Shown: positions 1 through 64,000 of the stretch, piece by piece
Layout of the letters: each line of letters starts with the position of its first letter
Position numbering within the stretch: position 1 is the first letter of the stretch
Origin: a bacterium
GTDB taxonomy: Bacteria > Patescibacteriota > Saccharimonadia > Saccharimonadales > SZUA-47
Direction of reading: 5' to 3'
Assembly: GCA_030427445.1 (NCBI GenBank)
Contig: JAUIBQ010000002.1
Span: 101 to 64,100, forward strand
DNA length: 64,000 nt
Program-made: the position numbers and the translations under genes
Notes under the pieces: model-generated
What the model was told of the DNA's origin: nothing
Seen by the model: the letters and a program-made list of their open reading frames with translations, nothing else
Database searches by the model: none

Positions 1-378
1 TTCACGGAGCTGGCCGGTGGCGATGTCCTGTAGAAAACTTGCGGCGTCGGCTAGTGTTTCGGCTGTTTCCGTTGAGGCCTCCCGTGTCGCACCAGCCCTC
101 TCTGCAAACTCGGTGATGAATTCTCTTTGTTCAGGAGTTACCTCACGCTGTTCTTCTATAGATCCGACGCCTGGGGTGGAGGATCCACGGCTATCTATTA
201 CGCCGTTACGTCTAGTTGCGAAGGCATTGTTATTCGTCCTAGCGTAGCCATCTTTTGCCTGCAAACGATAGAGTAACTCGTCTTCACGGAGCTGGCCGGT
301 GGCGATGTCGCCAAGGAATGAGTTAAAGTCAGCATTCTGCTGACGCTCCTGAGGTGTGACTGTTTCTAGTTCCGACAT
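1..378 (-). CDS. Hypothetical protein, N-terminal part (continues beyond window start); contains an internal sequence repeat (DIATGQLRE occurs twice)
   Basis: Minus-strand ATG at 376-378, open to window edge; not in ORF track because no stop in window. 27-bp exact DNA repeat at 1-27 and 282-308 inside it. Consensus promoter upstream (424-456). Confidence 0.4.
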   Translation of the reverse strand, partial: MSELETVTPQERQQNADFNSFLGDIATGQLREDELLYRLQAKDGYARTNNNAFATRRNGVIDSRGSSTPGVGSIEEQREVTPEQREFITEFAERAGATREASTETAETLADAASFLQDIATGQLRE

Positions 379-423
379 GTTTATTTTGAGGTGTTTGTTT
401 TTGTAATTACTATATAAACATTA

Positions 424-456
424 TAGCAAATTATGGCATTGTTGTCAATATTATAT
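424..456 (-). promoter_or_regulatory. Sigma70-type promoter (minus strand: TTGACA-17-TATAAT) for gene starting at 378
   Basis: Reverse complement reads aTATTGACAacaatgccataatttgcTATAATg; perfect -35/-10 with 17-nt spacer. Confidence 0.55.
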
Positions 457-669
457 ATTTGCTTCAATATATTAGCGAGTATACGTTTACTGCTGCCATA
501 GCTCCTAGAATATCCTTTAAACTAACAGCTATACAACCACGAACTAGGTATTTGAGCTTTATTTCACCTAAAGACTAAATCTGCGCCGAAGATTTTCGGA
601 GTCGAGACGAGTCGCCAATGATGCTCGCAGTAGTTCTGGACGTGATTCTTGATTCTTCATAGTTCTAAA

Positions 670-1968
670 TTACTGCTTAAGGAGAGCTACCAAACCAAGT
701 TCTTCATTATCCTCACCAAGCTCAGGAGCTAGCAACCAATAAGCATAGGTCGTGAGAATGGCGTGCTTAGGCATATCGGTACTACGTTTTTCATTATATT
801 CTTCTTTAGATATAACACCGCCCTCTAGATCCTTCCATATCTTCATGCGCGTATGAGCATAGTTCTGTATTTCTTTAACAATAGTTAAGCAGTCGTCTCC
901 AAATATGTCCTTTATCCGCTCCGGTGTCGCTCCTGCTAAAATACTATGTTGCGTTTTAACATCCTCAGAATTATTGAGTATATTACCAATATTTAGAAGA
1001 AAATTATCAAGCCCTTCAGTAGAAAGATTTAGCACTTCCCATTGCTGGCCTGCATATGATACCTTTTTTGTGTTCGTTCCATCTGGCAACTCTTCGAAGG
1101 TTGCGCTAGCATCAACACGACGTGCTAGTTTATTGAGTTCATCAGCTAAAACACCATCCGCATCTTTCTCGCGGTTTTTACCTGATTTTTCACCTTCAGT
1201 AACAAGCTGTAGTACGCTGTCTACCTCTGATTGGTAATAGCTAAAAGGTTTATTTTCTGATTTTTTACCAAATACAGACGCACTTCTCACACTGACGGGG
1301 ATACTAATTCCCTTATCTTCATCTTTATATACACCAAAATCATCGAGTCTTTTATGGATTTTATTAAGTGCTTCCTCTGCTTGGTCGTCGTCTAGACCAG
1401 TTAAATCAGCAATGATAATAAACTCGTCCCCGCCCCAACGAGCACTAACAGAGCCTTCTATGTCTTGTGCCACTTGCACAGAACCCACGACGTCATTTGC
1501 CGTACTGTTCTTACGTTCAATCTCCTCTTCCCTAGATTGCTTCTCGCCTGGTACACGTAACTCGGAGGTTATTTTTTGACCCATATAGCTGATCACATCA
1601 TTACCGACTTCGTGACCATGCAGTTTATTCATCTGCCCAAAGCCACGACCATCGCACATAATAAATGCGAACTGCTCAGGCTTATACCTATCGAACCACA
1701 TCTCTAGACCTTTAGGGTTGAGTAGGCCTGAGCGTGCGTCGGTAGTATTCTCCCTCGCCTCTTGTGCCAATCGCGTTACAGCACGACCCAACTCAGTCAC
1801 AGGTGGAATTTGACCCTGAAAATTATACTCCCCAGCATTTGCTAGCTCTTTTTGAAGCGAAACTAAATCATCAGCACTATAAAACCTCTCTTCACCATCT
1901 GCGACGGTCTTAATGTGAGGATTAGGGAGCATCTGCTCTGCAGGAGTCTTCGGTATCTGTTCTGACAT
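670..1968 (-). CDS. GGDEF-domain diguanylate cyclase with unknown C-terminal domain
   Basis: MCDGRGFGQMNKLHGHEVGND (DxDxF..N...GH..GD) and ARWGGDEFIIIADL match the GGDEF active-site region. Confidence 0.6.
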   Translation of the reverse strand: MSEQIPKTPAEQMLPNPHIKTVADGEERFYSADDLVSLQKELANAGEYNFQGQIPPVTELGRAVTRLAQEARENTTDARSGLLNPKGLEMWFDRYKPEQFAFIMCDGRGFGQMNKLHGHEVGNDVISYMGQKITSELRVPGEKQSREEEIERKNSTANDVVGSVQVAQDIEGSVSARWGGDEFIIIADLTGLDDDQAEEALNKIHKRLDDFGVYKDEDKGISIPVSVRSASVFGKKSENKPFSYYQSEVDSVLQLVTEGEKSGKNREKDADGVLADELNKLARRVDASATFEELPDGTNTKKVSYAGQQWEVLNLSTEGLDNFLLNIGNILNNSEDVKTQHSILAGATPERIKDIFGDDCLTIVKEIQNYAHTRMKIWKDLEGGVISKEEYNEKRSTDMPKHAILTTYAYWLLAPELGEDNEELGLVALLKQ

Positions 1969-2008
1969 ACTTTTGTTTTTGAATTTTTATGTTAGTAAAT
2001 AACGATAT

Positions 2009-2042
2009 AATTATAGCAAATTATTGCTTAAAAGTCAATATG
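2009..2042 (-). promoter_or_regulatory. Sigma70-type promoter (TTGACT-17-TATAAT) for the GGDEF gene; spacer nearly identical to promoter at 424-456
   Basis: Reverse complement: catATTGACTtttaagcaataatttgcTATAATtat; shares the ...ataatttgcTATAAT block with the 424-456 promoter. Confidence 0.5.
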
Positions 2043-2060
2043 CTTGTGATTATTTACTAC

Positions 2061-2633
2061 TTAGAGATAGTTAGTGAGTTTTTCTTTGATTTGAGCTTTG
2101 AGATCTTCCAGTGTATCTTCGTTAGTGATAACAATATCTGCTTCTTCGATGACGTATTTAATACCCTTCATGTCACCATCAGCAACACCTTCATTTTCGT
2201 AAGAATCCTGCTTCAAAAACTCTTCTAATGAGCGTTTGCTCTCCTCGTCTCGAGCTCGAGACATTATACGTTCATGGCGAACTTTCGGGTCTGCATCAAC
2301 AGCAATCATAATTCCGCCAGCTTCTTTCAACGCTTTCATCTCTCCGATTGAACGAATACCACTGATGATTTGGTAGTCGAAGTTTCGCTCTTTTGCCTGT
2401 AACACTCCCATCTGAACAGTGGTAGACTGATTAAGTTCACGTAGTTGCGTGGCTACCATGAACAGTTGGTCTCGTATAGGATTCTCGTCTGGTGGTAAAT
2501 CAAATAGAAATCGCGTAGACGCTCGTACAAAGTCTCCTGTTGAGTAGTTGTGCATACCAAACATTTCGCACATCAGCTCTGCGACCGTGTCTTTCCCGCT
2601 CCCTGCCGTACCAGTTAATCCAAATAGTTTCAT
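2061..2633 (-). CDS. P-loop nucleotide/nucleoside kinase family protein (dephospho-CoA kinase-like / dNMP kinase-like)
   Basis: N-terminal Walker A GLTGTAGSGKDTV; size ~190 aa; family assignment uncertain. Confidence 0.35.
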   Translation of the reverse strand: MKLFGLTGTAGSGKDTVAELMCEMFGMHNYSTGDFVRASTRFLFDLPPDENPIRDQLFMVATQLRELNQSTTVQMGVLQAKERNFDYQIISGIRSIGEMKALKEAGGIMIAVDADPKVRHERIMSRARDEESKRSLEEFLKQDSYENEGVADGDMKGIKYVIEEADIVITNEDTLEDLKAQIKEKLTNYL

Positions 2634-3133
2634 TGTGTTTTGTATCCTTTACCTTTAAGAATTGAAAATGCTTTTTTGATAACAGAAATCTCTGGATCAT
2701 CAGCACCTTTGATAACGTTTTGAATATCCTTGATCTGGCCCTCTGTTATCCATCGAATCTCTGAGTGGTCGTCAGGATGCAGCACGATATTTTCAGGGTC
2801 GTCTATAAATGTGGCGAAATAAACAAGCTCAATACTATGAGAACCCTTAATTTCATTCACATATGTAAACTCATCGAATAAGTCATGGATTTCAGCTCGT
2901 ACCTGAAACTCCTCCTGTATTTCCCTTGCAAGACCCGTTTTTATATCTTCGCCGAAATCGATATGGCCACCCGGGAGCTCAAATACTCCCGGCAAAAACT
3001 TTTTAACCTCCGAGCGCTTAGCTACAAGAATTTCGTGTTCGTTCTCATCGTTTAAACGATGAAATACAGCGACGGCCGAGAACACCTGTTGGTTTTTGGC
3101 CAGTGTCTCGCTATCGTGCTGTACTTTATTCAT
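2630..3133 (-). CDS. NUDIX hydrolase
   Basis: Nudix box GGHIDFGEDIKTGLAREIQEEFQV (Gx5Ex7REUxEExGU). 4-nt overlap with upstream kinase gene. Confidence 0.7.
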   Translation of the reverse strand: MNKVQHDSETLAKNQQVFSAVAVFHRLNDENEHEILVAKRSEVKKFLPGVFELPGGHIDFGEDIKTGLAREIQEEFQVRAEIHDLFDEFTYVNEIKGSHSIELVYFATFIDDPENIVLHPDDHSEIRWITEGQIKDIQNVIKGADDPEISVIKKAFSILKGKGYKTQ

Positions 3134-3190
3134 CGTTCTCCTTTATTAAATCGTAATTAATTACAGATTTATTCTGTGATTAATTATACA

Positions 3191-3269
3191 GCTCTGGGAA
3201 AAGAGCAGCCGGTGAAATCTGCTTTTGCAGTTTCCCGAGCGATGAGAAAAGGGCTTGCCCTTGTCTCAT
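3191..3269 (-). ncRNA. Conserved structured 3'-flank element, copy B (homologous to 6972-7040); multi-hairpin, immediately after the rpoD stop
   Basis: Minus strand reads ATGAGACAAGGGCAAGCCCTTTTCTCATCGCTCGGGAAACTGCAAAAGCAGATTTC..GGCTGCTCTTTTCCCAGAGC; hairpin 1 and 2 covary relative to copy A. Confidence 0.4.
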
Positions 3270-4432
3270 TACTTTAGATAATCCATAAGTTTACGGGAGT
3301 CTTTATTCTTTTTGAGCTTCATCAGAGCTTTTGCTTCAATCTGCCTAATACGCTCACGTGTGACAGCAAACTCTTGTCCCACCTCTTCGAGTGTGTGTTG
3401 TTTACCATCTTCGAGTCCGAAGCGTAGTCGTAGAATCTTCTGCTCACGATCGCTCAGGCTACCAAGGAGACCTTTCACCTGTTCCTTTAGTAATACGCCT
3501 GTTGCTGATTCTTCTGGAGTTGTCGTGTCCTCGTCTTCGATAAAGTCACCAAGTACAGAATCTTCTTCGTCGTTATGGACACTGGCATCAAGCGAGCTAA
3601 TGTCTTGCTTAATCTTCATAATGTGCTCAACTTTTTCGATGTCCATTTCCATCTCTTCAGCAATCTCTTCGTTGGTCGGCTCACGGTTCAGTTTCTGGGT
3701 GAGGCGGCGCTGAGTCCGTAGAAGTTTGTTGATGGTCTCAACCATGTGCACGGGGATACGAATCGTGCGTGCTTGGTCGGCTATCGCACGGGTAATCGCT
3801 TGGCGAATCCACCATGTCGCGTAGGTTGAAAATTTAAAGCCTTTATCTGGGTCGAACTTTTCTACCGCGCGCAGAAGTCCCGTGTTACCTTCTTGGATTA
3901 GGTCTAGGAGGTCTAAGCCACGACCGACATAACGTTTTGCGATAGACACCACAAGACGCATGTTTGCCTCTGCCATGTGATCTTTTGCCTTCTTGTCACC
4001 TGCTACGACTCGCTTCGCAAGATCTAGCTCTTCTTCTGCGCTGAGAAGAGGGATTTTACCAATTTCACGTAAATACAAACGGACTGAGTCATCAGCTATA
4101 TCATCTAAATATTTCTTATCAGTAGACTCTTTGATAACTTCATCGTCATCACCATCTTCGTCTACCCAGTCATCGTCGGCGTCCTTACCACTCGCACTCT
4201 TTGTCGTAATTTGTAGATTAGCCTCAGCCAGACGCTCGTAAAGTGCATCGAGTGCATCGACGTTGTCGTCATTATCAGGGATTGCGGCGTTGATTTCTTT
4301 CTGATCAATCTTGCCGTCTTTTTTTGCTTGCGCAAACAATGCTTCTGAGTGTTCTTCAACACTCATTGTAGGCTTTTTAGCCTTTCCCTTTTTCTTTACG
4401 GGTTCTTTCTTTGCTTTGTCGTCTTTACTCAC
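3269..4432 (-). CDS. rpoD: RNA polymerase sigma factor RpoD (sigma-70)
   Basis: Regions 2-4 conserved: [48 protein letters not shown]; acidic N-terminal region. Confidence 0.9.
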
Positions 4433-4452
4433 TAAGCGTTCCTTTGCTACAT

Positions 4453-6231
4453 TTAGTCATCAATAGATGTTGAGCGCACGAGCTCTATGATACGTTGACG
4501 CTCTGCGTCGACCGCTCGTACTTTGTTTAATAATTGTTTTTCTTGTTCTTCATCAGCCGTCTCAAACTGATTGAGTAACTGGTCTTTTTGGTATTTTGCA
4601 AACTGTTCTGCCAGTCGGATTGCTATGTTTTGAGCTTGATATAGTTGCTCATGCCTGTCCGTATGCTGGTACGTCTCTTCATAGAGTAGTGCAATCATTT
4701 TACCATAGTCTGTATCTGTTGGAAGAGTACCTGCCTCTTTCTCGAGCTTTTTCTTAACACTCAAGTTTTCTTCAGTCGTGCAAACACTGTCGGAAAATGC
4801 CGGAAGCCACTGACCAGCCACGAGAGTATTTGCACTTGCAATCGCTAGTAAATGCTGGAGAGATTTATCGAGTTTTAGCCTTTGCTCCTCTAGCTCGGTA
4901 GACTGCTGAATGTTGGTTGGTTTTTTACGTTGCGCAGGCTTATTTCCCGGTGACTCAGTAAGCTGCAGTTTTTTATTCAATGATTCAACAGACGTGCCAG
5001 TCTTTTCCGATAATCGGCTGATATAGTGCTCACGCTCAACGGGATCTTCAAGCTTCGTGACGATTTGCAAAATGTCATCTGCAAACGAACGTTTGCCTTG
5101 TGCAGTTTTAAGGTCATAGGACTGCTCTTTTTGCTGAATGAGCCAATCAATCATGTATAGGTTTTCATCGATAACTTTGAGCCATTTATTAGGATCATCT
5201 TTAACAAGCTCATCCGGATCTTTACCCTCAGGAATCGTGATAACACTCATGTCTAGTTTTAGTTTTTGCGCGAGTGGCACAGTGCGCTCAGCAGCAGTCT
5301 GCCCCGCCCTATCACTATCAAACGCGATGCGTATGTCGCCTGTAAAACGTTGCAAATCTTTCAAGTGAAACTCAGTCAATGCAGTCCCAGCAGATGCAAC
5401 GACATTCGCAACTCCTGCTTGGTGGCTTGCGACGACGTCCAGGTTGCCTTCGACGACAACAACAAATCCACTTTTTCTGATAGCCTGTTTTGCCTGCGAA
5501 AACCCATATAGCTGACGACCTTTGTCATACAGAATCGTTGCTGGTGTATTGATGTACTTAGGTGCGTTGTCGTCGCTTTTTAGCAACCTTGCTGTGAATC
5601 CTACAGGTCTGCCTTGGCTATCGCGCAGCGGGATCATTAACCGACCACGGAATAAGTCAAAATACCGTCCATCTCGCTCACCTACTAAGCCGACTTTTTT
5701 AAGCTCTTGCTCCTTAAATCCTTTACTCAAAAGATAGTCCATCAGCGGACTTCCCTTTTCTGGTGAATAACCAAATGCAAAATCGAGAATCGTTTGCTTG
5801 CTAAATTCACGTGTTTTACGTACGTAATCCAACGCCATTGACGACTGCAGTAAAGCTCGTTGATAAAACCGCACTGCTAACTCAACTGCTTCATAGAGCC
5901 GCTCTTTTTCTTGTTTGTTTTTCTGTGAACTACCTGATTGCGTCTTCGAATACTGATCAAGATCGATACCGGATTTACGAGCAAGTAGTTCAAGTGCTCG
6001 TTTAAAATCGACACCCTCTACTTCTTGGATAAAGCTGAACATATCACCACCGCGACCCGAGCTAAAATCATGCCAGATTTGCTTCTCAGGGCTAACGATA
6101 AAACTCGGAGTACGCTCGGTTGTGAAAGGACTCAAACCTTTGAAGTTTCTGCCAGCACGCTTCAGTGCGACATACTCTGACACGACATCTTCGATGTTAA
6201 GCTTCGATTTTATATCCGCAACTGCGTCCAC
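4453..6231 (-). CDS. dnaG: DNA primase DnaG
   Basis: Zinc-ribbon region [30 protein letters not shown], Toprim [12 protein letters not shown]; rpoD-dnaG synteny. Confidence 0.9.
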
Positions 6232-6340
6232 GTTTTTACCTTTCTCTTATCAATAATTATCGTGTATCTAGTGCGTAGTATCAAGCACTAGTGTATTCAC
6301 GGCGTAAATATGTAGAAGTTTGTTACAATAAAGTGTAACC

Positions 6341-6913
6341 ATGAGCGATTATGATTTCATCTTACAAGACCAGCAAAAACGTCGAGGCAATAGTTTACTC
6401 CAAGGCTCTTTCCAGCGAAGGCTGATCGGTTTTGTTTTTATAGCTATTGTACTCGTCGTTGTGATTGTACTTTTTAGCATATTACTGAACAGTGGCAAGC
6501 CGTCAGCTTCTGCTTATCTCCCCGTTGCAATCCGTCAGGAAGAGCTGCTTCGTGTGCTGGAAAACCGTGATGATTTAAGTGACCAAACGCTAAAACCTGG
6601 CTACACCACACTCTTCCTTGCTGTCACAAGTGATTTGCAGGCTTCAAACGACTACTTAGCAAAGAATGGAGTTGTGATATCACCCGAGGACAGGACTCCT
6701 TACTACTATTTTGATTTAGAATCTGACCTCGAAGCGGCAAAGTCAGCAAACAGATTTGATGCTGAACTAGAGGCTTACGTTGATAAAGCACTTGCTGACT
6801 ACTCACAAACCCTACTTGGTCTCGAACCGACAACTGGCCAAGCACCGCTACTCGACCAGGCAAAGCAAAACGTTATTTTCTATAACGGCGTTCCTGAGAC
6901 TGAATCTGAATAA
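6341..6913 (+). CDS. Hypothetical membrane-anchored protein
   Basis: N-terminal TM (LIGFVFIAIVLVVVIVLFSILL), no recognisable domain. Confidence 0.4.
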   Translation: MSDYDFILQDQQKRRGNSLLQGSFQRRLIGFVFIAIVLVVVIVLFSILLNSGKPSASAYLPVAIRQEELLRVLENRDDLSDQTLKPGYTTLFLAVTSDLQASNDYLAKNGVVISPEDRTPYYYFDLESDLEAAKSANRFDAELEAYVDKALADYSQTLLGLEPTTGQAPLLDQAKQNVIFYNGVPETESE

Positions 6914-6916
6914 GAT

Positions 6917-6965
6917 TAGTGGATTCCGAGGACGAGGTTGTAGCTGTGAACTATCAGGTCTTTAA
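6917..6965. repeat. 49-bp perfect direct repeat, copy 1 (tagtggattccgaggacgaggttgtagctgtgaactatcaggtctttaa)
   Basis: Identical to 7046-7094; starts 3 nt after the stop of 6341..6913. Confidence 0.9.
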
Positions 6966-6971
6966 CTACTC

Positions 6972-7040
6972 ATGAGAAGGGCAAGCCCCTCTCATCGCGC
7001 AGGGAACGAAATCAATTCGTTCATCTGGCTGCTCTCCCCT
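6972..7040 (+). ncRNA. Conserved structured element, copy A (homolog of 3191-3269), located between the two 49-bp direct repeats
   Basis: ATGAGAAGGGCAAGCCCCTCTCAT (11-bp stem) + GAACGAAATCAATTCGTTC (7-bp stem) + GGCTGCTCT; compensatory changes vs copy B. Confidence 0.4.
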
Positions 7041-7044
7041 TTTA

Positions 7045-7380
7045 CTAGTGGATTCCGAGGACGAGGTTGTAGCTGTGAACTATCAGGTCTTTAATTTGTT
7101 CGTCGCTTAACTGGCCAGTGAGTAAAATTGTGTTCCAATGCTTTTTGTTCAAGTGGTAACCTTCCATCACTGACTCATATTCACTGCGAAGCTTAACCGC
7201 AAGCTGCGGATCGCACTTAAGACTAATTTGTAATGGTGATTTATTGTTCGGGATAAGCGCAAACATCTTTTCATCATCACCAACAGGAGCTTTATAGACA
7301 TTCACATCCTCACCAAATGGAAAATCGAGCCGAGCATTCGGCATGGCTAACACTAATTCTTCTAACTCTTTAATTGTCAT
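7045..7380 (-). CDS. MmcQ/YjbR-family predicted DNA-binding protein
   Basis: ~110 aa, motif ..GYHLNKKHWNTILL.. typical of YjbR family. Confidence 0.55.
   Translation of the reverse strand: MTIKELEELVLAMPNARLDFPFGEDVNVYKAPVGDDEKMFALIPNNKSPLQISLKCDPQLAVKLRSEYESVMEGYHLNKKHWNTILLTGQLSDEQIKDLIVHSYNLVLGIH
7046..7094. repeat. 49-bp perfect direct repeat, copy 2; encodes the C-terminal 16 aa of the YjbR-family gene
   Basis: Exact match to 6917-6965. Confidence 0.9.
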
Positions 7381-8015
7381 GATTTTTCTCCAATTATATC
7401 TTTTGCAAAATAATTTACTACTAGCTGACCGTCTTTTTCAGAAATACTCGTTAAAGAACAGTTAGGCGTACTGCACGCGAGAATTTGATCTCTATCCCAC
7501 CCATTTATGTATGCAGCTAAACACCTTATTGCCATACCGTGCCCCGTAACCAGTACAATGTCATCCTTATGCTCTTTGACCAACGCTTGAGTTACGGCAA
7601 ACTTACGCTCGGCAACGTCACCCAGTGATTCACCGTTTGGGAGTTTAAATGACATGCCTTGATCTTGAGCCTGCTGACTATTTTCAGGTGTCCATATAAT
7701 GTCACGGAACTCTCCTTCAGCATCACCCTGCCCCATTTCTTGTAAGTCATCTAGAATCTCAGGCTTTAGATCAAAATTCAATGTATCCAACACTATTGCA
7801 CCCGTCGTTACAGCGCGCAATGCAGGACTTGAATACCACGCATCAAAACGCACCCCTTCTTTAGTAAAGTACTCTGCTGCCCTTTGAGCTTGTTCGACTC
7901 CTGTATCATTTAAAGGAAGCCAATTACTACGTCCTCCTACTTTAGAATAGGGGCTATTCTCTCTTTGCTCAACATTGTATGGCGTCTCTCCATGACGCAG
8001 AAAAAGTAGCGGCAT
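7377..8015 (-). CDS. Histidine phosphatase family protein (phosphoglycerate mutase-like)
   Basis: LRHGETPYN (RHG motif) near N-terminus and LVTGHGMAIR second His motif. Confidence 0.7.
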   Translation of the reverse strand: MPLLFLRHGETPYNVEQRENSPYSKVGGRSNWLPLNDTGVEQAQRAAEYFTKEGVRFDAWYSSPALRAVTTGAIVLDTLNFDLKPEILDDLQEMGQGDAEGEFRDIIWTPENSQQAQDQGMSFKLPNGESLGDVAERKFAVTQALVKEHKDDIVLVTGHGMAIRCLAAYINGWDRDQILACSTPNCSLTSISEKDGQLVVNYFAKDIIGEKS

Positions 8016-8022
8016 ACAGTGG

Positions 8023-8580
8023 CTATTCTCCTTGTTTTTTAAACCATTCTATGTAGTGCTGTAGTTCTGCGATACTTGCTTGAATATCCTCAAAAGCTCG
8101 GTGAATTTCAGGTTTTTCGTATTGCTCACCGTGCATTGCTTGAAGTACGACTTTCCATGAACTTACATCTAATAAACGGTAGTGCAGGAGCAAATCGAGC
8201 GTCGGCATGTAACTCTCGATAAACTTTTTATCGCTGTGAATTGAGTTTCCTGCCAAGATTGCAAGTTCATCTCCGAAATGATGTTTCACGAGATCAATCA
8301 TCTCTTGCTCAACAATCTCTAACGCTTTGCCTGATTGCGCATTGTCTAAAAAGTCGTTGCGGTTTTCTGGATATTTGTTCCACCAGTCGTTTGCTTTGAT
8401 AAGGCGCGCTAATTTATCTCGCGGATGTCGTATCCGTGCTTCATAGCTCGCAAGCGTCTCAAGATTTGCATCCGTAATCTCAGCAGCTACTTCTAAAATG
8501 ACGTCTTTGCGCTCATCTAGACCAGTCATCTCAAGGTCTACCCAGAGAAACTTTGTCGGAATTTTGTTGCGGTTATTCAT
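8023..8580 (-). CDS. orn: Oligoribonuclease
   Basis: WVDLEMTGLD..., ILAGNSIHSDKKFI DEDDh exonuclease motifs, ~185 aa. Confidence 0.8.
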   Translation of the reverse strand: MNNRNKIPTKFLWVDLEMTGLDERKDVILEVAAEITDANLETLASYEARIRHPRDKLARLIKANDWWNKYPENRNDFLDNAQSGKALEIVEQEMIDLVKHHFGDELAILAGNSIHSDKKFIESYMPTLDLLLHYRLLDVSSWKVVLQAMHGEQYEKPEIHRAFEDIQASIAELQHYIEWFKKQGE

Positions 8581-8620
8581 GTTACAGATTAGTGTACCTC
8601 AACAGCAAAACGCTCTCAAA

Positions 8621-8662
8621 ATAAAAAACTGCCCTCTCGCATTTTTGTGGGCAGTTTCTTTG
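8621..8662 (-). terminator. Rho-independent terminator after mscL (bidirectional architecture)
   Basis: ctgccc-N14-gggcag hairpin with A-tract upstream and T-tract downstream. Confidence 0.55.
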
Positions 8663-8689
8663 AACACAATTAATTATACACTACGTGTG

Positions 8690-9010
8690 TTACTTTTTCT
8701 TGTCGAGTTTATCGAGACCTGATTTGTGTACAACAAAATAGATCACTAGAGCAGTTGCAATCAGGGTTATGATTGAACTAACTACCGCACCCCATGCCAG
8801 GGTTAGCTCACGATCGCCAAGGGAAATAACAGTCCATGAAAGATTACTAAGGTCCTGTCCTCCAAGAATAAAACCAATAATCGGGTCAATAAGACCTTTC
8901 ACGATAGTACTCACTGTACTGCTTGCTGCAACACCTATCGCCAAGCCCACAGCTAGCCCTACTACTCCTTGTTCTCTTACAAAATCTACAAATCCCTTTA
9001 ACATATTCAT
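8690..9010 (-). CDS. mscL: Large-conductance mechanosensitive channel MscL
   Basis: MLKGFVDFVREQGVVGLAVGLAIGVAA... classic MscL N-terminus and TM1. Confidence 0.85.
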   Translation of the reverse strand: MNMLKGFVDFVREQGVVGLAVGLAIGVAASSTVSTIVKGLIDPIIGFILGGQDLSNLSWTVISLGDRELTLAWGAVVSSIITLIATALVIYFVVHKSGLDKLDKKK

Positions 9011-9078
9011 GTCTCCTTTTTCACCTTTTATGGTTCAATCGTACTACATTTTTGCACAACAGAAAAATCAAATACGTC

Positions 9079-10278
9079 TTAAGATAATCGTTGAACAGCG
9101 ATTTGATATGATGCGTCCAGTATGGTCGTTTGATTGTCTTCAAGGTATTGTTCAACTGACTCACAGGCGGAGGTTAGTTGTGTATGAAGTTTTTCTCGCA
9201 CCTCTTCTTCGGTCCAGTGCTCGTCTTGTTTATTTTGCTGCCACTCGAAGTAGCTCACAATTACTCCACCACTGTTCGCGAGTATCCCCGGTACGATTTC
9301 GACGCCATTTTCAGTCAACTTTTCAGTCGCATTGTATGTTACAGGTCCATTCGCGATTTCTATGATGCCCCTGGCTTTAATACCACCTACATTGTCACTT
9401 GTCACGACATTTTCCATCGCTGCAAGTGCGAGCACATCTACATCACATGAAAGCACTGCATCCACATCGCAAACACTGCTAAAGTCTAAGTCATACTCTT
9501 TGAAGCTACCGCCATCTTTTTTGAACGCAACTAACTCTTCAACATCTAAACCATCCTCTTTAATCAAAGTTGCTGACGAATCACTCACGGCCACAAGTTT
9601 CCACTCTGGTAAATGCTTTTTCATTGCAAGTGCAAAATGTGACCCAGCATTGCCAAACCCCTGCAGAGCGTAGGTTTTGTCTGTAACTTCTAACGCTCCC
9701 GACTTTACAAAAAACTCAGTGACGATCTGTGCACCATCACCGGTCGCTGGTACGCGCCCTTCCGATCCACCATTTTCAATGCTCTTCCCTGTGAACGATG
9801 CTTTAGTAGTGTCGCCAGTCAATTTTGAATACTCATCTGCCATCCAGTCCATGATTTCTGCTCCGGTATTCACATCTGGTGCCGGTACGTCAGTGTCTGG
9901 TCCTAAGTGATCTTTGAGTGCTCGCACATACGCTCGCGATACCTCTTCAAGCTCTGCTTTACTGAGCTTTTTAGGGTTCACCTGCACACCACCCTTGCCA
10001 CCACCCAATGGGATGTCGACAAGCGCTGTTTTGAGACTCATAAGCGTTGAAAGCGCCTTTACTTCGTCCATGTCCAGATCAGGATGAAAGCGTATACCAC
10101 CTTTGTAAGGACCTCGCGAATTATCGTGCTGCATCCGAAACGCACGGTATTCCCCAGAATCTGTCTCGAGCATCACGTCATGCTCAGCATCAAAATCAAT
10201 CACTGTGTTCAGTTTATCCTGACTCAACTCTAATGATTTCCCAGCTCGTTTAATAAGTTCTACTACTGAGTCGTACAT
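9079..10278 (-). CDS. gdhA: Glutamate dehydrogenase (Glu/Leu/Phe/Val dehydrogenase family)
   Basis: Catalytic lysine box IPLGGGKGGV, Rossmann LQGFGNAGSH. Confidence 0.85.
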   Translation of the reverse strand: MYDSVVELIKRAGKSLELSQDKLNTVIDFDAEHDVMLETDSGEYRAFRMQHDNSRGPYKGGIRFHPDLDMDEVKALSTLMSLKTALVDIPLGGGKGGVQVNPKKLSKAELEEVSRAYVRALKDHLGPDTDVPAPDVNTGAEIMDWMADEYSKLTGDTTKASFTGKSIENGGSEGRVPATGDGAQIVTEFFVKSGALEVTDKTYALQGFGNAGSHFALAMKKHLPEWKLVAVSDSSATLIKEDGLDVEELVAFKKDGGSFKEYDLDFSSVCDVDAVLSCDVDVLALAAMENVVTSDNVGGIKARGIIEIANGPVTYNATEKLTENGVEIVPGILANSGGVIVSYFEWQQNKQDEHWTEEEVREKLHTQLTSACESVEQYLEDNQTTILDASYQIAVQRLS

Positions 10279-10394
10279 AATGTCTCCTATTTTGGATACA
10301 AGTATACTCTTTAATCTGTAGAGTTTTGTTAATTTACCTACTTTAAATTAAAGAGAGTATTGATTTTTATTTAATTTTGTGATATTATATATGT

Positions 10395-10835
10395 ATGGCA
10401 GAAAAAATAAACATCCCCGAAGCATACAAACTTGTAAACAAAGAAGATATGACCGCAGAAGAAGTATTAGAAGTACGTAAAAGTACTGGCTGGGGGAACG
10501 GCGGACCAGAAGAAGATGAAACAGCTTGGCTGGAAAATCTAGAAACTTCATTCGTAGCAGTTGGGGCAAGATCAGAAGTCACTGGTGAATTGGTGGGCAT
10601 GGGGTTCATTGTCGGAAATAAAAGACACGGAGTTCTTTGTGATTTTAATGTAAGACCTGAACATCAGGGGAAAGGCATAGGTACGGCAATCTTAGAAGAG
10701 AGGTTGCGAATTGCAGATGAAATAGGGATTCCCTACCTGTATACAAGTCTTGCTGAGACAAACCCTCTCAGGCATAAATATGAAGAACTAGGATTTGTAG
10801 CTACAAACAGCTCGTTCATTAGAACTACTGATTAA
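10395..10835 (+). CDS. GNAT family N-acetyltransferase
   Basis: RPEHQGKGIGTAILEE (acetyl-CoA binding Q/RxxGxG/A motif), ~146 aa. Confidence 0.55.
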   Translation: MAEKINIPEAYKLVNKEDMTAEEVLEVRKSTGWGNGGPEEDETAWLENLETSFVAVGARSEVTGELVGMGFIVGNKRHGVLCDFNVRPEHQGKGIGTAILEERLRIADEIGIPYLYTSLAETNPLRHKYEELGFVATNSSFIRTTD

Positions 10836-10839
10836 ATTT

Positions 10840-12498
10840 TTACATCTGTTCAGGGGCGTGGATGCCAAGAAGGCCTAAACCTTTTTTCAGTGTCTTGTTA
10901 TACGAAAGAACGAGTTGTACACGAGCTTTCTGCTCTTCTCCACCGACCAACACCTTTTCCTTTTCATAAAACCGATTAAACTCTTGCGCTAGTTCATAAA
11001 GGTACGTACAGATTTTATTCGGTTGCAGCTCTTTCACGGCCTGCTCAAACACCGACTGGAACTGGCCTAGTTTACGTGCCAATAAACGCTCATTGTCGTT
11101 AAACTCATACCCCGCTAGGCTACTTGGCGTGCCTTCAGTACTGCGCAATATTGATGCTGAGCGTGCGTACGCATACTGTAGATACGGCCCAGAATTCCCT
11201 TTAGTGCTCACTGAACTCTCGATATCAAACGCGATATCGCCACCCACGGCATATTTATTAAACTCATACTTGATTGCGCCGAGTGCAATCTCCCGCACGA
11301 GCTCACTGTCACCTTCTGTAATTTGCGCTGTCACCGCATCGACAACATCGATTGCTCGCGCGACATTACCAAGTCGTGAGGACATCTTGCTACCATCGGC
11401 AAATTTTACGATTCCATGTACTAGATGAGTCATTTTGTCTCTCATACCAGGTCGTAATTCGTCCATTGCAGCCCATACGACTTTCATATAATCACGCTGA
11501 TCAGAGCCAGTCATAAGGACGCGGTGATCAAAGCTGTATGCCTCATTTTCGAGCAAAATCACTCCCAAGTCTTTTGCTTCGTATGTCGGCAATCCTTCGC
11601 GTGTCATAAATACACGAGTATGTAGATCAACTTTTTCGCCCTCGTAAACCACTGCACCATCAGACTCAGTAAATACTCCTTGACTCAAGCCTTCCTCTAC
11701 AACTGCTACTCCAGTTTCCTCAGTCGTGCTTTCAGGGTAATATACGTCAAAAGGCGCGACGTCGATGAGCTCGTAGAAATACTTAAAGTACTCCGTACCC
11801 CACTCACGGCATGCAAAGTACACACGAGCTTCATCAGAATCCGTATCTTCACCTTTATTAAATCCATAGATTCTCTTGTTTAGTGCTCTAATATCATCTT
11901 TTGCTGTATCATCATCTTCATACGCTTTACTGCCTGCAACGTAATGACTCGTGATAAACTCCGCTTTTTTCTGTGGATTTTGCTCTTCTGTAGCACTGTT
12001 GTAGCCATCTGTGTCCTGGAGGATTGACCACATTGCTTTGGCTACATGTAGCCCTACATCACCACCAAATGACGCACGAGTGACGCTTGCTCCTGCGGCT
12101 TGTAGCATCCGCGATAGTGAGTCACCAACGACCGTCTGATACAAGTGTCCTGTGTGAAGTTCCTTAAACCAGTTTGGGCATGAGTACTCGACAACATATG
12201 TCTTTCCTTCAAGCGGTTTAGTAAGCTCTAAGCTCATGTCACTCACAAGCTGCTCGTCGGTTAACGTGATGTTGATAAACCCTGGCCCTGCGATGTCGAC
12301 GTGCTTTACGGCGTCGACACTATTTAGTTGTTCACAAATAACCTCAGCGACTTCTCGAGGATTTTTCTGGAGTCTTCCAGCAAGCTGCATCGCGACATTT
12401 GTACTCACATCACCAAACTGCGGCTCAGGGACTTCAGTCATCACCTCAACCTCAACATCAAAAAATCTTTTAACTATTTCTTTAATTTCTTTATCCAT
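10840..12498 (-). CDS. argS: Arginine--tRNA ligase
   Basis: SCPNWFKELHTGHL (class I HIGH variant typical of ArgS), DALR-type C-terminal domain ending ...M. Confidence 0.8.
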   Translation of the reverse strand: MDKEIKEIVKRFFDVEVEVMTEVPEPQFGDVSTNVAMQLAGRLQKNPREVAEVICEQLNSVDAVKHVDIAGPGFINITLTDEQLVSDMSLELTKPLEGKTYVVEYSCPNWFKELHTGHLYQTVVGDSLSRMLQAAGASVTRASFGGDVGLHVAKAMWSILQDTDGYNSATEEQNPQKKAEFITSHYVAGSKAYEDDDTAKDDIRALNKRIYGFNKGEDTDSDEARVYFACREWGTEYFKYFYELIDVAPFDVYYPESTTEETGVAVVEEGLSQGVFTESDGAVVYEGEKVDLHTRVFMTREGLPTYEAKDLGVILLENEAYSFDHRVLMTGSDQRDYMKVVWAAMDELRPGMRDKMTHLVHGIVKFADGSKMSSRLGNVARAIDVVDAVTAQITEGDSELVREIALGAIKYEFNKYAVGGDIAFDIESSVSTKGNSGPYLQYAYARSASILRSTEGTPSSLAGYEFNDNERLLARKLGQFQSVFEQAVKELQPNKICTYLYELAQEFNRFYEKEKVLVGGEEQKARVQLVLSYNKTLKKGLGLLGIHAPEQM

Positions 12499-13765
12499 CT
12501 AGGCCCCTATTATACGTCATAGCCTTACTGTGAGCAGTTTTTTGAGCAAGAGTATGAAACTCCGTAAACCCAGCTGCTGCATTTTGGTTAAATATATTTT
12601 CTTTATTAAATGTGGCAGCTTCTTTGTCAAACAATGTAAACTCTGATTCTATAGACACTATCGTGACACTACCCTTATGTAACTTAACTGTCACTAAACC
12701 GTTAACCTTTTTATTTTGATTTTCTATGTATGAGTTTAAGTTACCAACGATTGGGTCATACCACTGCGCAGCATATGTTAGATACGCCCATTTATTGTCG
12801 ACGATCAACTTAAACTCGTTTTCTTGCCTTGTGCTTACTATCATTTCTAGTTTTTTATGTGCTGAAATTAATATAGTCGCTGCCGGGTTCTCGTAGATAC
12901 CTCTAACTTTCATGCCTATTAGTCTATCTTCTATAAGCTGAGCGACACCAACACCGTGCGAAGAACCGACTGCATTCAGCTCGTCAATCATAGTGCTTAG
13001 TTTATATTTTTTACCACCGAGGGAAACTGGCACCCCTTCATGAAAACCAATTGTTATATAGTGCGGCTTCTCAGGCGTGTCTTCAAGCTGAGAACTCCAC
13101 AATAGTACATTTTTCAAGTTGACTGTCTGAGTTGGATCTTCAATCTCACCTCCTTCACATGTATTTCCCCATAGGTTTTCATCATAGCTATATGGCGATT
13201 CTACGGTCTGCTTTACAGGGATGTCGTGGTCTATAGCATATTGAATCTCTTCATCACGCCCCATAGACCACTCTCTAACTGGCGCGATAATTTTTAGGTT
13301 CGAATCGAGCGTTGTTATATAACTTTCAAAACGAACTTGGTCATTGCCTTTGCCAGTCGCTCCGTGTGCGATGACACCACAACCAAGTTCATTTGCTACA
13401 TCCACTGCAATCTCACTAATCATGATTCTTCCTAGTGGTGTACTCAGTGCATAACCTCCTTGATAATCTGCATTTGCTTTTATAGCTTTACCCAGTAGCT
13501 TATCAGCAAAATCATCTTTAGCATCAACGACAATAGCCTTTTTAGCACCCAGCTTTAGGGCTTTTTGTTTTATAGCATTAATATCGTCAAAACTTTGCCC
13601 TAAGTCTACTGTCAAGGTGATGACATGGCATTGATATTCTTCCTTAATCCACTTGATCATTACACTCGTATCAAGCCCACCTGAATAGAGCAAAAGACAT
13701 GTGTCAAACTCTCCTTTTTTTGCTTCATACGAAGCTACTTTTAGATACTTTGATTTACTTTTCAT
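12491..13765 (-). CDS. argG: Argininosuccinate synthase
   Basis: LLYSGGLDTSVMIKWIKEEYQCHVITLTVDLGQ N-terminal PP-loop signature of ArgG; ~424 aa. Confidence 0.85.
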   Translation of the reverse strand: MKSKSKYLKVASYEAKKGEFDTCLLLYSGGLDTSVMIKWIKEEYQCHVITLTVDLGQSFDDINAIKQKALKLGAKKAIVVDAKDDFADKLLGKAIKANADYQGGYALSTPLGRIMISEIAVDVANELGCGVIAHGATGKGNDQVRFESYITTLDSNLKIIAPVREWSMGRDEEIQYAIDHDIPVKQTVESPYSYDENLWGNTCEGGEIEDPTQTVNLKNVLLWSSQLEDTPEKPHYITIGFHEGVPVSLGGKKYKLSTMIDELNAVGSSHGVGVAQLIEDRLIGMKVRGIYENPAATILISAHKKLEMIVSTRQENEFKLIVDNKWAYLTYAAQWYDPIVGNLNSYIENQNKKVNGLVTVKLHKGSVTIVSIESEFTLFDKEAATFNKENIFNQNAAAGFTEFHTLAQKTAHSKAMTYNRGLDG

Positions 13766-14955
13766 AGTTGTTCCTTAATTGTTTGCTTAATTTGTATATA
13801 TGCATCTCTAAACGTGGCTCCTTCGCTAACTAGATCATTTACGTTACCGGTAGCGTAGAGGTTTGGAGACATGGCGTTTTTCATATTCGGTTTATTTATT
13901 TTTAGGTTTTTTACTGTCTTGTCCCACATTTTAATCGTGGCAAGAACAATCTCACACGCTTCCACGAATGGTTTTTTAGTCAACTGCAAGTCTCTCTGAT
14001 ATCCAGAAGTTCGCTTAGCGATTATTCCATTAATCTGGGTACTATATCCCCAAAATATGCTTTGATTACCCCGCATAATTTCGTACACATCGTAATTTCG
14101 CTTCTGTGGCATGATCGATGATCCTGTCGTAAACTCGTCAGGCAACGATACGAATTCAAATTCTTCCATTGTAAAAAGTAAGTTATCGCTAGCCCATTGA
14201 GAGGCAAGTACCATGTACGGATACAGTTGCGAAAGCACCATAGACTCATACAATCCTCTGCTCATTGAGCAATGCATTGGATTCTTCTGAACACGTTTAA
14301 AACCAAGAACCTTTGATGTATGTTTCTGGTCTGGCTTTATTTTCTGTCCTACGAAGCCGTATCCTGCACCCGAGCCGAGTGGGTTCTGGTCTAAGACAGC
14401 TTCTACATTCGAAGAAAGTCTTATGTCTACTAATGCATCTGCAAACGATTCTATCCAGGTATCGACAGTAGTTGGCATGGCTTTCTGCATATGAGTGTAA
14501 CCAGGCATGTGCGTGCCCCTATGCCTACTACTTACTGTACTCAAGCTCTTTTGAAGTATTTGAACTTGGGTATCAATCTCTTTGAGTATATCAATCGCAA
14601 ATAGACGCAACATCACAAGTGCTTGATCGTTTCTACTTCTCAGAAAATGTACTTTTTTACCTGGATCTCCACATATTTTAATAAGCTCTGCTTCGATATA
14701 ACTGTGCCCATCCTCGTATTTGTTTGGTATGGCAAAACCCTGCTTTGAACATCGTAACTTCAAAATTTTTATAGCGTTTTGTACTAGGCTGTGTTCCTCG
14801 ATATCAAGGATACCAACAGAATGCAACATACTCACATGAGCACTAGTTGCCATCAAATCGTAATTCATGAGCTTTGCGTCAATTTGTAAATCTTGCCCTA
14901 TTGTGTACTCGTTGACATGCGAATCAACTTCATAGTCTCCCCAAATTTTCTTCAT
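13762..14955 (-). CDS. argH: Argininosuccinate lyase
   Basis: Fumarate-lyase signature TTGSSIMPQKRNYD; N-terminal ArgH-like region; overlaps argG by 4 nt. Confidence 0.8.
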   Translation of the reverse strand: MKKIWGDYEVDSHVNEYTIGQDLQIDAKLMNYDLMATSAHVSMLHSVGILDIEEHSLVQNAIKILKLRCSKQGFAIPNKYEDGHSYIEAELIKICGDPGKKVHFLRSRNDQALVMLRLFAIDILKEIDTQVQILQKSLSTVSSRHRGTHMPGYTHMQKAMPTTVDTWIESFADALVDIRLSSNVEAVLDQNPLGSGAGYGFVGQKIKPDQKHTSKVLGFKRVQKNPMHCSMSRGLYESMVLSQLYPYMVLASQWASDNLLFTMEEFEFVSLPDEFTTGSSIMPQKRNYDVYEIMRGNQSIFWGYSTQINGIIAKRTSGYQRDLQLTKKPFVEACEIVLATIKMWDKTVKNLKINKPNMKNAMSPNLYATGNVNDLVSEGATFRDAYIQIKQTIKEQL

Positions 14956-15127
14956 ATTATTCTTCCAAATTAAAAACGCTCCCGTGTCTGGGAGCGATGT
15001 AAGAACGTCTATTTTTATTTAATTAAATACGAGCATCACTCCCGGAGATACGTGAGCTACGACGTGAAAGAAAAGTAAATTGCTTTTTCATAAGTTTTAT
15101 TAAATCACTTCTATAATAATACGTCAA

Positions 15128-15799
15128 TTAAAATAATCGCGAGCGCGAACCAGATGAAACAGCTGGAAGAACCTGAGAGCGAAACTCTTCGATTGACTCT
15201 TCGATGCTTTGCTGAGAACCGGCAGTCGTATCGTAAATAACGAACGGATGATACACAGCTAATCCGCACATCGCGAATGTCGAATGCAGCAAAGAATACA
15301 AATGTTGTTCCACGCTTGCATGATGTTGACCCTGGGGCGAGTAGAAGCTCTCTGGATCACCAGTTGAAGTGACACAGAGGATTGATTTGCCTTTAAGTAA
15401 CCCTTCTTGGTACCGAGCACGGCTGTCCCATGCGACACCCATCGCAAATGTCCGGTCGATCCAGCCCTTAAGTACAGCCGGCACACTTCCCCACCACAGT
15501 GGAAAATGCAAAATTATGACGTCCGACGCCTGAACTTTCTCAATCTCTTTTTCAATGTCTGGACTAAAGCCGCCAGGTGTATTTGATGCACGCTGTTGTT
15601 CAAGCATGTAGTTTACATGGCTCGTTGCGCGAGTTGAGAAATCTGTGGCAGTTGCCGTCGGATGGAACTCTGTAGCAAACAAATCACTCAGCATAACCTC
15701 TGACCCTTCTTCACGCTGCAGCACACCCAACGTTGTATTAAACAACGCTGCCGTCAAAGACTTCGGGTCGTCGTGAGCAGAGACTACAAGATACTTCAT
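15128..15799 (-). CDS. Flavodoxin-like fold NAD(P)H dehydrogenase (quinone) family protein
   Basis: ILHFPLWWGSVPAVLKGWIDR matches Flavodoxin_2 family core. Confidence 0.65.
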   Translation of the reverse strand: MKYLVVSAHDDPKSLTAALFNTTLGVLQREEGSEVMLSDLFATEFHPTATATDFSTRATSHVNYMLEQQRASNTPGGFSPDIEKEIEKVQASDVIILHFPLWWGSVPAVLKGWIDRTFAMGVAWDSRARYQEGLLKGKSILCVTSTGDPESFYSPQGQHHASVEQHLYSLLHSTFAMCGLAVYHPFVIYDTTAGSQQSIEESIEEFRSQVLPAVSSGSRSRLF

Positions 15800-15820
15800 A
15801 TGCTTATATTCTACATCGTT

Positions 15821-16276
15821 TTACTGGTGATGGTAAGGGTGACCCTGCAAAATTGCTTGTGAACGATAGAGCTGTTCAGCTAAAACAATCCTCACGATTT
15901 TATGAGGAAACACTAAGCCTGAGAGTGACAGCACCTTATCAGCACGCGCCTGGACTCGCTCATCAACTCCGTATGCCCCACCTATGACAAGCACTACGTC
16001 TTGGTTGGTTGACTCTGGGCTCAGCATCTCAGCTAACTGCATATTGTTTACAGATTTCCCTCGCTCATCCAGTAACACGACAAATTCGTTATCAGAAATG
16101 TACTCAAGTAATTTACTTGATTCGTCTTGCTTCGCTTTTTGTACATCGCCGGGCTGATGCGGAACGAATTTCCACTCCAATATCCACGGCTTTTGGATTC
16201 GTTTTGCGTATTCATCAATTAGCTCAAGCTCAGCGCCACGGGGTTTTTTACCGACAGATAAAATCGTAATTTTCAT
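15821..16276 (-). CDS. rlmH: 23S rRNA (pseudouridine1915-N3)-methyltransferase RlmH
   Basis: SPOUT fold, MKITILSVGKK..., LLDERGK, LVIGGAYG; ~151 aa. Confidence 0.8.
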   Translation of the reverse strand: MKITILSVGKKPRGAELELIDEYAKRIQKPWILEWKFVPHQPGDVQKAKQDESSKLLEYISDNEFVVLLDERGKSVNNMQLAEMLSPESTNQDVVLVIGGAYGVDERVQARADKVLSLSGLVFPHKIVRIVLAEQLYRSQAILQGHPYHHQ

Positions 16277-16480
16277 GCTGACATTAAAGCATTTTTACAG
16301 CTCGATAGCTATAAACTATATCTGTTAGACGTTGTAAAATTAGCACTCTACCATAACGCTTGCTAATTTATCTAACCTGCGTTATAGTGTTACGTGCTCG
16401 CTTGACATTAAGTCTGAAGAATCAAAGAGTGGCGAGCCAACAACATTCAATTTGTACAACTAATCGGAGGGAATCAATTT

Positions 16481-16921
16481 ATGTATTCAGCTGCAGTTAA
16501 TGCACACATCCGTGAACTAATCGTTCAGGCGATGGAGTATCGAGATCAAGGCCAGTGGACAAAGCTTGAACAGCTTTTCACTGAGTCACCTTATATTGAT
16601 GAGGAAATGTTCAACAACGAAAAACCAGGTAAAAAACCAGCAACAAATGTCACCTATGGATGGCGACGTTTGATACGTGATTTTTACTACTCAGCGAAGC
16701 ATACGCTCGGACGTATGGACGTCGAACGAACTGGTAAAAAAGAGGTTCAGGCTGAGAGTGAGATCGAAGCTCGTTACTACTCAATGAAAGATGGCCAGCG
16801 CCAAGTTCACACCATGAAAGGTGTGTATGAGTATCAGTTCCGAAAAGTAGCTGGACGATGGAAAATCGACAGTCTTAAGCTCAAGGTACTAGACCAAACC
16901 ACTGCTCCAGTCGGGGCCTAA
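16481..16921 (+). CDS. Hypothetical protein (possibly NTF2/SnoaL-like fold)
   Basis: No clear motif; RBS ggaggg upstream of ATG. Confidence 0.3.
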   Translation: MYSAAVNAHIRELIVQAMEYRDQGQWTKLEQLFTESPYIDEEMFNNEKPGKKPATNVTYGWRRLIRDFYYSAKHTLGRMDVERTGKKEVQAESEIEARYYSMKDGQRQVHTMKGVYEYQFRKVAGRWKIDSLKLKVLDQTTAPVGA

Positions 16922-16933
16922 AACACGAAAACG

Positions 16934-17575
16934 TTACGCCAAATACGTTTCGATCGTGTTTCGTAGTTCGGGCACCGAGCTGACTACTGCGTCAGCCGGT
17001 GTTCTTTCGAATGCTTCATTGCCACCCAATCCCCAAGTGACGCCTACCACGGTGACACCTGCTTTTCTGCATGCACTTACATCACGTGATTCATCACCTA
17101 CGTATAAGATGTCTCTTGCTTCAAGATTGTGTTGTTTCTCAATCTTTTTAAACGCTTTATGTTTCGCAAACAGTGATCGCTCAGACACGATAAAGTTTAG
17201 TCCTGCTACCTGATGTTCGCTCAGTATTTTTTCAACGACTGTGCTGTCGTTTGACGTCAGAATACCAACTTGATAGCCGCTATCCACAAGTTGCTGCAAC
17301 ATCGAGGCGATACCAGGATAAAGCACGACTTTGCGACGCCGCTTTTTTAGCTCTTTTGTACCCGCCCTTATGATTAACGGCAGCATAAACTTTCTAATAT
17401 TTGCTCGCTTGAATAGCTGTGAGTATGTCATCTTCCTTAGCTCCGGGAGGTCCGTGACATCCACAGGGTTCATGCGGTAGCGTGGCGCTATCGCATTATA
17501 GCTCTCTATCAGAACTGCTAGCGAGTCTGCAAGTGTCCCGTCAAAATCAAAGATAACTGCTTTTTTCTTCTGCAT
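16934..17575 (-). CDS. HAD-superfamily hydrolase (phosphatase)
   Basis: Motif I AVIFDFDGTLADS, motif IV YVGDESRD. Confidence 0.75.
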   Translation of the reverse strand: MQKKKAVIFDFDGTLADSLAVLIESYNAIAPRYRMNPVDVTDLPELRKMTYSQLFKRANIRKFMLPLIIRAGTKELKKRRRKVVLYPGIASMLQQLVDSGYQVGILTSNDSTVVEKILSEHQVAGLNFIVSERSLFAKHKAFKKIEKQHNLEARDILYVGDESRDVSACRKAGVTVVGVTWGLGGNEAFERTPADAVVSSVPELRNTIETYLA

Positions 17576-18148
17576 CTACACTTCATTGTACCTGAAACAG
17601 TCAGTCGTATGGTCATTCACTAAGCCCGTCGCCTGCATGTGCGCGTACATGATAGTGCTACCAACAAAGCTCATCCCTCGCTTTTTGAGGTCTTTTGATA
17701 ATGCATCTGACTCAGGAGTGGTAACAGGTACGTCACTTAACGAATTCCAACTATTTCTTAATGGCTTACCACCGACAAACGACCAGATATACTCGCAAAA
17801 CGAACCAAATTCTTCCTGTATCTCGATAAACGCTCGTGCATTTTTTACTGCAGCATGCACCTTCAGCTTGTTGCGTATAATTCCTGGGTATAGTAGTGCT
17901 TGTTCGATATCTTCCTCTGTCATCGCTGCGACCTTCTCAACATCAAAATCATGAAATACCTCACGGTAGCCTTCCCTACGCTTGAGGATAGTTATCCAGC
18001 TTAATCCAGCCTGTGCGGACTCCAGTGTCAAGAACTCAAACATTTTTCGGTCATCAAAATCCGGAGGTCGACCTACTGGCACGCCCCACTCTTCATCGTG
18101 GTATGCGATGTATACCGGGTCATCGCTCACCCACCCACATCTACGCAT
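17576..18148 (-). CDS. tag: DNA-3-methyladenine glycosylase I
   Basis: RCGWVSDDPVYIAYHDEEWGVPV is the hallmark Tag N-terminus. Confidence 0.85.
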   Translation of the reverse strand: MRRCGWVSDDPVYIAYHDEEWGVPVGRPPDFDDRKMFEFLTLESAQAGLSWITILKRREGYREVFHDFDVEKVAAMTEEDIEQALLYPGIIRNKLKVHAAVKNARAFIEIQEEFGSFCEYIWSFVGGKPLRNSWNSLSDVPVTTPESDALSKDLKKRGMSFVGSTIMYAHMQATGLVNDHTTDCFRYNEV

Positions 18149-18710
18149 CTATCCCCCATTTGCTTAAAAACCGAGAGAGTTCTTTAGGACTACGAACTAT
18201 GACGGTTTTGTCCAACACTCCGTATCTTTCTAGTTTTTTTCGTGCGTGATTCCGCCCAGACTTGAAGTAAACCTTAAGGTTTGCATAAAGCAAAGATTTT
18301 GACGGACGGAAGAAAAAATTAACCAAACTTTCTTGATTATCATTAAAGATTTTTTCTTTTAGAAAAACTCTTCTAAACGTACGCCTCAGCATTCTTGAGA
18401 AAGCTACTCTGATAGGGTAATTCAGATAAATTATCACATCTGCTGCTCTGACCGTCATGCCGTCAAGTTTGGTAATATATGCTCCGCAAAGTATCCAAGA
18501 GTCTTGTTTTATAGTCTCGGCCACCTCTGCAGAAAACGTTTCTGTGTCTTTAATCTCCCAATTCTTGCCTATGTATATTGAATCCATTTCATAATGAGTA
18601 ATTCCAAGTTCATCGGATAGTTTTCTTGCCAATGTCGTTTTCCCACTGCCTGAAAGACCAACTATTTGTATCTTATTAAAACTGCTCAAATCCTCAGGAG
18701 TTTTCATCAT
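18141..18710 (-). CDS. P-loop NTPase, adenylate-kinase-like / topology-modulation-like protein
   Basis: Walker A IVGLSGSGKTTLARKL; no further assignment. Confidence 0.45.
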   Translation of the reverse strand: MMKTPEDLSSFNKIQIVGLSGSGKTTLARKLSDELGITHYEMDSIYIGKNWEIKDTETFSAEVAETIKQDSWILCGAYITKLDGMTVRAADVIIYLNYPIRVAFSRMLRRTFRRVFLKEKIFNDNQESLVNFFFRPSKSLLYANLKVYFKSGRNHARKKLERYGVLDKTVIVRSPKELSRFLSKWGIDA

Positions 18711-18979
18711 AGCAAGGTTATCATTCGACTTTTACGGTCGTGTTTGATGGCATTTCTTGCCTCAAGATCTAATTTCAAACTCATCGTGTACCACCCGATT
18801 TTACCATCAAACTCTGATTCAAGCCTACTCATGTGCTCGAATAAATCTGTAGGAGTTAACGGCTGATGGTCTTTGATGATTTTAAGCACTTTTTCTCTGA
18901 TAAACTCGTACTTATCCTTATCAATATTTACACCCTTTTTCGTCGGGTCGGGATGAAGCGTTTGAACCTTTTCACTCAT
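18707..18979 (-). CDS. Hypothetical protein
   Basis: Coupled (4-nt overlaps) within 18141-19419 operon. Confidence 0.35.
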   Translation of the reverse strand: MSEKVQTLHPDPTKKGVNIDKDKYEFIREKVLKIIKDHQPLTPTDLFEHMSRLESEFDGKIGWYTMSLKLDLEARNAIKHDRKSRMITLL

Positions 18980-19419
18980 TTCTTATCTTTTGCTCCTACG
19001 AGTCCAGGATTTTTTGCAGCGGCCTTCAGTACTTCTTTGACAACGTCGATGTTAAGATCTTCAAGTTTCTTAAAACGAATACAGCTCTTCCCGACGCTTA
19101 CTTTCCCTAAATCTTTCTCGTAGACTTCAGCGATGTATTTGTCGCCGTGCTCTGGATGGATAGCGCAGACATACAAACTCACATAGTTTTTCTGGCTTGC
19201 TAGTGCGATAATTGGCCATTCATTTTCCTGTTTCTTGTAATCGATGTACTTGAACTTTCCATAGCCAAGCATGTTATACGCAAACCACCGCTCCATATAT
19301 GGCACGGTATCTTTAATCAACTTGTCTAAAACTTCTATAATCTCACGTCGCTCTTCATTGAGCATGGCGATGTATTCTTGCTCATCTTTTGCACCAACTG
19401 GCTTGAACATATTCATCAC
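18976..19419 (-). CDS. Hypothetical protein (DUF1801/YdhG-like size and composition)
   Basis: No strong motif. Confidence 0.3.
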   Translation of the reverse strand: MMNMFKPVGAKDEQEYIAMLNEERREIIEVLDKLIKDTVPYMERWFAYNMLGYGKFKYIDYKKQENEWPIIALASQKNYVSLYVCAIHPEHGDKYIAEVYEKDLGKVSVGKSCIRFKKLEDLNIDVVKEVLKAAAKNPGLVGAKDKK

Positions 19420-19532
19420 GTTACAACTTTTCTAAGGCTTATTTTTATAAAAACAATGCTTTCTTTTATATCATCTACGCACAATTTCAAGCGACAAATC
19501 ATGTTAGAAGCTGTAACGGGATTCATTTATGA

Positions 19533-20330
19533 CTAGTCCTTTCTTGGCGGCAATGGCACAAGAATACTCGTGCGTTTTTTGTACTCTTGGTACTTTTTAA
19601 TGTTGCCCCACTTTTGGTCTGCTTTTTTCTCTAAAATAGGTATCCCGCTAGCAAATAATAAAAGGCCTGCGATACTAAGAGGCCCTACCGATGCGACAAG
19701 CACCTGAGAAAGTGGTTCAACGACTGACGTCGCGACTACAAATAGTCCGTACCACACCATAATCTCACCGAAATAGTTCGGATGACGTGAATACTTCCAG
19801 AGCCCAGTTTCTATCCAGCCTTTTGGCTTCGGTTTTTGAGTTATGAACTTGAACTTTTGTGCATCAGCTATTGTTTCAAACAACAATCCAAATAGTGATA
19901 TCACGACTCCGGTAATTAATACTGGAAGCACTGCTGTTCTTGCTAAATCACCTATAAACAGCATCTCTACAGGTAGTAAAATAATTGGCACCGCCAAAGC
20001 TTGAAGTAGCCAAAACTGACCGAACTTTTTGAAACTAGATCGTTTATCATCAAAACGAGCATCTTTACCGAACTTAGTGACTCGAGCGACAAGATACGTA
20101 GCAAGTCGTATAGCCCACAAGAACACAACAACACTAGCAACCACCTGCTCGACTTCGATACGCTCGACTTGAATGAGAGCAAAAAGTGTCACCGCGACGA
20201 ACGTCAAAGCATAGCTGGCATCAGTTAATTTATCTGTTTGAAGCCTGTAAGCAACCACGAGTCCAATACCATTTATTGCAAAGGAGATTGCAAAAAATGG
20301 CAATAAGTCTTGAAACAATTCAATCATCAC
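19533..20330 (-). CDS. Polytopic membrane protein with RHPxY motif (ICMT / DUF1295 / PEMT-like methyltransferase fold)
   Basis: RHPNYFGEIMVWYGLFV; multiple TM helices. Confidence 0.45.
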   Translation of the reverse strand: MMIELFQDLLPFFAISFAINGIGLVVAYRLQTDKLTDASYALTFVAVTLFALIQVERIEVEQVVASVVVFLWAIRLATYLVARVTKFGKDARFDDKRSSFKKFGQFWLLQALAVPIILLPVEMLFIGDLARTAVLPVLITGVVISLFGLLFETIADAQKFKFITQKPKPKGWIETGLWKYSRHPNYFGEIMVWYGLFVVATSVVEPLSQVLVASVGPLSIAGLLLFASGIPILEKKADQKWGNIKKYQEYKKRTSILVPLPPRKD

Positions 20331-21271
20331 TAGGCTCCTGGAGCTTGTTTATGAGGATTGTGAGAAGCGCCCCTACTTCCCTTACTCACTTCATTTGCTG
20401 TAATCATCGCGTTACGCAGCTGCTCAGAAATGTCATTCATGCCACTTGGTGCATGCGGAATCAAAATCGTATTACTGTTGCTACCTAAGCCTACGTCTTT
20501 AAGCGTGTCAAAGTACTGAGTCATCAACACGAGGTTCATGACATCTTGTGAGCTTGTACCATCAACTGATTGTTTGAACTCGGTAACGGATTCTTCGAGT
20601 CCCTTCACGATCGCTGTACGCTGGTCAGCGATACCCTTACCACTAAGTGCTTTACTCTCAGCTTCTGCTTCTGCAGCTTTCACGACGCGGATCTTGTCAG
20701 CTTCTGCTTCTTCAACAGCAGCAACTCGTAAACGCTGGGCAGCATTAATCTTGTTCATGCTTGCTTTCACATTCGCATCTGGGTCAATATCAGTCACGAG
20801 TGTCTTCACGATACCGTACCCGAAATCATCCATGATTTGCTCAAGCTCAGTTTTAACCGCTTGTGCGATATCGTCTTTAGTTTCGAAAACGTTATCTAGC
20901 GTAATGCCTGGCACACGAGCGCGCACGACATCGTAGACGTAGCTAGTAATCTGCGCTTCAGTGTTTTGAAGTTTATAGAATGCATCAACGATTTTTTCTG
21001 GGATCACGTAGTACTGAACGCTCACGATAACGAACACAAACACGTTGTCTTTCGTCTTTGTCTCAACGCGCACATCGAGCTGACGTACTCGCAGTGAAAT
21101 CCTCCCGGCTACTCTATCAATCAAAGGTATTTTGAAGTTAAGACCTGCAGATGACACTTTGTTAAATTTCCCAAACCGCTCTACCAAAGCTGCTGTCTGC
21201 TGGCTTACAGTAAACAAACCTGTCACTAGCACGATTAGCGCAAATATGACGATAAATATGATAAATCCCAC
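20330..21271 (-). CDS. SPFH/band-7 (stomatin/prohibitin/HflK-C-like) membrane protein
   Basis: SPFH core plus Ala/Glu-rich coiled coil (AAQRLRVAAVEEAEADKIRVVKAAEAEAESKA). Start moved to GTG at 21271 (RBS aaggag 7 nt upstream); the ORF-track start at 21403 adds an implausible N-terminal extension. Confidence 0.65.
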   Translation of the reverse strand: MGFIIFIVIFALIVLVTGLFTVSQQTAALVERFGKFNKVSSAGLNFKIPLIDRVAGRISLRVRQLDVRVETKTKDNVFVFVIVSVQYYVIPEKIVDAFYKLQNTEAQITSYVYDVVRARVPGITLDNVFETKDDIAQAVKTELEQIMDDFGYGIVKTLVTDIDPDANVKASMNKINAAQRLRVAAVEEAEADKIRVVKAAEAEAESKALSGKGIADQRTAIVKGLEESVTEFKQSVDGTSSQDVMNLVLMTQYFDTLKDVGLGSNSNTILIPHAPSGMNDISEQLRNAMITANEVSKGSRGASHNPHKQAPGA

Positions 21272-21401
21272 GTTGTAACTCCTTCTTTTATAAAAAGTAT
21301 AGCAAAAACATACCTGAACTATCTTGTATTGTGAGAAATCCAACTGTGATAAATGGATTTGATTTATAAAGTGGTGGTACCTAAAAAGAAAAGGAGTACC
21401 C

Positions 21402-21947
21402 ATGAGCTTAGAAGATAAACGAATAATCGTTATGGCAACAGATGGATTTGAAGATTCAGAGTTTAACGAACCATTTCAAAGGCTACAAACTGAACAAGCT
21501 TCAGTCACAATCGTCTCAACAAACGAAAGTGTCATAACGGGCAAAGATGGCACGACGTATGATGTCGATATACACGTTAGTGAAGTTGATGCAGAAGATT
21601 ATGATGCACTTGTGCTTCCAGGAGGAGTTGCTAATCCGGACAAACTACGGACGGATGAAGATGCAGTGAGAATCGTCAGAGAATTTTTCGAGCAGCACAA
21701 ACCTGTGAGCGCGATATGTCATGCTCCATGGATGCTCATCGAAGCAGACGTACTAGATGGTCGAACTATCACCTCATGGCCAAGCTTACGGACCGATGTT
21801 GAAAACGCCGGAGCAATTTGGGTAGACAAAGAAGTTGTCGTGGATGAGGGGCTCACTACAAGTCGTAACCCTGATGACCTGCCAGCCTTCTGCGACAAAA
21901 TGGTCGAAGAAATTCTCGAGGGTAAACACGCCGAACAAACTGCCTAA
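21402..21947 (+). CDS. DJ-1/PfpI family protein
   Basis: Nucleophile elbow AICHAPWML; ~181 aa. Confidence 0.8.
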   Translation: MSLEDKRIIVMATDGFEDSEFNEPFQRLQTEQASVTIVSTNESVITGKDGTTYDVDIHVSEVDAEDYDALVLPGGVANPDKLRTDEDAVRIVREFFEQHKPVSAICHAPWMLIEADVLDGRTITSWPSLRTDVENAGAIWVDKEVVVDEGLTTSRNPDDLPAFCDKMVEEILEGKHAEQTA

Positions 21948-21998
21948 GTCTAGTGCCTTCAGCACAAAAGAGCTCGGTTAATCGAGCTCTTTTTAGTT

Positions 21999-22066
21999 AG
22001 CGGAGAGGGTGGGATGTTGGCTCATGACTGAAGCCATGTACGAACCGCATTGCGGGTTCGAACCCA
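21999..22066 (-). pseudogene. Degenerate tRNA fragment (16-bp copy of tRNA-Ser 3' end gcggagagggtgggat plus a T-arm-like gggttcgaaccc)
   Basis: 22000-22015 duplicates 22127-22142; no complete cloverleaf. Confidence 0.4.
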
Positions 22067-22077
22067 CTTTCATACTT

Positions 22078-22121
22078 CGTAAGAAAAGCAAAAAGCCATC
22101 CGTTTGGATGACTTTTTGCTT
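22078..22121 (-). terminator. Rho-independent terminator downstream of tRNA-Ser(TGA)
   Basis: Nested hairpin gcaaaaag..catcc-gttt-ggatg..ctttttgc followed (minus strand) by T-rich run. Confidence 0.5.
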
Positions 22122-22122
22122 C

Positions 22123-22213
<91 letters not shown>

Positions 22214-22242
22214 ATGGTATGTTTAAGCGATTTGCTCAAGGG

Positions 22243-22271
22243 ATTATAACAGAGGTAAATAATAGTTTCAA
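22243..22271 (-). promoter_or_regulatory. Consensus sigma70 promoter (TTGAAA-17-TATAAT) driving tRNA-Ser(TGA)
   Basis: Minus strand: TTGAAActattatttacctctgtTATAAT, ~28 nt upstream of the tRNA 5' end. Confidence 0.6.
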
Positions 22272-22289
22272 CTTATCTTGATGAGGGAT

Positions 22290-22384
22290 GGCCGAAGTAA
22301 ACTTCGGCGAAGCGAACCCTTGGGTTAGAACACATGTTCACCCATCAAATAAAAACAACCGAGACAAGCTCGGTTATATTTATT
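22290..22384 (+). repeat. Conserved ~95-bp tRNA-flanking element, copy X (three hairpins; last hairpin + T/A tracts act as terminator of tRNA-Ser(GCT))
   Basis: ATGGCCGAAGTAAACTTCGGCGA..CGAACCCTTGGGTT.GAACAC..ATCAAATAAAAACAACCGAGACAAGCTCGGTTATATTTATT; ~90% identical to reverse complement of 45291-45390. Produces spurious ORF 22288..22554. Confidence 0.6.
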
Positions 22385-22477
22385 TGGCGGAGAGAGAGGG
22401 ATTCGAACCCTCGCGCCAGGTTGCCCCGACCTACAGCTTTAGCAAAGCCGCCCCTTCAGCCACTTGGGTACCTCTCC
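22385..22477 (-). tRNA. tRNA-Ser (anticodon GCT)
   Basis: Manual fold: anticodon arm cggct-ttgctaa-agctg (one G-U), long variable arm, T-arm gaggg-ttcgaat-ccctc, CCA encoded. Confidence 0.75.
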
Positions 22478-22590
22478 TTTTTTGTCATTGGCTAATGCTG
22501 TATTTTACAGGATTCTCCTCTATATTTAAAGTGTTTAGTGTGTATATTTACTGACAGAAAAAGCATAAGTAATGTACACTGGGTGTAGAT

Positions 22591-23136
22591 ATGGAGCAAA
22601 AAAACCAACCAGAGAGTAATTGGGCATACAACCCTGGACAAGTACATGATTCTTCCTCTGTGAATACTCCAATGCAAAAACAGGCGATTTCTTGGTCCGC
22701 TTCAGAGTACATTTCTCACGAAAAATCACCGATGTGGTATGCATATCTAGCGTCTGGTGCGACAGTACTTTGTGCAGTCGTCTTCTTATTCACGAGGGAC
22801 TGGATTGCCGTCACTGTCGTCGCAGTCACTGTATTACTCCTCGCAATTTATTCCAACCGAACTCCAAGGACTCGCAATTATGTGCTTGATGACAAGGGCT
22901 TACATATCGACAACGAACTTCATCCATTCAGCAAGTTCCGGTCGTTCTCAATCGTCGAAGAAGGCGGTATTAGTAGCATCTGGTTAAAGCCCTTAAAACG
23001 AGTCTCCCCTGTCGTGGTCATTTACTGTGCACCAGATGAAGAGCCAAATATCGTGAATGCTCTTGGAAACTATCTACCGCATGAGCAACGTGAGCTTGAC
23101 CAGATCGACCGCATCAGCAAACAGCTTCGCTTCTAA
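22591..23136 (+). CDS. Hypothetical membrane protein
   Basis: Two TM helices (residues ~50-95); no motif. Confidence 0.4.
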   Translation: MEQKNQPESNWAYNPGQVHDSSSVNTPMQKQAISWSASEYISHEKSPMWYAYLASGATVLCAVVFLFTRDWIAVTVVAVTVLLLAIYSNRTPRTRNYVLDDKGLHIDNELHPFSKFRSFSIVEEGGISSIWLKPLKRVSPVVVIYCAPDEEPNIVNALGNYLPHEQRELDQIDRISKQLRF

Positions 23137-23729
23137 GAGTTAATTCGCTTTTCCTCCAGCCAACCAGGCACTTCAGAGAACACAATTTCTTTCCAGTAGT
23201 CTATCTCTTCCTCCGTGACGTCATAAACGGCTTGATATGCCACCTCAACACTTCCGTGCAATGCGTTTTTATAGTCTAAGCCAAGTTGTTCAGCGACATC
23301 TCTAAGCGCTGCTTCATCAGGAGCTTCTATCTCAACGAACGATGGTATCCATGGCCATGTATCAAGTTCGACTTCTACGGCACCAATTTTCCAGCTTTCT
23401 CGTTTTGTTTCTTGATACGACTTAGATTGCAGTCCGACCGACTCGAGAAATGAACACGTATCATCAAAATCACTTACTTCGACACTTACTTCTTTCGTGC
23501 CGACTAGTGTTCTGTTGTATAGCTGTTTATAACTGAGCGTAACTTTGTCGCCCTCACTTCTCACTCGTACCCATCCGTTTACTTTGTCTAATCTATTGTC
23601 AGGGAAATCAAAGTTTTTACGTACCATCATGCGTTCAGCATGGATGAGTTTTGCACCAGCTTTTTTAAGTGTAGTTCTTAGTTCACTGTGGTTAACATCA
23701 AGCCACTTGGCTTCAATTTCTGTTGTCAT
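23133..23729 (-). CDS. CYTH-domain protein (class IV adenylyl cyclase / triphosphatase-like)
   Basis: N-terminal EIEAKWLD (ExExK) signature of CYTH domains. Confidence 0.5.
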   Translation of the reverse strand: MTTEIEAKWLDVNHSELRTTLKKAGAKLIHAERMMVRKNFDFPDNRLDKVNGWVRVRSEGDKVTLSYKQLYNRTLVGTKEVSVEVSDFDDTCSFLESVGLQSKSYQETKRESWKIGAVEVELDTWPWIPSFVEIEAPDEAALRDVAEQLGLDYKNALHGSVEVAYQAVYDVTEEEIDYWKEIVFSEVPGWLEEKRINS

Positions 23730-23827
23730 GAGTTAACTATAGCAAACAACAGTTTATCTAATGCACCATCAAGAAGCTGTTTTAACAGCAATAAGGTGTC
23801 AATAAGTAGTGAAATGATTTAGCTAGT

Positions 23828-24415
23828 CTAAAGTGTATGTGGATGAGTCACTGAGCGCACTGTACTATAAAAATCAGCAGTATCCTGACTCGCTTCTACT
23901 GTTACGTAGTGAGTTCCAGCACCATGATTGTATCTTGCGCCACTTTGAATCTCTTCTTCAGTTCTTGGTTTATCCGCAGGAGTTCCATCAGCTTCTAGGT
24001 AGCCTTGCATAGTTACTACCTTCATTTCATCCATATCACGAAAAGCATCCTCATATTCTGCTGGATTTTTTGGTTTACTAGTAGTTACGGAAACTCCAAG
24101 TCTCTCACCGTCAATATCTGAAACTTTTTGCATAACTCCTGCTATAGAGTCGACAGTAAATTCACCGTGTTTATGAGTTCTTGGAAATACTAGAGGGCTA
24201 TCTGCCAGCTCAACCGATGACGCTTTTCTAAATGCACTAAGAGCTTGCGCCCCCAACTCCTCGCCCCTCTTTGTTAGCATGGCTTTAGTTGCCGCATTCA
24301 AAGCTTTAATTTTATCATTTGGGTCACCCGTGCGAAGCGCCGCGTCTCTTGTAGCGTGAGCATATGCACGTCGTATTCTAGGATTATTTGATTCTGAAGA
24401 AAATGTATTTTTCAT
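23828..24415 (-). CDS. Hypothetical protein
   Basis: No recognisable motif. Confidence 0.35.
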   Translation of the reverse strand: MKNTFSSESNNPRIRRAYAHATRDAALRTGDPNDKIKALNAATKAMLTKRGEELGAQALSAFRKASSVELADSPLVFPRTHKHGEFTVDSIAGVMQKVSDIDGERLGVSVTTSKPKNPAEYEDAFRDMDEMKVVTMQGYLEADGTPADKPRTEEEIQSGARYNHGAGTHYVTVEASQDTADFYSTVRSVTHPHTL

Positions 24416-24530
24416 AAACTACATTATAACTTGTATACTTATTTTTGTCAAGTATACTTTTGCTGATGATTTTCTGAGTTTCGAGCAAAATTACCAATAA
24501 AAAATCCACCCAATGGTGTATTTTTTATTT

Positions 24531-24549
24531 TGGTACACCCGGCGCGATT
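24531..24549 (-). repeat. Partial copy (19 bp) of tRNA-Arg 3' end
   Basis: tggtacacccggcgcgatt identical to 24931-24949. Confidence 0.7.
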
Positions 24550-24741
24550 ACTATGTGTGATTCTGCGTAAACTGCGGATGTGCAAGCATCTTTCTTAAAC
24601 CCGGCGGATACATAAAATCCGCCCGTCTGCAAAGCAAGCTTTGCTGGGGGATTTCCGAACGCTGCGTTCGAATCGTGGCTAGATATATCTAGCAAAATTA
24701 ATAACCGCCCTACTTACGTAAGACGGTTTCTAATTTTCCTG

Positions 24742-24762
24742 GTACACCCGGCGCGATTCGCC
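24742..24762 (-). repeat. Partial copy (21 bp) of tRNA-Arg 3' end
   Basis: tggtacacccggcgcgattcg identical to 24931-24951. Confidence 0.7.
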
Positions 24763-24930
24763 CACATTCTGCGAGCCCAGAACTTTCAAGCATGAAGCAA
24801 GTTTCATTGCTGAAAGGTTCTCTTGCGAAATGCCACAGGCATTTCTCACACACGACCTCTTTCCGGTCGTGGTTGAATATCGTCGAGGTGAATTCAAATC
24901 AAAAACCCCTCAAACGAGGGGTTCTAGATT

Positions 24931-25007
24931 TGGTACACCCGGCGCGATTCGAACGCACGACCTCTTGTACCGCAAACAAACGCTCTATCCAGCTGAGCTA
25001 CGGGTGC
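24931..25007 (-). tRNA. tRNA-Arg (anticodon GCG by manual fold; ACG/other not excluded)
   Basis: 77 nt, acceptor gcacccg/cgggtgt, D-arm gctc..gagc, anticodon arm tttgt-ttgcggt-acaag, T-arm gtgcg-ttcgaat-cgcgc, CCA encoded; terminator hairpin cccctc-gttt-gagggg + T5 follows at 24903-24930. Confidence 0.7.
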
Positions 25008-25054
25008 TTAACAGGGGTTAATTGTACCATTAAACATGTATAATTACTAGTGTT

Positions 25055-25148
25055 GGAGAGGTGGCCGAGTCCGGTTGAAGGCGCACGACTCGAAATCGTG
25101 TAAGCAGTTTTCGCTGTTTCAAGGGTTCAAATCCCTTCCTCTCCGCCA
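25055..25148 (+). tRNA. tRNA-Ser (anticodon CGA)
   Basis: ggagagg...cctctcc acceptor, anticodon arm cacga-ctcgaaa-tcgtg, long variable arm, T-arm aaggg-ttcaaat-ccctt, CCA; TATAAT at 25039-25044. Confidence 0.8.
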
Positions 25149-25167
25149 AAACTGCTATACTTCTCTT

Positions 25168-25572
25168 ATGCAAACAAGCATTTTTACTAAGATTATTAAT
25201 GGTGAAATCCCTTCACATAAAGTGTATGAGGACGAAAACACATTTGCTTTTATGGACATCCACCCTGTGCAGCCAGGCATGGTTCTCGTCGTACCAAAAG
25301 CTGAAGTCGACAACTTTGAAGACTTAGAAAGCGACGATTACTTGCAGCTCATGACTACGGTAAAAAGAGTTGCTCGGGGACTGCGTCGTGTATTTCCAGA
25401 AAAAGCAAAGATTGGTGTGCAAATCGAAGGACTTGAGGTCCCCCATGCTCACGTAAAGCTTATCCCGATTGATTCTGGAGCTGAGTTCCACGCTCATGCA
25501 TCAGAAACTGAACCAGATCATGAAGCATTAGCGGAATTAGCAATGAAAATTAAGGAGAGTATTGATGTTTAG
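25168..25572 (+). CDS. HIT-family (histidine triad) nucleotide hydrolase
   Basis: IINGEIPSHKVYEDENTFAFMDIHPVQPGMVLVVPK and HIT motif PHAHVKLIP. Start moved to ATG 25168; ORF-track start 25075 lies inside the tRNA. Confidence 0.8.
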   Translation: MQTSIFTKIINGEIPSHKVYEDENTFAFMDIHPVQPGMVLVVPKAEVDNFEDLESDDYLQLMTTVKRVARGLRRVFPEKAKIGVQIEGLEVPHAHVKLIPIDSGAEFHAHASETEPDHEALAELAMKIKESIDV

Positions 25573-25741
25573 TAATTTTGTAGTAGCACTCGCAGCCGCA
25601 GTAGGTGTAGGGATTTACGTGTACCGTTATTTTGGGAAACGAGCGACTGCCGGGCAATTTGACAAAACATTTGCTCCAGCAGCAATCGCAGCAGTGCTCA
25701 CATTCATAATTGCACTAACGACACTCGCAACTGTTCTGTAA
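25565..25741 (+). CDS. Small hydrophobic protein (58 aa, two predicted TM helices), translationally coupled to HIT gene
   Basis: ATG overlaps the HIT stop (ATGTTTAG); MFSNFVVALAAAVGVGIYVYRYFGKRATAGQFDKTFAPAAIAAVLTFIIALTTLATVL; below ORF-track length cutoff. Confidence 0.35.
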   Translation: MFSNFVVALAAAVGVGIYVYRYFGKRATAGQFDKTFAPAAIAAVLTFIIALTTLATVL

Positions 25742-25801
25742 AACTAGCCATTTAATGCTAATTCTACTTCCATAAGCGCTTCAGCACTGATATTATAGTG
25801 T

Positions 25802-26668
25802 TTGTATATGGGTAGGGACGAGCAAAAACTTGGTGTTGCAATTCAAAAGGCACGCCAGGCCAAGAATATGACTCAACAGCAGCTATGCGAGAAAGCTGAT
25901 CTGTCATATTCGACTCTGACGAAGATTGAACGTGGCGCTATCAAAGCCCCTTCTATCTTCACAGTTGCCTCTCTTTGCCGTATATTAAACATTTCCTTGG
26001 ACGAGTTATTGGGCACGGTCGTCCAAGGTCACAACACATTACAACCAGCTGACAGCAAGAAAACATCGAAAACCGGTGTTCGCTTTTTGTATATGGACCT
26101 AAATGGTTGTCTTGTACACTTTTATCAACACGCTTTTTTGGAAATCTCTCAAGAATTTGGCCTCTCAAGTGGACAAGTTGAAGCGGCATTTTGGCACTTC
26201 AATGACACTGCAAACAGAGGTAAAATGACGCTTGATGAATTCAACCAAGCATTTGCTGAGCGCCTTGGTGTCGAGTCTATTGCATGGCAAGATTATTACT
26301 TACGAGCAGCTGAACCAATCAAAGAAGCTCAAGAAGTCCTTCGCTGGGCATCGGATCACTACAAAGTTGGACTGCTGACCAACATTACAGAGTCGCTCGT
26401 CGAAGGTTTATTGGCTAAAGGCACTCTCCCTGACGTTGAATACGACGCAATCATTGATTCCTCAAAGGTTGGACATATCAAGCCAGAGCTCGAAATTTAT
26501 CAAATAGCTATTGAACAATCAGGAGTAAAGCCTGAAGAAATCTTATTTGTTGATGACTCGCGTGCGAACTTAAGCGCTGCCGAATCACTTGGCATGCAAG
26601 TTCTCTGGTTCGACGACTTCTCTGCAGAAGCCTCAGCGGATAAAATCCGCGAATACCTAGAGTACTAA
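25802..26668 (+). CDS. XRE-family HTH domain fused to HAD-like hydrolase domain
   Basis: N-term Cro/C1-type HTH (MTQQQLCEKADLSYSTLTKIERG); C-term HAD motif ILFVDDSRANLSAAESLGMQVLWF. Confidence 0.6.
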   Translation: MYMGRDEQKLGVAIQKARQAKNMTQQQLCEKADLSYSTLTKIERGAIKAPSIFTVASLCRILNISLDELLGTVVQGHNTLQPADSKKTSKTGVRFLYMDLNGCLVHFYQHAFLEISQEFGLSSGQVEAAFWHFNDTANRGKMTLDEFNQAFAERLGVESIAWQDYYLRAAEPIKEAQEVLRWASDHYKVGLLTNITESLVEGLLAKGTLPDVEYDAIIDSSKVGHIKPELEIYQIAIEQSGVKPEEILFVDDSRANLSAAESLGMQVLWFDDFSAEASADKIREYLEY

Positions 26669-27085
26669 TTTTTTAAATTTCACCACAGTAGTAGATGATA
26701 CGTCACTACATGGTTTTCAACGCCGTTTGGTGATTTAACTTCTTAGGATTTCACCCCGTTTGTAAATGGTTTACATTACAACGGGGCACGGCATCATTTT
26801 AATTATTGCAGAGGATTCTGAAGGTTGTTTCTCGCTTTGGAAATACTCTTGTAGAATGAGCTTGAATGAATCGAATCATTGCTGAGGACCAGCCAGAAAA
26901 CATCAATAACGATAACTTTTCTGGCCGCTTGAGTTCCGCAAGCACGGTTTATTCAAGCTTGTTTTGCAAAGATGTTTTTCCAACCGCGAGTCATTTTTTA
27001 TCTTCATTTTTGATGACCCAAAAATGAAGTCGCCTGTCGTGCGTGAACGACAAAAAAGTAAAACGTAGTTGTTACGACAAGATTT

Positions 27086-29617
27086 TTAAGCGTAGCGTTT
27101 AATTTCAGCTTCTACTCGTTCGATTGACGATTTGGTCTCTTTCAGTTCATCACGTGTTTCTTTAACGAGTTCTTTTGGAGCATTTTTCACATATGACTCG
27201 TTGTCGAGACGTTTTTGCAGTCCTTCTAAGCGCTTCTCAAGCTCTTCACGCTGCGTTTTGAGCTGAGATGCGTAATGTTCCCGTGTTTCACGATCAATGT
27301 CCAGCCACGCCTTGTGGTCGGTTTGTGTCAGGTGTAGGCCATTTCCATCTTCGACTTTAGATACACCATCAAGTCCGGCTAAACCTTTCACAAGTTCACC
27401 GTATTCATCGAGTGTCTTCGAGTCAGCATAGTATAACGACGTTTTCTTAAGTTTGAGCTCGCCTTTAATCAGTCGAATCTCTGCGACAATAGCTTGGATG
27501 TCCGTAAACACAGCGGCTTCTGACTTTTTGCTCTTACCAACTTTTGGCCACTTTTGGGAAATCAGTAAACTATCACCTGTCCAACGTAACGTCTGCCAGA
27601 TTGTTTCAGTAACAAACGGCGCAAACGGATGCGCTAGTCTTAGAATCGTATCGAGCACATATGCCATCATAGCTTCATTTTTGGACTGTTTACTAGCCTC
27701 TATATACCAGTCAGCGACGCTGTCCCAAATGACGTGGTAGACAGTTTCATATGCTTCACTAAAGCGATAGTCAGCCATCGATTTCTGCATCAGTTCACTA
27801 GCTTGTTGTAATTCATGCAACACCCAGTAATCAGCCACGCTTTTTGGTTTTGCCTCCGGTTTTACTTTGCTGTCACCAATAACACTTTCGATGTAGCGAG
27901 CAACGTTCCATAACTTGTTACAGAAGTTTCGGCCTGCGACAACTTTAGACGGATCATACGCCGCGCTCTCCCCTGCACTTCTTCCAGCCAACACACCAAG
28001 ACGGAGCGCATCAGTTCCATACTCATCAATAATCGGCATCGGGTCGACAACATTGCCTTTACTCTTACTCATCTTCGTGCCGTCAGTTGCTCGCATCATT
28101 CCGTGCAAATACACCTGCTCAAACGGTATTTTCCCAGTGACGTACAGCCCTAAACAAATCATACGAGCTACCCATTGATACAAGATATCAACACCAGTTT
28201 CCATAAGCTGGGTTGGGTATGTATCTTTATTATTCGGGTATCCAGTCGTAATAAACGGCCACTGCCCTGAACTAAACCACGTATCAAACACATCTGGGTC
28301 GCGACGATACGTTTTGCCATCTTTTTCTATCGTATGTTGTTCGACTTGAGTGTCGAAAATCCACTCATCTGGATCATCAACATTTTGGAATGCTGGGATA
28401 GGTATCCCCCAGGCAATTTGCCTGCTGATGTTCCAATCTTTTACATTTTGTAGATACTCAATTGTCTGAGCTCGTTTTGCTTCAGGGTAGAACTCTATCT
28501 TTTTATCTTTAAGAGCTTTAATCGCAGGTTTAGCGAGCTTTTTCATGTCAATAAACCACTGATCAAGCAACATCGGCTCTATCTGTGTGCCGCACTTATA
28601 ACACTTCCCGACTCTGTTCTTGTACTTCTCATCAATTCTCAGCAACAAGCCTTTTTCTTTCAGAGCCTTTACGACCGCTTTGCGTGCATCAGCAATCGTC
28701 ATACCTTCGAACTGCCCTGCTTCATGGTTCATTGTTCCATCATGATTAATCACACGCTTCGCTTGCAGGTTGTGTCTCTGTGCAACTTCCCAGTCATTAA
28801 AGTCGTGAGCTGGTGTAATCTTCACTACCCCTGTTCCGAATTCTCGGTCAACCATCTCGTCTCCTACGACGACGATTTCAAACGGCCCATTAATACCTTC
28901 AACTTCGATAGTCTGACCAATGTACTTTTTGTATCGCTCATCATCTGGATGCACTGCGACTGCAGTATCACCAAACTTGGTCTCTGGTCGAGTAGTTGCA
29001 AGCTCAAATGGCCCGTACTGCATGTAGTAGAGTGGTGAATTTTGCTCCTGATATTCCACTTCAATATCTGCAAACCCTGTGCGATGCTCGGTACAGTAGT
29101 TTACCAGCCTTTCACCTCTGTAAATGAGCCCATCTTTCCATAGTTTTTCAAAGGTAGAATACGCGACATCAATCGTATTTTGATCAAGCGTAAAGTGGAA
29201 GTTCTCCCAGTCACAGCTCGCACCCAGTTGACGGAAAATGTCGTTAAACCGTTCCCTGTTACCAGCTACGAAATCAAACACCTGATCGTAGAGTTCTTCA
29301 CGGGTAAAATCAAAGCGACTCTTCCCTTCTTTAGCAAGCTGTTTTTCATACACAACCTGCGTCTCAAACCCAGCATGGTCAGCTCCTGGTATCCACTGCA
29401 CTCGCTTCCCTTGCATTCGCTCGTATCTGACAACCGTATCTTCTATTCCTACGAATAGCACGTGGCCTATGTGCAATCCGGCATTAGCGTTAGGTGGTGG
29501 CATGACTACTGTAAAAGGATCGCCCTTTCCTTTAGGGCTAAACGCTCCGCTGGCTTCCCAAAGGGCGTAAATATCTTTCTCGTACTCCTGTGGAGTGTAT
29601 TTTGAACTCAACTTCAT
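27086..29617 (-). CDS. valS: Valine--tRNA ligase
   Basis: HIGH (PPPNANAGLHIGHV), KMSKS (KMSKSKGN), C-terminal coiled coil; 843 aa. Confidence 0.9.
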   Translation of the reverse strand: MKLSSKYTPQEYEKDIYALWEASGAFSPKGKGDPFTVVMPPPNANAGLHIGHVLFVGIEDTVVRYERMQGKRVQWIPGADHAGFETQVVYEKQLAKEGKSRFDFTREELYDQVFDFVAGNRERFNDIFRQLGASCDWENFHFTLDQNTIDVAYSTFEKLWKDGLIYRGERLVNYCTEHRTGFADIEVEYQEQNSPLYYMQYGPFELATTRPETKFGDTAVAVHPDDERYKKYIGQTIEVEGINGPFEIVVVGDEMVDREFGTGVVKITPAHDFNDWEVAQRHNLQAKRVINHDGTMNHEAGQFEGMTIADARKAVVKALKEKGLLLRIDEKYKNRVGKCYKCGTQIEPMLLDQWFIDMKKLAKPAIKALKDKKIEFYPEAKRAQTIEYLQNVKDWNISRQIAWGIPIPAFQNVDDPDEWIFDTQVEQHTIEKDGKTYRRDPDVFDTWFSSGQWPFITTGYPNNKDTYPTQLMETGVDILYQWVARMICLGLYVTGKIPFEQVYLHGMMRATDGTKMSKSKGNVVDPMPIIDEYGTDALRLGVLAGRSAGESAAYDPSKVVAGRNFCNKLWNVARYIESVIGDSKVKPEAKPKSVADYWVLHELQQASELMQKSMADYRFSEAYETVYHVIWDSVADWYIEASKQSKNEAMMAYVLDTILRLAHPFAPFVTETIWQTLRWTGDSLLISQKWPKVGKSKKSEAAVFTDIQAIVAEIRLIKGELKLKKTSLYYADSKTLDEYGELVKGLAGLDGVSKVEDGNGLHLTQTDHKAWLDIDRETREHYASQLKTQREELEKRLEGLQKRLDNESYVKNAPKELVKETRDELKETKSSIERVEAEIKRYA

Positions 29618-29712
29618 ATAGTTCCCATCATAACAGTTTAAAGGTGTTCATTTCTAGAGGTAATCCAAACAAAACTATCAATCAATTCTTTAGAACTTAG
29701 GAGTTTACACAG

Positions 29713-29726
29713 TTTTCACGTGAAAA
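29713..29726. promoter_or_regulatory. Perfect 14-bp palindrome TTTTCACGTGAAAA (candidate operator) upstream of valS
   Basis: Second near-identical site TTTTCACGTGAAAC at 29750-29763. Confidence 0.45.
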
Positions 29727-29749
29727 TTAAAAACACATGAACAATAAGG

Positions 29750-29763
29750 TTTTCACGTGAAAC
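29750..29763. promoter_or_regulatory. Second copy of CACGTG-core palindrome (TTTTCACGTGAAAC)
   Basis: 37 bp centre-to-centre from first site. Confidence 0.45.
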
Positions 29764-29917
29764 CTCCCTACTCATGTGCCCATAACTACTCGCAAACATC
29801 CTCGCATCGAGTTCATGTTCGCTTTTTGTATCTATAAGAACTATCAGACTACACTGATTTGAAACTCACATTTTGTTTTCACCTCTAGATTAACAGATGA
29901 AACTATCATAAGCAATA

Positions 29918-29946
29918 TTGACAATTCACATAATTTTTGCTATAAT
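29918..29946 (+). promoter_or_regulatory. Consensus sigma70 promoter TTGACA-17-TATAAT for gene at 29971
   Basis: TTGACAattcacataatttttgcTATAAT. Confidence 0.6.
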
Positions 29947-29970
29947 TAGTGCATAAAATTAAAACAAAAA

Positions 29971-30405
29971 ATGAACACAATTCGCGAATCAGTAGACCCA
30001 CTCAACACACTACCGCAAGTAGAATTGGCTAGAGATCCGAATGCACAGGAGGCTAGGGGAACCTTAGTCCCACATCATCAGTTAGTGATGCATAACGGAG
30101 AACAAATTGGAGTGGCTACATTAGTAGAAAATACAGGAAGAAGTAAAGAAGCTTACTTCAATGGCATAAATATTGAAGAAGAGTTGAGAGGGCAAGGTTA
30201 TGGACTAGCCACCTACCTTGCTGCTATCGAACATGCACACGGAAAGGGCCTAGATTTTAGAACTCATGACTGGTCTCAAACAAAAGAAGCTGCGAAAGTT
30301 TGGGCGAAATTTATTGAATTAGGTATTGCTGAAGTAATTGAGCCATTTGAACCTATTGAAGACAGCGATAAGTTTTCAGGGCATGCGGTTATACGAGCTA
30401 CATAG
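29971..30405 (+). CDS. Hypothetical protein, GNAT acetyltransferase-like
   Basis: EELRGQGYGLATYLAAIEHA resembles GNAT motif A. Confidence 0.4.
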   Translation: MNTIRESVDPLNTLPQVELARDPNAQEARGTLVPHHQLVMHNGEQIGVATLVENTGRSKEAYFNGINIEEELRGQGYGLATYLAAIEHAHGKGLDFRTHDWSQTKEAAKVWAKFIELGIAEVIEPFEPIEDSDKFSGHAVIRAT

Positions 30406-31471
30406 AGAGGTTTGGCTGAATCTGGAGAGAGTAGGGGTCAGCCGGTTCGCTATCAAGCATGGCGTGATAGCACCCAAGCGTTGCTATCATCGCACCGTTG
30501 TCAGTGCAAAGCTTGATATCAGTGTAATCGATAGAGCAGGGGAGCCGCTCGCGTAACTGTCGTCGTAACTCTTGGTTTGCGGCTACACCACCAGCGATAA
30601 CGACTGATTTTGGAGCAAACTGCTCATATGCTTTCACTGCCTTATCTACAACTGTCTCAATCGCAACTCTTTGGAAGCTCGCAGCTATGTCATTCCTTTG
30701 AGTCTCTGAGAGCCTCTCAGCTACCTTGAAACTAGGAAAGGTGAAATCTTCTCCTATCTCAGCTTGAGCAAGCCTTAGAACGGCCGTCTTAAGGCCAGAG
30801 AAGCTAAATTCGTACGGATGATCTAGGTTTGCTTTGGGGAATGAATATTTTACTGCGTCACCGTTTTTAGCTGACTCACTAACGCTCGGTCCGCCAGGGT
30901 AGGGGAGGCCAATTATTTTGGCTACCTTATCAAATGCCTCACCAATCGCGTCGTCTCTGGTTCTACCAAGTAATTCGTAATTAAAATGATCCTTAAAAAG
31001 GACTAACTGACTGTGGCCACCACTCACAATAAGCGCAAGTAAAGGAAACTCAGGTTGTTTTTCTCGTAACTGGTAGTTATCTAAATTTGTTTCGTTCAAA
31101 AAATTGGCATAGACATGACCTTCGACATGGTTGCACGCATACAGAGGCTTATTTTTAGTGATCGCTAGCGTTCGAGCAGTCATAACTCCTACGAGTAATG
31201 AGCCTCCCAGGCCCGCACCACACGTGACGGCAATTGCATCAATCTCATCCCAGGGATTAGCTACGCCTGGAAACGCTACCGCTAAGGCTTCCTCAATAAC
31301 TGGGGTGATTACTTCGATATGACTTCGAGCTGCAATTTCAGGAACCACTCCACCGTACGCTTTATGCAAGTCAAGACTTGTAGACACGACATTACTCAAC
31401 AGCACACGCCCGTCGCGCACTACTGCAGCTGATGTCTCATCACAACTCGACTCTATTCCTAGCACTGTCAT
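30398..31471 (-). CDS. tsaD: tRNA N6-adenosine threonylcarbamoyltransferase TsaD
   Basis: MTVLGIESSCDETSAAVV Kae1/TsaD N-terminus, metal-binding H-x-x-H region (HVEGHVYANF). Start chosen at ATG 31471 (ORF-track start 31546 adds a 25-aa non-conserved extension). Confidence 0.8.
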   Translation of the reverse strand: MTVLGIESSCDETSAAVVRDGRVLLSNVVSTSLDLHKAYGGVVPEIAARSHIEVITPVIEEALAVAFPGVANPWDEIDAIAVTCGAGLGGSLLVGVMTARTLAITKNKPLYACNHVEGHVYANFLNETNLDNYQLREKQPEFPLLALIVSGGHSQLVLFKDHFNYELLGRTRDDAIGEAFDKVAKIIGLPYPGGPSVSESAKNGDAVKYSFPKANLDHPYEFSFSGLKTAVLRLAQAEIGEDFTFPSFKVAERLSETQRNDIAASFQRVAIETVVDKAVKAYEQFAPKSVVIAGGVAANQELRRQLRERLPCSIDYTDIKLCTDNGAMIATLGCYHAMLDSEPADPYSLQIQPNLSM

Positions 31472-31709
31472 TCCACTTATTTTAACACTTCTCATTGTGT
31501 CACTATTCTTGACATTTAAGGTGTTTTTTGCTATATTAAAGCGCAAGACTGATACATAAAAACTATAAAAACAAAATTATGAAGGAATTCAAACCACTAG
31601 TCTCAGATACAGAGCCAACAAACGTACTTGCGCCATACTCTTTGCAGTACGAAGCACTTATCGTCGAGCCTAAAGTTCAAAAGCATAAGAATTAATCTAC
31701 AACATAATA

Positions 31710-31738
31710 TTGACATTTTATTAATTATTTAGTATTAT
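31710..31738 (+). promoter_or_regulatory. Sigma70-type promoter TTGACA-17-TATTAT for gene at 31791
   Basis: TTGACAttttattaattatttagTATTAT. Confidence 0.5.
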
Positions 31739-31790
31739 AGTCGTATATTCTGTTATTAATTCGTAGCCAAAAGGAACAAGAATTAGAATT

Positions 31791-33569
31791 ATGAGAAATC
31801 CACTACAACGTCAACCCGAACAACCATCTGTTGGACCTGGTACTGTTAATCTAGAGTCTGACTATCAGGCTAGGGGCGCAGTTAACGGCAATCCTTACTT
31901 TACAGGCAATCCATACAGTGAGACTGTATCGGGCCGTGTTGCTAAAGCGAACGTAGGCGATTTAGATCAAGAACTGCCTGGCTGGGAGGTTGTGAGCCAA
32001 CTTGACACTGCTGAAAAGAATTTCACAGATGCTGAAAAAACTGATATCAAAGCAGCACAAGATTTAGTAGACCAGAAATTAACTATCCTAGGCGAACACT
32101 CACTTGAGAGAAGTACATCACTAATTACACGTGATGCAGCAAGCAAAAAGTTTGGTGATAGCGTTGAAGAAGAATTACGTGAAGCACGCGAGTCACTACA
32201 AGAAAAGCTTAAAAATGCATATGTCGCACACGGTGTAGATGAAGCGTTATTTAGTATCGAAGCAAGTGATGATGAAGAGTCTGAGCGTGCTCGAGGTGCT
32301 ATGAATACATTACGGCTTCTATCAGCAGCAGATGAAATTGATAAGATGACAGACGCTATGGGTGCGCACGCCACTGACAAGTACGCATCAACTCCTGTTC
32401 AACCTCAGTCAGACCCAACGACTAGAACAGAAAAGGCAAAAGGCTTTTTCAAAAAGGGTCTAGATAAACTAAAGAAGGTTGGTTCTAAAGCAGTTGACGC
32501 TTATGCATGGGCAAGTGAACGTAAAGAAGACGGTAAGCGACGATGGGGCAGAACACTAGTGAAAGGTGTCGCAACTGTTGGCGCAGGTGCTGGTGCTGCA
32601 TTAATTGCAGGCGGACTCGGTGCTGGCGCAGCGGCAGCCGGTATTGGGTATATCGCGAAAAAAACTGTCAATGCTGGTTTCATGGGTGCAGTAAAGAATC
32701 GAAAACTTCGTGAAAACATTGATGAGCGAATTGCGGATTTTAATCGTCAAGCTAAAGAAGCGCTCAATGCGCACTTTAATTCAGCAGAGATTACCGACAC
32801 ATCTGCTGGGATCAATGCAGCTCGCAAAGAAGTCAACTCAGCAACTCGTAAGAATCGCGTAGAGGTTGGTGTTGTCGCAGGAGCAGCAGCTGTAGCCGGC
32901 GGTATAGTCGCCGAAACTATAGACGTGGGGGAAATTGCAAAAACTGCGTCTACGCCTTTCCGCTGGGCAGGCGACAAAATGAATGTTCATGTTGATAACC
33001 CGTTCTCACAAGACACCAGTGGCAGTATTGCAACTGATGAAGTTGGCACTAAAATTAATGTGGGTGACAACGACTTGTCAGAATTAGATGTCGACGGAGA
33101 CGGTGAAGTTGATGCAGACGAGATAGAAAAAGCAATTGATGCAAATCAGCCAGTAACTGTCATGGGGCAAGAAGCAACCATGGTCGATGTAAATGATGAT
33201 GGCGATTTATCACCTGAAGAACTACATGCAGCATCACCGCAAGATCTTGAACTCACTGGAGATACAGACAGTGAAGGAGAGATAGGAGACTTTACTACAG
33301 ACGAAACTGCAGAGTCGCTTGGTGGCGCAGAACCTACATTCGAAGAGATGTCACATTTTACTGAATATGACTACCCATCAAACTACTACACGATGGATCA
33401 AATTCGCCACTTAGCTGAACTAGCTTCAGACGACTTTACTGTTAACTGGCACAACGTTGGTGATGGTAATAATGGCAATGATTGGATAAGCATCAATGGA
33501 CGAAGTGAAACTGCATACGTATTAGCAGTACTAAGTCGATATGCTGAAGAAGAAGCTGTCACGGCCTAA
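31791..33569 (+). CDS. Large acidic hypothetical protein with central Gly/Ala-rich TM segment and two EF-hand-like Ca-binding loops
   Basis: DVDGDGEVDADE and DVNDDGDLSPEE fit the 12-residue EF-hand loop (D1,D/N3,D5,G6,hydrophobic8,E12); hydrophobic GAGAGAALIAGGLGAGAAAAGIGYIA. Confidence 0.45.
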   Translation: MRNPLQRQPEQPSVGPGTVNLESDYQARGAVNGNPYFTGNPYSETVSGRVAKANVGDLDQELPGWEVVSQLDTAEKNFTDAEKTDIKAAQDLVDQKLTILGEHSLERSTSLITRDAASKKFGDSVEEELREARESLQEKLKNAYVAHGVDEALFSIEASDDEESERARGAMNTLRLLSAADEIDKMTDAMGAHATDKYASTPVQPQSDPTTRTEKAKGFFKKGLDKLKKVGSKAVDAYAWASERKEDGKRRWGRTLVKGVATVGAGAGAALIAGGLGAGAAAAGIGYIAKKTVNAGFMGAVKNRKLRENIDERIADFNRQAKEALNAHFNSAEITDTSAGINAARKEVNSATRKNRVEVGVVAGAAAVAGGIVAETIDVGEIAKTASTPFRWAGDKMNVHVDNPFSQDTSGSIATDEVGTKINVGDNDLSELDVDGDGEVDADEIEKAIDANQPVTVMGQEATMVDVNDDGDLSPEELHAASPQDLELTGDTDSEGEIGDFTTDETAESLGGAEPTFEEMSHFTEYDYPSNYYTMDQIRHLAELASDDFTVNWHNVGDGNNGNDWISINGRSETAYVLAVLSRYAEEEAVTA

Positions 33570-33620
33570 AGCAGTAGTTTAGTGCTATACTTTTAGCAAA
33601 ATCAAACAAAAAGGAAAAAT

Positions 33621-33917
33621 ATGGACAAAGAATCAGTAGAAAAAATTATAAAAGACTTAGAGGTCACTAATCTTAGCGATGAGCAAAAAGAGCTCGTGGC
33701 AACTAGATTCATGCAATCGTATAAAAAAAGACTAGAGACAATAACAGCTGCACAAGTCAGTCATGCTGGGCTTGTAGACGAACTCGATTGTGCTTCATCG
33801 CCTGAGGAAATAAATGCTGTAGTTCGTAAGGCACTAAATACCGACGATGATGGCCTTCTGGAGCAGACTGAAGCAATGTATGACATTTTGATAAATGAGT
33901 TCAAGTCTTTGATGTAG
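33621..33917 (+). CDS. Hypothetical small protein
   Basis: RBS aaaggaaaa upstream; no motif. Confidence 0.35.
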   Translation: MDKESVEKIIKDLEVTNLSDEQKELVATRFMQSYKKRLETITAAQVSHAGLVDELDCASSPEEINAVVRKALNTDDDGLLEQTEAMYDILINEFKSLM

Positions 33918-33953
33918 CTCACACTGTAGCGACTAGCGTATAATTTTAAAATA

Positions 33954-35249
33954 ATGAACGCTGTACAGTCATTCAAAAAATCAACCATATATAAAAAGCT
34001 GGTGCTTCCTAAGCACTGGCTTTTTGCTGTTGTAGCAAATATACGCGAGGGCTGGCCGGGTAAAGACGTAGAAGTTATTGCCGTTACGGGCACGAATGGC
34101 AAAACCAGCACCTGCTTTTTGATTCATAATATGCTCAGTAGCGCAGGCATAAAAAGCGCAGTTATCACAACTATTGGGTACGGGATGGGTGACGATATCC
34201 AGCCGTTAGATGCTCACGGCGGGCATATGACGAGCCTGCCAGCACCATCGCTTTTGAAGAAAATTAAGGAGTTAAAAGAGCAGGGGGTGGAAGTAATTGT
34301 CCTAGAAGTTACATCTCACGCACTTAGCCAATACCGAACACTGGGTGTGCCGTTTTCTATTGGCGTATTCACTAACCTCACTCGCGAGCACCTCGACTTT
34401 CACGGGAGTATGGAAGCATATCGAGATGCGAAGCTAAAGCTGTTTAAAAAAGTAGCGAGAAATACGAACGGGAAACAGGTTGGCATCGCCAATATTGACG
34501 ACAAGTACGGCAACGACTTTTTAGCAGTCGTTCCGAATAAGGTCGGATACAGTGTGCAGAACGGCGGAGCATCAGCTTTTGCTCAAGAGATAAAACTAAG
34601 CCCAGAAAAGTCGACATATAAGGCAGTTACTGACGAAACTACCTATTCAATCATCTGCAATTTACCTGGTGAATTTAACGTATCAAACAGCCTCGCTGCA
34701 GTGTGCGTAGGTAAAGCTTTGGGATTGGACAAAAAGCAAATAGAGCAGGGGATAGCTGCGACGACATCCGTAAGTGGCAGAATGACTCGTGTTGATGCAG
34801 GACAAGATTTCGATGTAATCGTCGACTTCGCCCACACACCAGACGCTATACAAAATGTGCTTGAGAGCCTACAGAAAACAACCAAAGGTGACGTCGCGTT
34901 AGTATTTGGAGCTACAGGCAACCGCGACACGACGAAGCGTGTGCCTATGGGTGAAGTAGCTGCAACATATGCGGATAAGGTGTATCTCACAGATGATGAA
35001 ACATATACTGAGAGCCCTGAAAAAATCAGAGAAACAGTCATGCAAGGCATTGTAAAAGCTGGTGGACGAGACAAAACTGAGGAGATAGGCGATAGACGAG
35101 AAGCGATCACTCGTGCATTCAAAGATGCAAAAAAAGGTGACGTCGTCGTGCTCGCAGGATTAGGCCACCAACCGTATCGCGAGATGAAAAGTGGTCAAGA
35201 ACCATGGCTTGAGAAAGAGGTCGCTGAAGATATTCTCGAGACTTTATAG
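33954..35249 (+). CDS. Mur ligase family protein (MurE-like, lacks N-terminal domain)
   Basis: VIAVTGTNGKTSTCFLIH P-loop, GVFTNLTREHLDFHGSMEAYRDAKLKLF central-domain signature. Confidence 0.65.
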   Translation: MNAVQSFKKSTIYKKLVLPKHWLFAVVANIREGWPGKDVEVIAVTGTNGKTSTCFLIHNMLSSAGIKSAVITTIGYGMGDDIQPLDAHGGHMTSLPAPSLLKKIKELKEQGVEVIVLEVTSHALSQYRTLGVPFSIGVFTNLTREHLDFHGSMEAYRDAKLKLFKKVARNTNGKQVGIANIDDKYGNDFLAVVPNKVGYSVQNGGASAFAQEIKLSPEKSTYKAVTDETTYSIICNLPGEFNVSNSLAAVCVGKALGLDKKQIEQGIAATTSVSGRMTRVDAGQDFDVIVDFAHTPDAIQNVLESLQKTTKGDVALVFGATGNRDTTKRVPMGEVAATYADKVYLTDDETYTESPEKIRETVMQGIVKAGGRDKTEEIGDRREAITRAFKDAKKGDVVVLAGLGHQPYREMKSGQEPWLEKEVAEDILETL

Positions 35250-35258
35250 AGCTTCTAC

Positions 35259-35942
35259 TTAATCTAGGAAAGAGATGTGCTCTGAGTCTATAAGCCTAGG
35301 AGCAAGCTCGGAGAACACACTCAGGTTTGCCATTTGCGAAGGCCTAATAGACCCTAGCTCTTCCGTTCCGTCTGCTGTTCCATACAGTATACCTCCAACT
35401 GGATCAACCAAGTTGTAACCAAACCTTGGGGTTACACCCCTGCGGTCATAGACACCACACCCTATGATACCCACAGACTTCTTTAAATGACCTGCGGGCT
35501 CAGTATTCCTCCATGTGATTGGATCACCAGGAACAAAGACACCGGACCTTTTTGCATGACCGAAGAACATCATATGTGCAATTTCAGGATCGGCAAGCAG
35601 AGACTCTACGTCCTTCCTAGAATAATCATCTACCTGTAGAGTTTCGTTACCTATACCTAGATTCTTTAGATATTTCGCCATGCGAGAAGCCGCATGCTTA
35701 TTTTCATCTAACTCGTGTGAGTTTCTTTTGTTATCACGATCTGATGAAATTAACATCGCAATGGTAGCGCCGGCTGCAACGCGTCTTTGTTCAGCTAAAG
35801 TATCTGTAACCTGTAGTCCTTCACGATATGTTTTTGCGTTCTTTTTCCCAAGCTGTGCAGTACTATGAGGTTTATCTTCGGCACCGCACAACAAACTTGG
35901 TAACATTTCGTGAAAACTATCCTGAATATTTAATTCTGACAT
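35259..35942 (-). CDS. Hypothetical protein
   Basis: No confident domain. Confidence 0.3.
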   Translation of the reverse strand: MSELNIQDSFHEMLPSLLCGAEDKPHSTAQLGKKNAKTYREGLQVTDTLAEQRRVAAGATIAMLISSDRDNKRNSHELDENKHAASRMAKYLKNLGIGNETLQVDDYSRKDVESLLADPEIAHMMFFGHAKRSGVFVPGDPITWRNTEPAGHLKKSVGIIGCGVYDRRGVTPRFGYNLVDPVGGILYGTADGTEELGSIRPSQMANLSVFSELAPRLIDSEHISFLD

Positions 35943-35994
35943 ATATATATTATATCAAAATACTTATGCTATGTCAATGTTTTTACCTCTGTTT

Positions 35995-36021
35995 TTGGCA
36001 CTCTATATTGACGAGTGCTAG
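35995..36021. promoter_or_regulatory. CIRCE (HrcA operator) inverted repeat upstream of groES
   Basis: TTGGCACTC-N9-GAGTGCTAG vs consensus TTAGCACTC-N9-GAGTGCTAA. Confidence 0.7.
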
Positions 36022-36100
36022 CTATGATTTGTATACTGCTATCGTACGGTAGCAGTTATTGCTACCCCTTAGAACGAAAAGTAAGTGAGGAGTATTTATT

Positions 36101-36373
36101 ATGGCAGGGAAAATACCAATTACACCCCTAGCGGACTACATCGTAGCTCAGCAAGAGGAAGCAAAAACCAAGACTAACAGCGGGTTATTCCTTCCTGAGA
36201 GCGCTGGCGAAAAACCAAAAATTGCAAACGTGCTTGCGGTAGGCCCAGCAGTTGTTGATGTGAAAGCTGGCGACAAAATCATTTTTGGTGGATACACTAA
36301 CAGCGACATAAAAGTAGATGGCGCCGAATATATGCTTATAAAAAATGAAAACGTCTACGCGACACTAAAGTAA
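36101..36373 (+). CDS. groES: Co-chaperonin GroES
   Basis: 90 aa; IPITPLADYIVAQQEEAKTKTNSGLFLPESA... typical GroES. Confidence 0.9.
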   Translation: MAGKIPITPLADYIVAQQEEAKTKTNSGLFLPESAGEKPKIANVLAVGPAVVDVKAGDKIIFGGYTNSDIKVDGAEYMLIKNENVYATLK

Positions 36374-36563
36374 AGCTAAGATAGCTTGATATCTGAGAAT
36401 TAATTTAAAATCTAGAGGGAAGAGGAGGAGTAAAGCATTTTTGGCCAAGGGTCACTTGGCAGAAATCGAGCACATTTCACGAAAGTGTATATGAAATACA
36501 TTGAGTAAAATTGACGCAGATTTACGCCAAGTGAACACTCCAAAAATATTTACGTAAATTACT

Positions 36564-38207
36564 ATGGCAAAAAAGGTTTTCTATGACGAAGATGCACGAC
36601 GGAGAGTATTAGGCGGAGCATCGATTTTGTATAACGCGGTCAAGACAACCATGGGACCGAAAGGTCGCAATGTTGTTATCGGCAAAGGGTACGGCGGACC
36701 TAGCGTTACGCACGACGGTGTGACAGTAGCTAAGGGAGTCGATATTGCAGACGTCGACGACGAGACACTGGGATATAGCGTTGGAGCGGAGCTTATTAAA
36801 GAAGCTGCGAACAAGATGAATGATGTCGCCGGTGATGGAACAACTACCGTGACTGTGCTCACGTATCACATCCTAAATGAAGCAAACAAACTCATCGCTG
36901 CGGGCCATAACCCGATGGCATTGCGACGAGGACTTGATAAAGCAGCAGAGGAAGTATTGAGTCAATTAGACGGTATGAGCGAGGACATTTCTGGTAAAAA
37001 AGCGAAGATTGCCGAAGTGGCTACAATCTCAGCAGGCGACAAAGAAATCGGTGCGTTGATCGCTGACGTGATGGATAAAGTTGGTAAAGATGGAGTCGTT
37101 ACAGTTGAAGAAGGTCGTAGCCTTGAAGTTGAACAAGAAGTTGTTGAAGGGTTTACGTTCGACAAAGGCTTCGTTAGCCCGTATATGGTGAGCGACGCTG
37201 AGCGACTTGAAGCAGTAGTTAATAAACCTGCAATCGTCATCACTGATAAAAAAATCAGTTCTATCTCAGAGATTCAGCCAACACTTGAGCTCCTCGCAGC
37301 CTCTGGTAAAAAAGATCTTGTGCTGATCGCCGAAGACGTCGAAGGTGAAGCACTTACGATGCTTGTACTCAACAAACTCAAAGGCGTTTTTAACACTGTA
37401 GCGGTTAAGGCACCGAGCTTCGGTGACAGAAGGAAAGAAGTCTTGAGTGATATTGCAGCGCTCACTGGTGGAGCAGTTATCAGTGAAGAGCAGGGAGATA
37501 GCCTCGAGAATATAACGGTGGAGCACATTGGTAGCGCAAGGAAAGTAATTGTCTCAAAAGATGAAACTACTATCGTCGAAGGCGACGGCAGTGAAAGTGC
37601 TATTAAGAAACGGATTAGCGCGATGAATACTCAGATCGCCTCAACTACAAGCGCTTACGACAAAGGTGAGCTTGAGAAGCGACGAGCTGCTTTGCAAGGT
37701 AAAGTTGCTGTCATCAAAGTAGGTGGCGCATCAGAGACTGAAATTGAGGAAAAGAAATACCGGGTTGATGACGCGGTTGCAGCCGTAAAAGCAGCTCTCA
37801 GTGAAGGTGTCGTGCCAGGTGGTGGTGTGACACTCGTAAACCTCGCAAGCACAATCTCCACACTTGCGGAGGCAACTGAGGATGCGGGCGCGCAACTATT
37901 AGCACGAGCGCTCGAAAAACCTTTCAGGACACTGCTTGAAAACTCAGGACTTAACGCCGATGAATGGCTACCGAAAGTTAAATCAGCGAAAGCTGGGCAA
38001 GGGGTTGACGTCAATAACCCTGACAAGCTTGTTGACCTTAAGAAGGCTGGTGTTATCGACCCAGTATTGGTCACGAGACAAGCCGTCCAGTACGCGACAT
38101 CCATCGCTGGTACAAGCATGACGATGGGAGCACTTGTCGTCGATGTACCAGAGAAAGAAACCTCAGCCCCAGCCAGCCCAGGCATGGGTGGCATGGGTAT
38201 GATGTAA
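36564..38207 (+). CDS. groEL: Chaperonin GroEL
   Basis: [40 protein letters not shown]-terminal GMGGMGMM. Confidence 0.95.
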
Positions 38208-38423
38208 AGCGCTTCGCTAACGAGACAAAACCCTGATGGTTTTTTCTCGTCGTGCAGGGTCGCAGAGTAAATCTGCAGACTCTGGCTGCTCTTTTTCCTT
38301 CCGGTATAAGTAGTAAGTGTGTTTATTTATAGATAAAACTCTTGATTTTTTGTCGTTTTTGTAGTATTATATAAGTATAATACAAATATTGTGTTGATAA
38401 CAGAGGTGGGCAGGAGAGAGACT

Positions 38424-38957
38424 ATGGCGTTATTCAAACGTAAAAATAACCCGACAATCTCAGAAATCGAGAGCTACTACGAACAACAAAACCGTCGTTC
38501 TACTTCTACAGGACGTGCGTGGGTGATGGCTATTTTAGCTATTATCTTAACCGTTGTTGTCTTAGCGCTACTTTTCTTCGGTGGACGATGGTTGTATAAC
38601 TCAATTGTCGACAACGACTCTGCAGAGACGACACAACAAGATGTAAACTCTGGAACCGTGAATATTGATGGGTTCGATGGAGAAAATTCTACACAGAGCA
38701 ACTCAGGCAACGAACTGAGTGAGGGTGCAGAAAACGAAGGTACCGTAAGTGACTCTGCTGCATCTACAAACGAATCAAATGTTGATCGTATCGCTGGCTC
38801 AAACACGAACGAGAACGATGACGAGGAAACTAGCTCATCTGTCGCAGGATCTGCAACAAATATTCCGAACACTGGGGCTGGCGAAACTGCACTTATCGTT
38901 TCACTCGCTGCCGGCGTGATTGCAACAATCGCTTCATACCGAAGAAAACTAAACTAA
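38424..38957 (+). CDS. Putative sortase substrate / surface protein (C-terminal IPNTG + hydrophobic segment + RRKLN)
   Basis: Start moved to ATG 38424 (RBS aggagag). C-terminus NIPNTGAGETALIVSLAAGVIATIASYRRKLN resembles an LPXTG-type sorting signal; N-terminal TM. Confidence 0.4.
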   Translation: MALFKRKNNPTISEIESYYEQQNRRSTSTGRAWVMAILAIILTVVVLALLFFGGRWLYNSIVDNDSAETTQQDVNSGTVNIDGFDGENSTQSNSGNELSEGAENEGTVSDSAASTNESNVDRIAGSNTNENDDEETSSSVAGSATNIPNTGAGETALIVSLAAGVIATIASYRRKLN

Positions 38958-39137
38958 TTAGACAGTTTTTAATTTTTTTACTAGAACAATAAAAAAATTA
39001 AGGGAGCTACGGTGAGTGCTTGTTTTTGGTGTTCTTCACGGGCATCGCAAGCGAACTGTATGCACATACAGAGAAGCGCGAAGCACAGTGAAAACATCGA
39101 AAATAGGCCTCAAGAAAACCGGAGCCGCTAGCTCTGG

Positions 39138-40013
39138 CTAGCTGGCAGGGTTTTCGTCCGTAGTTCCCTGAGAGAAGTAGTTGATTTCGTTTATGATATC
39201 CAACATCGCTTGAGCACGTAACTTATCATCTGCAATCAACTTCGCTGCCTCAAAAGCTTTATCAAGTAGTGTATGATTATCATTCGCTTGAATCATCATC
39301 ATAGTTGTCTTGAAAGTTTCCTCAGGTGAGTGCTCTAAGTGATCCACAAGCGGGTCCAGATGCTCAATTGCTTGTTGCTTCATAGCCTGAAGTTTGGCTG
39401 CGTCAATTGGAGCGCTGAGTGGCGCTTGTACTGACCCAGTACTAGCCTCCGTAACTTCAGATTCACTATCAGTGCTTGGCGGGGTTTGTGATTCTTGGTC
39501 TTGAAGCTCTTCAGATTCATTGCTCGATTCACTATGGTCATTTTGTCCAGTAACAACTTCCTGGCTTTTTGAGCTTTCATCAGTAATTTCTGTCGCCTGT
39601 TCTGGTGCGACTTGCTCAGTTGTGGGCTCGGTACTCTCAGGTGCAACAATCTCTTCGTCGGCTACTGTTTGATCAGTATCAGTTTGAGTTTGTGGATCAG
39701 GAAATGTAAATGAGCTAGGTGCTTCTGTCGTTGCTTGATCTTGAACTCCTTGCTGCTCTACCGATGGAGCAACGCCCTCCTGTGTGCTCGTTTCATCTAC
39801 AGGCTGACTTGCTGCTACTTGTGCATCTTGCTGCACGTCATCAGATGAAGCTGGGAATCCAGAGCGAGCTGTAGTGTCGTCTGACTGCTGAGACGCTGCA
39901 GGTATATTTTGCTGTGACGATGCACTACCAAGGTCAGTCGCTAGTTGTGACACGTTCTTTAGCATCACCTGGTCGTCTTGATTATCTTGTTTGTTGTTTG
40001 AAAGGCCAAACAT
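39138..40013 (-). CDS. Hypothetical acidic low-complexity protein (Q/T/E/S-rich) with C-terminal helical domain
   Basis: Composition only. Confidence 0.35.
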   Translation of the reverse strand: MFGLSNNKQDNQDDQVMLKNVSQLATDLGSASSQQNIPAASQQSDDTTARSGFPASSDDVQQDAQVAASQPVDETSTQEGVAPSVEQQGVQDQATTEAPSSFTFPDPQTQTDTDQTVADEEIVAPESTEPTTEQVAPEQATEITDESSKSQEVVTGQNDHSESSNESEELQDQESQTPPSTDSESEVTEASTGSVQAPLSAPIDAAKLQAMKQQAIEHLDPLVDHLEHSPEETFKTTMMMIQANDNHTLLDKAFEAAKLIADDKLRAQAMLDIINEINYFSQGTTDENPAS

Positions 40014-40119
40014 GCCACCCCCTGAATTTTATTGGACTTTTTTCGCTTATGCTCCATATTCTAGCGTGTTTTACACTAATATACTAGAGAAAATGATAGA
40101 GTAGAAGAAAGGGGATTTA

Positions 40120-41178
40120 TTGATGTCAAAAACATTATTAGATGATTTAGAATATATTCACACCAAAGATAGTTCAGATGCATTAGGTATAGCTCAACAC
40201 CAAACTGAACAACTCACACAGCCATTTGAGACAATCGCGTTATACGACACAAAGAAACCGTCAAAGATTGTATGGGCCGGAATGGGTGGTTCTGCGTTAG
40301 CTCCTTCACTCGTTCAATCCTGGCTATCTATCAACGTACCTTTTGAGATTACTAAAAATTACGAATTACCACACTACGTGTCTGAGGATACGTTGGTGAT
40401 TTGTACAAGCTATTCGGGAAACACCGAGGAAACGTTAAGCGCACTTGAAAATGCTAAGCAAAAAAATGCACAAATAATCATCATGTCTACGGGCGGTGCG
40501 TTGCAAAAAATAGCTGAGGAAGAAAATATTGTATTTATCGAAATCCAAAAAGTCGCACAACCTAGATTTTCTACTTTTAGCCAAATAGGAATTTTAGGAC
40601 TTATTTTGTCAAGATTAGGAGTAACTGATGTTGATGAAAAACTTGTACTAGATAGCCTACATGAAGTAAGTACCGGCCTTGAAGAAGTTATTAAAAATTG
40701 GGCCGCAGATGTACCGACCAGTGATAACCGAGCAAAGCAAATCGCGCTTGATATCGCTGGTACTTCTCCTGTTATCTATGGGGGCCCACTAATGTTTCCA
40801 GCAGCCTACAAATGGAAGATCAGTTTCAACGAAAATGCTAAAAACGTCTCGTGGTGCAATGTAATCCCTGAGTTTTCTCATAACGAGTTCTTAGGGTGGA
40901 CGTCACATCCTGTCGATAAGCCATACTCAGTGATCGATCTTCGTTCAACTTTTGAGCATCCACGAGTCCAAAAACGATTTGAAGTTACCGAGCGTCTGTT
41001 GTCAGGGAAGAGGCCTGCGCCTACTGTGATTGAGGCTCAAGGCGATTCTGTCCTTGAACATCTCCTTTACTGCGTAGCACTAGGTGATTTCGTCAGCATG
41101 TACACAGCGCTACTCAACGGCCTAGACCCAACGCCCGTTGACCTCATCGAGCGTATGAAAAAAGCACTTGATGAATAA
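40120..41178 (+). CDS. Bifunctional phosphoglucose/phosphomannose isomerase (SIS domain)
   Basis: VWAGMGGSALAPSLVQSWLS SIS motif; ~350 aa PGI/PMI family. TTG at 40120 or ATG at 40123. Confidence 0.65.
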   Translation: MMSKTLLDDLEYIHTKDSSDALGIAQHQTEQLTQPFETIALYDTKKPSKIVWAGMGGSALAPSLVQSWLSINVPFEITKNYELPHYVSEDTLVICTSYSGNTEETLSALENAKQKNAQIIIMSTGGALQKIAEEENIVFIEIQKVAQPRFSTFSQIGILGLILSRLGVTDVDEKLVLDSLHEVSTGLEEVIKNWAADVPTSDNRAKQIALDIAGTSPVIYGGPLMFPAAYKWKISFNENAKNVSWCNVIPEFSHNEFLGWTSHPVDKPYSVIDLRSTFEHPRVQKRFEVTERLLSGKRPAPTVIEAQGDSVLEHLLYCVALGDFVSMYTALLNGLDPTPVDLIERMKKALDE

Positions 41179-41218
41179 TTACTGAAAGCGCACTTGATTA
41201 GTTGCTTAATCCTAACTC

Positions 41219-41596
41219 TTACGTGCGTTTAGATAATCGGGCATATACACCTGATATTGTTAGAAGTACTGTATACACAGCTACGCTAACTACCGAAACA
41301 TTAGCTACTGCTAGCATGTAGCTTGTCCTCTCTGATGCTGTGACAAATGTGCCACTTTTTGCGTCTGATGTGTACTGATACGTAGTAGTTATAAATTCAA
41401 ACGGAGTACCGTTTGTCTCTTTTTGTACAAACACACAATCGCTAGGGTCAACAACGGCTCCGTCTTCTTGATAACAAACTTCTACTGGTGACTCGTCAAA
41501 ATAATAGACTCGCGTAATGAATATCGAGCTCCAATAAGTAAACAAGAAGCCAGCAACAAGTGACGCGAGCAATAGCCATTTGTTAATGTATTTCAT
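41219..41596 (-). CDS. Hypothetical membrane/secreted protein
   Basis: N- and C-terminal hydrophobic segments. Confidence 0.35.
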   Translation of the reverse strand: MKYINKWLLLASLVAGFLFTYWSSIFITRVYYFDESPVEVCYQEDGAVVDPSDCVFVQKETNGTPFEFITTTYQYTSDAKSGTFVTASERTSYMLAVANVSVVSVAVYTVLLTISGVYARLSKRT

Positions 41597-41636
41597 ATCT
41601 GTATTTATACTCCTTTTTCTAGAACTGTTCTACGAA

Positions 41637-41744
41637 ATTATTTTCATATTGAGCATTGGTCCAAAGAATAAACCCAACAGCAAGGGTAATAATGATGAGC
41701 AGAAGTACTGTTCTGTGCCATTCTTTGAGCTTAAAAGATTTCAT
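41637..41744 (-). CDS. 35-aa single-TM micro-protein translationally coupled to sortase
   Basis: ATG immediately follows the sortase stop (TAAATG); MKSFKLKEWHRTVLLLIIITLAVGFILWTNAQYEK. Confidence 0.3.
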
Positions 41745-42338
41745 TTATTGCACTCCTTCGATCAGTTTTGCTGTCACTACTAACCTGTCTCTTGCCGTCC
41801 AGAGTGGATGACAAGTATACAATGTCAGCGTTGGCTCAATGGTTTGGTTTTCGATTTCTGTAGCCGTTGCTGCGACAACTTTTACGGATTCAACTTCATA
41901 GATATATTCTTTCTCATCCCAATACACTCCGATGTGTTGTCTAGGCTCAACTTTATCTAAATTGTAGAACGTTGACGCTGAAGAAGCGTAATAACGATGA
42001 GCGACTATAACAGTATTTCCGCCTTTATCGGGTGTTGATGTCTGTGGACGTCGCCATGAAGCACCGGATGCAATAACGCCAATGTCCGAACCCTCTTTAA
42101 TTTCCTCGTTTAAAGACAGTTCTGGGATTACGATGCGGTTTTCCTTAGGTAGTGGCCTGGGATCAGAGTTATTATTTTCTTCTGCTAGCGCTCCCGCGTA
42201 GGGTGCTATAGCAGCAGGGGAGGTATCGCGTAACCAGTACAAAAACTGTGGGATAAACGGGCTCAGGGCAATATATAATCCCAGCAAAACAGCGACAACT
42301 GATAGTCCATGGTTTACATGACGTAAGCGTAGAGTCAT
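41745..42338 (-). CDS. Sortase (cysteine transpeptidase)
   Basis: N-terminal TM anchor; catalytic TLxTC motif LTLYTCHPLWTARDR. Confidence 0.75.
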   Translation of the reverse strand: MTLRLRHVNHGLSVVAVLLGLYIALSPFIPQFLYWLRDTSPAAIAPYAGALAEENNNSDPRPLPKENRIVIPELSLNEEIKEGSDIGVIASGASWRRPQTSTPDKGGNTVIVAHRYYASSASTFYNLDKVEPRQHIGVYWDEKEYIYEVESVKVVAATATEIENQTIEPTLTLYTCHPLWTARDRLVVTAKLIEGVQ

Positions 42339-42365
42339 ATACTCATGAGTATAGCTCTGTTTATT

Positions 42366-43580
42366 CTAGACGTCACGTCGAAGCGCCGTAATTGGGTCTT
42401 TTCTTGCTGCTTTCACGGCCGGAAGCAGACCAGACACAACCCCTGTCGCAACAGATATCGTACACGCAGCAACAGCAATCTCAACAGTTACAACAGGCTG
42501 AAGGTCAGTTGTTATACGGATCAGAGCATTCGCAGCGAAAGATACGATGATACCCAACAGGGCACCAAGTACACTTAGCACCATTGCCTCGACCAAAAAC
42601 TGACCGAGTATCTGAGTGTTAGTTGCGCCAATCGCTTTTCTAATTCCGATTTCTCGAGTACGCTCGCTAACCGTCGCAAACATGATATTCATAATTCCGA
42701 TGCCGCCAACGATAAATGAAATAAATGCGACGCCAGCTGTAAAGACAGTAAGTTGATAAAATACTTCATTCGTAGACTGTAAAGCTTCTTCTTCAGTAAG
42801 TACAGAGAAGTCTACTTGACCAGCGTGGTTTGCTTTAATTTTGTTAAAAACGTCACCAGCGACCTTGTTCACATCACTGCCTTCGTCTGCTTGTAAAAAC
42901 ACCTGCACAACTTGGATTGTACTGCCATTTGCTTGAGCAGCTTCATGAGGCAAGACAATACTATTGTTAACATTTACTGCTGAGAAAGTGCCTGACTCTT
43001 GTAGTTCAAACACACCATTCACACGGTATTCAACGCCACGAATAGTAAATGGTCGGCCAACTGGGTTGTTTTCTTCGAACAGCGATTCAGCGACATCGCG
43101 ACCTATCACAGCGTATTTTTGCTTACTATTATCATCGTTAAAAAAGGCGCCAAACTCAACGTTTTGCGAAAACATTTCAGGAAAATCAGCTGTAGTCGCA
43201 ATAATATTACCGCTGTACTCCTTATCCTCATATGTTGCAACTCCGCTAATAACCCCTACTGGAACGACCGACGATACGCCTTCAATCCTCCCAATGTCCT
43301 GCCAATCCTTGTTGCTAATGCTGCCACTACGACTAAGTGCTGTAAAAGCGTCTAAACTAATAAGTCTTTGATCGGTCTGTTTACCTGGTTTCACGACGAT
43401 AAGTTGTTCTTGGGACTCTCCACCGATTTGCGTAGAAATCTGCTGCCTCACACCTTCACCTAAACTTACAATAGTCACTACGGAGCTGACACCTACGATA
43501 ATCCCGAACATCGTCAGTAGACTTCGGAATCGTGCTCGTCTGACCGACGCGACGGCCATCTTGAAATACTCTAACGTCAT
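42366..43580 (-). CDS. ABC transporter permease, FtsX/MacB-like
   Basis: N-terminal TM, large extracytoplasmic domain, C-terminal 3-TM FtsX fold. Confidence 0.75.
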   Translation of the reverse strand: MTLEYFKMAVASVRRARFRSLLTMFGIIVGVSSVVTIVSLGEGVRQQISTQIGGESQEQLIVVKPGKQTDQRLISLDAFTALSRSGSISNKDWQDIGRIEGVSSVVPVGVISGVATYEDKEYSGNIIATTADFPEMFSQNVEFGAFFNDDNSKQKYAVIGRDVAESLFEENNPVGRPFTIRGVEYRVNGVFELQESGTFSAVNVNNSIVLPHEAAQANGSTIQVVQVFLQADEGSDVNKVAGDVFNKIKANHAGQVDFSVLTEEEALQSTNEVFYQLTVFTAGVAFISFIVGGIGIMNIMFATVSERTREIGIRKAIGATNTQILGQFLVEAMVLSVLGALLGIIVSFAANALIRITTDLQPVVTVEIAVAACTISVATGVVSGLLPAVKAARKDPITALRRDV

Positions 43581-44449
43581 TTCTTTTTCTTGCCTCGTTT
43601 TTTCTTTGATTTCTTCGGCTTAGATTTTTCTGCTGGGGTAGACCCTCCTAGGTGTTTTTCAGGCATCATTTCCATCATTGCACTGACATTTGCGAGCTTT
43701 TCATCATCATCTGACTTTCGAAGGGCTTCGACAGCGCGCTGCACACGTGCTGGGATTTCTCCAACAGCACTAGCCTCATCGTACACAACAGCTCCATCAA
43801 GCATATAGATAATTCTATCCGCATAACGGGTGAGGGAAGGGTTATGTGTCACCATTAAAACAGTATTTCCCATCTTATGTATCTCGCTTAAGAGCTCCAT
43901 CACAACACGTGCAGACACACTATCTAAGTTTCCTGTCGGTTCGTCTGCGATAATAATGCTCGGGCTATTTACAAGTGCACGAGCAATTGCTGCACGCTGC
44001 AACTGACCCCCTGAGAGCTGAGCAGGGTAGTACGAATCACGATCGCGCAGCCCTACTTGTTCTAGCATCTGAGCTGCTAGCTTAAGTCGCTTCGCTTGTC
44101 TAACACCTTTGTACGAAAGTGGGGCAGCGACATTTTCTAGCACTGTTAGGTTCGGGAGTAGGTTGAATGACTGAAAGATGAATCCGATATTTTCTCTACG
44201 TTGACGAGCTCGACGGTATTCAGAAAAACGAGCAACTTTTCGACCGTTAATCTTATAGTCTCCACTGGTTGGTCGATCTAAAAGCCCAATCATATTCATG
44301 AGCGTTGTCTTACCAGAACCGCTTGGTCCCATGACGGCTATAAATTCACCTTTCTTAATATTCAAGGTGACGTCGTCGAGTGCGACTGTTGTTGCATCGC
44401 CGAACCCATAGAGTTTGGATAATTCATTAATCTCTATGATAAAACTCAT
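43577..44449 (-). CDS. ABC transporter ATP-binding protein (MacB/LolD-like) with Lys-rich C-terminal tail
   Basis: Walker A GPSGSGKTT, signature LSGGQLQRAAIARAL, Walker B IIIADEPTGNLD; tail KSKPKKSKKKRGKKKK. Confidence 0.85.
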   Translation of the reverse strand: MSFIIEINELSKLYGFGDATTVALDDVTLNIKKGEFIAVMGPSGSGKTTLMNMIGLLDRPTSGDYKINGRKVARFSEYRRARQRRENIGFIFQSFNLLPNLTVLENVAAPLSYKGVRQAKRLKLAAQMLEQVGLRDRDSYYPAQLSGGQLQRAAIARALVNSPSIIIADEPTGNLDSVSARVVMELLSEIHKMGNTVLMVTHNPSLTRYADRIIYMLDGAVVYDEASAVGEIPARVQRAVEALRKSDDDEKLANVSAMMEMMPEKHLGGSTPAEKSKPKKSKKKRGKKKK

Positions 44450-44805
44450 GCTAACACCTCCTTTTCAGCCTCAAGCCAAAACTGACGGCATCGTTGTGGA
44501 AGTTTTATCTTTCTCCATATCCCGTAGATATGGTTCAAGATAATAACTGCCATCCGTTGCACGCCATTTTGTCTTTCGCTTGACGAAAAAGAGATGTAGT
44601 ATGAGTTTTTCGGCATTTTCATCTGTTATTGTACCCATTTTTACCATCATAATACAAGCACGAGCGTTACAACTATGAACAATTTTGCGAGAGGATTCGC
44701 AAAATTGAAAGGAAATGGCTTGATTAGCTTACTTAGTATGGCGAGAAACTTGTTTTGTCGCAATGCAAGTGAGACAATCTTTACACAATTGACGTGGAGA
44801 GGTGC

Positions 44806-44900
44806 AGGAGTGGTTGGAGAGTCAAGTTTTACTTGACCGCCTTAGCGAAGGTGGTACACACCACCACCGAGCGTCAGTGGCACGCCTGGAAAGTGAGGAC
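44806..44900 (+). other. tRNA-Ser-like degenerate segment inside a ~470-bp ORF-free, GC-rich, highly structured region (candidate ncRNA or pseudo-tRNA)
   Basis: ggagaggtgcaggagtgg.. resembles the tRNA-Ser 5' half; 15-nt exact match cacgcctggaaagtg to the anticodon arm of tRNA-Ser(GGA); many GC stems (ggtggtacacaccaccacc, ccggtg..caccgg). Confidence 0.3.
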
Positions 44901-45027
44901 TGCCGGTGGCAGTACGCAAGGCCGGAGCACCGGCGAACATTAGTTCCCGATGCGAGGTGTGCCGACGGCTGATTTGAGCTTTAGCTCAAGTAAGACCGTG
45001 GGTGTTGGCGTATAATCAGGTTGACGA

Positions 45028-45117
45028 GGAGAGGTGGCCGAGTGGCTTAAGGCGCACGCCTGGAAAGTGTGTTGAGCAGAAATGCTCTCCAGGGTTCAAA
45101 TCCCTGTCTCTCCGCCA
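45028..45117 (+). tRNA. tRNA-Ser (anticodon GGA)
   Basis: Acceptor ggagagg/tctctcc, anticodon arm cacgc-ctggaaa-gtgtg, long variable arm, T-arm caggg-ttcaaat-ccctg, CCA; TATAAT at 45011-45016. Confidence 0.8.
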
Positions 45118-45124
45118 GGAGAAG

Positions 45125-45160
45125 AGCGGTCAAGGTTTTATCCTTGGCCGTTTTTCTCTT
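45125..45160 (+). terminator. Rho-independent terminator after tRNA-Ser(GGA)
   Basis: ggtcaagg-ttttat-ccttggcc followed by gtttttctctt. Confidence 0.65.
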
Positions 45161-45267
45161 CGTGAAAAAGGATTTAAATCATAGGTTCGACAGTTGTCAT
45201 AATCTACCGATTTTACAATTGGTAGCGCATGGTGGAGCTAGAGTAGCTCTACCATACAGCGTCAATC

Positions 45268-45390
45268 CCATCCCTTCCGCCAAATAAATATAACCGAGCT
45301 TGCCTCGGTTTGTTTTTAATTGATTAACAAATTGTGTTCGAACCCAAGGGTTCGTCTCGCCGAAGTTTACTTCGGCCATCTCTTTCTCCG
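45268..45390 (-). repeat. Copy Y of the conserved tRNA-flanking element (inverted relative to copy X), preceded by a degenerate tRNA-Ser 3'-end relic (45268-45290 ...tcaatcccatcccttccgcca)
   Basis: Plus strand: ..ccgcca|aataaatataaccgagcttgcctcggtttgtttttaatt..tgtgttcgaacccaagggttcgtctcgccgaagtttacttcggccat; further tRNA 3' relic tctctttctccgcca at 45391-45405. Spurious ORF 45197..45415 shares the MAEVNFGExNPWVRT / KLGYIYLAE translation with ORF 22288..22554. Confidence 0.6.
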
Positions 45391-45395
45391 CCAAA

Positions 45396-46124
45396 TTAAC
45401 TATTCCCAGCCGCAAACACTACCGCAGATACAGAATTTGCGCCGGCTTTCTTCAGCTCACGACTGCATGCAGATAACGTTGCACCGGTCGTTGCTATGTC
45501 ATCAATAAGCAATATTTTCACGCCGTTTAAGCTTTTAACTCTTCTCATTTTCACACCATTTTCCATCTGAGCAAATCTTTCTTTTCTACTTTTACCAACT
45601 TGTCGAGTATTTGTGGTGCGCTCAAGGAGTGCCTCGGTCGGCAAACCAATCAACTTAGAAAGTTCTTGCGCGATGGTACGTGTATGATCAAACCCGCGCT
45701 CACGTATATGCGGTCTGATGGTTGGAACTGGAACGATAAGGTTAATATCCTGCAATAAATAGGAGTTTTGAGCTAGCAGTAGAGCGAGGGCTTGCGCAAT
45801 CGAAGTAGCAGCCTCTCGCGACCCGTCTTTTTTCATTTTTAACACAAGCTGCTTATGTATTCCGTCATAAGGGCCGGCACTCAAAAGTGTCCGCAAATGA
45901 ATAACTTTTCTACAAGACGAACATGTGCGGTATTCATCCGATACACGTTGGCAGCGGAAGCAACGTGATGGAGGAGGGGATACCACTAATTCAACGCACT
46001 CGTTACATAAACAGGAGCCGAGTCGACCACATCCGAAACAAGCGTTTGGTGCAAGCAAGGACACGACGCTGTCGAGAGACCTGGCTTGTGTTGTTTTAAT
46101 TATGTTGTAGATATCACGGCGCAT
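45396..46124 (-). CDS. comFC: ComF family protein (ComFC-like phosphoribosyltransferase, competence)
   Basis: N-terminal Cys4 zinc finger (CFGCGR..CNEC..), PRTase motif ILLIDDIATTGATL. Confidence 0.75.
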   Translation of the reverse strand: MRRDIYNIIKTTQARSLDSVVSLLAPNACFGCGRLGSCLCNECVELVVSPPPSRCFRCQRVSDEYRTCSSCRKVIHLRTLLSAGPYDGIHKQLVLKMKKDGSREAATSIAQALALLLAQNSYLLQDINLIVPVPTIRPHIRERGFDHTRTIAQELSKLIGLPTEALLERTTNTRQVGKSRKERFAQMENGVKMRRVKSLNGVKILLIDDIATTGATLSACSRELKKAGANSVSAVVFAAGNS

Positions 46125-46264
46125 ACTTGATGGATAGCCTTAATAAGTTTATACTACTTATAACACAAAAAGGTGTTATATCGTCGCTGAGGTACCAAAA
46201 CTATATTGTGCCTCGGTGACGATCAAAAACTACCTGAGTCCTATAAGGAGGGAACCCTAGCGAT

Positions 46265-46759
46265 ATGGCGAGACGATCGCGGAACGATAACGATTTGCTC
46301 ATGGAAGATGAGCTAACTGCTGCATTTTTGGGAGAAGAAGCAGATCTAGATGTAGGTGTTATGGATGACGACCAACAGGTTGATGATTCAATGCCGGAAC
46401 AATCAGCAGATGAGTGGGAAGAAGACGACGCTGTTCCAGGACAGCTCGCAGTAGATGTGTACGAAACGAAAGAAAAGCTTGTCGTAAAGGCACGCACAGC
46501 TGGAGTTGACCGGAATGAACTTGATGTAAGCATAGCTGACAATACGCTAAGTATTCGTGGCACGCTTTCAGCGGGTGAAGAGAGCGGAGTAGAGAACTAC
46601 TTCGTACAAGAATGTTACTGGGGCGAGTTTAGCCGAAGCATCGCGCTTCCAGTGCCAGTCAAAGAAGATGAGATCGAAGCCGTGCTAAAAGACGGAGTTC
46701 TCACTATCTCATTCACAAAAGTGAAGCAAGACACAGTTAAGAAGATTCAAATTAACTAA
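46265..46759 (+). CDS. Hsp20/alpha-crystallin family small heat-shock protein
   Basis: ACD core LAVDVYETKEKLVVKARTAGVDRNELDVSI...GVLTISFTK; acidic N-terminal extension. Confidence 0.85.
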   Translation: MARRSRNDNDLLMEDELTAAFLGEEADLDVGVMDDDQQVDDSMPEQSADEWEEDDAVPGQLAVDVYETKEKLVVKARTAGVDRNELDVSIADNTLSIRGTLSAGEESGVENYFVQECYWGEFSRSIALPVPVKEDEIEAVLKDGVLTISFTKVKQDTVKKIQIN

Positions 46760-46782
46760 TTGGCTGCCTAGTCAAAAACAAT

Positions 46783-46813
46783 AAACGACCCTACCAGAGG
46801 GTCGTTTTTATTT
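46783..46813 (+). terminator. Rho-independent terminator after hsp20
   Basis: aaacgaccct-accag-agggtcgttt + ttatttg. Confidence 0.7.
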
Positions 46814-46914
46814 GTCTGTAAATCAGTTTTAGCTATAGGAACAGGGGAGGTACTTTACTAAATTAAAAACCCGGTTGTTACGCCGGGTTTAGTTCGCTAA
46901 TCGTATATAACCAA

Positions 46915-47343
46915 CTAGACGACGTTATCAACGCTGTTCGCTGTACCGAGTACGAATCGAACGATAACTTGCGCTAACGCAACTACTACAAGGCCGATAA
47001 CCGCATAAAGGATGGTGTTCTTAGCACCAGATACGCTGTCTGATGAACCTTGGGAAGTGATGTATTTCACGCCACCTACCATAATCATGACAACAGAAAT
47101 GATACCAATAATCCACGAGAATAGGTTAATCGCATCAATAACTAGTTGGTTAACATTGTTTCGACCTGCGTCAGTCGCTGTGCCACCGCTACAGGTAGCA
47201 TTAAGATTGAGCTGAGACCCTTTACAAAGTCCTTCTTCTGTATTGTTCTGAGCTACAGCAACTGTCACAGGCACAAGTGGTGCGCCGAAGGTAGCAAGGC
47301 TCAAAATCGCGGTCATCATAAATGTTTTAATTTTTTGGATCAT
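46915..47343 (-). CDS. T4SS pilin-like protein, paralog 1 (signal peptide + variable Cys-pair ectodomain + conserved two-helix C-terminal domain)
   Basis: C-terminal IIGIISVVMIMVGGVKYITSQGSSDSVSGAKNTILYAVIGLVVVALAQVIVRFVLG shared by 7 tandem ORFs; VirB2/TrbC-like topology. Confidence 0.6.
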   Translation of the reverse strand: MIQKIKTFMMTAILSLATFGAPLVPVTVAVAQNNTEEGLCKGSQLNLNATCSGGTATDAGRNNVNQLVIDAINLFSWIIGIISVVMIMVGGVKYITSQGSSDSVSGAKNTILYAVIGLVVVALAQVIVRFVLGTANSVDNVV

Positions 47344-47439
47344 TATTATTTTCTCCTTTTATTAGAAAATACCTACATTTTCATGTGTTTACGCACTTAA
47401 GTGTATCTGGTTTTATGAAAAAATTCTAGTGTTTTAGCT

Positions 47440-47886
47440 TCAAGAATTAGCAATGTCTGCAGTAGTGCCGAGTACAAAGCGTACTATCAGTTGTGCTAGT
47501 GCTACTACTACGAGGCCGATGATAGCGTAGAGAATGGTGTTTTTCGCTGCAGTGACATTGCCTGAATCACCCTGAGAAGTGATGTACTTCACACCACCAA
47601 CCATGATCATAACGACTGCGATAATGCCAATCACAAGAGAGAAAAGGTCTATTGCGGTCGCGATAAGTTCTGAAATTTGCTCTTCAGCTATACCAAAATC
47701 TGAACCACAGTCCACAGCGTCTTCGTCTATGTTCGCACCTCGACATAAATTTTCTTGAATGTCCTGCGCTCCGACTTGCGGTGAAAGAAACGGCACAAAT
47801 AGTAGTCCTGTGACCATTAGCACCACAGCCGGGAAGTGTACAATCTTTGATGCGAGAAGCGCGAGTGAATGTGATGAATTAAACAT
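47440..47886 (-). CDS. T4SS pilin-like protein, paralog 2
   Basis: VIGIIAVVMIMVGGVKYITSQGDSGNVTAAKNTILYAIIGLVVVALAQLIVRFVLG; Cys pair LCRGANIDEDAVDC. Confidence 0.6.
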   Translation of the reverse strand: MFNSSHSLALLASKIVHFPAVVLMVTGLLFVPFLSPQVGAQDIQENLCRGANIDEDAVDCGSDFGIAEEQISELIATAIDLFSLVIGIIAVVMIMVGGVKYITSQGDSGNVTAAKNTILYAIIGLVVVALAQLIVRFVLGTTADIANS

Positions 47887-47904
47887 ACTAACCTTTCAAT
47901 TACT

Positions 47905-48312
47905 TTATGCAAAGAATCCGAGGACGAAGCGAACAATGAGCTGTGCAAGTGCGACGACGACGATTCCGATTGCTGCGTATATGATAGCATTCTTTGCTTG
48001 AGAAACCTTCTGTGAGTCTCCTTGAGAGGTGATGTAGCGTAAGCCTGCCAGCATAATCATCAATACTGCGATAATGCCAGCGACAAAAGAAAGTAGGTTT
48101 AGTGCTGATTCAAGTCCATTATCAATAGTTACGTCGTCTGTGTCATCGGTGCATGAAGCATTATTGTCGATAACTCCAAGTGATTCACATGCAGCATCTG
48201 AAGAGTTATTTTGAGCATGTACCAGTTGCGCCGGAAAGAAAAGACTGAATAAAAAGACACCTGTGATAAGAAGCTTGCTAACTGAAGTTAATTTTCTCGT
48301 CATATCGTACAT
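47905..48312 (-). CDS. T4SS pilin-like protein, paralog 3
   Basis: VAGIIAVLMIMLAGLRYITSQGDSQKVSQAKNAIIYAAIGIVVVALAQLIVRFVLG; Cys pair ACESLGVIDNNASC. Confidence 0.6.
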   Translation of the reverse strand: MYDMTRKLTSVSKLLITGVFLFSLFFPAQLVHAQNNSSDAACESLGVIDNNASCTDDTDDVTIDNGLESALNLLSFVAGIIAVLMIMLAGLRYITSQGDSQKVSQAKNAIIYAAIGIVVVALAQLIVRFVLGFFA

Positions 48313-48322
48313 TATAAAACCC

Positions 48323-48727
48323 TTAGTTTATTAGCTCTCCAATAACAACTGAGACGATGGCTTGAGCAAACAGGACAATCACGATACCTATTACAGCATA
48401 TATCATGAGGTTTCTTGCACTGTTAAACTTCTGTGGATCGCCGTCAGACGTCATCATCTGGACACCACCAACAATAATTATAATAACTGCAATAATACCT
48501 GCCACGATTGAGAGGATATTGAAAACACTTCTAAATAAACCGTCCTCACCACTAACGGGGTCTTCTGTGCTCTGTAAATCTTGGCATATCGGTGAACTAG
48601 ATGAGTCATTTCGACACACTTCGTTGATAGCATTACTTTGTGCACCGACCAAGGTAGGCGATAAAGAAATCAGGATAACGAATAGCAAAGCCAGAGTCGA
48701 TAGAGATGTTTTTATGCTCGTTATCAT
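48323..48727 (-). CDS. T4SS pilin-like protein, paralog 4 (more divergent)
   Basis: VAGIIAVIIIIVGGVQMMTSDGDPQKFNSARNLMIYAVIGIVIVLFAQAIV; Cys pair VCRNDSSSSPIC. Confidence 0.55.
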   Translation of the reverse strand: MITSIKTSLSTLALLFVILISLSPTLVGAQSNAINEVCRNDSSSSPICQDLQSTEDPVSGEDGLFRSVFNILSIVAGIIAVIIIIVGGVQMMTSDGDPQKFNSARNLMIYAVIGIVIVLFAQAIVSVVIGELIN

Positions 48728-49014
48728 AGTGCCCCCGCAACAAATCTTATAATTGAAGTTGCAAGTGCAGCAATGATAATTCCGACTATTGCGTATATGA
48801 TTGTATTTCTTGCATTTTTTGTTTTCTGTGGATCACCTTGTGAAGTTATGAAATTAATGCCAGCAACAATAATAACTACAGTCGCAACAGCAACCACCAA
48901 GATAAATACCCACCCCATTATGGTGTCTAAGCCTGCTTCCTGATTTTCATTTTTAGGCAAACCAGTAAGGTCGTCTGGGTTGATATTAATCTGAGAAAGC
49001 TTGTGAAAATACAT
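48724..49014 (-). CDS. T4SS pilin-like protein, paralog 5 (core only; lacks signal peptide and Cys-containing variable domain)
   Basis: VAVATVVIIVAGINFITSQGDPQKTKNARNTIIYAIVGIIIAALATSIIRFVAG; overlaps paralog 4 start by 4 nt. Confidence 0.5.
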   Translation of the reverse strand: MYFHKLSQININPDDLTGLPKNENQEAGLDTIMGWVFILVVAVATVVIIVAGINFITSQGDPQKTKNARNTIIYAIVGIIIAALATSIIRFVAGAL

Positions 49015-49015
49015 A

Positions 49016-49468
49016 TTACCCTCCCAGAGTCCTTCCTACATATGCAACAATTTGTGATGCAATAAGCACTATAGCGAAACCAATAGCAGCGTTTATAACT
49101 GTTTGGCGCGCTTTTGTAGCGTTGTCAGGATTGCCTTGAGATGTAATAAACTTAAACGAACCCCAGAAAATCATAACTAATGCTACGAATGTTGACGCCT
49201 TTAATAACCCTTCAAGGATGGTGATGCCTATCACTAAAGAAGTATTGACTTGCTCTTCTTCGTCGCCGTCACCTAAAGAAGGCTGACAATCCCCCTCTTC
49301 ACTTTCTGGTAAATAGTTATACCATGCAGGTATAGTGAGAAAGCTGTCTTGACACCTCACCGGTAGAGCATGGGCTTTCTGGGGAGCGGCATTGCTAGCG
49401 ATAGCCAATGCACTAAAAATAACTATCAAACTAACTGTCATCTTTAAAAATATAGTCTGCAGCTTCAT
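49016..49468 (-). CDS. T4SS pilin-like protein, paralog 6
   Basis: FVALVMIFWGSFKFITSQGNPDNATKARQTVINAAIGFAIVLIASQIV; Cys pair RCQD..DCQP. Start set to ATG 49468 (signal peptide MKLQTIFLKMTVSLIVIFSALAIASNA) because the longer ORF-track version overlaps paralog 7. Confidence 0.5.
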   Translation of the reverse strand: MKLQTIFLKMTVSLIVIFSALAIASNAAPQKAHALPVRCQDSFLTIPAWYNYLPESEEGDCQPSLGDGDEEEQVNTSLVIGITILEGLLKASTFVALVMIFWGSFKFITSQGNPDNATKARQTVINAAIGFAIVLIASQIVAYVGRTLGG

Positions 49469-49508
49469 TACAAATATCATATACCATTTATTAGCCAAAG
49501 ACCAAAGC

Positions 49509-50057
49509 CTAGAGCACTCCTCCTGGCACGAGGAAATTAAGTAAACCATACCCAAACACGAATAGTGCTAGTGCAACCAGAGCCCAAACGATACGTTTTT
49601 TAGCTGCAGCAACCGCCGCCGGATTATCGCGAGCCGACATATATTGATATCCAGCAAACATGACTGACGCGACTATCGCCATAATGGCTAAGGCAGACAA
49701 AAAGTTAATCGCAATTACTAGATAGTTAATGATCGTACAATTGTCTTTACTAAGAGCTACACCATTACCTGGCTCACAGTTATTTGGATCTGAGGCGTCA
49801 AAACCACTTACACCTTCTGTTTCGCTAACACACGCTCCATCTATAGAGCTAGTCCCGATTTGGCACTGACAATACTCTGCTGTAACTGCTCTTCCAGCAA
49901 CTACTTCTGTTTCTGTAGTCCATGTACCACCAGACGCTTTGCATGCTTCTTCATCAGCAGAGACTGTGGGTGGTGCTACAAAAAACAGAAAAACACCTGT
50001 TGCTAGAATCGCGACTATGAGTGAGTTGATTATATAAATTTTTATTTGATTAAGCAT
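49509..50057 (-). CDS. T4SS pilin-like protein, paralog 7 (largest, Cys-rich ectodomain; first gene of the pilin operon)
   Basis: FLSALAIMAIVASVMFAGYQYMSARDNPAAVAAAKKRIVWALVALALFVFGYGLLNF; seven Cys in ectodomain. Start set to ATG 50057 (RBS aaagg). Confidence 0.5.
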   Translation of the reverse strand: MLNQIKIYIINSLIVAILATGVFLFFVAPPTVSADEEACKASGGTWTTETEVVAGRAVTAEYCQCQIGTSSIDGACVSETEGVSGFDASDPNNCEPGNGVALSKDNCTIINYLVIAINFLSALAIMAIVASVMFAGYQYMSARDNPAAVAAAKKRIVWALVALALFVFGYGLLNFLVPGGVL

Positions 50058-50160
50058 TTTATTACCTTTATATTTTATAGTATACAAACATTTAATACTA
50101 TGTACAAAAATAGTATTTGTGTACATAGTACTTACGTTTTTAATATCAATGGTTTATTGG

Positions 50161-50166
50161 TATAAT
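50161..50166 (+). promoter_or_regulatory. TATAAT -10 box in divergent promoter region between pilin operon and T4SS operon
   Basis: ttattggTATAATtttactaattcaagggggcatcTTG; flanked by TGTACA-N16-TGTACA palindromes at 50099-50126. Confidence 0.4.
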
Positions 50167-50188
50167 TTTACTAATTCAAGGGGGCATC

Positions 50189-50821
50189 TTGGGCAAGGCA
50201 TTTATAATCAAATTCATCACTATATCAGTAGTGCTAGCATTACTAGTATTCGTGGGCACTATAGTATATAGATTTTTTTTCGATAAGGTGATGATTAATG
50301 AAAATAGCCTTGTTGTTACATCAAACAACAACGTAGAGTACATGACTCCAGACAACTGGAATGAACTTTACACGGGATCTACTGACTTAACCGTCGCGTA
50401 CTCGCCTAAGGAAGAGGATAGTTTAGAAAGCGCAGATGATATCCTAGGTTTTAGAGTAGAAAATAAAGCACCGACAAATTTTAGTTATACCAATCTCACT
50501 TCAAATGAAAAACAAATTGCAGAGACAAACCTAATAAATGACTACACTGATCCTGATTTTTTTGAGTATATATGTTCTGATCCCAGCAATATTTCCGCTA
50601 CGAAAGATGTACAAACTCTGGAGAATTTTGATTTGTCGTTTAGTATTAGCATGGACTGCAACAGAGAGTCTGAAAATGGAGTTTTGCCAAGTAAAATAAA
50701 TGCTGTTGCAGGAATAAAAGCTGGGACTGAGTACATTTTGTTTTATAGTGTAAGCGAAAAAACATATAAGAATAACGAGGTAGTTCTGGCAAAGATACTA
50801 AATTCGCTTAGCTACTTATAG
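50189..50821 (+). CDS. Hypothetical membrane-anchored protein, first gene of T4SS operon (TTG start)
   Basis: RBS aaggggg 5 nt upstream of TTG; N-terminal TM FIIKFITISVVLALLVFVGTIVY. Confidence 0.4.
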   Translation: MGKAFIIKFITISVVLALLVFVGTIVYRFFFDKVMINENSLVVTSNNNVEYMTPDNWNELYTGSTDLTVAYSPKEEDSLESADDILGFRVENKAPTNFSYTNLTSNEKQIAETNLINDYTDPDFFEYICSDPSNISATKDVQTLENFDLSFSISMDCNRESENGVLPSKINAVAGIKAGTEYILFYSVSEKTYKNNEVVLAKILNSLSYL

Positions 50822-50878
50822 ATACCTCTTATACCGATATGCCCTTAGTTAATAATATGCTAGTATTCACTCATAGAA

Positions 50879-53800
50879 ATGCAAAGAAATAAAAGCAAAG
50901 CCATCATCTTAAATAAAATTCGAGCACAACAATTGTTTGTAGTTGCTTATTTCATGATACTACTTATAAACATGCTCGGTTTGTTTAACGTAGGTCAGGT
51001 TAGGGCTGCTCCTTTCTATGAAAACATACAGACAGACTACACAGTGTACAACCTTCTAGTGGGCTTTTCTTACAGTTGTGGTGTTGATGGAGGCGATGAC
51101 AGAAGGATGAGTCTCGACGACATGAATGATGTCTACGATAACGACGAAGGCAACGACAACGCAGGATATGACGGAAACAATTATGAGTCAGATCCTGGTA
51201 AGAGAATAAACTTGGGCTTATCTACAAGTGGTTTTGGTGTCATTGATGGTATGGCAAGTTGTGACGAGATAGCGACAGAAGCAGTCACCAGAATTATGGA
51301 TTATTATGAAATTGACAATGACAGGCCAACTGATGCAGATGAAGCAAAATCATACATAATTAACTTCTTATCAGTGAGCGCAGGTGACACCAAGGAAGAC
51401 ATGATTGAGTACATTGAAAGTCTTGAAGGTGATGGACTAAAAGACGTCCTGGGAATCAACAGCACTATAGAACTAAGAAGTAATGCGTGGCGCAATTTTG
51501 TAGATACCATTACTGAACCGATGTTTGAAGAAATTGGTCAGAGCTTAGTCGATAACGTAACTGAGATTGACCTCGCTAACTGGATCGCACCAGCCTTAAA
51601 CTACTGCTTAGACTGGTCCGACACAGCACCTCAAAATAACGACGATATACGAATTGATTTATCTAGTACGGCTGGACTATATGGGTTTACTCCGGTAGAT
51701 GGCTATAGCGAAAGTAGGATGAGTGAAGTATTTTCTTCTTTTGATAAAGGAAGCGACGGAAAACTATTTGCAGGAAAATCTTGGGCTAGTATCGCTGATG
51801 GAGAGTTTTATTTTCTGTTTAGAGATTATGCTCGTTACCCATCTGAAAATAGTGGCGCTTTTCATGACGCCTATGAGGCATTTATAGATACAACAACAGC
51901 ATATCTTAGTGGAGGGTGGAGTTTGGTAGTGGGTCCTGACGACTCTGAAGAAGGGTATTTTTATCCTTTCGGTTATTCAAGTGAACTATTCTTTGACGAT
52001 GTACCTAGTGCTCGTTCACATAATGAAGGCTTCCGAAGAGGCGGTTTACTATCTTGCCAAAATATTGAGGAAAATGTTAGCAAGTTTGACGATGGTATGG
52101 AGGGAAAAGGAGACGGTAGAAACATTCAGGCTAAAGCACCTACCGCAGGTACGGGTGTGCCCCAGAATACAACTGGCAATGGAGGCGAAGCTGTCGCTGC
52201 TCAACCAAGCTGTGAGTCTCAAGGAGGAGCATTTAGTTTTATCCTTTGTCCAGCACTGGAGGCTATGGGAGACGGGTTTGTCTGGTTCGATCAGAGAATC
52301 GAAGATGCTCTTGTGGTTAATACTTCATATATTACAAACGACGGGACTCGCGATGCATGGAACAATTTTAGAAATATTGCCTATATATTACTTATTCCGA
52401 TAATGCTCGTGATGGTTATTGGCACAGCATTGAATTTCAATTTCCTAGATGCTTACACAGTCAAGCGTGCTCTTCCACGCTTATTTGCAGCGGTAATCTT
52501 TATAACACTTTCCTACAGTATCTGCCTCTTGATGATTGAGGTCACCAATGTCATAGGTGCAGGCACTAGAGGTCTAATATCCTCACCATTTGGCGGAACA
52601 GAAGCGTTAAGTCTAGAAAATATATTTAACCCTCCTGGGGCAGGCGGTACAGCTTTATATGGGTTAGCAATATTTGGTGGTATCGGCATAGCTGCGCTGT
52701 CGGGTGTGACCATTGGCTCATTGTTTGTCACAGTTGCGCTGGGGGCATTGGCGCTTTTGATAGTTTTTGTACTTTTGTATCTTCGCGAACTACTTATCAC
52801 TTTACTTGTCATTCTCGCACCACTCGCAATTGTTGCATGGATTTTTCCTGGCAATGATAAACCTTGGAAGTTTTGGTGGCAGGCATTTTCAAAAATGCTG
52901 TACTTTTTCCCGGTGGTCATCGCAGTAATAACATTCGGTAAGGCTTTTGCTTCAATCGTAGATGTGGTTGCTGGTGAAGACGGAAACGTCATAACAACCA
53001 TGATAAAAATAGTTGCATATGTAGGCCCATACTTCTTTATTCCGAAACTCTTTACTATGGCGGGTGGTGCATTGGGTAATATAGCTGGTATGGTGAACGA
53101 CAGAAGTAAAGGTGTCTTTGACAGAGGGCGTAAGGCTCGCGAAGGAATGAAAGCAAACCAGAGACAACAAATTAAGGCTGGCGGTGGAGGAGTTTTTGGG
53201 GTCGGAAAGAATAGTAGAATCGGAAAAGGTTTTGGGTCTATGGGAGCGGGTGCATACGGTATAGGTAAGTCTCTTTCTGATAACGGTGTCGCTGGATTAA
53301 GTAGAGGAAATATCACAGCAGCACGACGAGCAAACGAAGCTATTCATGGTAAAAAGATGCTTGACGATGATCATGATATGGGTGTATGGGATGGAAATGA
53401 TACTGTTTCGGGTATCAGCTCTGATTTAATGACGGGTAATGTCACTGGTTTAGCTCTACAACTGTCGAGAGCTCATGGCTTAAGCGAGAGTGATGCCATG
53501 GCGGAGGCTCGAGGAATGGTATCACAGTTTAGAAGAAACTCAGGACAGGGACTTGAGAATGCATTTTCTCGTATTGGCGGTATGGAAGGTGCCGAACTAC
53601 GAACTGCTGTTGCACAAGTCCAAACAGCTAGAGGAAAGTACTCTGACGATATTTTATCAAGACATCTTGTTGAAAAAGCAATGGCAGGAGGAACTTACTA
53701 TAAAAACTCTGGTGAAGCTTGGCATGCAGCAGGTCTTGCAACAGAAGGCAACGAAAATGCTGTTGCCTCAATGAACGTGACGGGCAGAAAAGCTCTTATT

Positions 53801-54412
53801 GGTGCGGGACAAATTATAGATGGGGGTGCGGGATTTGGCACAACAAGAGGGGAGATGCTAACTGCTGCCTCTGCTGGAGGGGAGAGGAGTTTCGATGAAA
53901 TATCTCAGTCACAGCGCAGGTACGAAACTGCAGCAATGGAGTCAAAGTCTATGCAATCTCTCCTACATGAACAAATGAAGGCTGGCAACTACGACAAAGT
54001 TGCGAGCTTCTTGCGAACGAATATATCTGAAGCCTATGAGTCAGGCGATCAGAGACGTATTGAACAGGCTGTTGCTGTTGCAGAGCAGGCGCATGTGATA
54101 GCAAAAAACGCTAGTCCAGCAGCAGACAGAGCAGTGTCTGAAGTCATGGACATGCCAGTTTATGTAGGCATGTCGTCCGCTAATGCAAACAGCCCATTCA
54201 ATCGGGACCCTACGGGAAGACGCATATTGTCCGCTCAGGAACGTGATGCACCAACAGTAAGGCAAGAAACTCATCGTCTGGGTAGAGATTCTGGTACATA
54301 CCAAGACATTCAAAGACAATATACAGAGGCCGAATATCAAGGTCAATCTCAAATTATGGGAAGAACCCCTGATGTAGGAGCAAGTACACCAGGACCCACT
54401 GAAGGACTTTAA
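50879..54412 (+). CDS. Giant polytopic membrane protein, VirB6/TrbL-like channel component with large extracytoplasmic N- and C-terminal regions
   Basis: Signal/TM at N-terminus, ~450-aa acidic ectodomain, central block of >=6 TM helices, Gly-rich C-terminal ~400 aa. Confidence 0.45.
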   Translation: MQRNKSKAIILNKIRAQQLFVVAYFMILLINMLGLFNVGQVRAAPFYENIQTDYTVYNLLVGFSYSCGVDGGDDRRMSLDDMNDVYDNDEGNDNAGYDGNNYESDPGKRINLGLSTSGFGVIDGMASCDEIATEAVTRIMDYYEIDNDRPTDADEAKSYIINFLSVSAGDTKEDMIEYIESLEGDGLKDVLGINSTIELRSNAWRNFVDTITEPMFEEIGQSLVDNVTEIDLANWIAPALNYCLDWSDTAPQNNDDIRIDLSSTAGLYGFTPVDGYSESRMSEVFSSFDKGSDGKLFAGKSWASIADGEFYFLFRDYARYPSENSGAFHDAYEAFIDTTTAYLSGGWSLVVGPDDSEEGYFYPFGYSSELFFDDVPSARSHNEGFRRGGLLSCQNIEENVSKFDDGMEGKGDGRNIQAKAPTAGTGVPQNTTGNGGEAVAAQPSCESQGGAFSFILCPALEAMGDGFVWFDQRIEDALVVNTSYITNDGTRDAWNNFRNIAYILLIPIMLVMVIGTALNFNFLDAYTVKRALPRLFAAVIFITLSYSICLLMIEVTNVIGAGTRGLISSPFGGTEALSLENIFNPPGAGGTALYGLAIFGGIGIAALSGVTIGSLFVTVALGALALLIVFVLLYLRELLITLLVILAPLAIVAWIFPGNDKPWKFWWQAFSKMLYFFPVVIAVITFGKAFASIVDVVAGEDGNVITTMIKIVAYVGPYFFIPKLFTMAGGALGNIAGMVNDRSKGVFDRGRKAREGMKANQRQQIKAGGGGVFGVGKNSRIGKGFGSMGAGAYGIGKSLSDNGVAGLSRGNITAARRANEAIHGKKMLDDDHDMGVWDGNDTVSGISSDLMTGNVTGLALQLSRAHGLSESDAMAEARGMVSQFRRNSGQGLENAFSRIGGMEGAELRTAVAQVQTARGKYSDDILSRHLVEKAMAGGTYYKNSGEAWHAAGLATEGNENAVASMNVTGRKALIGAGQIIDGGAGFGTTRGEMLTAASAGGERSFDEISQSQRRYETAAMESKSMQSLLHEQMKAGNYDKVASFLRTNISEAYESGDQRRIEQAVAVAEQAHVIAKNASPAADRAVSEVMDMPVYVGMSSANANSPFNRDPTGRRILSAQERDAPTVRQETHRLGRDSGTYQDIQRQYTEAEYQGQSQIMGRTPDVGASTPGPTEGL

Positions 54413-54449
54413 GGAAAATTACGTAAAACTGTTATAATACTAGTGTTTT

Positions 54450-55607
54450 ATGGCCGTTTATAAAGTACCACAAGATGTCGAGGCAGAGGACAAGTTTTTA
54501 GGTCCTTTGACGTTCAAGCAGTTTCTCTTTTTCGGAGGAGTGTTAATCTTTGGATACATCACATTTCTTACAGCAACTAAGGTGGTGTTTCTTGCTCCGG
54601 TTTTCGCTATCCCTACGCTCGTTTTTGCCGTGCTTGCGACACCCTGGAGCAAAGACCAGCCGACGGAAGTGTTCTTAGGTGCTCGCTTCCGGTTTTTCTT
54701 CAAACCACGCAAGCGTATCTGGGACCAGACAGGCATCAAAGACTTAGTCAAAATCACCGTGCCAAAACGTGAAGCTCATGTGTATTCAGACGGCCTCTCA
54801 CAAGGTGAGGTGAGAAAACGCTTTGGTGCGTTAGCAACGATGGTAGACAGCCGTGGCTGGGCTGTAAAGAGCGTTCCGGGACTTTCACAAGTCAACGTAG
54901 CAGAGCAGAGTGACCGACTTGTCGAAGCTCCTCAGCAAGCTCCAAGTCAAAACGAAGCGATTTTAGCGCAGACTGAAGATGTGCTTGATGAAGACACCGG
55001 TGTCGTCGGAAAAAGTCTCGACAACATGATCGCTCAGTCAGAGCAAAAACATAAAAGTGAAACTCTGAAAATGATTCAACAAGCCCGTCAGGGTGGTGGG
55101 GGAGATACGAGTGCACCTAGCTTAAGCCCAGCACAAAAAAATAACACTGCCAAACCTAAAGCTGACCAGAACTCTCAAGATTTCTGGTTTATGCATCAGC
55201 AAAACGGCCAGGGTGGGCAAGCAGCCCCAGACCCTTCGCTCGCAACATTTAGCAACTCAACTGTTGTGTCTCCTGGAAGCACCACTCAACAAACCACAAC
55301 TCAGTCTGTTAAAGACGACCCCGTAGATGAGCAAGCAGTGTTGGATAAAATCCACGAAAAAGAGCGTAGAGACGCACTGCAGACACATTCACATCATGGC
55401 AAAGTAGTAAACCCGGACGGCACTGTACCTCAACAAAACGAAAGCCAAACAACAGAAGAAAAAAAGGATAAGCAAAACGTGACTACTCCTGTTAATCCTG
55501 ATATACTGAACCTAGCATCTAACAGAGATTTGAACGTTGCTACGATCCAGAGGCAAGCGAATAAAAAAGACGACGGCCAAGACGAAGTCGTGATTTCGCT
55601 TCACTAG
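54450..55607 (+). CDS. PrgI-family (VirB3-like) T4SS protein with long low-complexity C-terminal extension
   Basis: N-terminus MAVYKVPQDVEAEDKFLGPLTFKQFLFFGGVLIFGYITFL + second TM matches PrgI family hallmark (VP.D...EDK...G.LT..Q + 2 TM). Confidence 0.55.
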   Translation: MAVYKVPQDVEAEDKFLGPLTFKQFLFFGGVLIFGYITFLTATKVVFLAPVFAIPTLVFAVLATPWSKDQPTEVFLGARFRFFFKPRKRIWDQTGIKDLVKITVPKREAHVYSDGLSQGEVRKRFGALATMVDSRGWAVKSVPGLSQVNVAEQSDRLVEAPQQAPSQNEAILAQTEDVLDEDTGVVGKSLDNMIAQSEQKHKSETLKMIQQARQGGGGDTSAPSLSPAQKNNTAKPKADQNSQDFWFMHQQNGQGGQAAPDPSLATFSNSTVVSPGSTTQQTTTQSVKDDPVDEQAVLDKIHEKERRDALQTHSHHGKVVNPDGTVPQQNESQTTEEKKDKQNVTTPVNPDILNLASNRDLNVATIQRQANKKDDGQDEVVISLH

Positions 55608-55677
55608 TATCAAAACTGATTCAAACGTTAGAATCAGTTTTGAAGTAAGGGTGGGAGACCAGTAAATACACGAAAAT

Positions 55678-56484
55678 ATGCAGCCGCAAAACCAATATCC
55701 TAATCAACCTGCTGGCATGCCTGGAAACCCAGGTCAGCCTGTTGCTCAGTCGCCAAAAACCAACCCAAATAGCACACAAAACACGTTGCAGATTGCAGAA
55801 ATCCGTGACGGAATCGTCATCATGAATGACGGTAGTTTCCGAGCTGTAGTCGCGTGTCAGAGCATCAACTTTGACCTCATGAGTCCTGAAGAGCGTGAGG
55901 CTGTTGAGTACAGTTATCAAGGATTTTTAAACTCGCTTTATTTTCCAGTACAAATATTTGTCAGAAGTCAGAAAGTAGATATCCGACCATACATTGAAAA
56001 GTTGGACAAAATCCGCTCAGAGCATGACAACATGCTTTTAGCACTTTTAATGGAGGACTACATTGGCTTTATGTCTTCACTCGCACAAGAAACAAACATT
56101 ATGGATAAAAAATTCTATGTTGTCATCCCGTATTTCAAGTCAGTAGACGGTCAACAGCTAGTAGAGCAGAGTAAGGGCTTTTTCCAGAGTTTTATGGGTA
56201 AAAAAGAGGAAAAGGTTGTGATCAACGAGCAAGACCTTGAAAAAGGTAAGGCAGAGCTTAGGAATCGCATCCAGGCAATTATGGCCGGACTCCAGCAATG
56301 TGGAGTGCAGTCCGTACCTCTTGATACACAAGAATTGATTGAACTTTACTACGATGCGTATAACCCAGATACTGCGACACGCCAGCAGATTACACGATTT
56401 GACGGCATGCTCAACACTGACGTCATCGAAAAAGGGCAGGGCGATGCAGCTCAACCGCAACTAGATAAGGAATTGGGTAGTTAG
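55678..56484 (+). CDS. VirB4/TrbE N-terminal domain-like protein (separate ORF) with Pro/Gln-rich leader
   Basis: IAEIRDGIVIMNDGSFRAVVACQSINFDLMSPEEREAVEYSYQGFLNSL resembles the start of CagE/TrbE/VirB4 N-domain; stop TAG 2 nt before GTG of the ATPase ORF. Confidence 0.45.
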   Translation: MQPQNQYPNQPAGMPGNPGQPVAQSPKTNPNSTQNTLQIAEIRDGIVIMNDGSFRAVVACQSINFDLMSPEEREAVEYSYQGFLNSLYFPVQIFVRSQKVDIRPYIEKLDKIRSEHDNMLLALLMEDYIGFMSSLAQETNIMDKKFYVVIPYFKSVDGQQLVEQSKGFFQSFMGKKEEKVVINEQDLEKGKAELRNRIQAIMAGLQQCGVQSVPLDTQELIELYYDAYNPDTATRQQITRFDGMLNTDVIEKGQGDAAQPQLDKELGS

Positions 56485-56486
56485 TC

Positions 56487-58403
56487 GTGGGATTATTCGG
56501 AGGAAAACCAAAACTCGATCCAGTTGCTCAAGCACAGCTTCAGCAAGCCCAGGAGCAAATGGAGGTACAGGCAGCATTTCAAAAAGGCGTGACTGCACTT
56601 CGGGACTTCATCGCACCGGCAAGCCTAGAGTTTGAAAGTTCGATGTTTAAGATCGGCACGCGGCTCGCGCGCACCTATTTCGTGTACGGCTACCCTCGGC
56701 AAATTTATACAGGCTGGCTTTCTAGTATGATCAATCTCGATGAGGTGATCGATATTTCAATGTTTATCTACCCGGTTGAGAGTCAAGCAGTTCTCGAAAA
56801 CCTCCGTAAAAAAGTCGGTCAGCTCGAAGCAGGTATCCAAATCGACGCTGAAAAAGGTCGCGTGCGTGACCCACAAAAGCAAGCAGCTATCCAAGATGCT
56901 GAAGAGTTACGAGACAAGCTCCAGGTGGGCGAAGAGCGGTTTTTCCGCTTTGGTCTGTATTTCACTGTATACGCAAACAGTCCTGAGGAGATGGAGTTCG
57001 TTACGCACAAGGTTGAGAGTATGCTCGGTCAACAGCTTGTGTACTCAAAACCTGCAAGCGCACAACAAGAACAAGGTCTAAACTCGACAATCCCACAATT
57101 CACCGACCAGCTACAAATCCGCCGTAACATGAACACAGGAGCTATCAGCACGAGCTTCCCATTCACGAGCTCTGATCTATCTCAAGAAAACGGCATTCTC
57201 TACGGTATCAACATGCACAACTCAGGCCTTGTGATCTTTGACCGTTTCAGCCTTGAGAACGGCAACTCTGTTGTCTTCGCGAAGTCAGGCGCTGGTAAAA
57301 GCTTTACCGTGAAGCTCGAAGCGCTTCGAAGCATGATGTTTGGCACTGAAGTGTTTATTATCGACCCAGAAAACGAATACCAGAGAATGGCGGAAGCTGT
57401 AGGCGGCGCGTATGTACGACTAAGCCTAAACTCCACAACACGAATCAATCCGTTTGACTTGCCGCAAGTCGTAGACGGGGAAGAGGCAGACAACGCGCTG
57501 CGAAGCAACCTCATCACCCTCCACGGACTTCTTCGTCTCATGATGGGTGGTGCACAAGCGCAAATGGCAGGCCAACAAGGCGCAATGATGGCGCCAGCAC
57601 TCAGTCCAGTCGAAGAATCAGATCTTGACCAAGCTCTCATCGAAACCTACGCAAAAGTCGGGATTACAAATGACCCATTAACTCATAAATCTCAGCCGCC
57701 AACTATCGCTGATCTCTACGATACACTCCTCCACATGGGAGGCACCGGACCGCAGCTAGCGCAACGACTGCGAAAGTACACCACAGGTACATTTGCCGGT
57801 ATCTTTTCACAGCAAAGCAACGTAAATATCAACAACCCGTTGGTGGTATTTAATATTCGTGACCTTGAGGATGAGCTTCGACCAGTCGCAATGTACATTG
57901 TCCTAAACTACATCTGGAACAAAACAAAATCTGACCAAAAGAAACGTTTGCTTGTTGTTGATGAAGCGTGGCAACTAATGAAATACGAAGATTCGGCAAA
58001 CTTTATGTTCTCTCTTGCGAAGCGTGCTCGTAAATACAACCTTGGCATCACAACCATTACGCAAGACGTCGAAGACTTTATGGGCTCTCGTATGGGGCGT
58101 GCTATCGTCGCCAACTCTAGCATGCAGCTTCTACTAAAGCAGTCGGCATCGGCGGTTGATGTACTTAGTGACGTCTTTAAGCTGACGAGTGAGGAGAAGA
58201 AGCGTCTTAGTCAGTTCCCAGTGGGTCAAGGCCTGTTCTTTGCTGGTCAAAACCATGTGCACATCCAAATAGTTCCTAGCCAGACAGAGGCTTCTCTTAT
58301 CACGACCAATCCAGAACAGGTGAAGCAGCTCGAGCAGCAGCAACAAAATCAGCAAGTCGACCTTAATCAAACAGGATATAATGATACTGTGAATCTACGA
58401 TAG
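56487..58403 (+). CDS. virB4: VirB4/TrbE/PrgJ-family T4SS ATPase (C-terminal part)
   Basis: Walker A VFAKSGAGKSFTVK, Walker B RLLVVDEAWQLM, motif ITQDVEDF; GTG start. Confidence 0.8.
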   Translation: MGLFGGKPKLDPVAQAQLQQAQEQMEVQAAFQKGVTALRDFIAPASLEFESSMFKIGTRLARTYFVYGYPRQIYTGWLSSMINLDEVIDISMFIYPVESQAVLENLRKKVGQLEAGIQIDAEKGRVRDPQKQAAIQDAEELRDKLQVGEERFFRFGLYFTVYANSPEEMEFVTHKVESMLGQQLVYSKPASAQQEQGLNSTIPQFTDQLQIRRNMNTGAISTSFPFTSSDLSQENGILYGINMHNSGLVIFDRFSLENGNSVVFAKSGAGKSFTVKLEALRSMMFGTEVFIIDPENEYQRMAEAVGGAYVRLSLNSTTRINPFDLPQVVDGEEADNALRSNLITLHGLLRLMMGGAQAQMAGQQGAMMAPALSPVEESDLDQALIETYAKVGITNDPLTHKSQPPTIADLYDTLLHMGGTGPQLAQRLRKYTTGTFAGIFSQQSNVNINNPLVVFNIRDLEDELRPVAMYIVLNYIWNKTKSDQKKRLLVVDEAWQLMKYEDSANFMFSLAKRARKYNLGITTITQDVEDFMGSRMGRAIVANSSMQLLLKQSASAVDVLSDVFKLTSEEKKRLSQFPVGQGLFFAGQNHVHIQIVPSQTEASLITTNPEQVKQLEQQQQNQQVDLNQTGYNDTVNLR

Positions 58404-58430
58404 GTATGAGAGGGCGCGCGTAAAAACAAA

Positions 58431-61400
58431 ATGTATCCAGGACCAGGTTCAGTTATAACACCAGGAGGGTCTAGTACAGGTCCTGATAATGACCCGAGAA
58501 ATCCAGTCGCTAAACCTTGGAGTGATGAAGAAATCGCTAAAGGCGTTCAACAACTAGAAGATCATGCAAATGATCCAAAAAACGCTACTAAAAATTCCCA
58601 GTCTGCGGCTAAGGGTGAATCAAACACCTCTCCGCATAAGGGGAATGAAAGTTCAGCTCTTGATGAAGAAAAAGGTAAGTTTAGGACTTCTTTAAGCGAC
58701 AAGCTTCGTCAGGATAATTCTTTAGTTGGCCTCGCAAAGCGACACAGAGCACGACTTGCTTTGGCCAGTGCAACTTTTGGAGTTGCTGGACTAATGGTTG
58801 GTGGTTTTATTGCTGCTCCAAGTTTTATACTGTCTCACATAAGCACCCTTATTACTGACAAGACAAGCGAGCTTCAAGTTAATAGTCAAGCAAAGTATCG
58901 CCGTTCGAAATTCGCTAGTTTCACTGACAGATTTACAATAGACGGCAGAAGATCTGGTGCGCTCATTGCAGAAATGAAGAAATTCGGCTATAAGATCGAC
59001 GTTAAAAATGGTACATTCCAAGCACCAGGTGGCTCATCAAAACCACTAGCGGAAGCTGGCGAAGAATTCTCAGAATTTATGGACCAACGCTACAAAATTT
59101 TTGGTGTACCGACACGTTCGCAGACATGGAAAACAAAACGTACTGATGCGCTTTTTAATAGGCATAATGTCGTGCGGTCATCTTCCGTGACATCTAAACC
59201 AGGCGATCTAGAAGACCCAGAGATACAGATGAACAAAACTCAGAATAATTCAATTAATGAGGGTAGCGAGATTGATACAAGCATAGATGAGTCTCCGGCA
59301 AAGAGAGATACTGACTCCGGGAATGAAAATATAGATAGCGATAATGAGAGCTATAATCAAGCTAATGATGAAGCGGCTGAAGCATTGGTACCAGAGGATA
59401 ATGTGTTTAGGCAAGCTGCTGATGATCTTGCCGATGGAGTAAGTATTAATGAACTTGGCGGGGTTGGACCTATCGGTGATGAGCTTGATCTTGGCTATGG
59501 CCCAAATCTCGTAAAAGCAGAGGTGAGAAGGAGTCTTCTTAGTCCCGGTGGGGCAGCTGCCGGAGCTGTTACCATTGCTAAGTCTGCACTTTTACCTGCA
59601 GATATAGCCGACAAAGCATGTACCGCAAATTCACGTCTCGATATGGCGGTAAAAGTGGCGAGAGCTGCTACAAGCGTCAAAATGATGCGCGCAGCTTTGG
59701 TGTTTGTAAGTGCAGATGATGGACAAAGAAGACAGGAAGCATCATTTGATTTAATGATGCAGATAGTTAAGCGAGTGATGTTGAGTGATAAAGCTATGGG
59801 AAATTTTGCTAATTCGGCAGGCTTTCAGTTTGCAAGTAATGGCTCTTTTAGTAGGTCAGCGCTGGAGAATCAGCCTTCTAAATTTAATACTTCTGGAAAG
59901 CTTTCTGCATTTTGGGGTGCCGTACGTAGTGCGACCGGAAAGATACCAGGATGTAGCGTATTGGGAAATACGGCATTTCAAATAGGTCTTGGGATTGGTG
60001 CGGTAGCATTGTCGATAGCGGTTCCAGGATCTGGCGCCGCTGCAGGCACAGGGGTTAAAACAGCACTACAAACTGCTGTACAGGGATTTTTTACAAAAAA
60101 AGCTCTGACTGGTATACTTGCGGGGCTGATAATTGATTACAGTTTTGAAGAAATACTGAACTTAACTACGTTATATGTGCAGAAACAACTCACTATGGCA
60201 ATCACAGGACAAGAGACTGGGGGCATGTATTCGAGTCTTTTATTCTCAGGAGCGGGAGTTCTTACTAAACAGAGATTCTTAAATGCTGGACAGGTACCCG
60301 CGACAGCCACACAATACGCACAAGCACGAGACATATTCCTAGCTGAGAAACGTGAAGAATCTAAAAATAAATCACTTGCTCAAAGATTATTTGATTTCTC
60401 TGATTATGACTCTCTCGCATACCAAACCACAGCCACACTTGCTTTGAATAGCGGCACACCTTCTGCTGCGATATCAAATTTCGGCACCAGTGTAGCGAGC
60501 CTGCCTTCATTAATGACAAATACCGTTACATCACTAACAACCGGCCGCGCATATGCTCAAGATTCTGATGAGCAATTAGCGTTCGACACAATTAGCATAA
60601 ACGGCACAGAATACGCGACAGATCCATCGGGTAATCTTCTCACGATCATGCGTGACGATATAAGCAGTATAGATGTTGATGAGAACCTTCAAGAATTAGA
60701 AGACGAAGGACATATAAGCAGTGAAGCTACAGGCTACGAACCAAAAAGTAGCGAGTTTACTACTTTTATGGAGTTATGTATAGACTCTGTCGATCAAATA
60801 AGCGCCATGGAAGAGGGAGAAGATTGTGCTGGCACAAAAACATTAACTAAGAAATTCTATGCGCATCTAGCATATTTAGACTCGATTGACTTCATAGATA
60901 GCTCACTGTTCTCGAACGAAATCAGTAGCTATGGCAGTGGCAGTAGTACACAACCAACTAACGCACCGAATGCATACTCAGTATCTGCGATTGAACCGGC
61001 GGAGGGATTGATACAAGGCACAAGTATCGAAGCACAGGACACAAGCAATATGGAATGCCCTATAAGTGACACCGTGCAAGACTTAGGCATAGAAACTGAG
61101 GCCTATGTAAAAGGAGTGAGGTACAGTGTTAGACTGTGCGCAGTACATGGTATTCGCATAAATGTCCTTATTGCTAAACAACTTGATGACATGTTAAATG
61201 AAATGGCTGACGAAGGCTATACCGTACGTGGAAGCGGTGGCTTTAGGGATCACGCAAGCCAAGTAGCAGGGTATGCTGGTGGCGCAGGGGCAGGGACGTT
61301 TGCAAAACCAGGATATTCAAATCACCAATTCGGACTGGCTATCGACTTCAGTTGTCAAGGACAAGGACAAAGTTACACAGCTGGTACGGGTAGATATCGA

Positions 61401-61568
61401 GATAGCTTCTTGCAAAACCTTAGTCAGTACCCTTGCCTGGAGTGGTTATCCAGAAATTCACCTCGCTATGGACTTCTTAACTCGTGTGTAGCCCAGGGGT
61501 CTCAAGGTGAAATTAGAGCAACTTCGGGTGGCTGTGAATGGTGGCATTTTTCACCTGATGGGAAATAA
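58431..61568 (+). CDS. Large T4SS-associated membrane protein with C-terminal peptidase M15 (VanY/D-Ala-D-Ala carboxypeptidase-like) cell-wall hydrolase domain
   Basis: C-terminus SNHQFGLAIDF (SxHxxGxAxD) and CEWWHF (ExxH) zinc-peptidase motifs; TM segments at ~110 aa and ~520-560 aa. Confidence 0.6.
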   Translation: MYPGPGSVITPGGSSTGPDNDPRNPVAKPWSDEEIAKGVQQLEDHANDPKNATKNSQSAAKGESNTSPHKGNESSALDEEKGKFRTSLSDKLRQDNSLVGLAKRHRARLALASATFGVAGLMVGGFIAAPSFILSHISTLITDKTSELQVNSQAKYRRSKFASFTDRFTIDGRRSGALIAEMKKFGYKIDVKNGTFQAPGGSSKPLAEAGEEFSEFMDQRYKIFGVPTRSQTWKTKRTDALFNRHNVVRSSSVTSKPGDLEDPEIQMNKTQNNSINEGSEIDTSIDESPAKRDTDSGNENIDSDNESYNQANDEAAEALVPEDNVFRQAADDLADGVSINELGGVGPIGDELDLGYGPNLVKAEVRRSLLSPGGAAAGAVTIAKSALLPADIADKACTANSRLDMAVKVARAATSVKMMRAALVFVSADDGQRRQEASFDLMMQIVKRVMLSDKAMGNFANSAGFQFASNGSFSRSALENQPSKFNTSGKLSAFWGAVRSATGKIPGCSVLGNTAFQIGLGIGAVALSIAVPGSGAAAGTGVKTALQTAVQGFFTKKALTGILAGLIIDYSFEEILNLTTLYVQKQLTMAITGQETGGMYSSLLFSGAGVLTKQRFLNAGQVPATATQYAQARDIFLAEKREESKNKSLAQRLFDFSDYDSLAYQTTATLALNSGTPSAAISNFGTSVASLPSLMTNTVTSLTTGRAYAQDSDEQLAFDTISINGTEYATDPSGNLLTIMRDDISSIDVDENLQELEDEGHISSEATGYEPKSSEFTTFMELCIDSVDQISAMEEGEDCAGTKTLTKKFYAHLAYLDSIDFIDSSLFSNEISSYGSGSSTQPTNAPNAYSVSAIEPAEGLIQGTSIEAQDTSNMECPISDTVQDLGIETEAYVKGVRYSVRLCAVHGIRINVLIAKQLDDMLNEMADEGYTVRGSGGFRDHASQVAGYAGGAGAGTFAKPGYSNHQFGLAIDFSCQGQGQSYTAGTGRYRDSFLQNLSQYPCLEWLSRNSPRYGLLNSCVAQGSQGEIRATSGGCEWWHFSPDGK

Positions 61569-61576
61569 AGAACTTT

Positions 61577-63109
61577 ATGACTAAAAAATCATTCCTACTC
61601 ACCTCGATTACGGCAATCATCATGACATTAACTGCGATACTTTTACAGTTTTCCATTGTGACTGCACAAGAAGAGGAGGAATGCACTGAGGCACAATTAC
61701 GAGCACAGGGAGTTATTGTGGTTTCTTGCAACCCTTTACCGGCAGAGAACTGCACAACTGTGGGTACTGTAAGCAGCAGAAACCCAGCCACTTCTGAGTA
61801 TTTATCTATTACTTATCCTGAAGCACTTGATAGCATCCCTGATTTGGCACAAAAAATTGATACTTTCATAGCTAGTAAGAATTCAACAACCCCATGGAAT
61901 GGACTAGGTTCCTTTATCATAGAAGAAAGTAAAAAGTACGACGTCAACCCTGTTTTTATAGTTGCCACGGGCAGGTCTGAAACTGGCTTCAGAGGGTCGA
62001 GTTCAAGCAGGTACAACTATTTTGGTATTAAAAACTCCAGCTCTACATATCGTCAATTCACAAGTGCAGAGGAAGGAATTGCATACTTTATTTCTACCAT
62101 ACCGGAATATTTAAGCGGAGAGAGATCAGGAGGAAGGTATCAAGGTATAAATACGGTATATGAGTACTCCTCAATACATCAAACTGGTAGCGTTGTTTAC
62201 CCAGGAGAGCCATTCGATCCTAACGATATCGATGAAAAGAAGGGGAACACTCAAGACTTATGGGACCCTGCAATGGCCGTGTATGTGAGCTGGGACGAAA
62301 ACGCTAACAACAGGCCTGAAGTAAACCCAAAATACAAAGGTAACGTATATAACCCGCTCAATTATTACAAACTAAATATTGAGACTTTTAATGGCATCCT
62401 TGGTTTAAACTTGCCTGATACACCTGGTGGAGTCACGGCTCAGTGTGGGTCTTTGACTGCTGGTGCATCTGGCTGGGACCTGCCAGGAGAAGGAGCGAAT
62501 CCTATGGTTTACTACTCCCAGAGAAGGTCTGGAGATGATACTGCTTTAAGTGCTGACGCATTACGTGAGGTTATTGGTAGGTCCTTTAATTATCCCTCGG
62601 GATATTTCGGCAACGACAATTATGGTCCAGGACCGATAGCGCATTGCGGATGCGGTCCGACATCGTGGGCAATGATTGTCAGTACGCTTACTGGTGAAGT
62701 TACGACACCTACCGAAGTAGCTGAATGGGCGAACGAGAATGGTTGGCAATCTGACGGTGATCCTTGCGGTGGATCTAATTGGTGGTGGAACTCCCAAGAA
62801 TCTTCCGAAGCGAAATGGAAAGTATCAGCAACCCCTATAACCATCTCGGATGCACCCGATGCATTACGCTCGGGCTCTTTAATACTGGTTTCTGCAGGAT
62901 CAGGACCATTCACAAGCGGAGGGCATCTTTTAGTGATGAGAGCTGTGACAGATGATGGGAAATTCTTATTTGCAGACCCTAATGACTATAGAGATACTAG
63001 ACAGGCAGCATTCAATGTGTTTAACGGCGAAAGTAAGAGTCGCACACCACTAAGTGAAGAGCAGTTTATAGGCAGTATAAAAGGGCTATGGGAGGTTAAG
63101 CCATTATGA
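61577..63109 (+). CDS. Secreted cell-wall hydrolase: glucosaminidase (FlgJ/Mannosyl-glycoprotein endo-beta-N-acetylglucosaminidase-like) + C39-like/CHAP-like cysteine peptidase domain
   Basis: Signal peptide; ATGRSETGFRGSSSSRYNYFGIK (glucosaminidase motif); CGPTSWAMIV ... GGHLLVMRAV (Cys/His peptidase_C39_2-like). Confidence 0.55.
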   Translation: MTKKSFLLTSITAIIMTLTAILLQFSIVTAQEEEECTEAQLRAQGVIVVSCNPLPAENCTTVGTVSSRNPATSEYLSITYPEALDSIPDLAQKIDTFIASKNSTTPWNGLGSFIIEESKKYDVNPVFIVATGRSETGFRGSSSSRYNYFGIKNSSSTYRQFTSAEEGIAYFISTIPEYLSGERSGGRYQGINTVYEYSSIHQTGSVVYPGEPFDPNDIDEKKGNTQDLWDPAMAVYVSWDENANNRPEVNPKYKGNVYNPLNYYKLNIETFNGILGLNLPDTPGGVTAQCGSLTAGASGWDLPGEGANPMVYYSQRRSGDDTALSADALREVIGRSFNYPSGYFGNDNYGPGPIAHCGCGPTSWAMIVSTLTGEVTTPTEVAEWANENGWQSDGDPCGGSNWWWNSQESSEAKWKVSATPITISDAPDALRSGSLILVSAGSGPFTSGGHLLVMRAVTDDGKFLFADPNDYRDTRQAAFNVFNGESKSRTPLSEEQFIGSIKGLWEVKPL

Positions 63110-63813
63110 TGAACAGCAATAAGGCCAAGCTAATAGTTGCGGCCCTACTTTTTATTGGTGCAGTTGTTCTTTTTATACTTAGTTTTGTGAGCAACCCTGC
63201 AAACGATACAGCTGAAGAGCCAATCTTCGCAGACACTCCAGCACTGTTTAGTGGCGAGTATTCAGAATTACTAAATAGCCTTCCTACTGCGTCATTTGAA
63301 TTACTTAGAGAGGATGTAAAGTATCTTGGCGTAGAATCGTTTGATGAGTATAGAAAACTTGAGGAAGAAGTTATATTCTTCGTTAACGGAGAATCAATAA
63401 GCACTCAAAATGACACCATGTCGTTTAGCGGATACTTTGAGATTAATGAAGAAGAACCTGTACAAACAACAGTGGAGATTTTATCAAACAACCGTATTAA
63501 CGTCGTCTTCAATCAGCAGCTTATTGAGCTAGACCCAAACCAACTTCCATCAAACTCTCCAAGAAATAACTTTATATCTACATTACCAGAGCAAAGACCA
63601 GGCTATGACATAGAATACGATATTGATGCAGATAGCTTCATAGTTAGGCTGTATGAGTTGGATGCGCAAGAGGCCGCAGTGGATTATATATCAGCTAAAA
63701 TAGAAGACCCGAATTATTCAGAGAAAATTGAAATAATACCTCTTGGGTCAACGAATTTTGAGCGGTTTGAGAGTATTTATCCTACTAATGGCGCTGAGGT
63801 AGTAGGGCCTTAA
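63106..63813 (+). CDS. Hypothetical membrane-anchored protein (possible VirB8/PrgL-like periplasmic component), last gene of T4SS operon
   Basis: N-terminal TM LIVAALLFIGAVVLFILSF; 4-nt overlap with upstream gene. Confidence 0.35.
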   Translation: MMNSNKAKLIVAALLFIGAVVLFILSFVSNPANDTAEEPIFADTPALFSGEYSELLNSLPTASFELLREDVKYLGVESFDEYRKLEEEVIFFVNGESISTQNDTMSFSGYFEINEEEPVQTTVEILSNNRINVVFNQQLIELDPNQLPSNSPRNNFISTLPEQRPGYDIEYDIDADSFIVRLYELDAQEAAVDYISAKIEDPNYSEKIEIIPLGSTNFERFESIYPTNGAEVVGP

Positions 63814-64000
63814 AGTGGGATGATGTTGTGGTCGCTGAAATGTTCGACGACGACGTCTGCGTCGGTGCTTGTGACGAACGTTTGCGTGTCTGTAAGCGCG
63901 TTAGCGAGTGATTTCCGACGTGAACCATCCAACTCCCCAAACACGTCGTCTAAAAGCAATATGGGCTGCTTGTCGTACCGCTCCCGTACGACATCAAGCT
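63810..64000 (-). CDS. recF: DNA replication and repair protein RecF, C-terminal end (partial, continues past window)
   Basis: Minus-strand translation ...ILLLDDVFGELDGSRRKSLANALTDTQTFVTSTDADVV..IIPL* matches RecF C-terminal signature (LLLDDV.sELD). Confidence 0.7.
   Translation of the reverse strand, partial: LDVVRERYDKQPILLLDDVFGELDGSRRKSLANALTDTQTFVTSTDADVVVEHFSDHNIIPL

What the first reader, a model, noticed from the sequence alone, without database searches (positions are those of the whole stretch)
58431..63109. Two dedicated peptidoglycan hydrolases within the T4SS operon (M15 peptidase fused to a 1045-aa membrane protein; glucosaminidase + C39-like peptidase)
T4SS of monoderm bacteria need a cell-wall hydrolase (PrgK/TcpG/CwlT analogs). 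Here two distinct enzymes are encoded back-to-back. One is anchored on a large multi-TM protein with SNHQFGLAIDF/EWWH zinc-peptidase motifs. The other is signal-peptide secreted and combines an N-acetylglucosaminidase motif (RYNYFGIK) with a Cys/His papain-like domain (CGPTSWAMIV...GGHLLVMR). For an epibiont such enzymes could act on its own wall or on the wall of the host bacterium.
Basis: partly seen in the sequence, partly recalled or inferred. Interest (0 to 1): 0.6.

Follow-up and report, generated by a model that had tools for sequence, protein, structure and literature searches.

The report
Cell-wall hydrolase pair in Saccharibacteria T4SS operon
Two neighbouring genes at the end of a chromosomal type IV secretion operon of a Saccharibacteria-like epibiont do encode predicted cell-wall-cutting enzymes, but the same gene pair is already known, and known to be essential, in a cultivated relative, so this is a new example of a known arrangement.

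Summary
Both ORFs exist exactly as described, and all the quoted motifs are present. Profile searches pass Pfam's curated cut-offs. The 1045-aa protein A carries VanY/M15. The 510-aa protein B carries GH73 glucosaminidase plus Peptidase_C39_2. Predicted folds match LdcB/VanY, LytB/AtlE and papain-like proteases. Catalytic residues are conserved.

The pair sits after a split VirB4 in a chromosomal operon that runs into recF. This layout is the same in eight Saccharibacteria loci and in Southlakia epibionticum ML1. There the counterparts SEML1_0007 and SEML1_0006 are Tn-seq essential, and they have already been noted as "peptidase and lysozyme homologues downstream of virB4".

Two corrections:
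- Protein A has one robust TM helix, so it is not a multi-TM protein.
- Its conserved part is an ~830-aa scaffold with no recognisable relative, not the peptidase.

New here:
- The C-terminal enzyme on that scaffold swaps repeatedly between M15, M14 and M23, and can be absent.
- B's relatives swap their glycan-cutting module but keep an invariant Gln/Cys/His/Asp domain.
- Clostridial conjugative loci carry lysozyme/glucosaminidase plus C39_2 proteins next to VirB4, so B looks inherited as a VirB1-type hydrolase.

Whether the enzymes act on the epibiont's own wall or on the host's wall is unresolved.

The parts
58431..61568 (+). Protein A, 1045 aa: membrane-anchored T4SS-locus scaffold protein with a C-terminal M15B (VanY/LdcB-like) zinc peptidase module
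   Evidence: ORF; Pfam VanY 38.5 bits; family of ~60 cluster representatives that align over the scaffold; counterpart of SEML1_0007 by position, size and domain placement
58431..58754 (+). A aa 1-108: predicted cytoplasmic, mostly disordered N-terminal tail with one short helix (aa 32-46). A GVQQLEDHANDPKN motif is shared only with the closer relatives.
   Evidence: Net charge +4 just before the TM helix; low pLDDT except aa 31-50; the motif is only clade-specific
58755..58832 (+). A aa 109-134: the single robust transmembrane helix (N-in/C-out inferred)
   Evidence: Hydropathy 1.9; present at the same alignment position in 47 of 49 relatives
58833..60926 (+). A aa 135-832: conserved, mostly helical extracytoplasmic scaffold with invariant C397, C508, C783 and C799. 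It includes a Gly/Ala-rich, marginally hydrophobic segment at aa ~511-569 that is modelled with low confidence.
   Evidence: Alignment A1; AlphaFold model pLDDT >90 over much of the region; no PDB match by fold or by profile; no Pfam family
60927..61058 (+). A aa 833-876: low-complexity Ser/Thr/Gly/Pro linker. This is the junction at which the C-terminal module changes between relatives.
   Evidence: pLDDT <50 for aa 833-864; relatives stop aligning at aa ~830-850
61059..61568 (+). A aa 877-1045: M15B/LAS zinc peptidase module. R939, S963-x-H965-x2-G-x-A-x-D972 and E1036-x2-H1039 are present.
   Evidence: Pfam VanY aa 910-1040; Foldseek LdcB 4mph 8.5e-4, VanY, VanXY, DacB, Ply500, all at probability 1.0; profile vs PDB LdcB 1e-8; motif residues conserved in 23-25 of 25 M15-bearing relatives
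61577..63109 (+). Protein B, 510 aa: exported two-domain hydrolase (GH73 glucosaminidase plus C39_2-like papain-fold cysteine peptidase)
   Evidence: ORF; Pfam; 22 relatives; counterpart of SEML1_0006
61577..61669 (+). B aa 1-31: Sec-type signal peptide (KK, long hydrophobic core, ...IVTAQ). It is followed by a small Cys-containing segment (C36, C51, C59).
   Evidence: Hydropathy 2.15; the same '...(G/A/H)AQ' ending is seen in four of the neighbouring pilin precursors. Cleavage is inferred, not tested.
61787..62176 (+). B aa 71-200: GH73-like N-acetylglucosaminidase domain with the predicted catalytic Glu135 (GRSETGF) and the NYFGIK motif
   Evidence: Pfam Glucosaminidase aa 114-191; Foldseek LytB 7pj4 9e-3, AtlE 4pia, Auto 3fi7, Ecd09610 8yxk; Glu present in 16 of the 19 relatives that have a residue in this column
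62450..63109 (+). B aa 292-510: C39_2-like papain-fold domain with invariant Gln315, Cys359, His450 and Asp467. It has an ~16-aa insertion (aa ~324-339) that the relatives lack.
   Evidence: Pfam Peptidase_C39_2 aa 356-469; invariant columns; Foldseek papain-like toxin 9l5u 3e-3, CdiA-CT 8ssm, PCAT1 C39 7n87
63106..63813 (+). Protein C, 235 aa: N-terminally anchored protein of unknown function, translationally coupled to B (ATGA overlap) and conserved at this position in all related loci
   Evidence: ORF and TM helix; no Pfam or NCBIfam hit; 23-33% identity to the same-position gene in seven loci
56487..58403 (+). VirB4 ATPase, P-loop part (638 aa)
   Evidence: NCBIfam conju_CD1110 375 bits; Pfam P-loop_TraG
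55678..56484 (+). VirB4 N-terminal (TraC-like) domain encoded as a separate 268-aa ORF
   Evidence: NCBIfam matches to the N-terminal part of VirB4 models; the same split occurs in L001, L002, L012 and L014 and in SEML1_0009/0008
54450..55607 (+). PrgI (VirB3-like) protein with a long low-complexity tail
   Evidence: Pfam PrgI 47.3 bits
50879..54412 (+). 1177-aa polytopic protein, VirB6/TrbL-like by position and by homology to TrbL_3-annotated proteins
   Evidence: 5-6 hydrophobic helices at aa 500-720; 50% identity to the L001 gene that carries PF19590 TrbL_3; no direct Pfam hit in this copy
46915..50126 (-). Divergently transcribed array of six VirB2-like T4SS pilin genes
   Evidence: Pfam T4SS_pilin PF18895 in all six
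63807..64000 (-). 3' end of recF, convergent with the operon. This places the operon next to the recF-dnaN-dnaA origin region. The 63807 boundary is approximate.
   Evidence: tblastn with the L001 RecF: 60% identity over 62 aa, E 3e-24; same neighbourhood in L001, L002, L012, L013 and L014

Best explanation
These are the two cell-wall-remodelling genes of the chromosomal, origin-proximal type IV secretion/pilus operon that is conserved in Saccharibacteria. Protein B is exported through Sec. It acts as the VirB1-type hydrolase of the machine: a GH73 domain cuts glycan strands and a papain-fold Cys/His domain cuts or binds stem peptides. This is the same division of labour as in CwlT, TraG(pIP501) and PrgK of monoderm conjugation systems, from which it was probably inherited. 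Protein A is a Saccharibacteria-type T4SS-locus protein not detected in five clostridial T4SS loci. It is held in the membrane by one N-terminal helix and projects an ~700-residue helical ectodomain. It presents an exchangeable peptidoglycan peptidase (here M15B, VanY/LdcB-like) on a flexible linker at the site where the channel and pilus must pass the epibiont's own wall. Shown here: domain identities, catalytic-residue conservation, operon position and synteny. Shown elsewhere: essentiality of the counterpart genes in S. epibionticum. Inferred: export and topology, enzymatic activity, action on the cell's own wall, and physical association with the T4SS.
For: Domains pass Pfam cut-offs and are supported by predicted folds and by a profile search against PDB (LdcB/VanY 1e-8). 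Catalytic sets are conserved: H965/D972/H1039 with E1036 in A; E135 and invariant Q315/C359/H450/D467 in B. Genes are packed tightly after VirB4. The order VirB6-like, PrgI, split VirB4, A, B, C, recF recurs in L001, L002, L012 and L014, and in part in L004-L006 and L013. A is anchored by a universally conserved TM helix with positive charge on its N-terminal side, which fits action in cis. Clostridial T4SS loci encode Lysozyme_like+C39_2 (L009) and Glucosaminidase+C39_2 (L007, 35% identity to B, E 2e-21) next to VirB4-like ATPases. B's architecture therefore pre-dates the epibiotic lifestyle. In S. epibionticum ML1 the counterparts SEML1_0007 (DD-peptidase fold, aa 951-1105) and SEML1_0006 (two lysozyme-like domains plus a cysteine proteinase) are classed as essential, like the rest of the T4SS (PMC10633639). 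PMC12102498 proposes that they replace VirB1.
Against: No activity data exist for any member. In PrgK the LytM and CHAP domains are catalytically silent regulators (PMC11323569), so domain presence does not prove catalysis. The closest solved relatives of A's module are carboxypeptidases (LdcB, VanY), which trim stem peptides and do not open cross-links. The repeated swapping of A's module among M15, M14 and M23 between close relatives is not obviously needed for a housekeeping role on one's own wall. Nor is the fast divergence of A (42% identity) and C (33%) compared with VirB4 (88%). The marginally hydrophobic segment at aa 515-536 leaves the topology of the C-terminal half formally open. 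Association of A or B with the T4SS rests on gene position only.
Confidence: 0.55

Rival explanations
1. Host-directed wall breaching. A and/or B act on the peptidoglycan of the actinobacterial host at the attachment site. They open it so that the T4SS pilus or channel can reach the host membrane, or they release muropeptides and amino acids as nutrients. The exchangeable enzyme cassettes would then track the peptidoglycan chemotype of the host and help set host range.
For: Module types are interleaved on the scaffold tree. The query (M15) is sister to P0028 (M14); P0026 (M15) groups with P0029 and P0031 (M14); P0035 (M15) groups with P0043 (M23). Pfam confirms each of these individually. B's relatives likewise exchange GH73 for SGNH esterase plus phage-tail lysozyme. 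A and C are the fastest-evolving proteins of the operon. B's Cys domain resembles papain-like interbacterial toxins (9l5u, CdiA-CT 8ssm) and is followed by a translationally coupled, membrane-anchored small protein, a layout reminiscent of effector/immunity pairs. The T4SS is essential for epibiotic growth and lacks a relaxase and a coupling protein (PMC10633639).
Against: A is membrane-anchored in the producer, and its linker plus module would have to span the producer's own wall and the gap to the host. B carries a Sec signal peptide rather than a T4SS signal. B's architecture also occurs next to VirB4 in free-living Clostridia, where it serves conjugation. Some relatives have no enzyme module on the scaffold at all (L006, 872 aa). 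No host or chemotype data were available to test the predicted correlation.
Confidence: 0.28
2. Mainly structural or regulatory. The scaffold of A is the functional part, as a channel, stalk or pilus-base component that replaces the missing VirB8/VirB10-type subunits. The M15 module, and possibly B's Cys domain, bind peptidoglycan or regulate the glycosidase without cutting, as the LytM and CHAP domains of PrgK do.
For: The scaffold is conserved in every locus examined, while the enzyme module varies or is absent. No VirB8 homologue was found in S. epibionticum (PMC12102498). PrgK provides a precedent (PMC11323569).
Against: The metal ligands and catalytic Glu of the M15 module, and the Gln/Cys/His/Asp set of B, are strictly conserved. 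That is unlike the degenerate LytM domain of PrgK. The replacement modules (M14, M23) also score as intact families at about 50 bits.
Confidence: 0.12
3. B's C39-like domain is a processing protease for the six VirB2-like pilins or another exported protein, in the way C39 peptidases remove leader peptides. On this reading it is not a peptidoglycan peptidase.
For: Pfam places the domain in Peptidase_C39_2, and it resembles the PCAT1 and ComA leader peptidases. Six pilin precursors are encoded next to the operon.
Against: Four of the six pilin precursors end their leaders in ordinary signal-peptidase-type '...AQ' motifs, the other two end '...AL'/'...SA', and none has a double-glycine leader. 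The same domain is fused to lysozyme or glucosaminidase domains in clostridial T4SS loci examined here, where no pilin genes were looked for. Fusion to glycan hydrolases points to a wall substrate.
Confidence: 0.05

Closest known systems
SEML1_0007 and SEML1_0006 of the essential T4SS cluster of Candidatus Southlakia epibionticum ML1 (Wang et al. 2023, PMC10633639)
   Same: The gene order is the same: VirB6-like, PrgI, split VirB4, ~1100-aa protein with a C-terminal DD-peptidase fold, lysozyme-like plus cysteine-proteinase protein, small exported protein(s), recF-dnaN-dnaA. Sizes and domain positions are similar. A pilin array is present.
   Different: SEML1_0006 (643 aa) carries an extra phage-tail-lysozyme domain that protein B lacks. 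S. epibionticum has two small genes before recF, where this window has one. The sequences themselves could not be aligned here, so orthology rests on synteny, size and domain layout.
CwlT (ICEBs1), TraG (pIP501), PrgK (pCF10) and TcpG (pCW3): VirB1-type hydrolases of monoderm conjugative T4SS
   Same: They are encoded inside the T4SS operon, are exported or membrane-anchored, and combine a glycan-strand hydrolase with a Cys/His peptidase-fold domain. They are thought to open the wall locally for the channel (PMC12102498; PMC11323569).
   Different: Those proteins use SLT/lysozyme-type and CHAP or NlpC/P60 domains. B uses GH73 and C39_2, with CHAP scoring only 17.9 bits against a cut-off of 26. 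None of them is accompanied by a second, ~1000-aa scaffold-borne peptidase like A.
Lysozyme_like/Glucosaminidase + Peptidase_C39_2 proteins next to VirB4-like ATPases in Clostridia (L007, L009)
   Same: The domain order is the same and the C39_2 domains are homologous (35% identity, E 2e-21). They lie in the same neighbourhood as a VirB4-like ATPase.
   Different: The clostridial proteins are longer (578-970 aa) with other N-terminal regions. In L009 the locus also encodes a thioester-domain adhesin. The scaffold HMM of A finds nothing in these loci.
LdcB/DacB LD-carboxypeptidases, VanY DD-carboxypeptidases and Ply500-type L-Ala-D-Glu endolysins (MEROPS M15B, LAS fold)
   Same: The fold, the zinc ligands H-x6-D...H and the ExxH catalytic motif are shared.
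   Different: Those are small, stand-alone or phage enzymes. Here the domain is the C-terminal cassette of a 1045-aa anchored protein. Bond specificity (carboxypeptidase or endopeptidase) cannot be assigned from sequence.
X-Tfe peptidoglycan-hydrolase effectors of bacteria-killing Xanthomonadales T4SS
   Same: Peptidoglycan hydrolases are genetically linked to a T4SS used against another bacterium. A small envelope-located protein is encoded next to the enzyme. This comparison is from my own knowledge plus PMC6536674, which was listed but not read.
   Different: X-Tfes are recognised by VirD4 through a C-terminal XVIPCD domain and are injected. Here no coupling protein was seen, B has a Sec signal peptide, and A is membrane-anchored.

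Membership tests
Peptidase M15B / VanY-LdcB (LAS zinc peptidases), protein A C-terminus | Match to the family profile above the curated threshold | tested here: met
   Pfam VanY PF02557 38.5 bits against a cut-off of 25, aa 910-1040. NCBIfam subfamily models (vanY_BG, LdcB, vanXY) score far below their cut-offs, so no subfamily can be assigned.
Peptidase M15B / VanY-LdcB (LAS zinc peptidases), protein A C-terminus | Zinc ligands His-x6-Asp ... His and the catalytic Glu of the ExxH motif | tested here: met
   H965, D972, E1036 and H1039 are present. S/H/G/A/D are conserved in 25 of 25 M15-bearing relatives and the last His in 23 of 25. An E.WH motif was found in 23 of those 25.
Peptidase M15B / VanY-LdcB (LAS zinc peptidases), protein A C-terminus | LAS fold | tested here: met
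   Foldseek on the AlphaFold model: LdcB 4mph 8.5e-4, VanY 5hnm, VanXYc 4oak, DacB 4nt9, Ply500 2vo9, all at probability 1.0. TM scores are only ~0.45-0.55 relative to the target.
Peptidase M15B / VanY-LdcB (LAS zinc peptidases), protein A C-terminus | Hydrolysis of a defined stem-peptide bond | not testable with these tools
   This needs muropeptide analysis.
GH73 N-acetylglucosaminidase, protein B N-terminal domain | Match to the family profile above the curated threshold | tested here: met
   Pfam Glucosaminidase 32.9 bits against a cut-off of 30.2. The margin is small and only profile positions 4-88 of 123 are aligned.
GH73 N-acetylglucosaminidase, protein B N-terminal domain | Catalytic general-acid Glu in the conserved helix | tested here: met
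   E135 lies in GRSETGF. Glu occupies that column in 16 of the 19 relatives that have a residue there.
GH73 N-acetylglucosaminidase, protein B N-terminal domain | Lysozyme-like GH73 fold | tested here: inconclusive
   Foldseek hits to LytB 7pj4 (9e-3), AtlE 4pia (1.6e-2), Ecd09610 8yxk and Auto 3fi7 have probability 0.77-1.0 but weak E-values and cover 90-150 columns. Residues 203-236 of the model have low confidence.
Peptidase_C39_2 / papain-fold cysteine peptidase, protein B C-terminal domain | Match to the family profile above the curated threshold | tested here: met
   PF13529 42.1 bits against a cut-off of 24. CHAP is below its cut-off at 17.9 against 26.
Peptidase_C39_2 / papain-fold cysteine peptidase, protein B C-terminal domain | Gln (oxyanion), Cys, His and Asp/Asn catalytic residues in papain order | tested here: met
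   Q315, C359, H450 and D467 are invariant in 23 of 23 sequences.
Peptidase_C39_2 / papain-fold cysteine peptidase, protein B C-terminal domain | Substrate: leader peptide or peptidoglycan stem peptide | not testable with these tools
   Only context speaks to this. The domain is fused to glycan hydrolases here and in Clostridia.
VirB1-type cell-wall hydrolase of monoderm T4SS (PrgK/TraG/CwlT/TcpG) | Encoded within the T4SS operon close to virB4 | tested here: met
   A starts 27 nt after VirB4 and B starts 8 nt after A. The arrangement is conserved in related loci.
VirB1-type cell-wall hydrolase of monoderm T4SS (PrgK/TraG/CwlT/TcpG) | Homology to the SLT/lysozyme and CHAP or NlpC/P60 domains of the named proteins | tested here: not met
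   B has GH73 and C39_2 instead, and CHAP is below its cut-off. PMC12102498 reports that VirB1 profiles mostly do not associate with virB4 in Patescibacteria. B therefore works like a VirB1-type hydrolase but is not a sequence-level member of those families.
VirB1-type cell-wall hydrolase of monoderm T4SS (PrgK/TraG/CwlT/TcpG) | Required for T4SS function | not tested
   Evidence is by proxy only. SEML1_0006 and SEML1_0007 are classed as essential in Tn-seq of S. epibionticum.
Saccharibacteria essential chromosomal T4SS cluster (S. epibionticum SEML1_0006-0019 type) | Gene content and order, including a VirB2-like pilin array and a split VirB4 | tested here: met
   Six pilins, a VirB6-like protein, PrgI, a split VirB4, then A, B and C. 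This matches the supplementary tables (Tn-seq and structure-based annotation) of PMC10633639.
Saccharibacteria essential chromosomal T4SS cluster (S. epibionticum SEML1_0006-0019 type) | Chromosomal location next to recF-dnaN-dnaA | tested here: met
   A RecF C-terminus is encoded at 63813-63998(-). Related loci continue into dnaN and dnaA. The rest of the window is housekeeping.
Saccharibacteria essential chromosomal T4SS cluster (S. epibionticum SEML1_0006-0019 type) | No relaxase or coupling protein | tested here: inconclusive
   None was found among the large ORFs scanned. Not every ORF of the window was scanned, and the rest of the genome is unseen.
T4SS-injected antibacterial effectors (X-Tfe type) | VirD4-dependent C-terminal secretion signal and a cognate immunity protein | tested here: not met
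   No VirD4 was seen. B has an N-terminal Sec signal and A has a TM anchor. The downstream protein C is of unknown function.

The most novel reading that the evidence does not exclude
The ~830-residue scaffold of protein A may be a T4SS subunit specific to the Saccharibacteria-type system that presents interchangeable wall-degrading cassettes (M15, M14, M23, SGNH, CHAP/NlpC-like) towards the HOST cell wall. B's exchangeable glycan modules would do the same. Cassette type would then be matched to the host's peptidoglycan chemotype and act as a host-range determinant. The Gly/Ala-rich hydrophobic segment (aa ~511-569) might insert into the host membrane in the manner of a translocator. One relative gave a Pfam SseC hit at 4e-5, which I did not follow up.
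Probability: 0.2. Interest if true: 0.7.

Novelty: new member of a known kind. Interest (0 to 1): 0.35.

Why it matters
The T4SS of Saccharibacteria is the first T4SS shown to be essential for the bacterium that carries it, and its function is described as completely unknown (PMC11665869, PMC12857230). The two hydrolase genes are among its least understood parts. This window adds one more example and does not change the picture.

The comparative results could still guide experiments:
- The conserved element is a large orphan scaffold.
- Its enzyme cassette is repeatedly exchanged among three metallopeptidase families, or lost.
- The second enzyme is inherited from monoderm conjugation systems.

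Together these separate a likely ancestral 'open my own wall' enzyme (B) from a lineage-specific, fast-evolving component (A) that may face the host. If cassette type follows host wall chemistry, it would be a readable genomic predictor of host range for uncultivated epibionts.

Tried and rejected
- **Word-indexed homologue searches for protein A** returned almost nothing, apparently because low-complexity words swamped the 8000-candidate limit. The second attempt, with the alignment, used the last search for no gain. The exhaustive HMMER search was needed to find the family.
- **The look-up of encoding contigs** with the window's own protein A found nothing. **The listing of cluster members** gave no names or accessions. 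The organism is therefore inferred only from relatives: 'Candidatus Saccharibacteria bacterium' for P0020 and L006, and a soil 'PAT3' bin for P0015.
- **The search for related loci with alignment A1** failed for lack of a conserved 7-10-column stretch. With A3 it found only three patescibacterial and five clostridial loci.
- **hhalign** of A1 against the 907-aa clostridial protein downstream of VirB4 failed internally. A local hmmsearch with the scaffold HMM found nothing in the clostridial loci.
- **The promoter/terminator scan** gave fewer sites than shuffled controls and says nothing about operon limits.
- **The N-terminal motif** GVQQLEDHANDPKN looked like a possible docking signal but is conserved in only about a quarter of the family. 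I dropped it as a general feature.
- **The multi-TM reading of A** was rejected.
- **Pilin processing by the C39-like domain** was considered and judged unlikely.
- **phmmer of B against PDB** gave only spurious rusticyanin hits.

Full report
**Observation.** Every quoted motif is present.

- In A: SNHQFGLAIDF at aa 963-973 and EWWH at aa 1036-1039.
- In B: RYNYFGIK at aa 145-152, CGCGPTSW at aa 357-364 and GGHLLVMR at aa 448-455.

Profile searches support the assignments above Pfam's curated cut-offs:

| Protein | Pfam family | Bits | Cut-off | Residues |
|---|---|---|---|---|
| A | VanY PF02557 | 38.5 | 25 | 910-1040 |
| B | Peptidase_C39_2 PF13529 | 42.1 | 24 | 356-469 |
| B | Glucosaminidase PF01832 | 32.9 | 30.2 | 114-191 |

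The glucosaminidase margin is narrow, and only the first two-thirds of that profile align. Peptidase_M15_4 and CHAP score below their cut-offs. NCBIfam gives only sub-threshold VanY/LdcB/VanXY hits for A and nothing for B.

**Context.** The surrounding genes form a monoderm-type T4SS operon on the + strand:

- a 210-aa anchored protein
- a 1177-aa polytopic protein
- PrgI (VirB3-like)
- VirB4, split into a 268-aa TraC-like N-terminal ORF and a 638-aa P-loop ORF (375 bits to NCBIfam conju_CD1110)
- A, then B, then a 235-aa anchored protein C

The 1177-aa protein is 50% identical to a protein annotated as TrbL_3. Gaps are 2 nt inside the split VirB4, 27 nt before A and 8 nt before B. B and C overlap by ATGA. 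Six VirB2-like pilin genes lie divergently at 46915-50126(-).

The last 190 bases of the window encode the C-terminus of RecF on the opposite strand (60% identity, E 3e-24). The other large ORFs of the window that were scanned are housekeeping genes: ValRS, primase, ArgRS, GroEL, a Mur ligase, ArgG/ArgH and TsaD, plus a sortase. The system is therefore chromosomal and lies next to the replication-origin gene block.

**Relatives and synteny.** B has 22 relatives in the large protein collection. The named ones come from Saccharibacteria or a soil 'PAT3' bin. The contigs that encode them show the same order each time: TrbL_3, PrgI, TraC-like, VirB4, an 886-1102-aa protein, the B relative and a 220-245-aa protein. 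They then run into recF, dnaN and dnaA (L001, L002, L012, L013, L014).

An HMM of A's scaffold finds the gene in that position in all eight Saccharibacteria-type loci and in none of five clostridial loci. Identity to the L001 counterparts falls along the operon:

| Protein | Identity to L001 counterpart |
|---|---|
| VirB4 P-loop part | 88% |
| VirB4 N-terminal part | 76% |
| B | 56% |
| PrgI | 51% |
| VirB6-like core | 50% |
| A | 42% |
| C | 33% |

**What is already known.** In Candidatus Southlakia epibionticum ML1 the T4SS cluster SEML1_0006-0019 is essential for epibiotic growth (PMC10633639). The paper's supplementary tables list these genes:

- SEML1_0008/0009: a split VirB4
- SEML1_0007: 1113 aa, with a Hedgehog/DD-peptidase fold at aa 951-1105
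- SEML1_0006: 643 aa, with two lysozyme-like domains and a cysteine proteinase domain
- small exported proteins, followed by recF-dnaN-dnaA

All of these are classed as essential. Quinonero-Coronel et al. write that canonical VirB1 profiles rarely associate with virB4 in Patescibacteria. [quoted passage not shown] The finding is therefore a further instance of a described arrangement. I could not align the ML1 proteins directly, so orthology rests on synteny, size and domain layout.

**Protein A in detail.** Only one hydrophobic helix is robust, at aa 109-134. It is preceded by KRHRAR, and it occurs at the same alignment position in 47 of 49 relatives.

The Gly/Ala-rich segment at aa ~515-536 reaches only ~1.7 on the Kyte-Doolittle scale. 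It falls below threshold in about half the family. Invariant cysteines lie on both sides of it: C397 and C508, then C783 and C799. The simplest reading is a bitopic protein, N-in and C-out, with the whole of aa 135-1045 outside the membrane. 'Multi-TM' is not supported.

The AlphaFold model has mean pLDDT 71, pTM 0.62 and 289 residues above pLDDT 90. It shows a mainly helical ectodomain, a disordered linker (aa 833-864) and a compact C-terminal alpha/beta domain.

Foldseek against PDB matches only that last domain. The hits are LdcB 4mph, VanY 5hnm, VanXYc, DacB and the endolysins Ply500 and LysB4. A profile of the family against PDB sequences gives LdcB/VanY at about 1e-8 and nothing for the scaffold. 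The metal ligands and the catalytic Glu are present and conserved. Whether the module is a carboxypeptidase or an endopeptidase cannot be decided from sequence.

**Exchangeable cassette on a conserved scaffold.** The exhaustive search found 279 relatives at E <= 1e-3. About 60 cluster representatives align over aa ~60-840, and many of them stop aligning there.

A Pfam scan of 47 family members gives VanY in 21, Peptidase_M14 in 10, Peptidase_M23 in 8, GDSL/SGNH in 2 and NlpC/P60 in 1. Individual scans confirm M14 at ~54 bits, M23 at ~50 bits and one SGNH+M23 combination. Several members give only weak CHAP or NlpC/P60 signals.

On a neighbour-joining tree built from the scaffold alone, the module types are interleaved:

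- The query (M15) is sister to P0028 (M14).
- P0026 (M15) groups with P0029 and P0031 (both M14).
- P0035 (M15) groups with P0043 (M23).

The tree is crude, but the sister-pair pattern requires repeated exchanges. In L006 the scaffold protein ends 20 residues after the scaffold, with no enzyme module at all. Conversely, the same M15 module (CEWWH.SPTGG) sits on much more divergent N-terminal regions in P0080 and P0081. I found no statement of this pattern in the papers I read.

**Protein B in detail.** The N-terminus (KK, a 23-residue hydrophobic core, then IVTAQ) resembles the leaders of four of the neighbouring pilin precursors, which end in VAQ, GAQ or HAQ. Sec export with cleavage is likely but untested.

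The model (mean pLDDT 74.8) has two confident domains. Foldseek matches the first to GH73 enzymes: LytB, AtlE, Auto and a C. difficile endolysin. It matches the second to papain-fold proteins: the toxin of 9l5u, a CdiA-CT, the PCAT1 and ComA C39 domains, and a phytochelatin-synthase-like protein. All these matches have weak E-values, and probability ranges from 0.72 to 1.0.

The predicted GH73 catalytic Glu (E135) is conserved. Gln315, Cys359, His450 and Asp467 are invariant in all 23 sequences.

B's relatives keep this C-terminal domain at ~45-60% identity but change the front end. Some carry GH73. Others carry an SGNH esterase plus a phage-tail lysozyme (PF18013), and one has GH73 plus SGNH. 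This copy has a private ~16-residue insertion just before the catalytic Cys.

**Origin of B.** Five clostridial loci were picked up through the CGCGPTS motif.

- In Merdimonas faecis (L009) a 578-aa Lysozyme_like+C39_2 protein sits two genes upstream of a 1061-aa VirB4-like ATPase and a thioester-domain adhesin.
- In an uncultured Clostridium (L007) a VirB4-like ATPase is followed by a 907-aa protein of unknown function. Further on comes a 970-aa protein with glucosaminidase (27.5 bits, below the 30.2 cut-off)+C39_2, whose Cys domain is 35% identical to B's (E 2e-21).
- L010 has a stand-alone C39_2 protein downstream of a VirB4-like ATPase.

The 'glycan hydrolase plus C39_2' protein is therefore a component of monoderm conjugative T4SS loci. 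This fits the proposed MPF-FATA ancestry of the patescibacterial system (PMC12102498). It argues that B is the functional VirB1 of this machine.

**Mechanism and its rivals.** The best-supported model (confidence about 0.55) is local remodelling of the epibiont's own wall so that the channel and the VirB2-like pilus can be assembled. B would be the inherited bifunctional hydrolase. A would be a lineage-specific anchored subunit that brings a stem-peptide peptidase to the site.

The main rival (about 0.28) is action on the host wall. Four observations favour it:

- the cassette exchange
- the fast evolution of A and C
- the toxin-like fold of B's Cys domain
- the coupled downstream gene C

Four observations weaken it:

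- A's membrane anchor
- B's Sec signal
- the clostridial precedent
- scaffold-only relatives

A structural/regulatory role without catalysis (about 0.12) has a precedent in PrgK. Its LytM and CHAP domains are inactive and down-regulate the muramidase (PMC11323569). Here, however, the catalytic residues are strictly kept. Pilin processing by the C39-like domain (about 0.05) is unlikely, because the pilin leaders lack a double-glycine motif and most look like ordinary signal peptides. The domain is also fused to glycan hydrolases in the clostridial T4SS loci.

**Verdict.** The arrangement is already described, so novelty is 'new member of a known kind'. Interest is moderate to low (0.35). The enzymes are uncharacterised parts of an essential machine whose function is an open question. 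The cassette-swapping pattern gives a testable handle on whether they face the cell's own wall or the host's. The window itself adds no new kind of system.

Noticed in passing
window 55678-56484 and 56487-58403 (+): VirB4 is encoded as two ORFs, a 268-aa TraC-like N-terminal domain and a 638-aa P-loop part, separated by TAG plus 2 nt. The same split is present in L001, L002, L012 and L014 and in S. epibionticum (SEML1_0009/0008). It is a conserved feature and not a sequencing error or pseudogene.
   Followed up: partly
window 46915-50126 (-): There is an array of six sequence-divergent VirB2-like T4SS pilin genes transcribed away from the T4SS operon. Four have leaders ending in ...AQ followed by a Cys pair. 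The ORFs at 49016-49555 and 49509-50126 overlap as listed, so the real start of the former is probably further downstream.
   Followed up: partly
window 63106-63813 (+): Protein C (235 aa, one N-terminal TM helix, no family hit) overlaps B's stop codon by ATGA. It is conserved at this position in seven related loci at only 23-33% identity. It could be a structural subunit or an inhibitor/immunity partner of B's Cys domain.
   Followed up: partly
window 63807-64000 (-): The window ends inside recF, convergent with the T4SS operon and apparently overlapping protein C's 3' end by a few bases. Related contigs continue into dnaN and dnaA, so the operon sits beside the replication origin.
   Followed up: yes
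relatives of protein A (P0026-P0090; L006:1981-4599): The C-terminal enzyme on the conserved scaffold is exchanged among VanY/M15 (21 of 47), M14 (10), M23 (8), SGNH (2) and NlpC/P60- or CHAP-like modules. It is absent in the 872-aa L006 copy. Module type is interleaved on the scaffold tree.
   Followed up: yes
relatives of protein A (alignment A2, member not identified): One family member gave a Pfam SseC (type III secretion translocator) hit at E 4.2e-5. It presumably falls over the Gly/Ala-rich hydrophobic segment that corresponds to aa ~511-569 of A. Which member and which region were not determined, and compositional bias is not excluded.
   Followed up: no
P0002 (Logan contig of 4.4 kb): This 1111-aa protein shares A's first ~55 residues at high identity (53% over the first ~106 residues and 42% over aa 1-178, including the TM helix). 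It then diverges completely and ends in an M14 domain. It is possibly a paralogue or a recombinant in a close relative.
   Followed up: partly
relatives of protein B (P0009-P0025): The invariant C39_2-like domain is combined with different front ends: GH73 alone, SGNH esterase plus phage-tail lysozyme PF18013, or GH73 plus SGNH. P0024 has a dockerin domain and may be clostridial.
   Followed up: partly
window 62546-62593 (B aa ~324-339): B carries an ~16-residue insertion (LSADALREVIGRSFNY) just upstream of the catalytic Cys that none of the 22 relatives has. It is modelled as a short helix.
   Followed up: no
L007:91-8492, L009:6711-12187, L010:543-8495: Clostridial T4SS loci encode Lysozyme_like or Glucosaminidase plus Peptidase_C39_2 proteins (also matching Peptidase_C70/AvrRpt2) near VirB4-like ATPases. 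In L007 an uncharacterised 907-aa protein follows VirB4, as A does here, but the scaffold HMM does not detect it.
   Followed up: partly
window 50879-54412 (+) and 54450-55607 (+): The VirB6-like protein has a ~480-aa N-terminal extracytoplasmic region and a ~450-aa C-terminal tail around its TM core. It gets no direct Pfam hit in this copy. PrgI carries a ~290-aa low-complexity Gln/Thr/Pro-rich tail.
   Followed up: no
window 41745-42338 (-) and 33954-35249 (+): A sortase and a Mur ligase are encoded nearby. This organism therefore builds its own peptidoglycan and anchors surface proteins to it, which matters for the question of whether the hydrolases act on its own wall or the host's.
   Followed up: no
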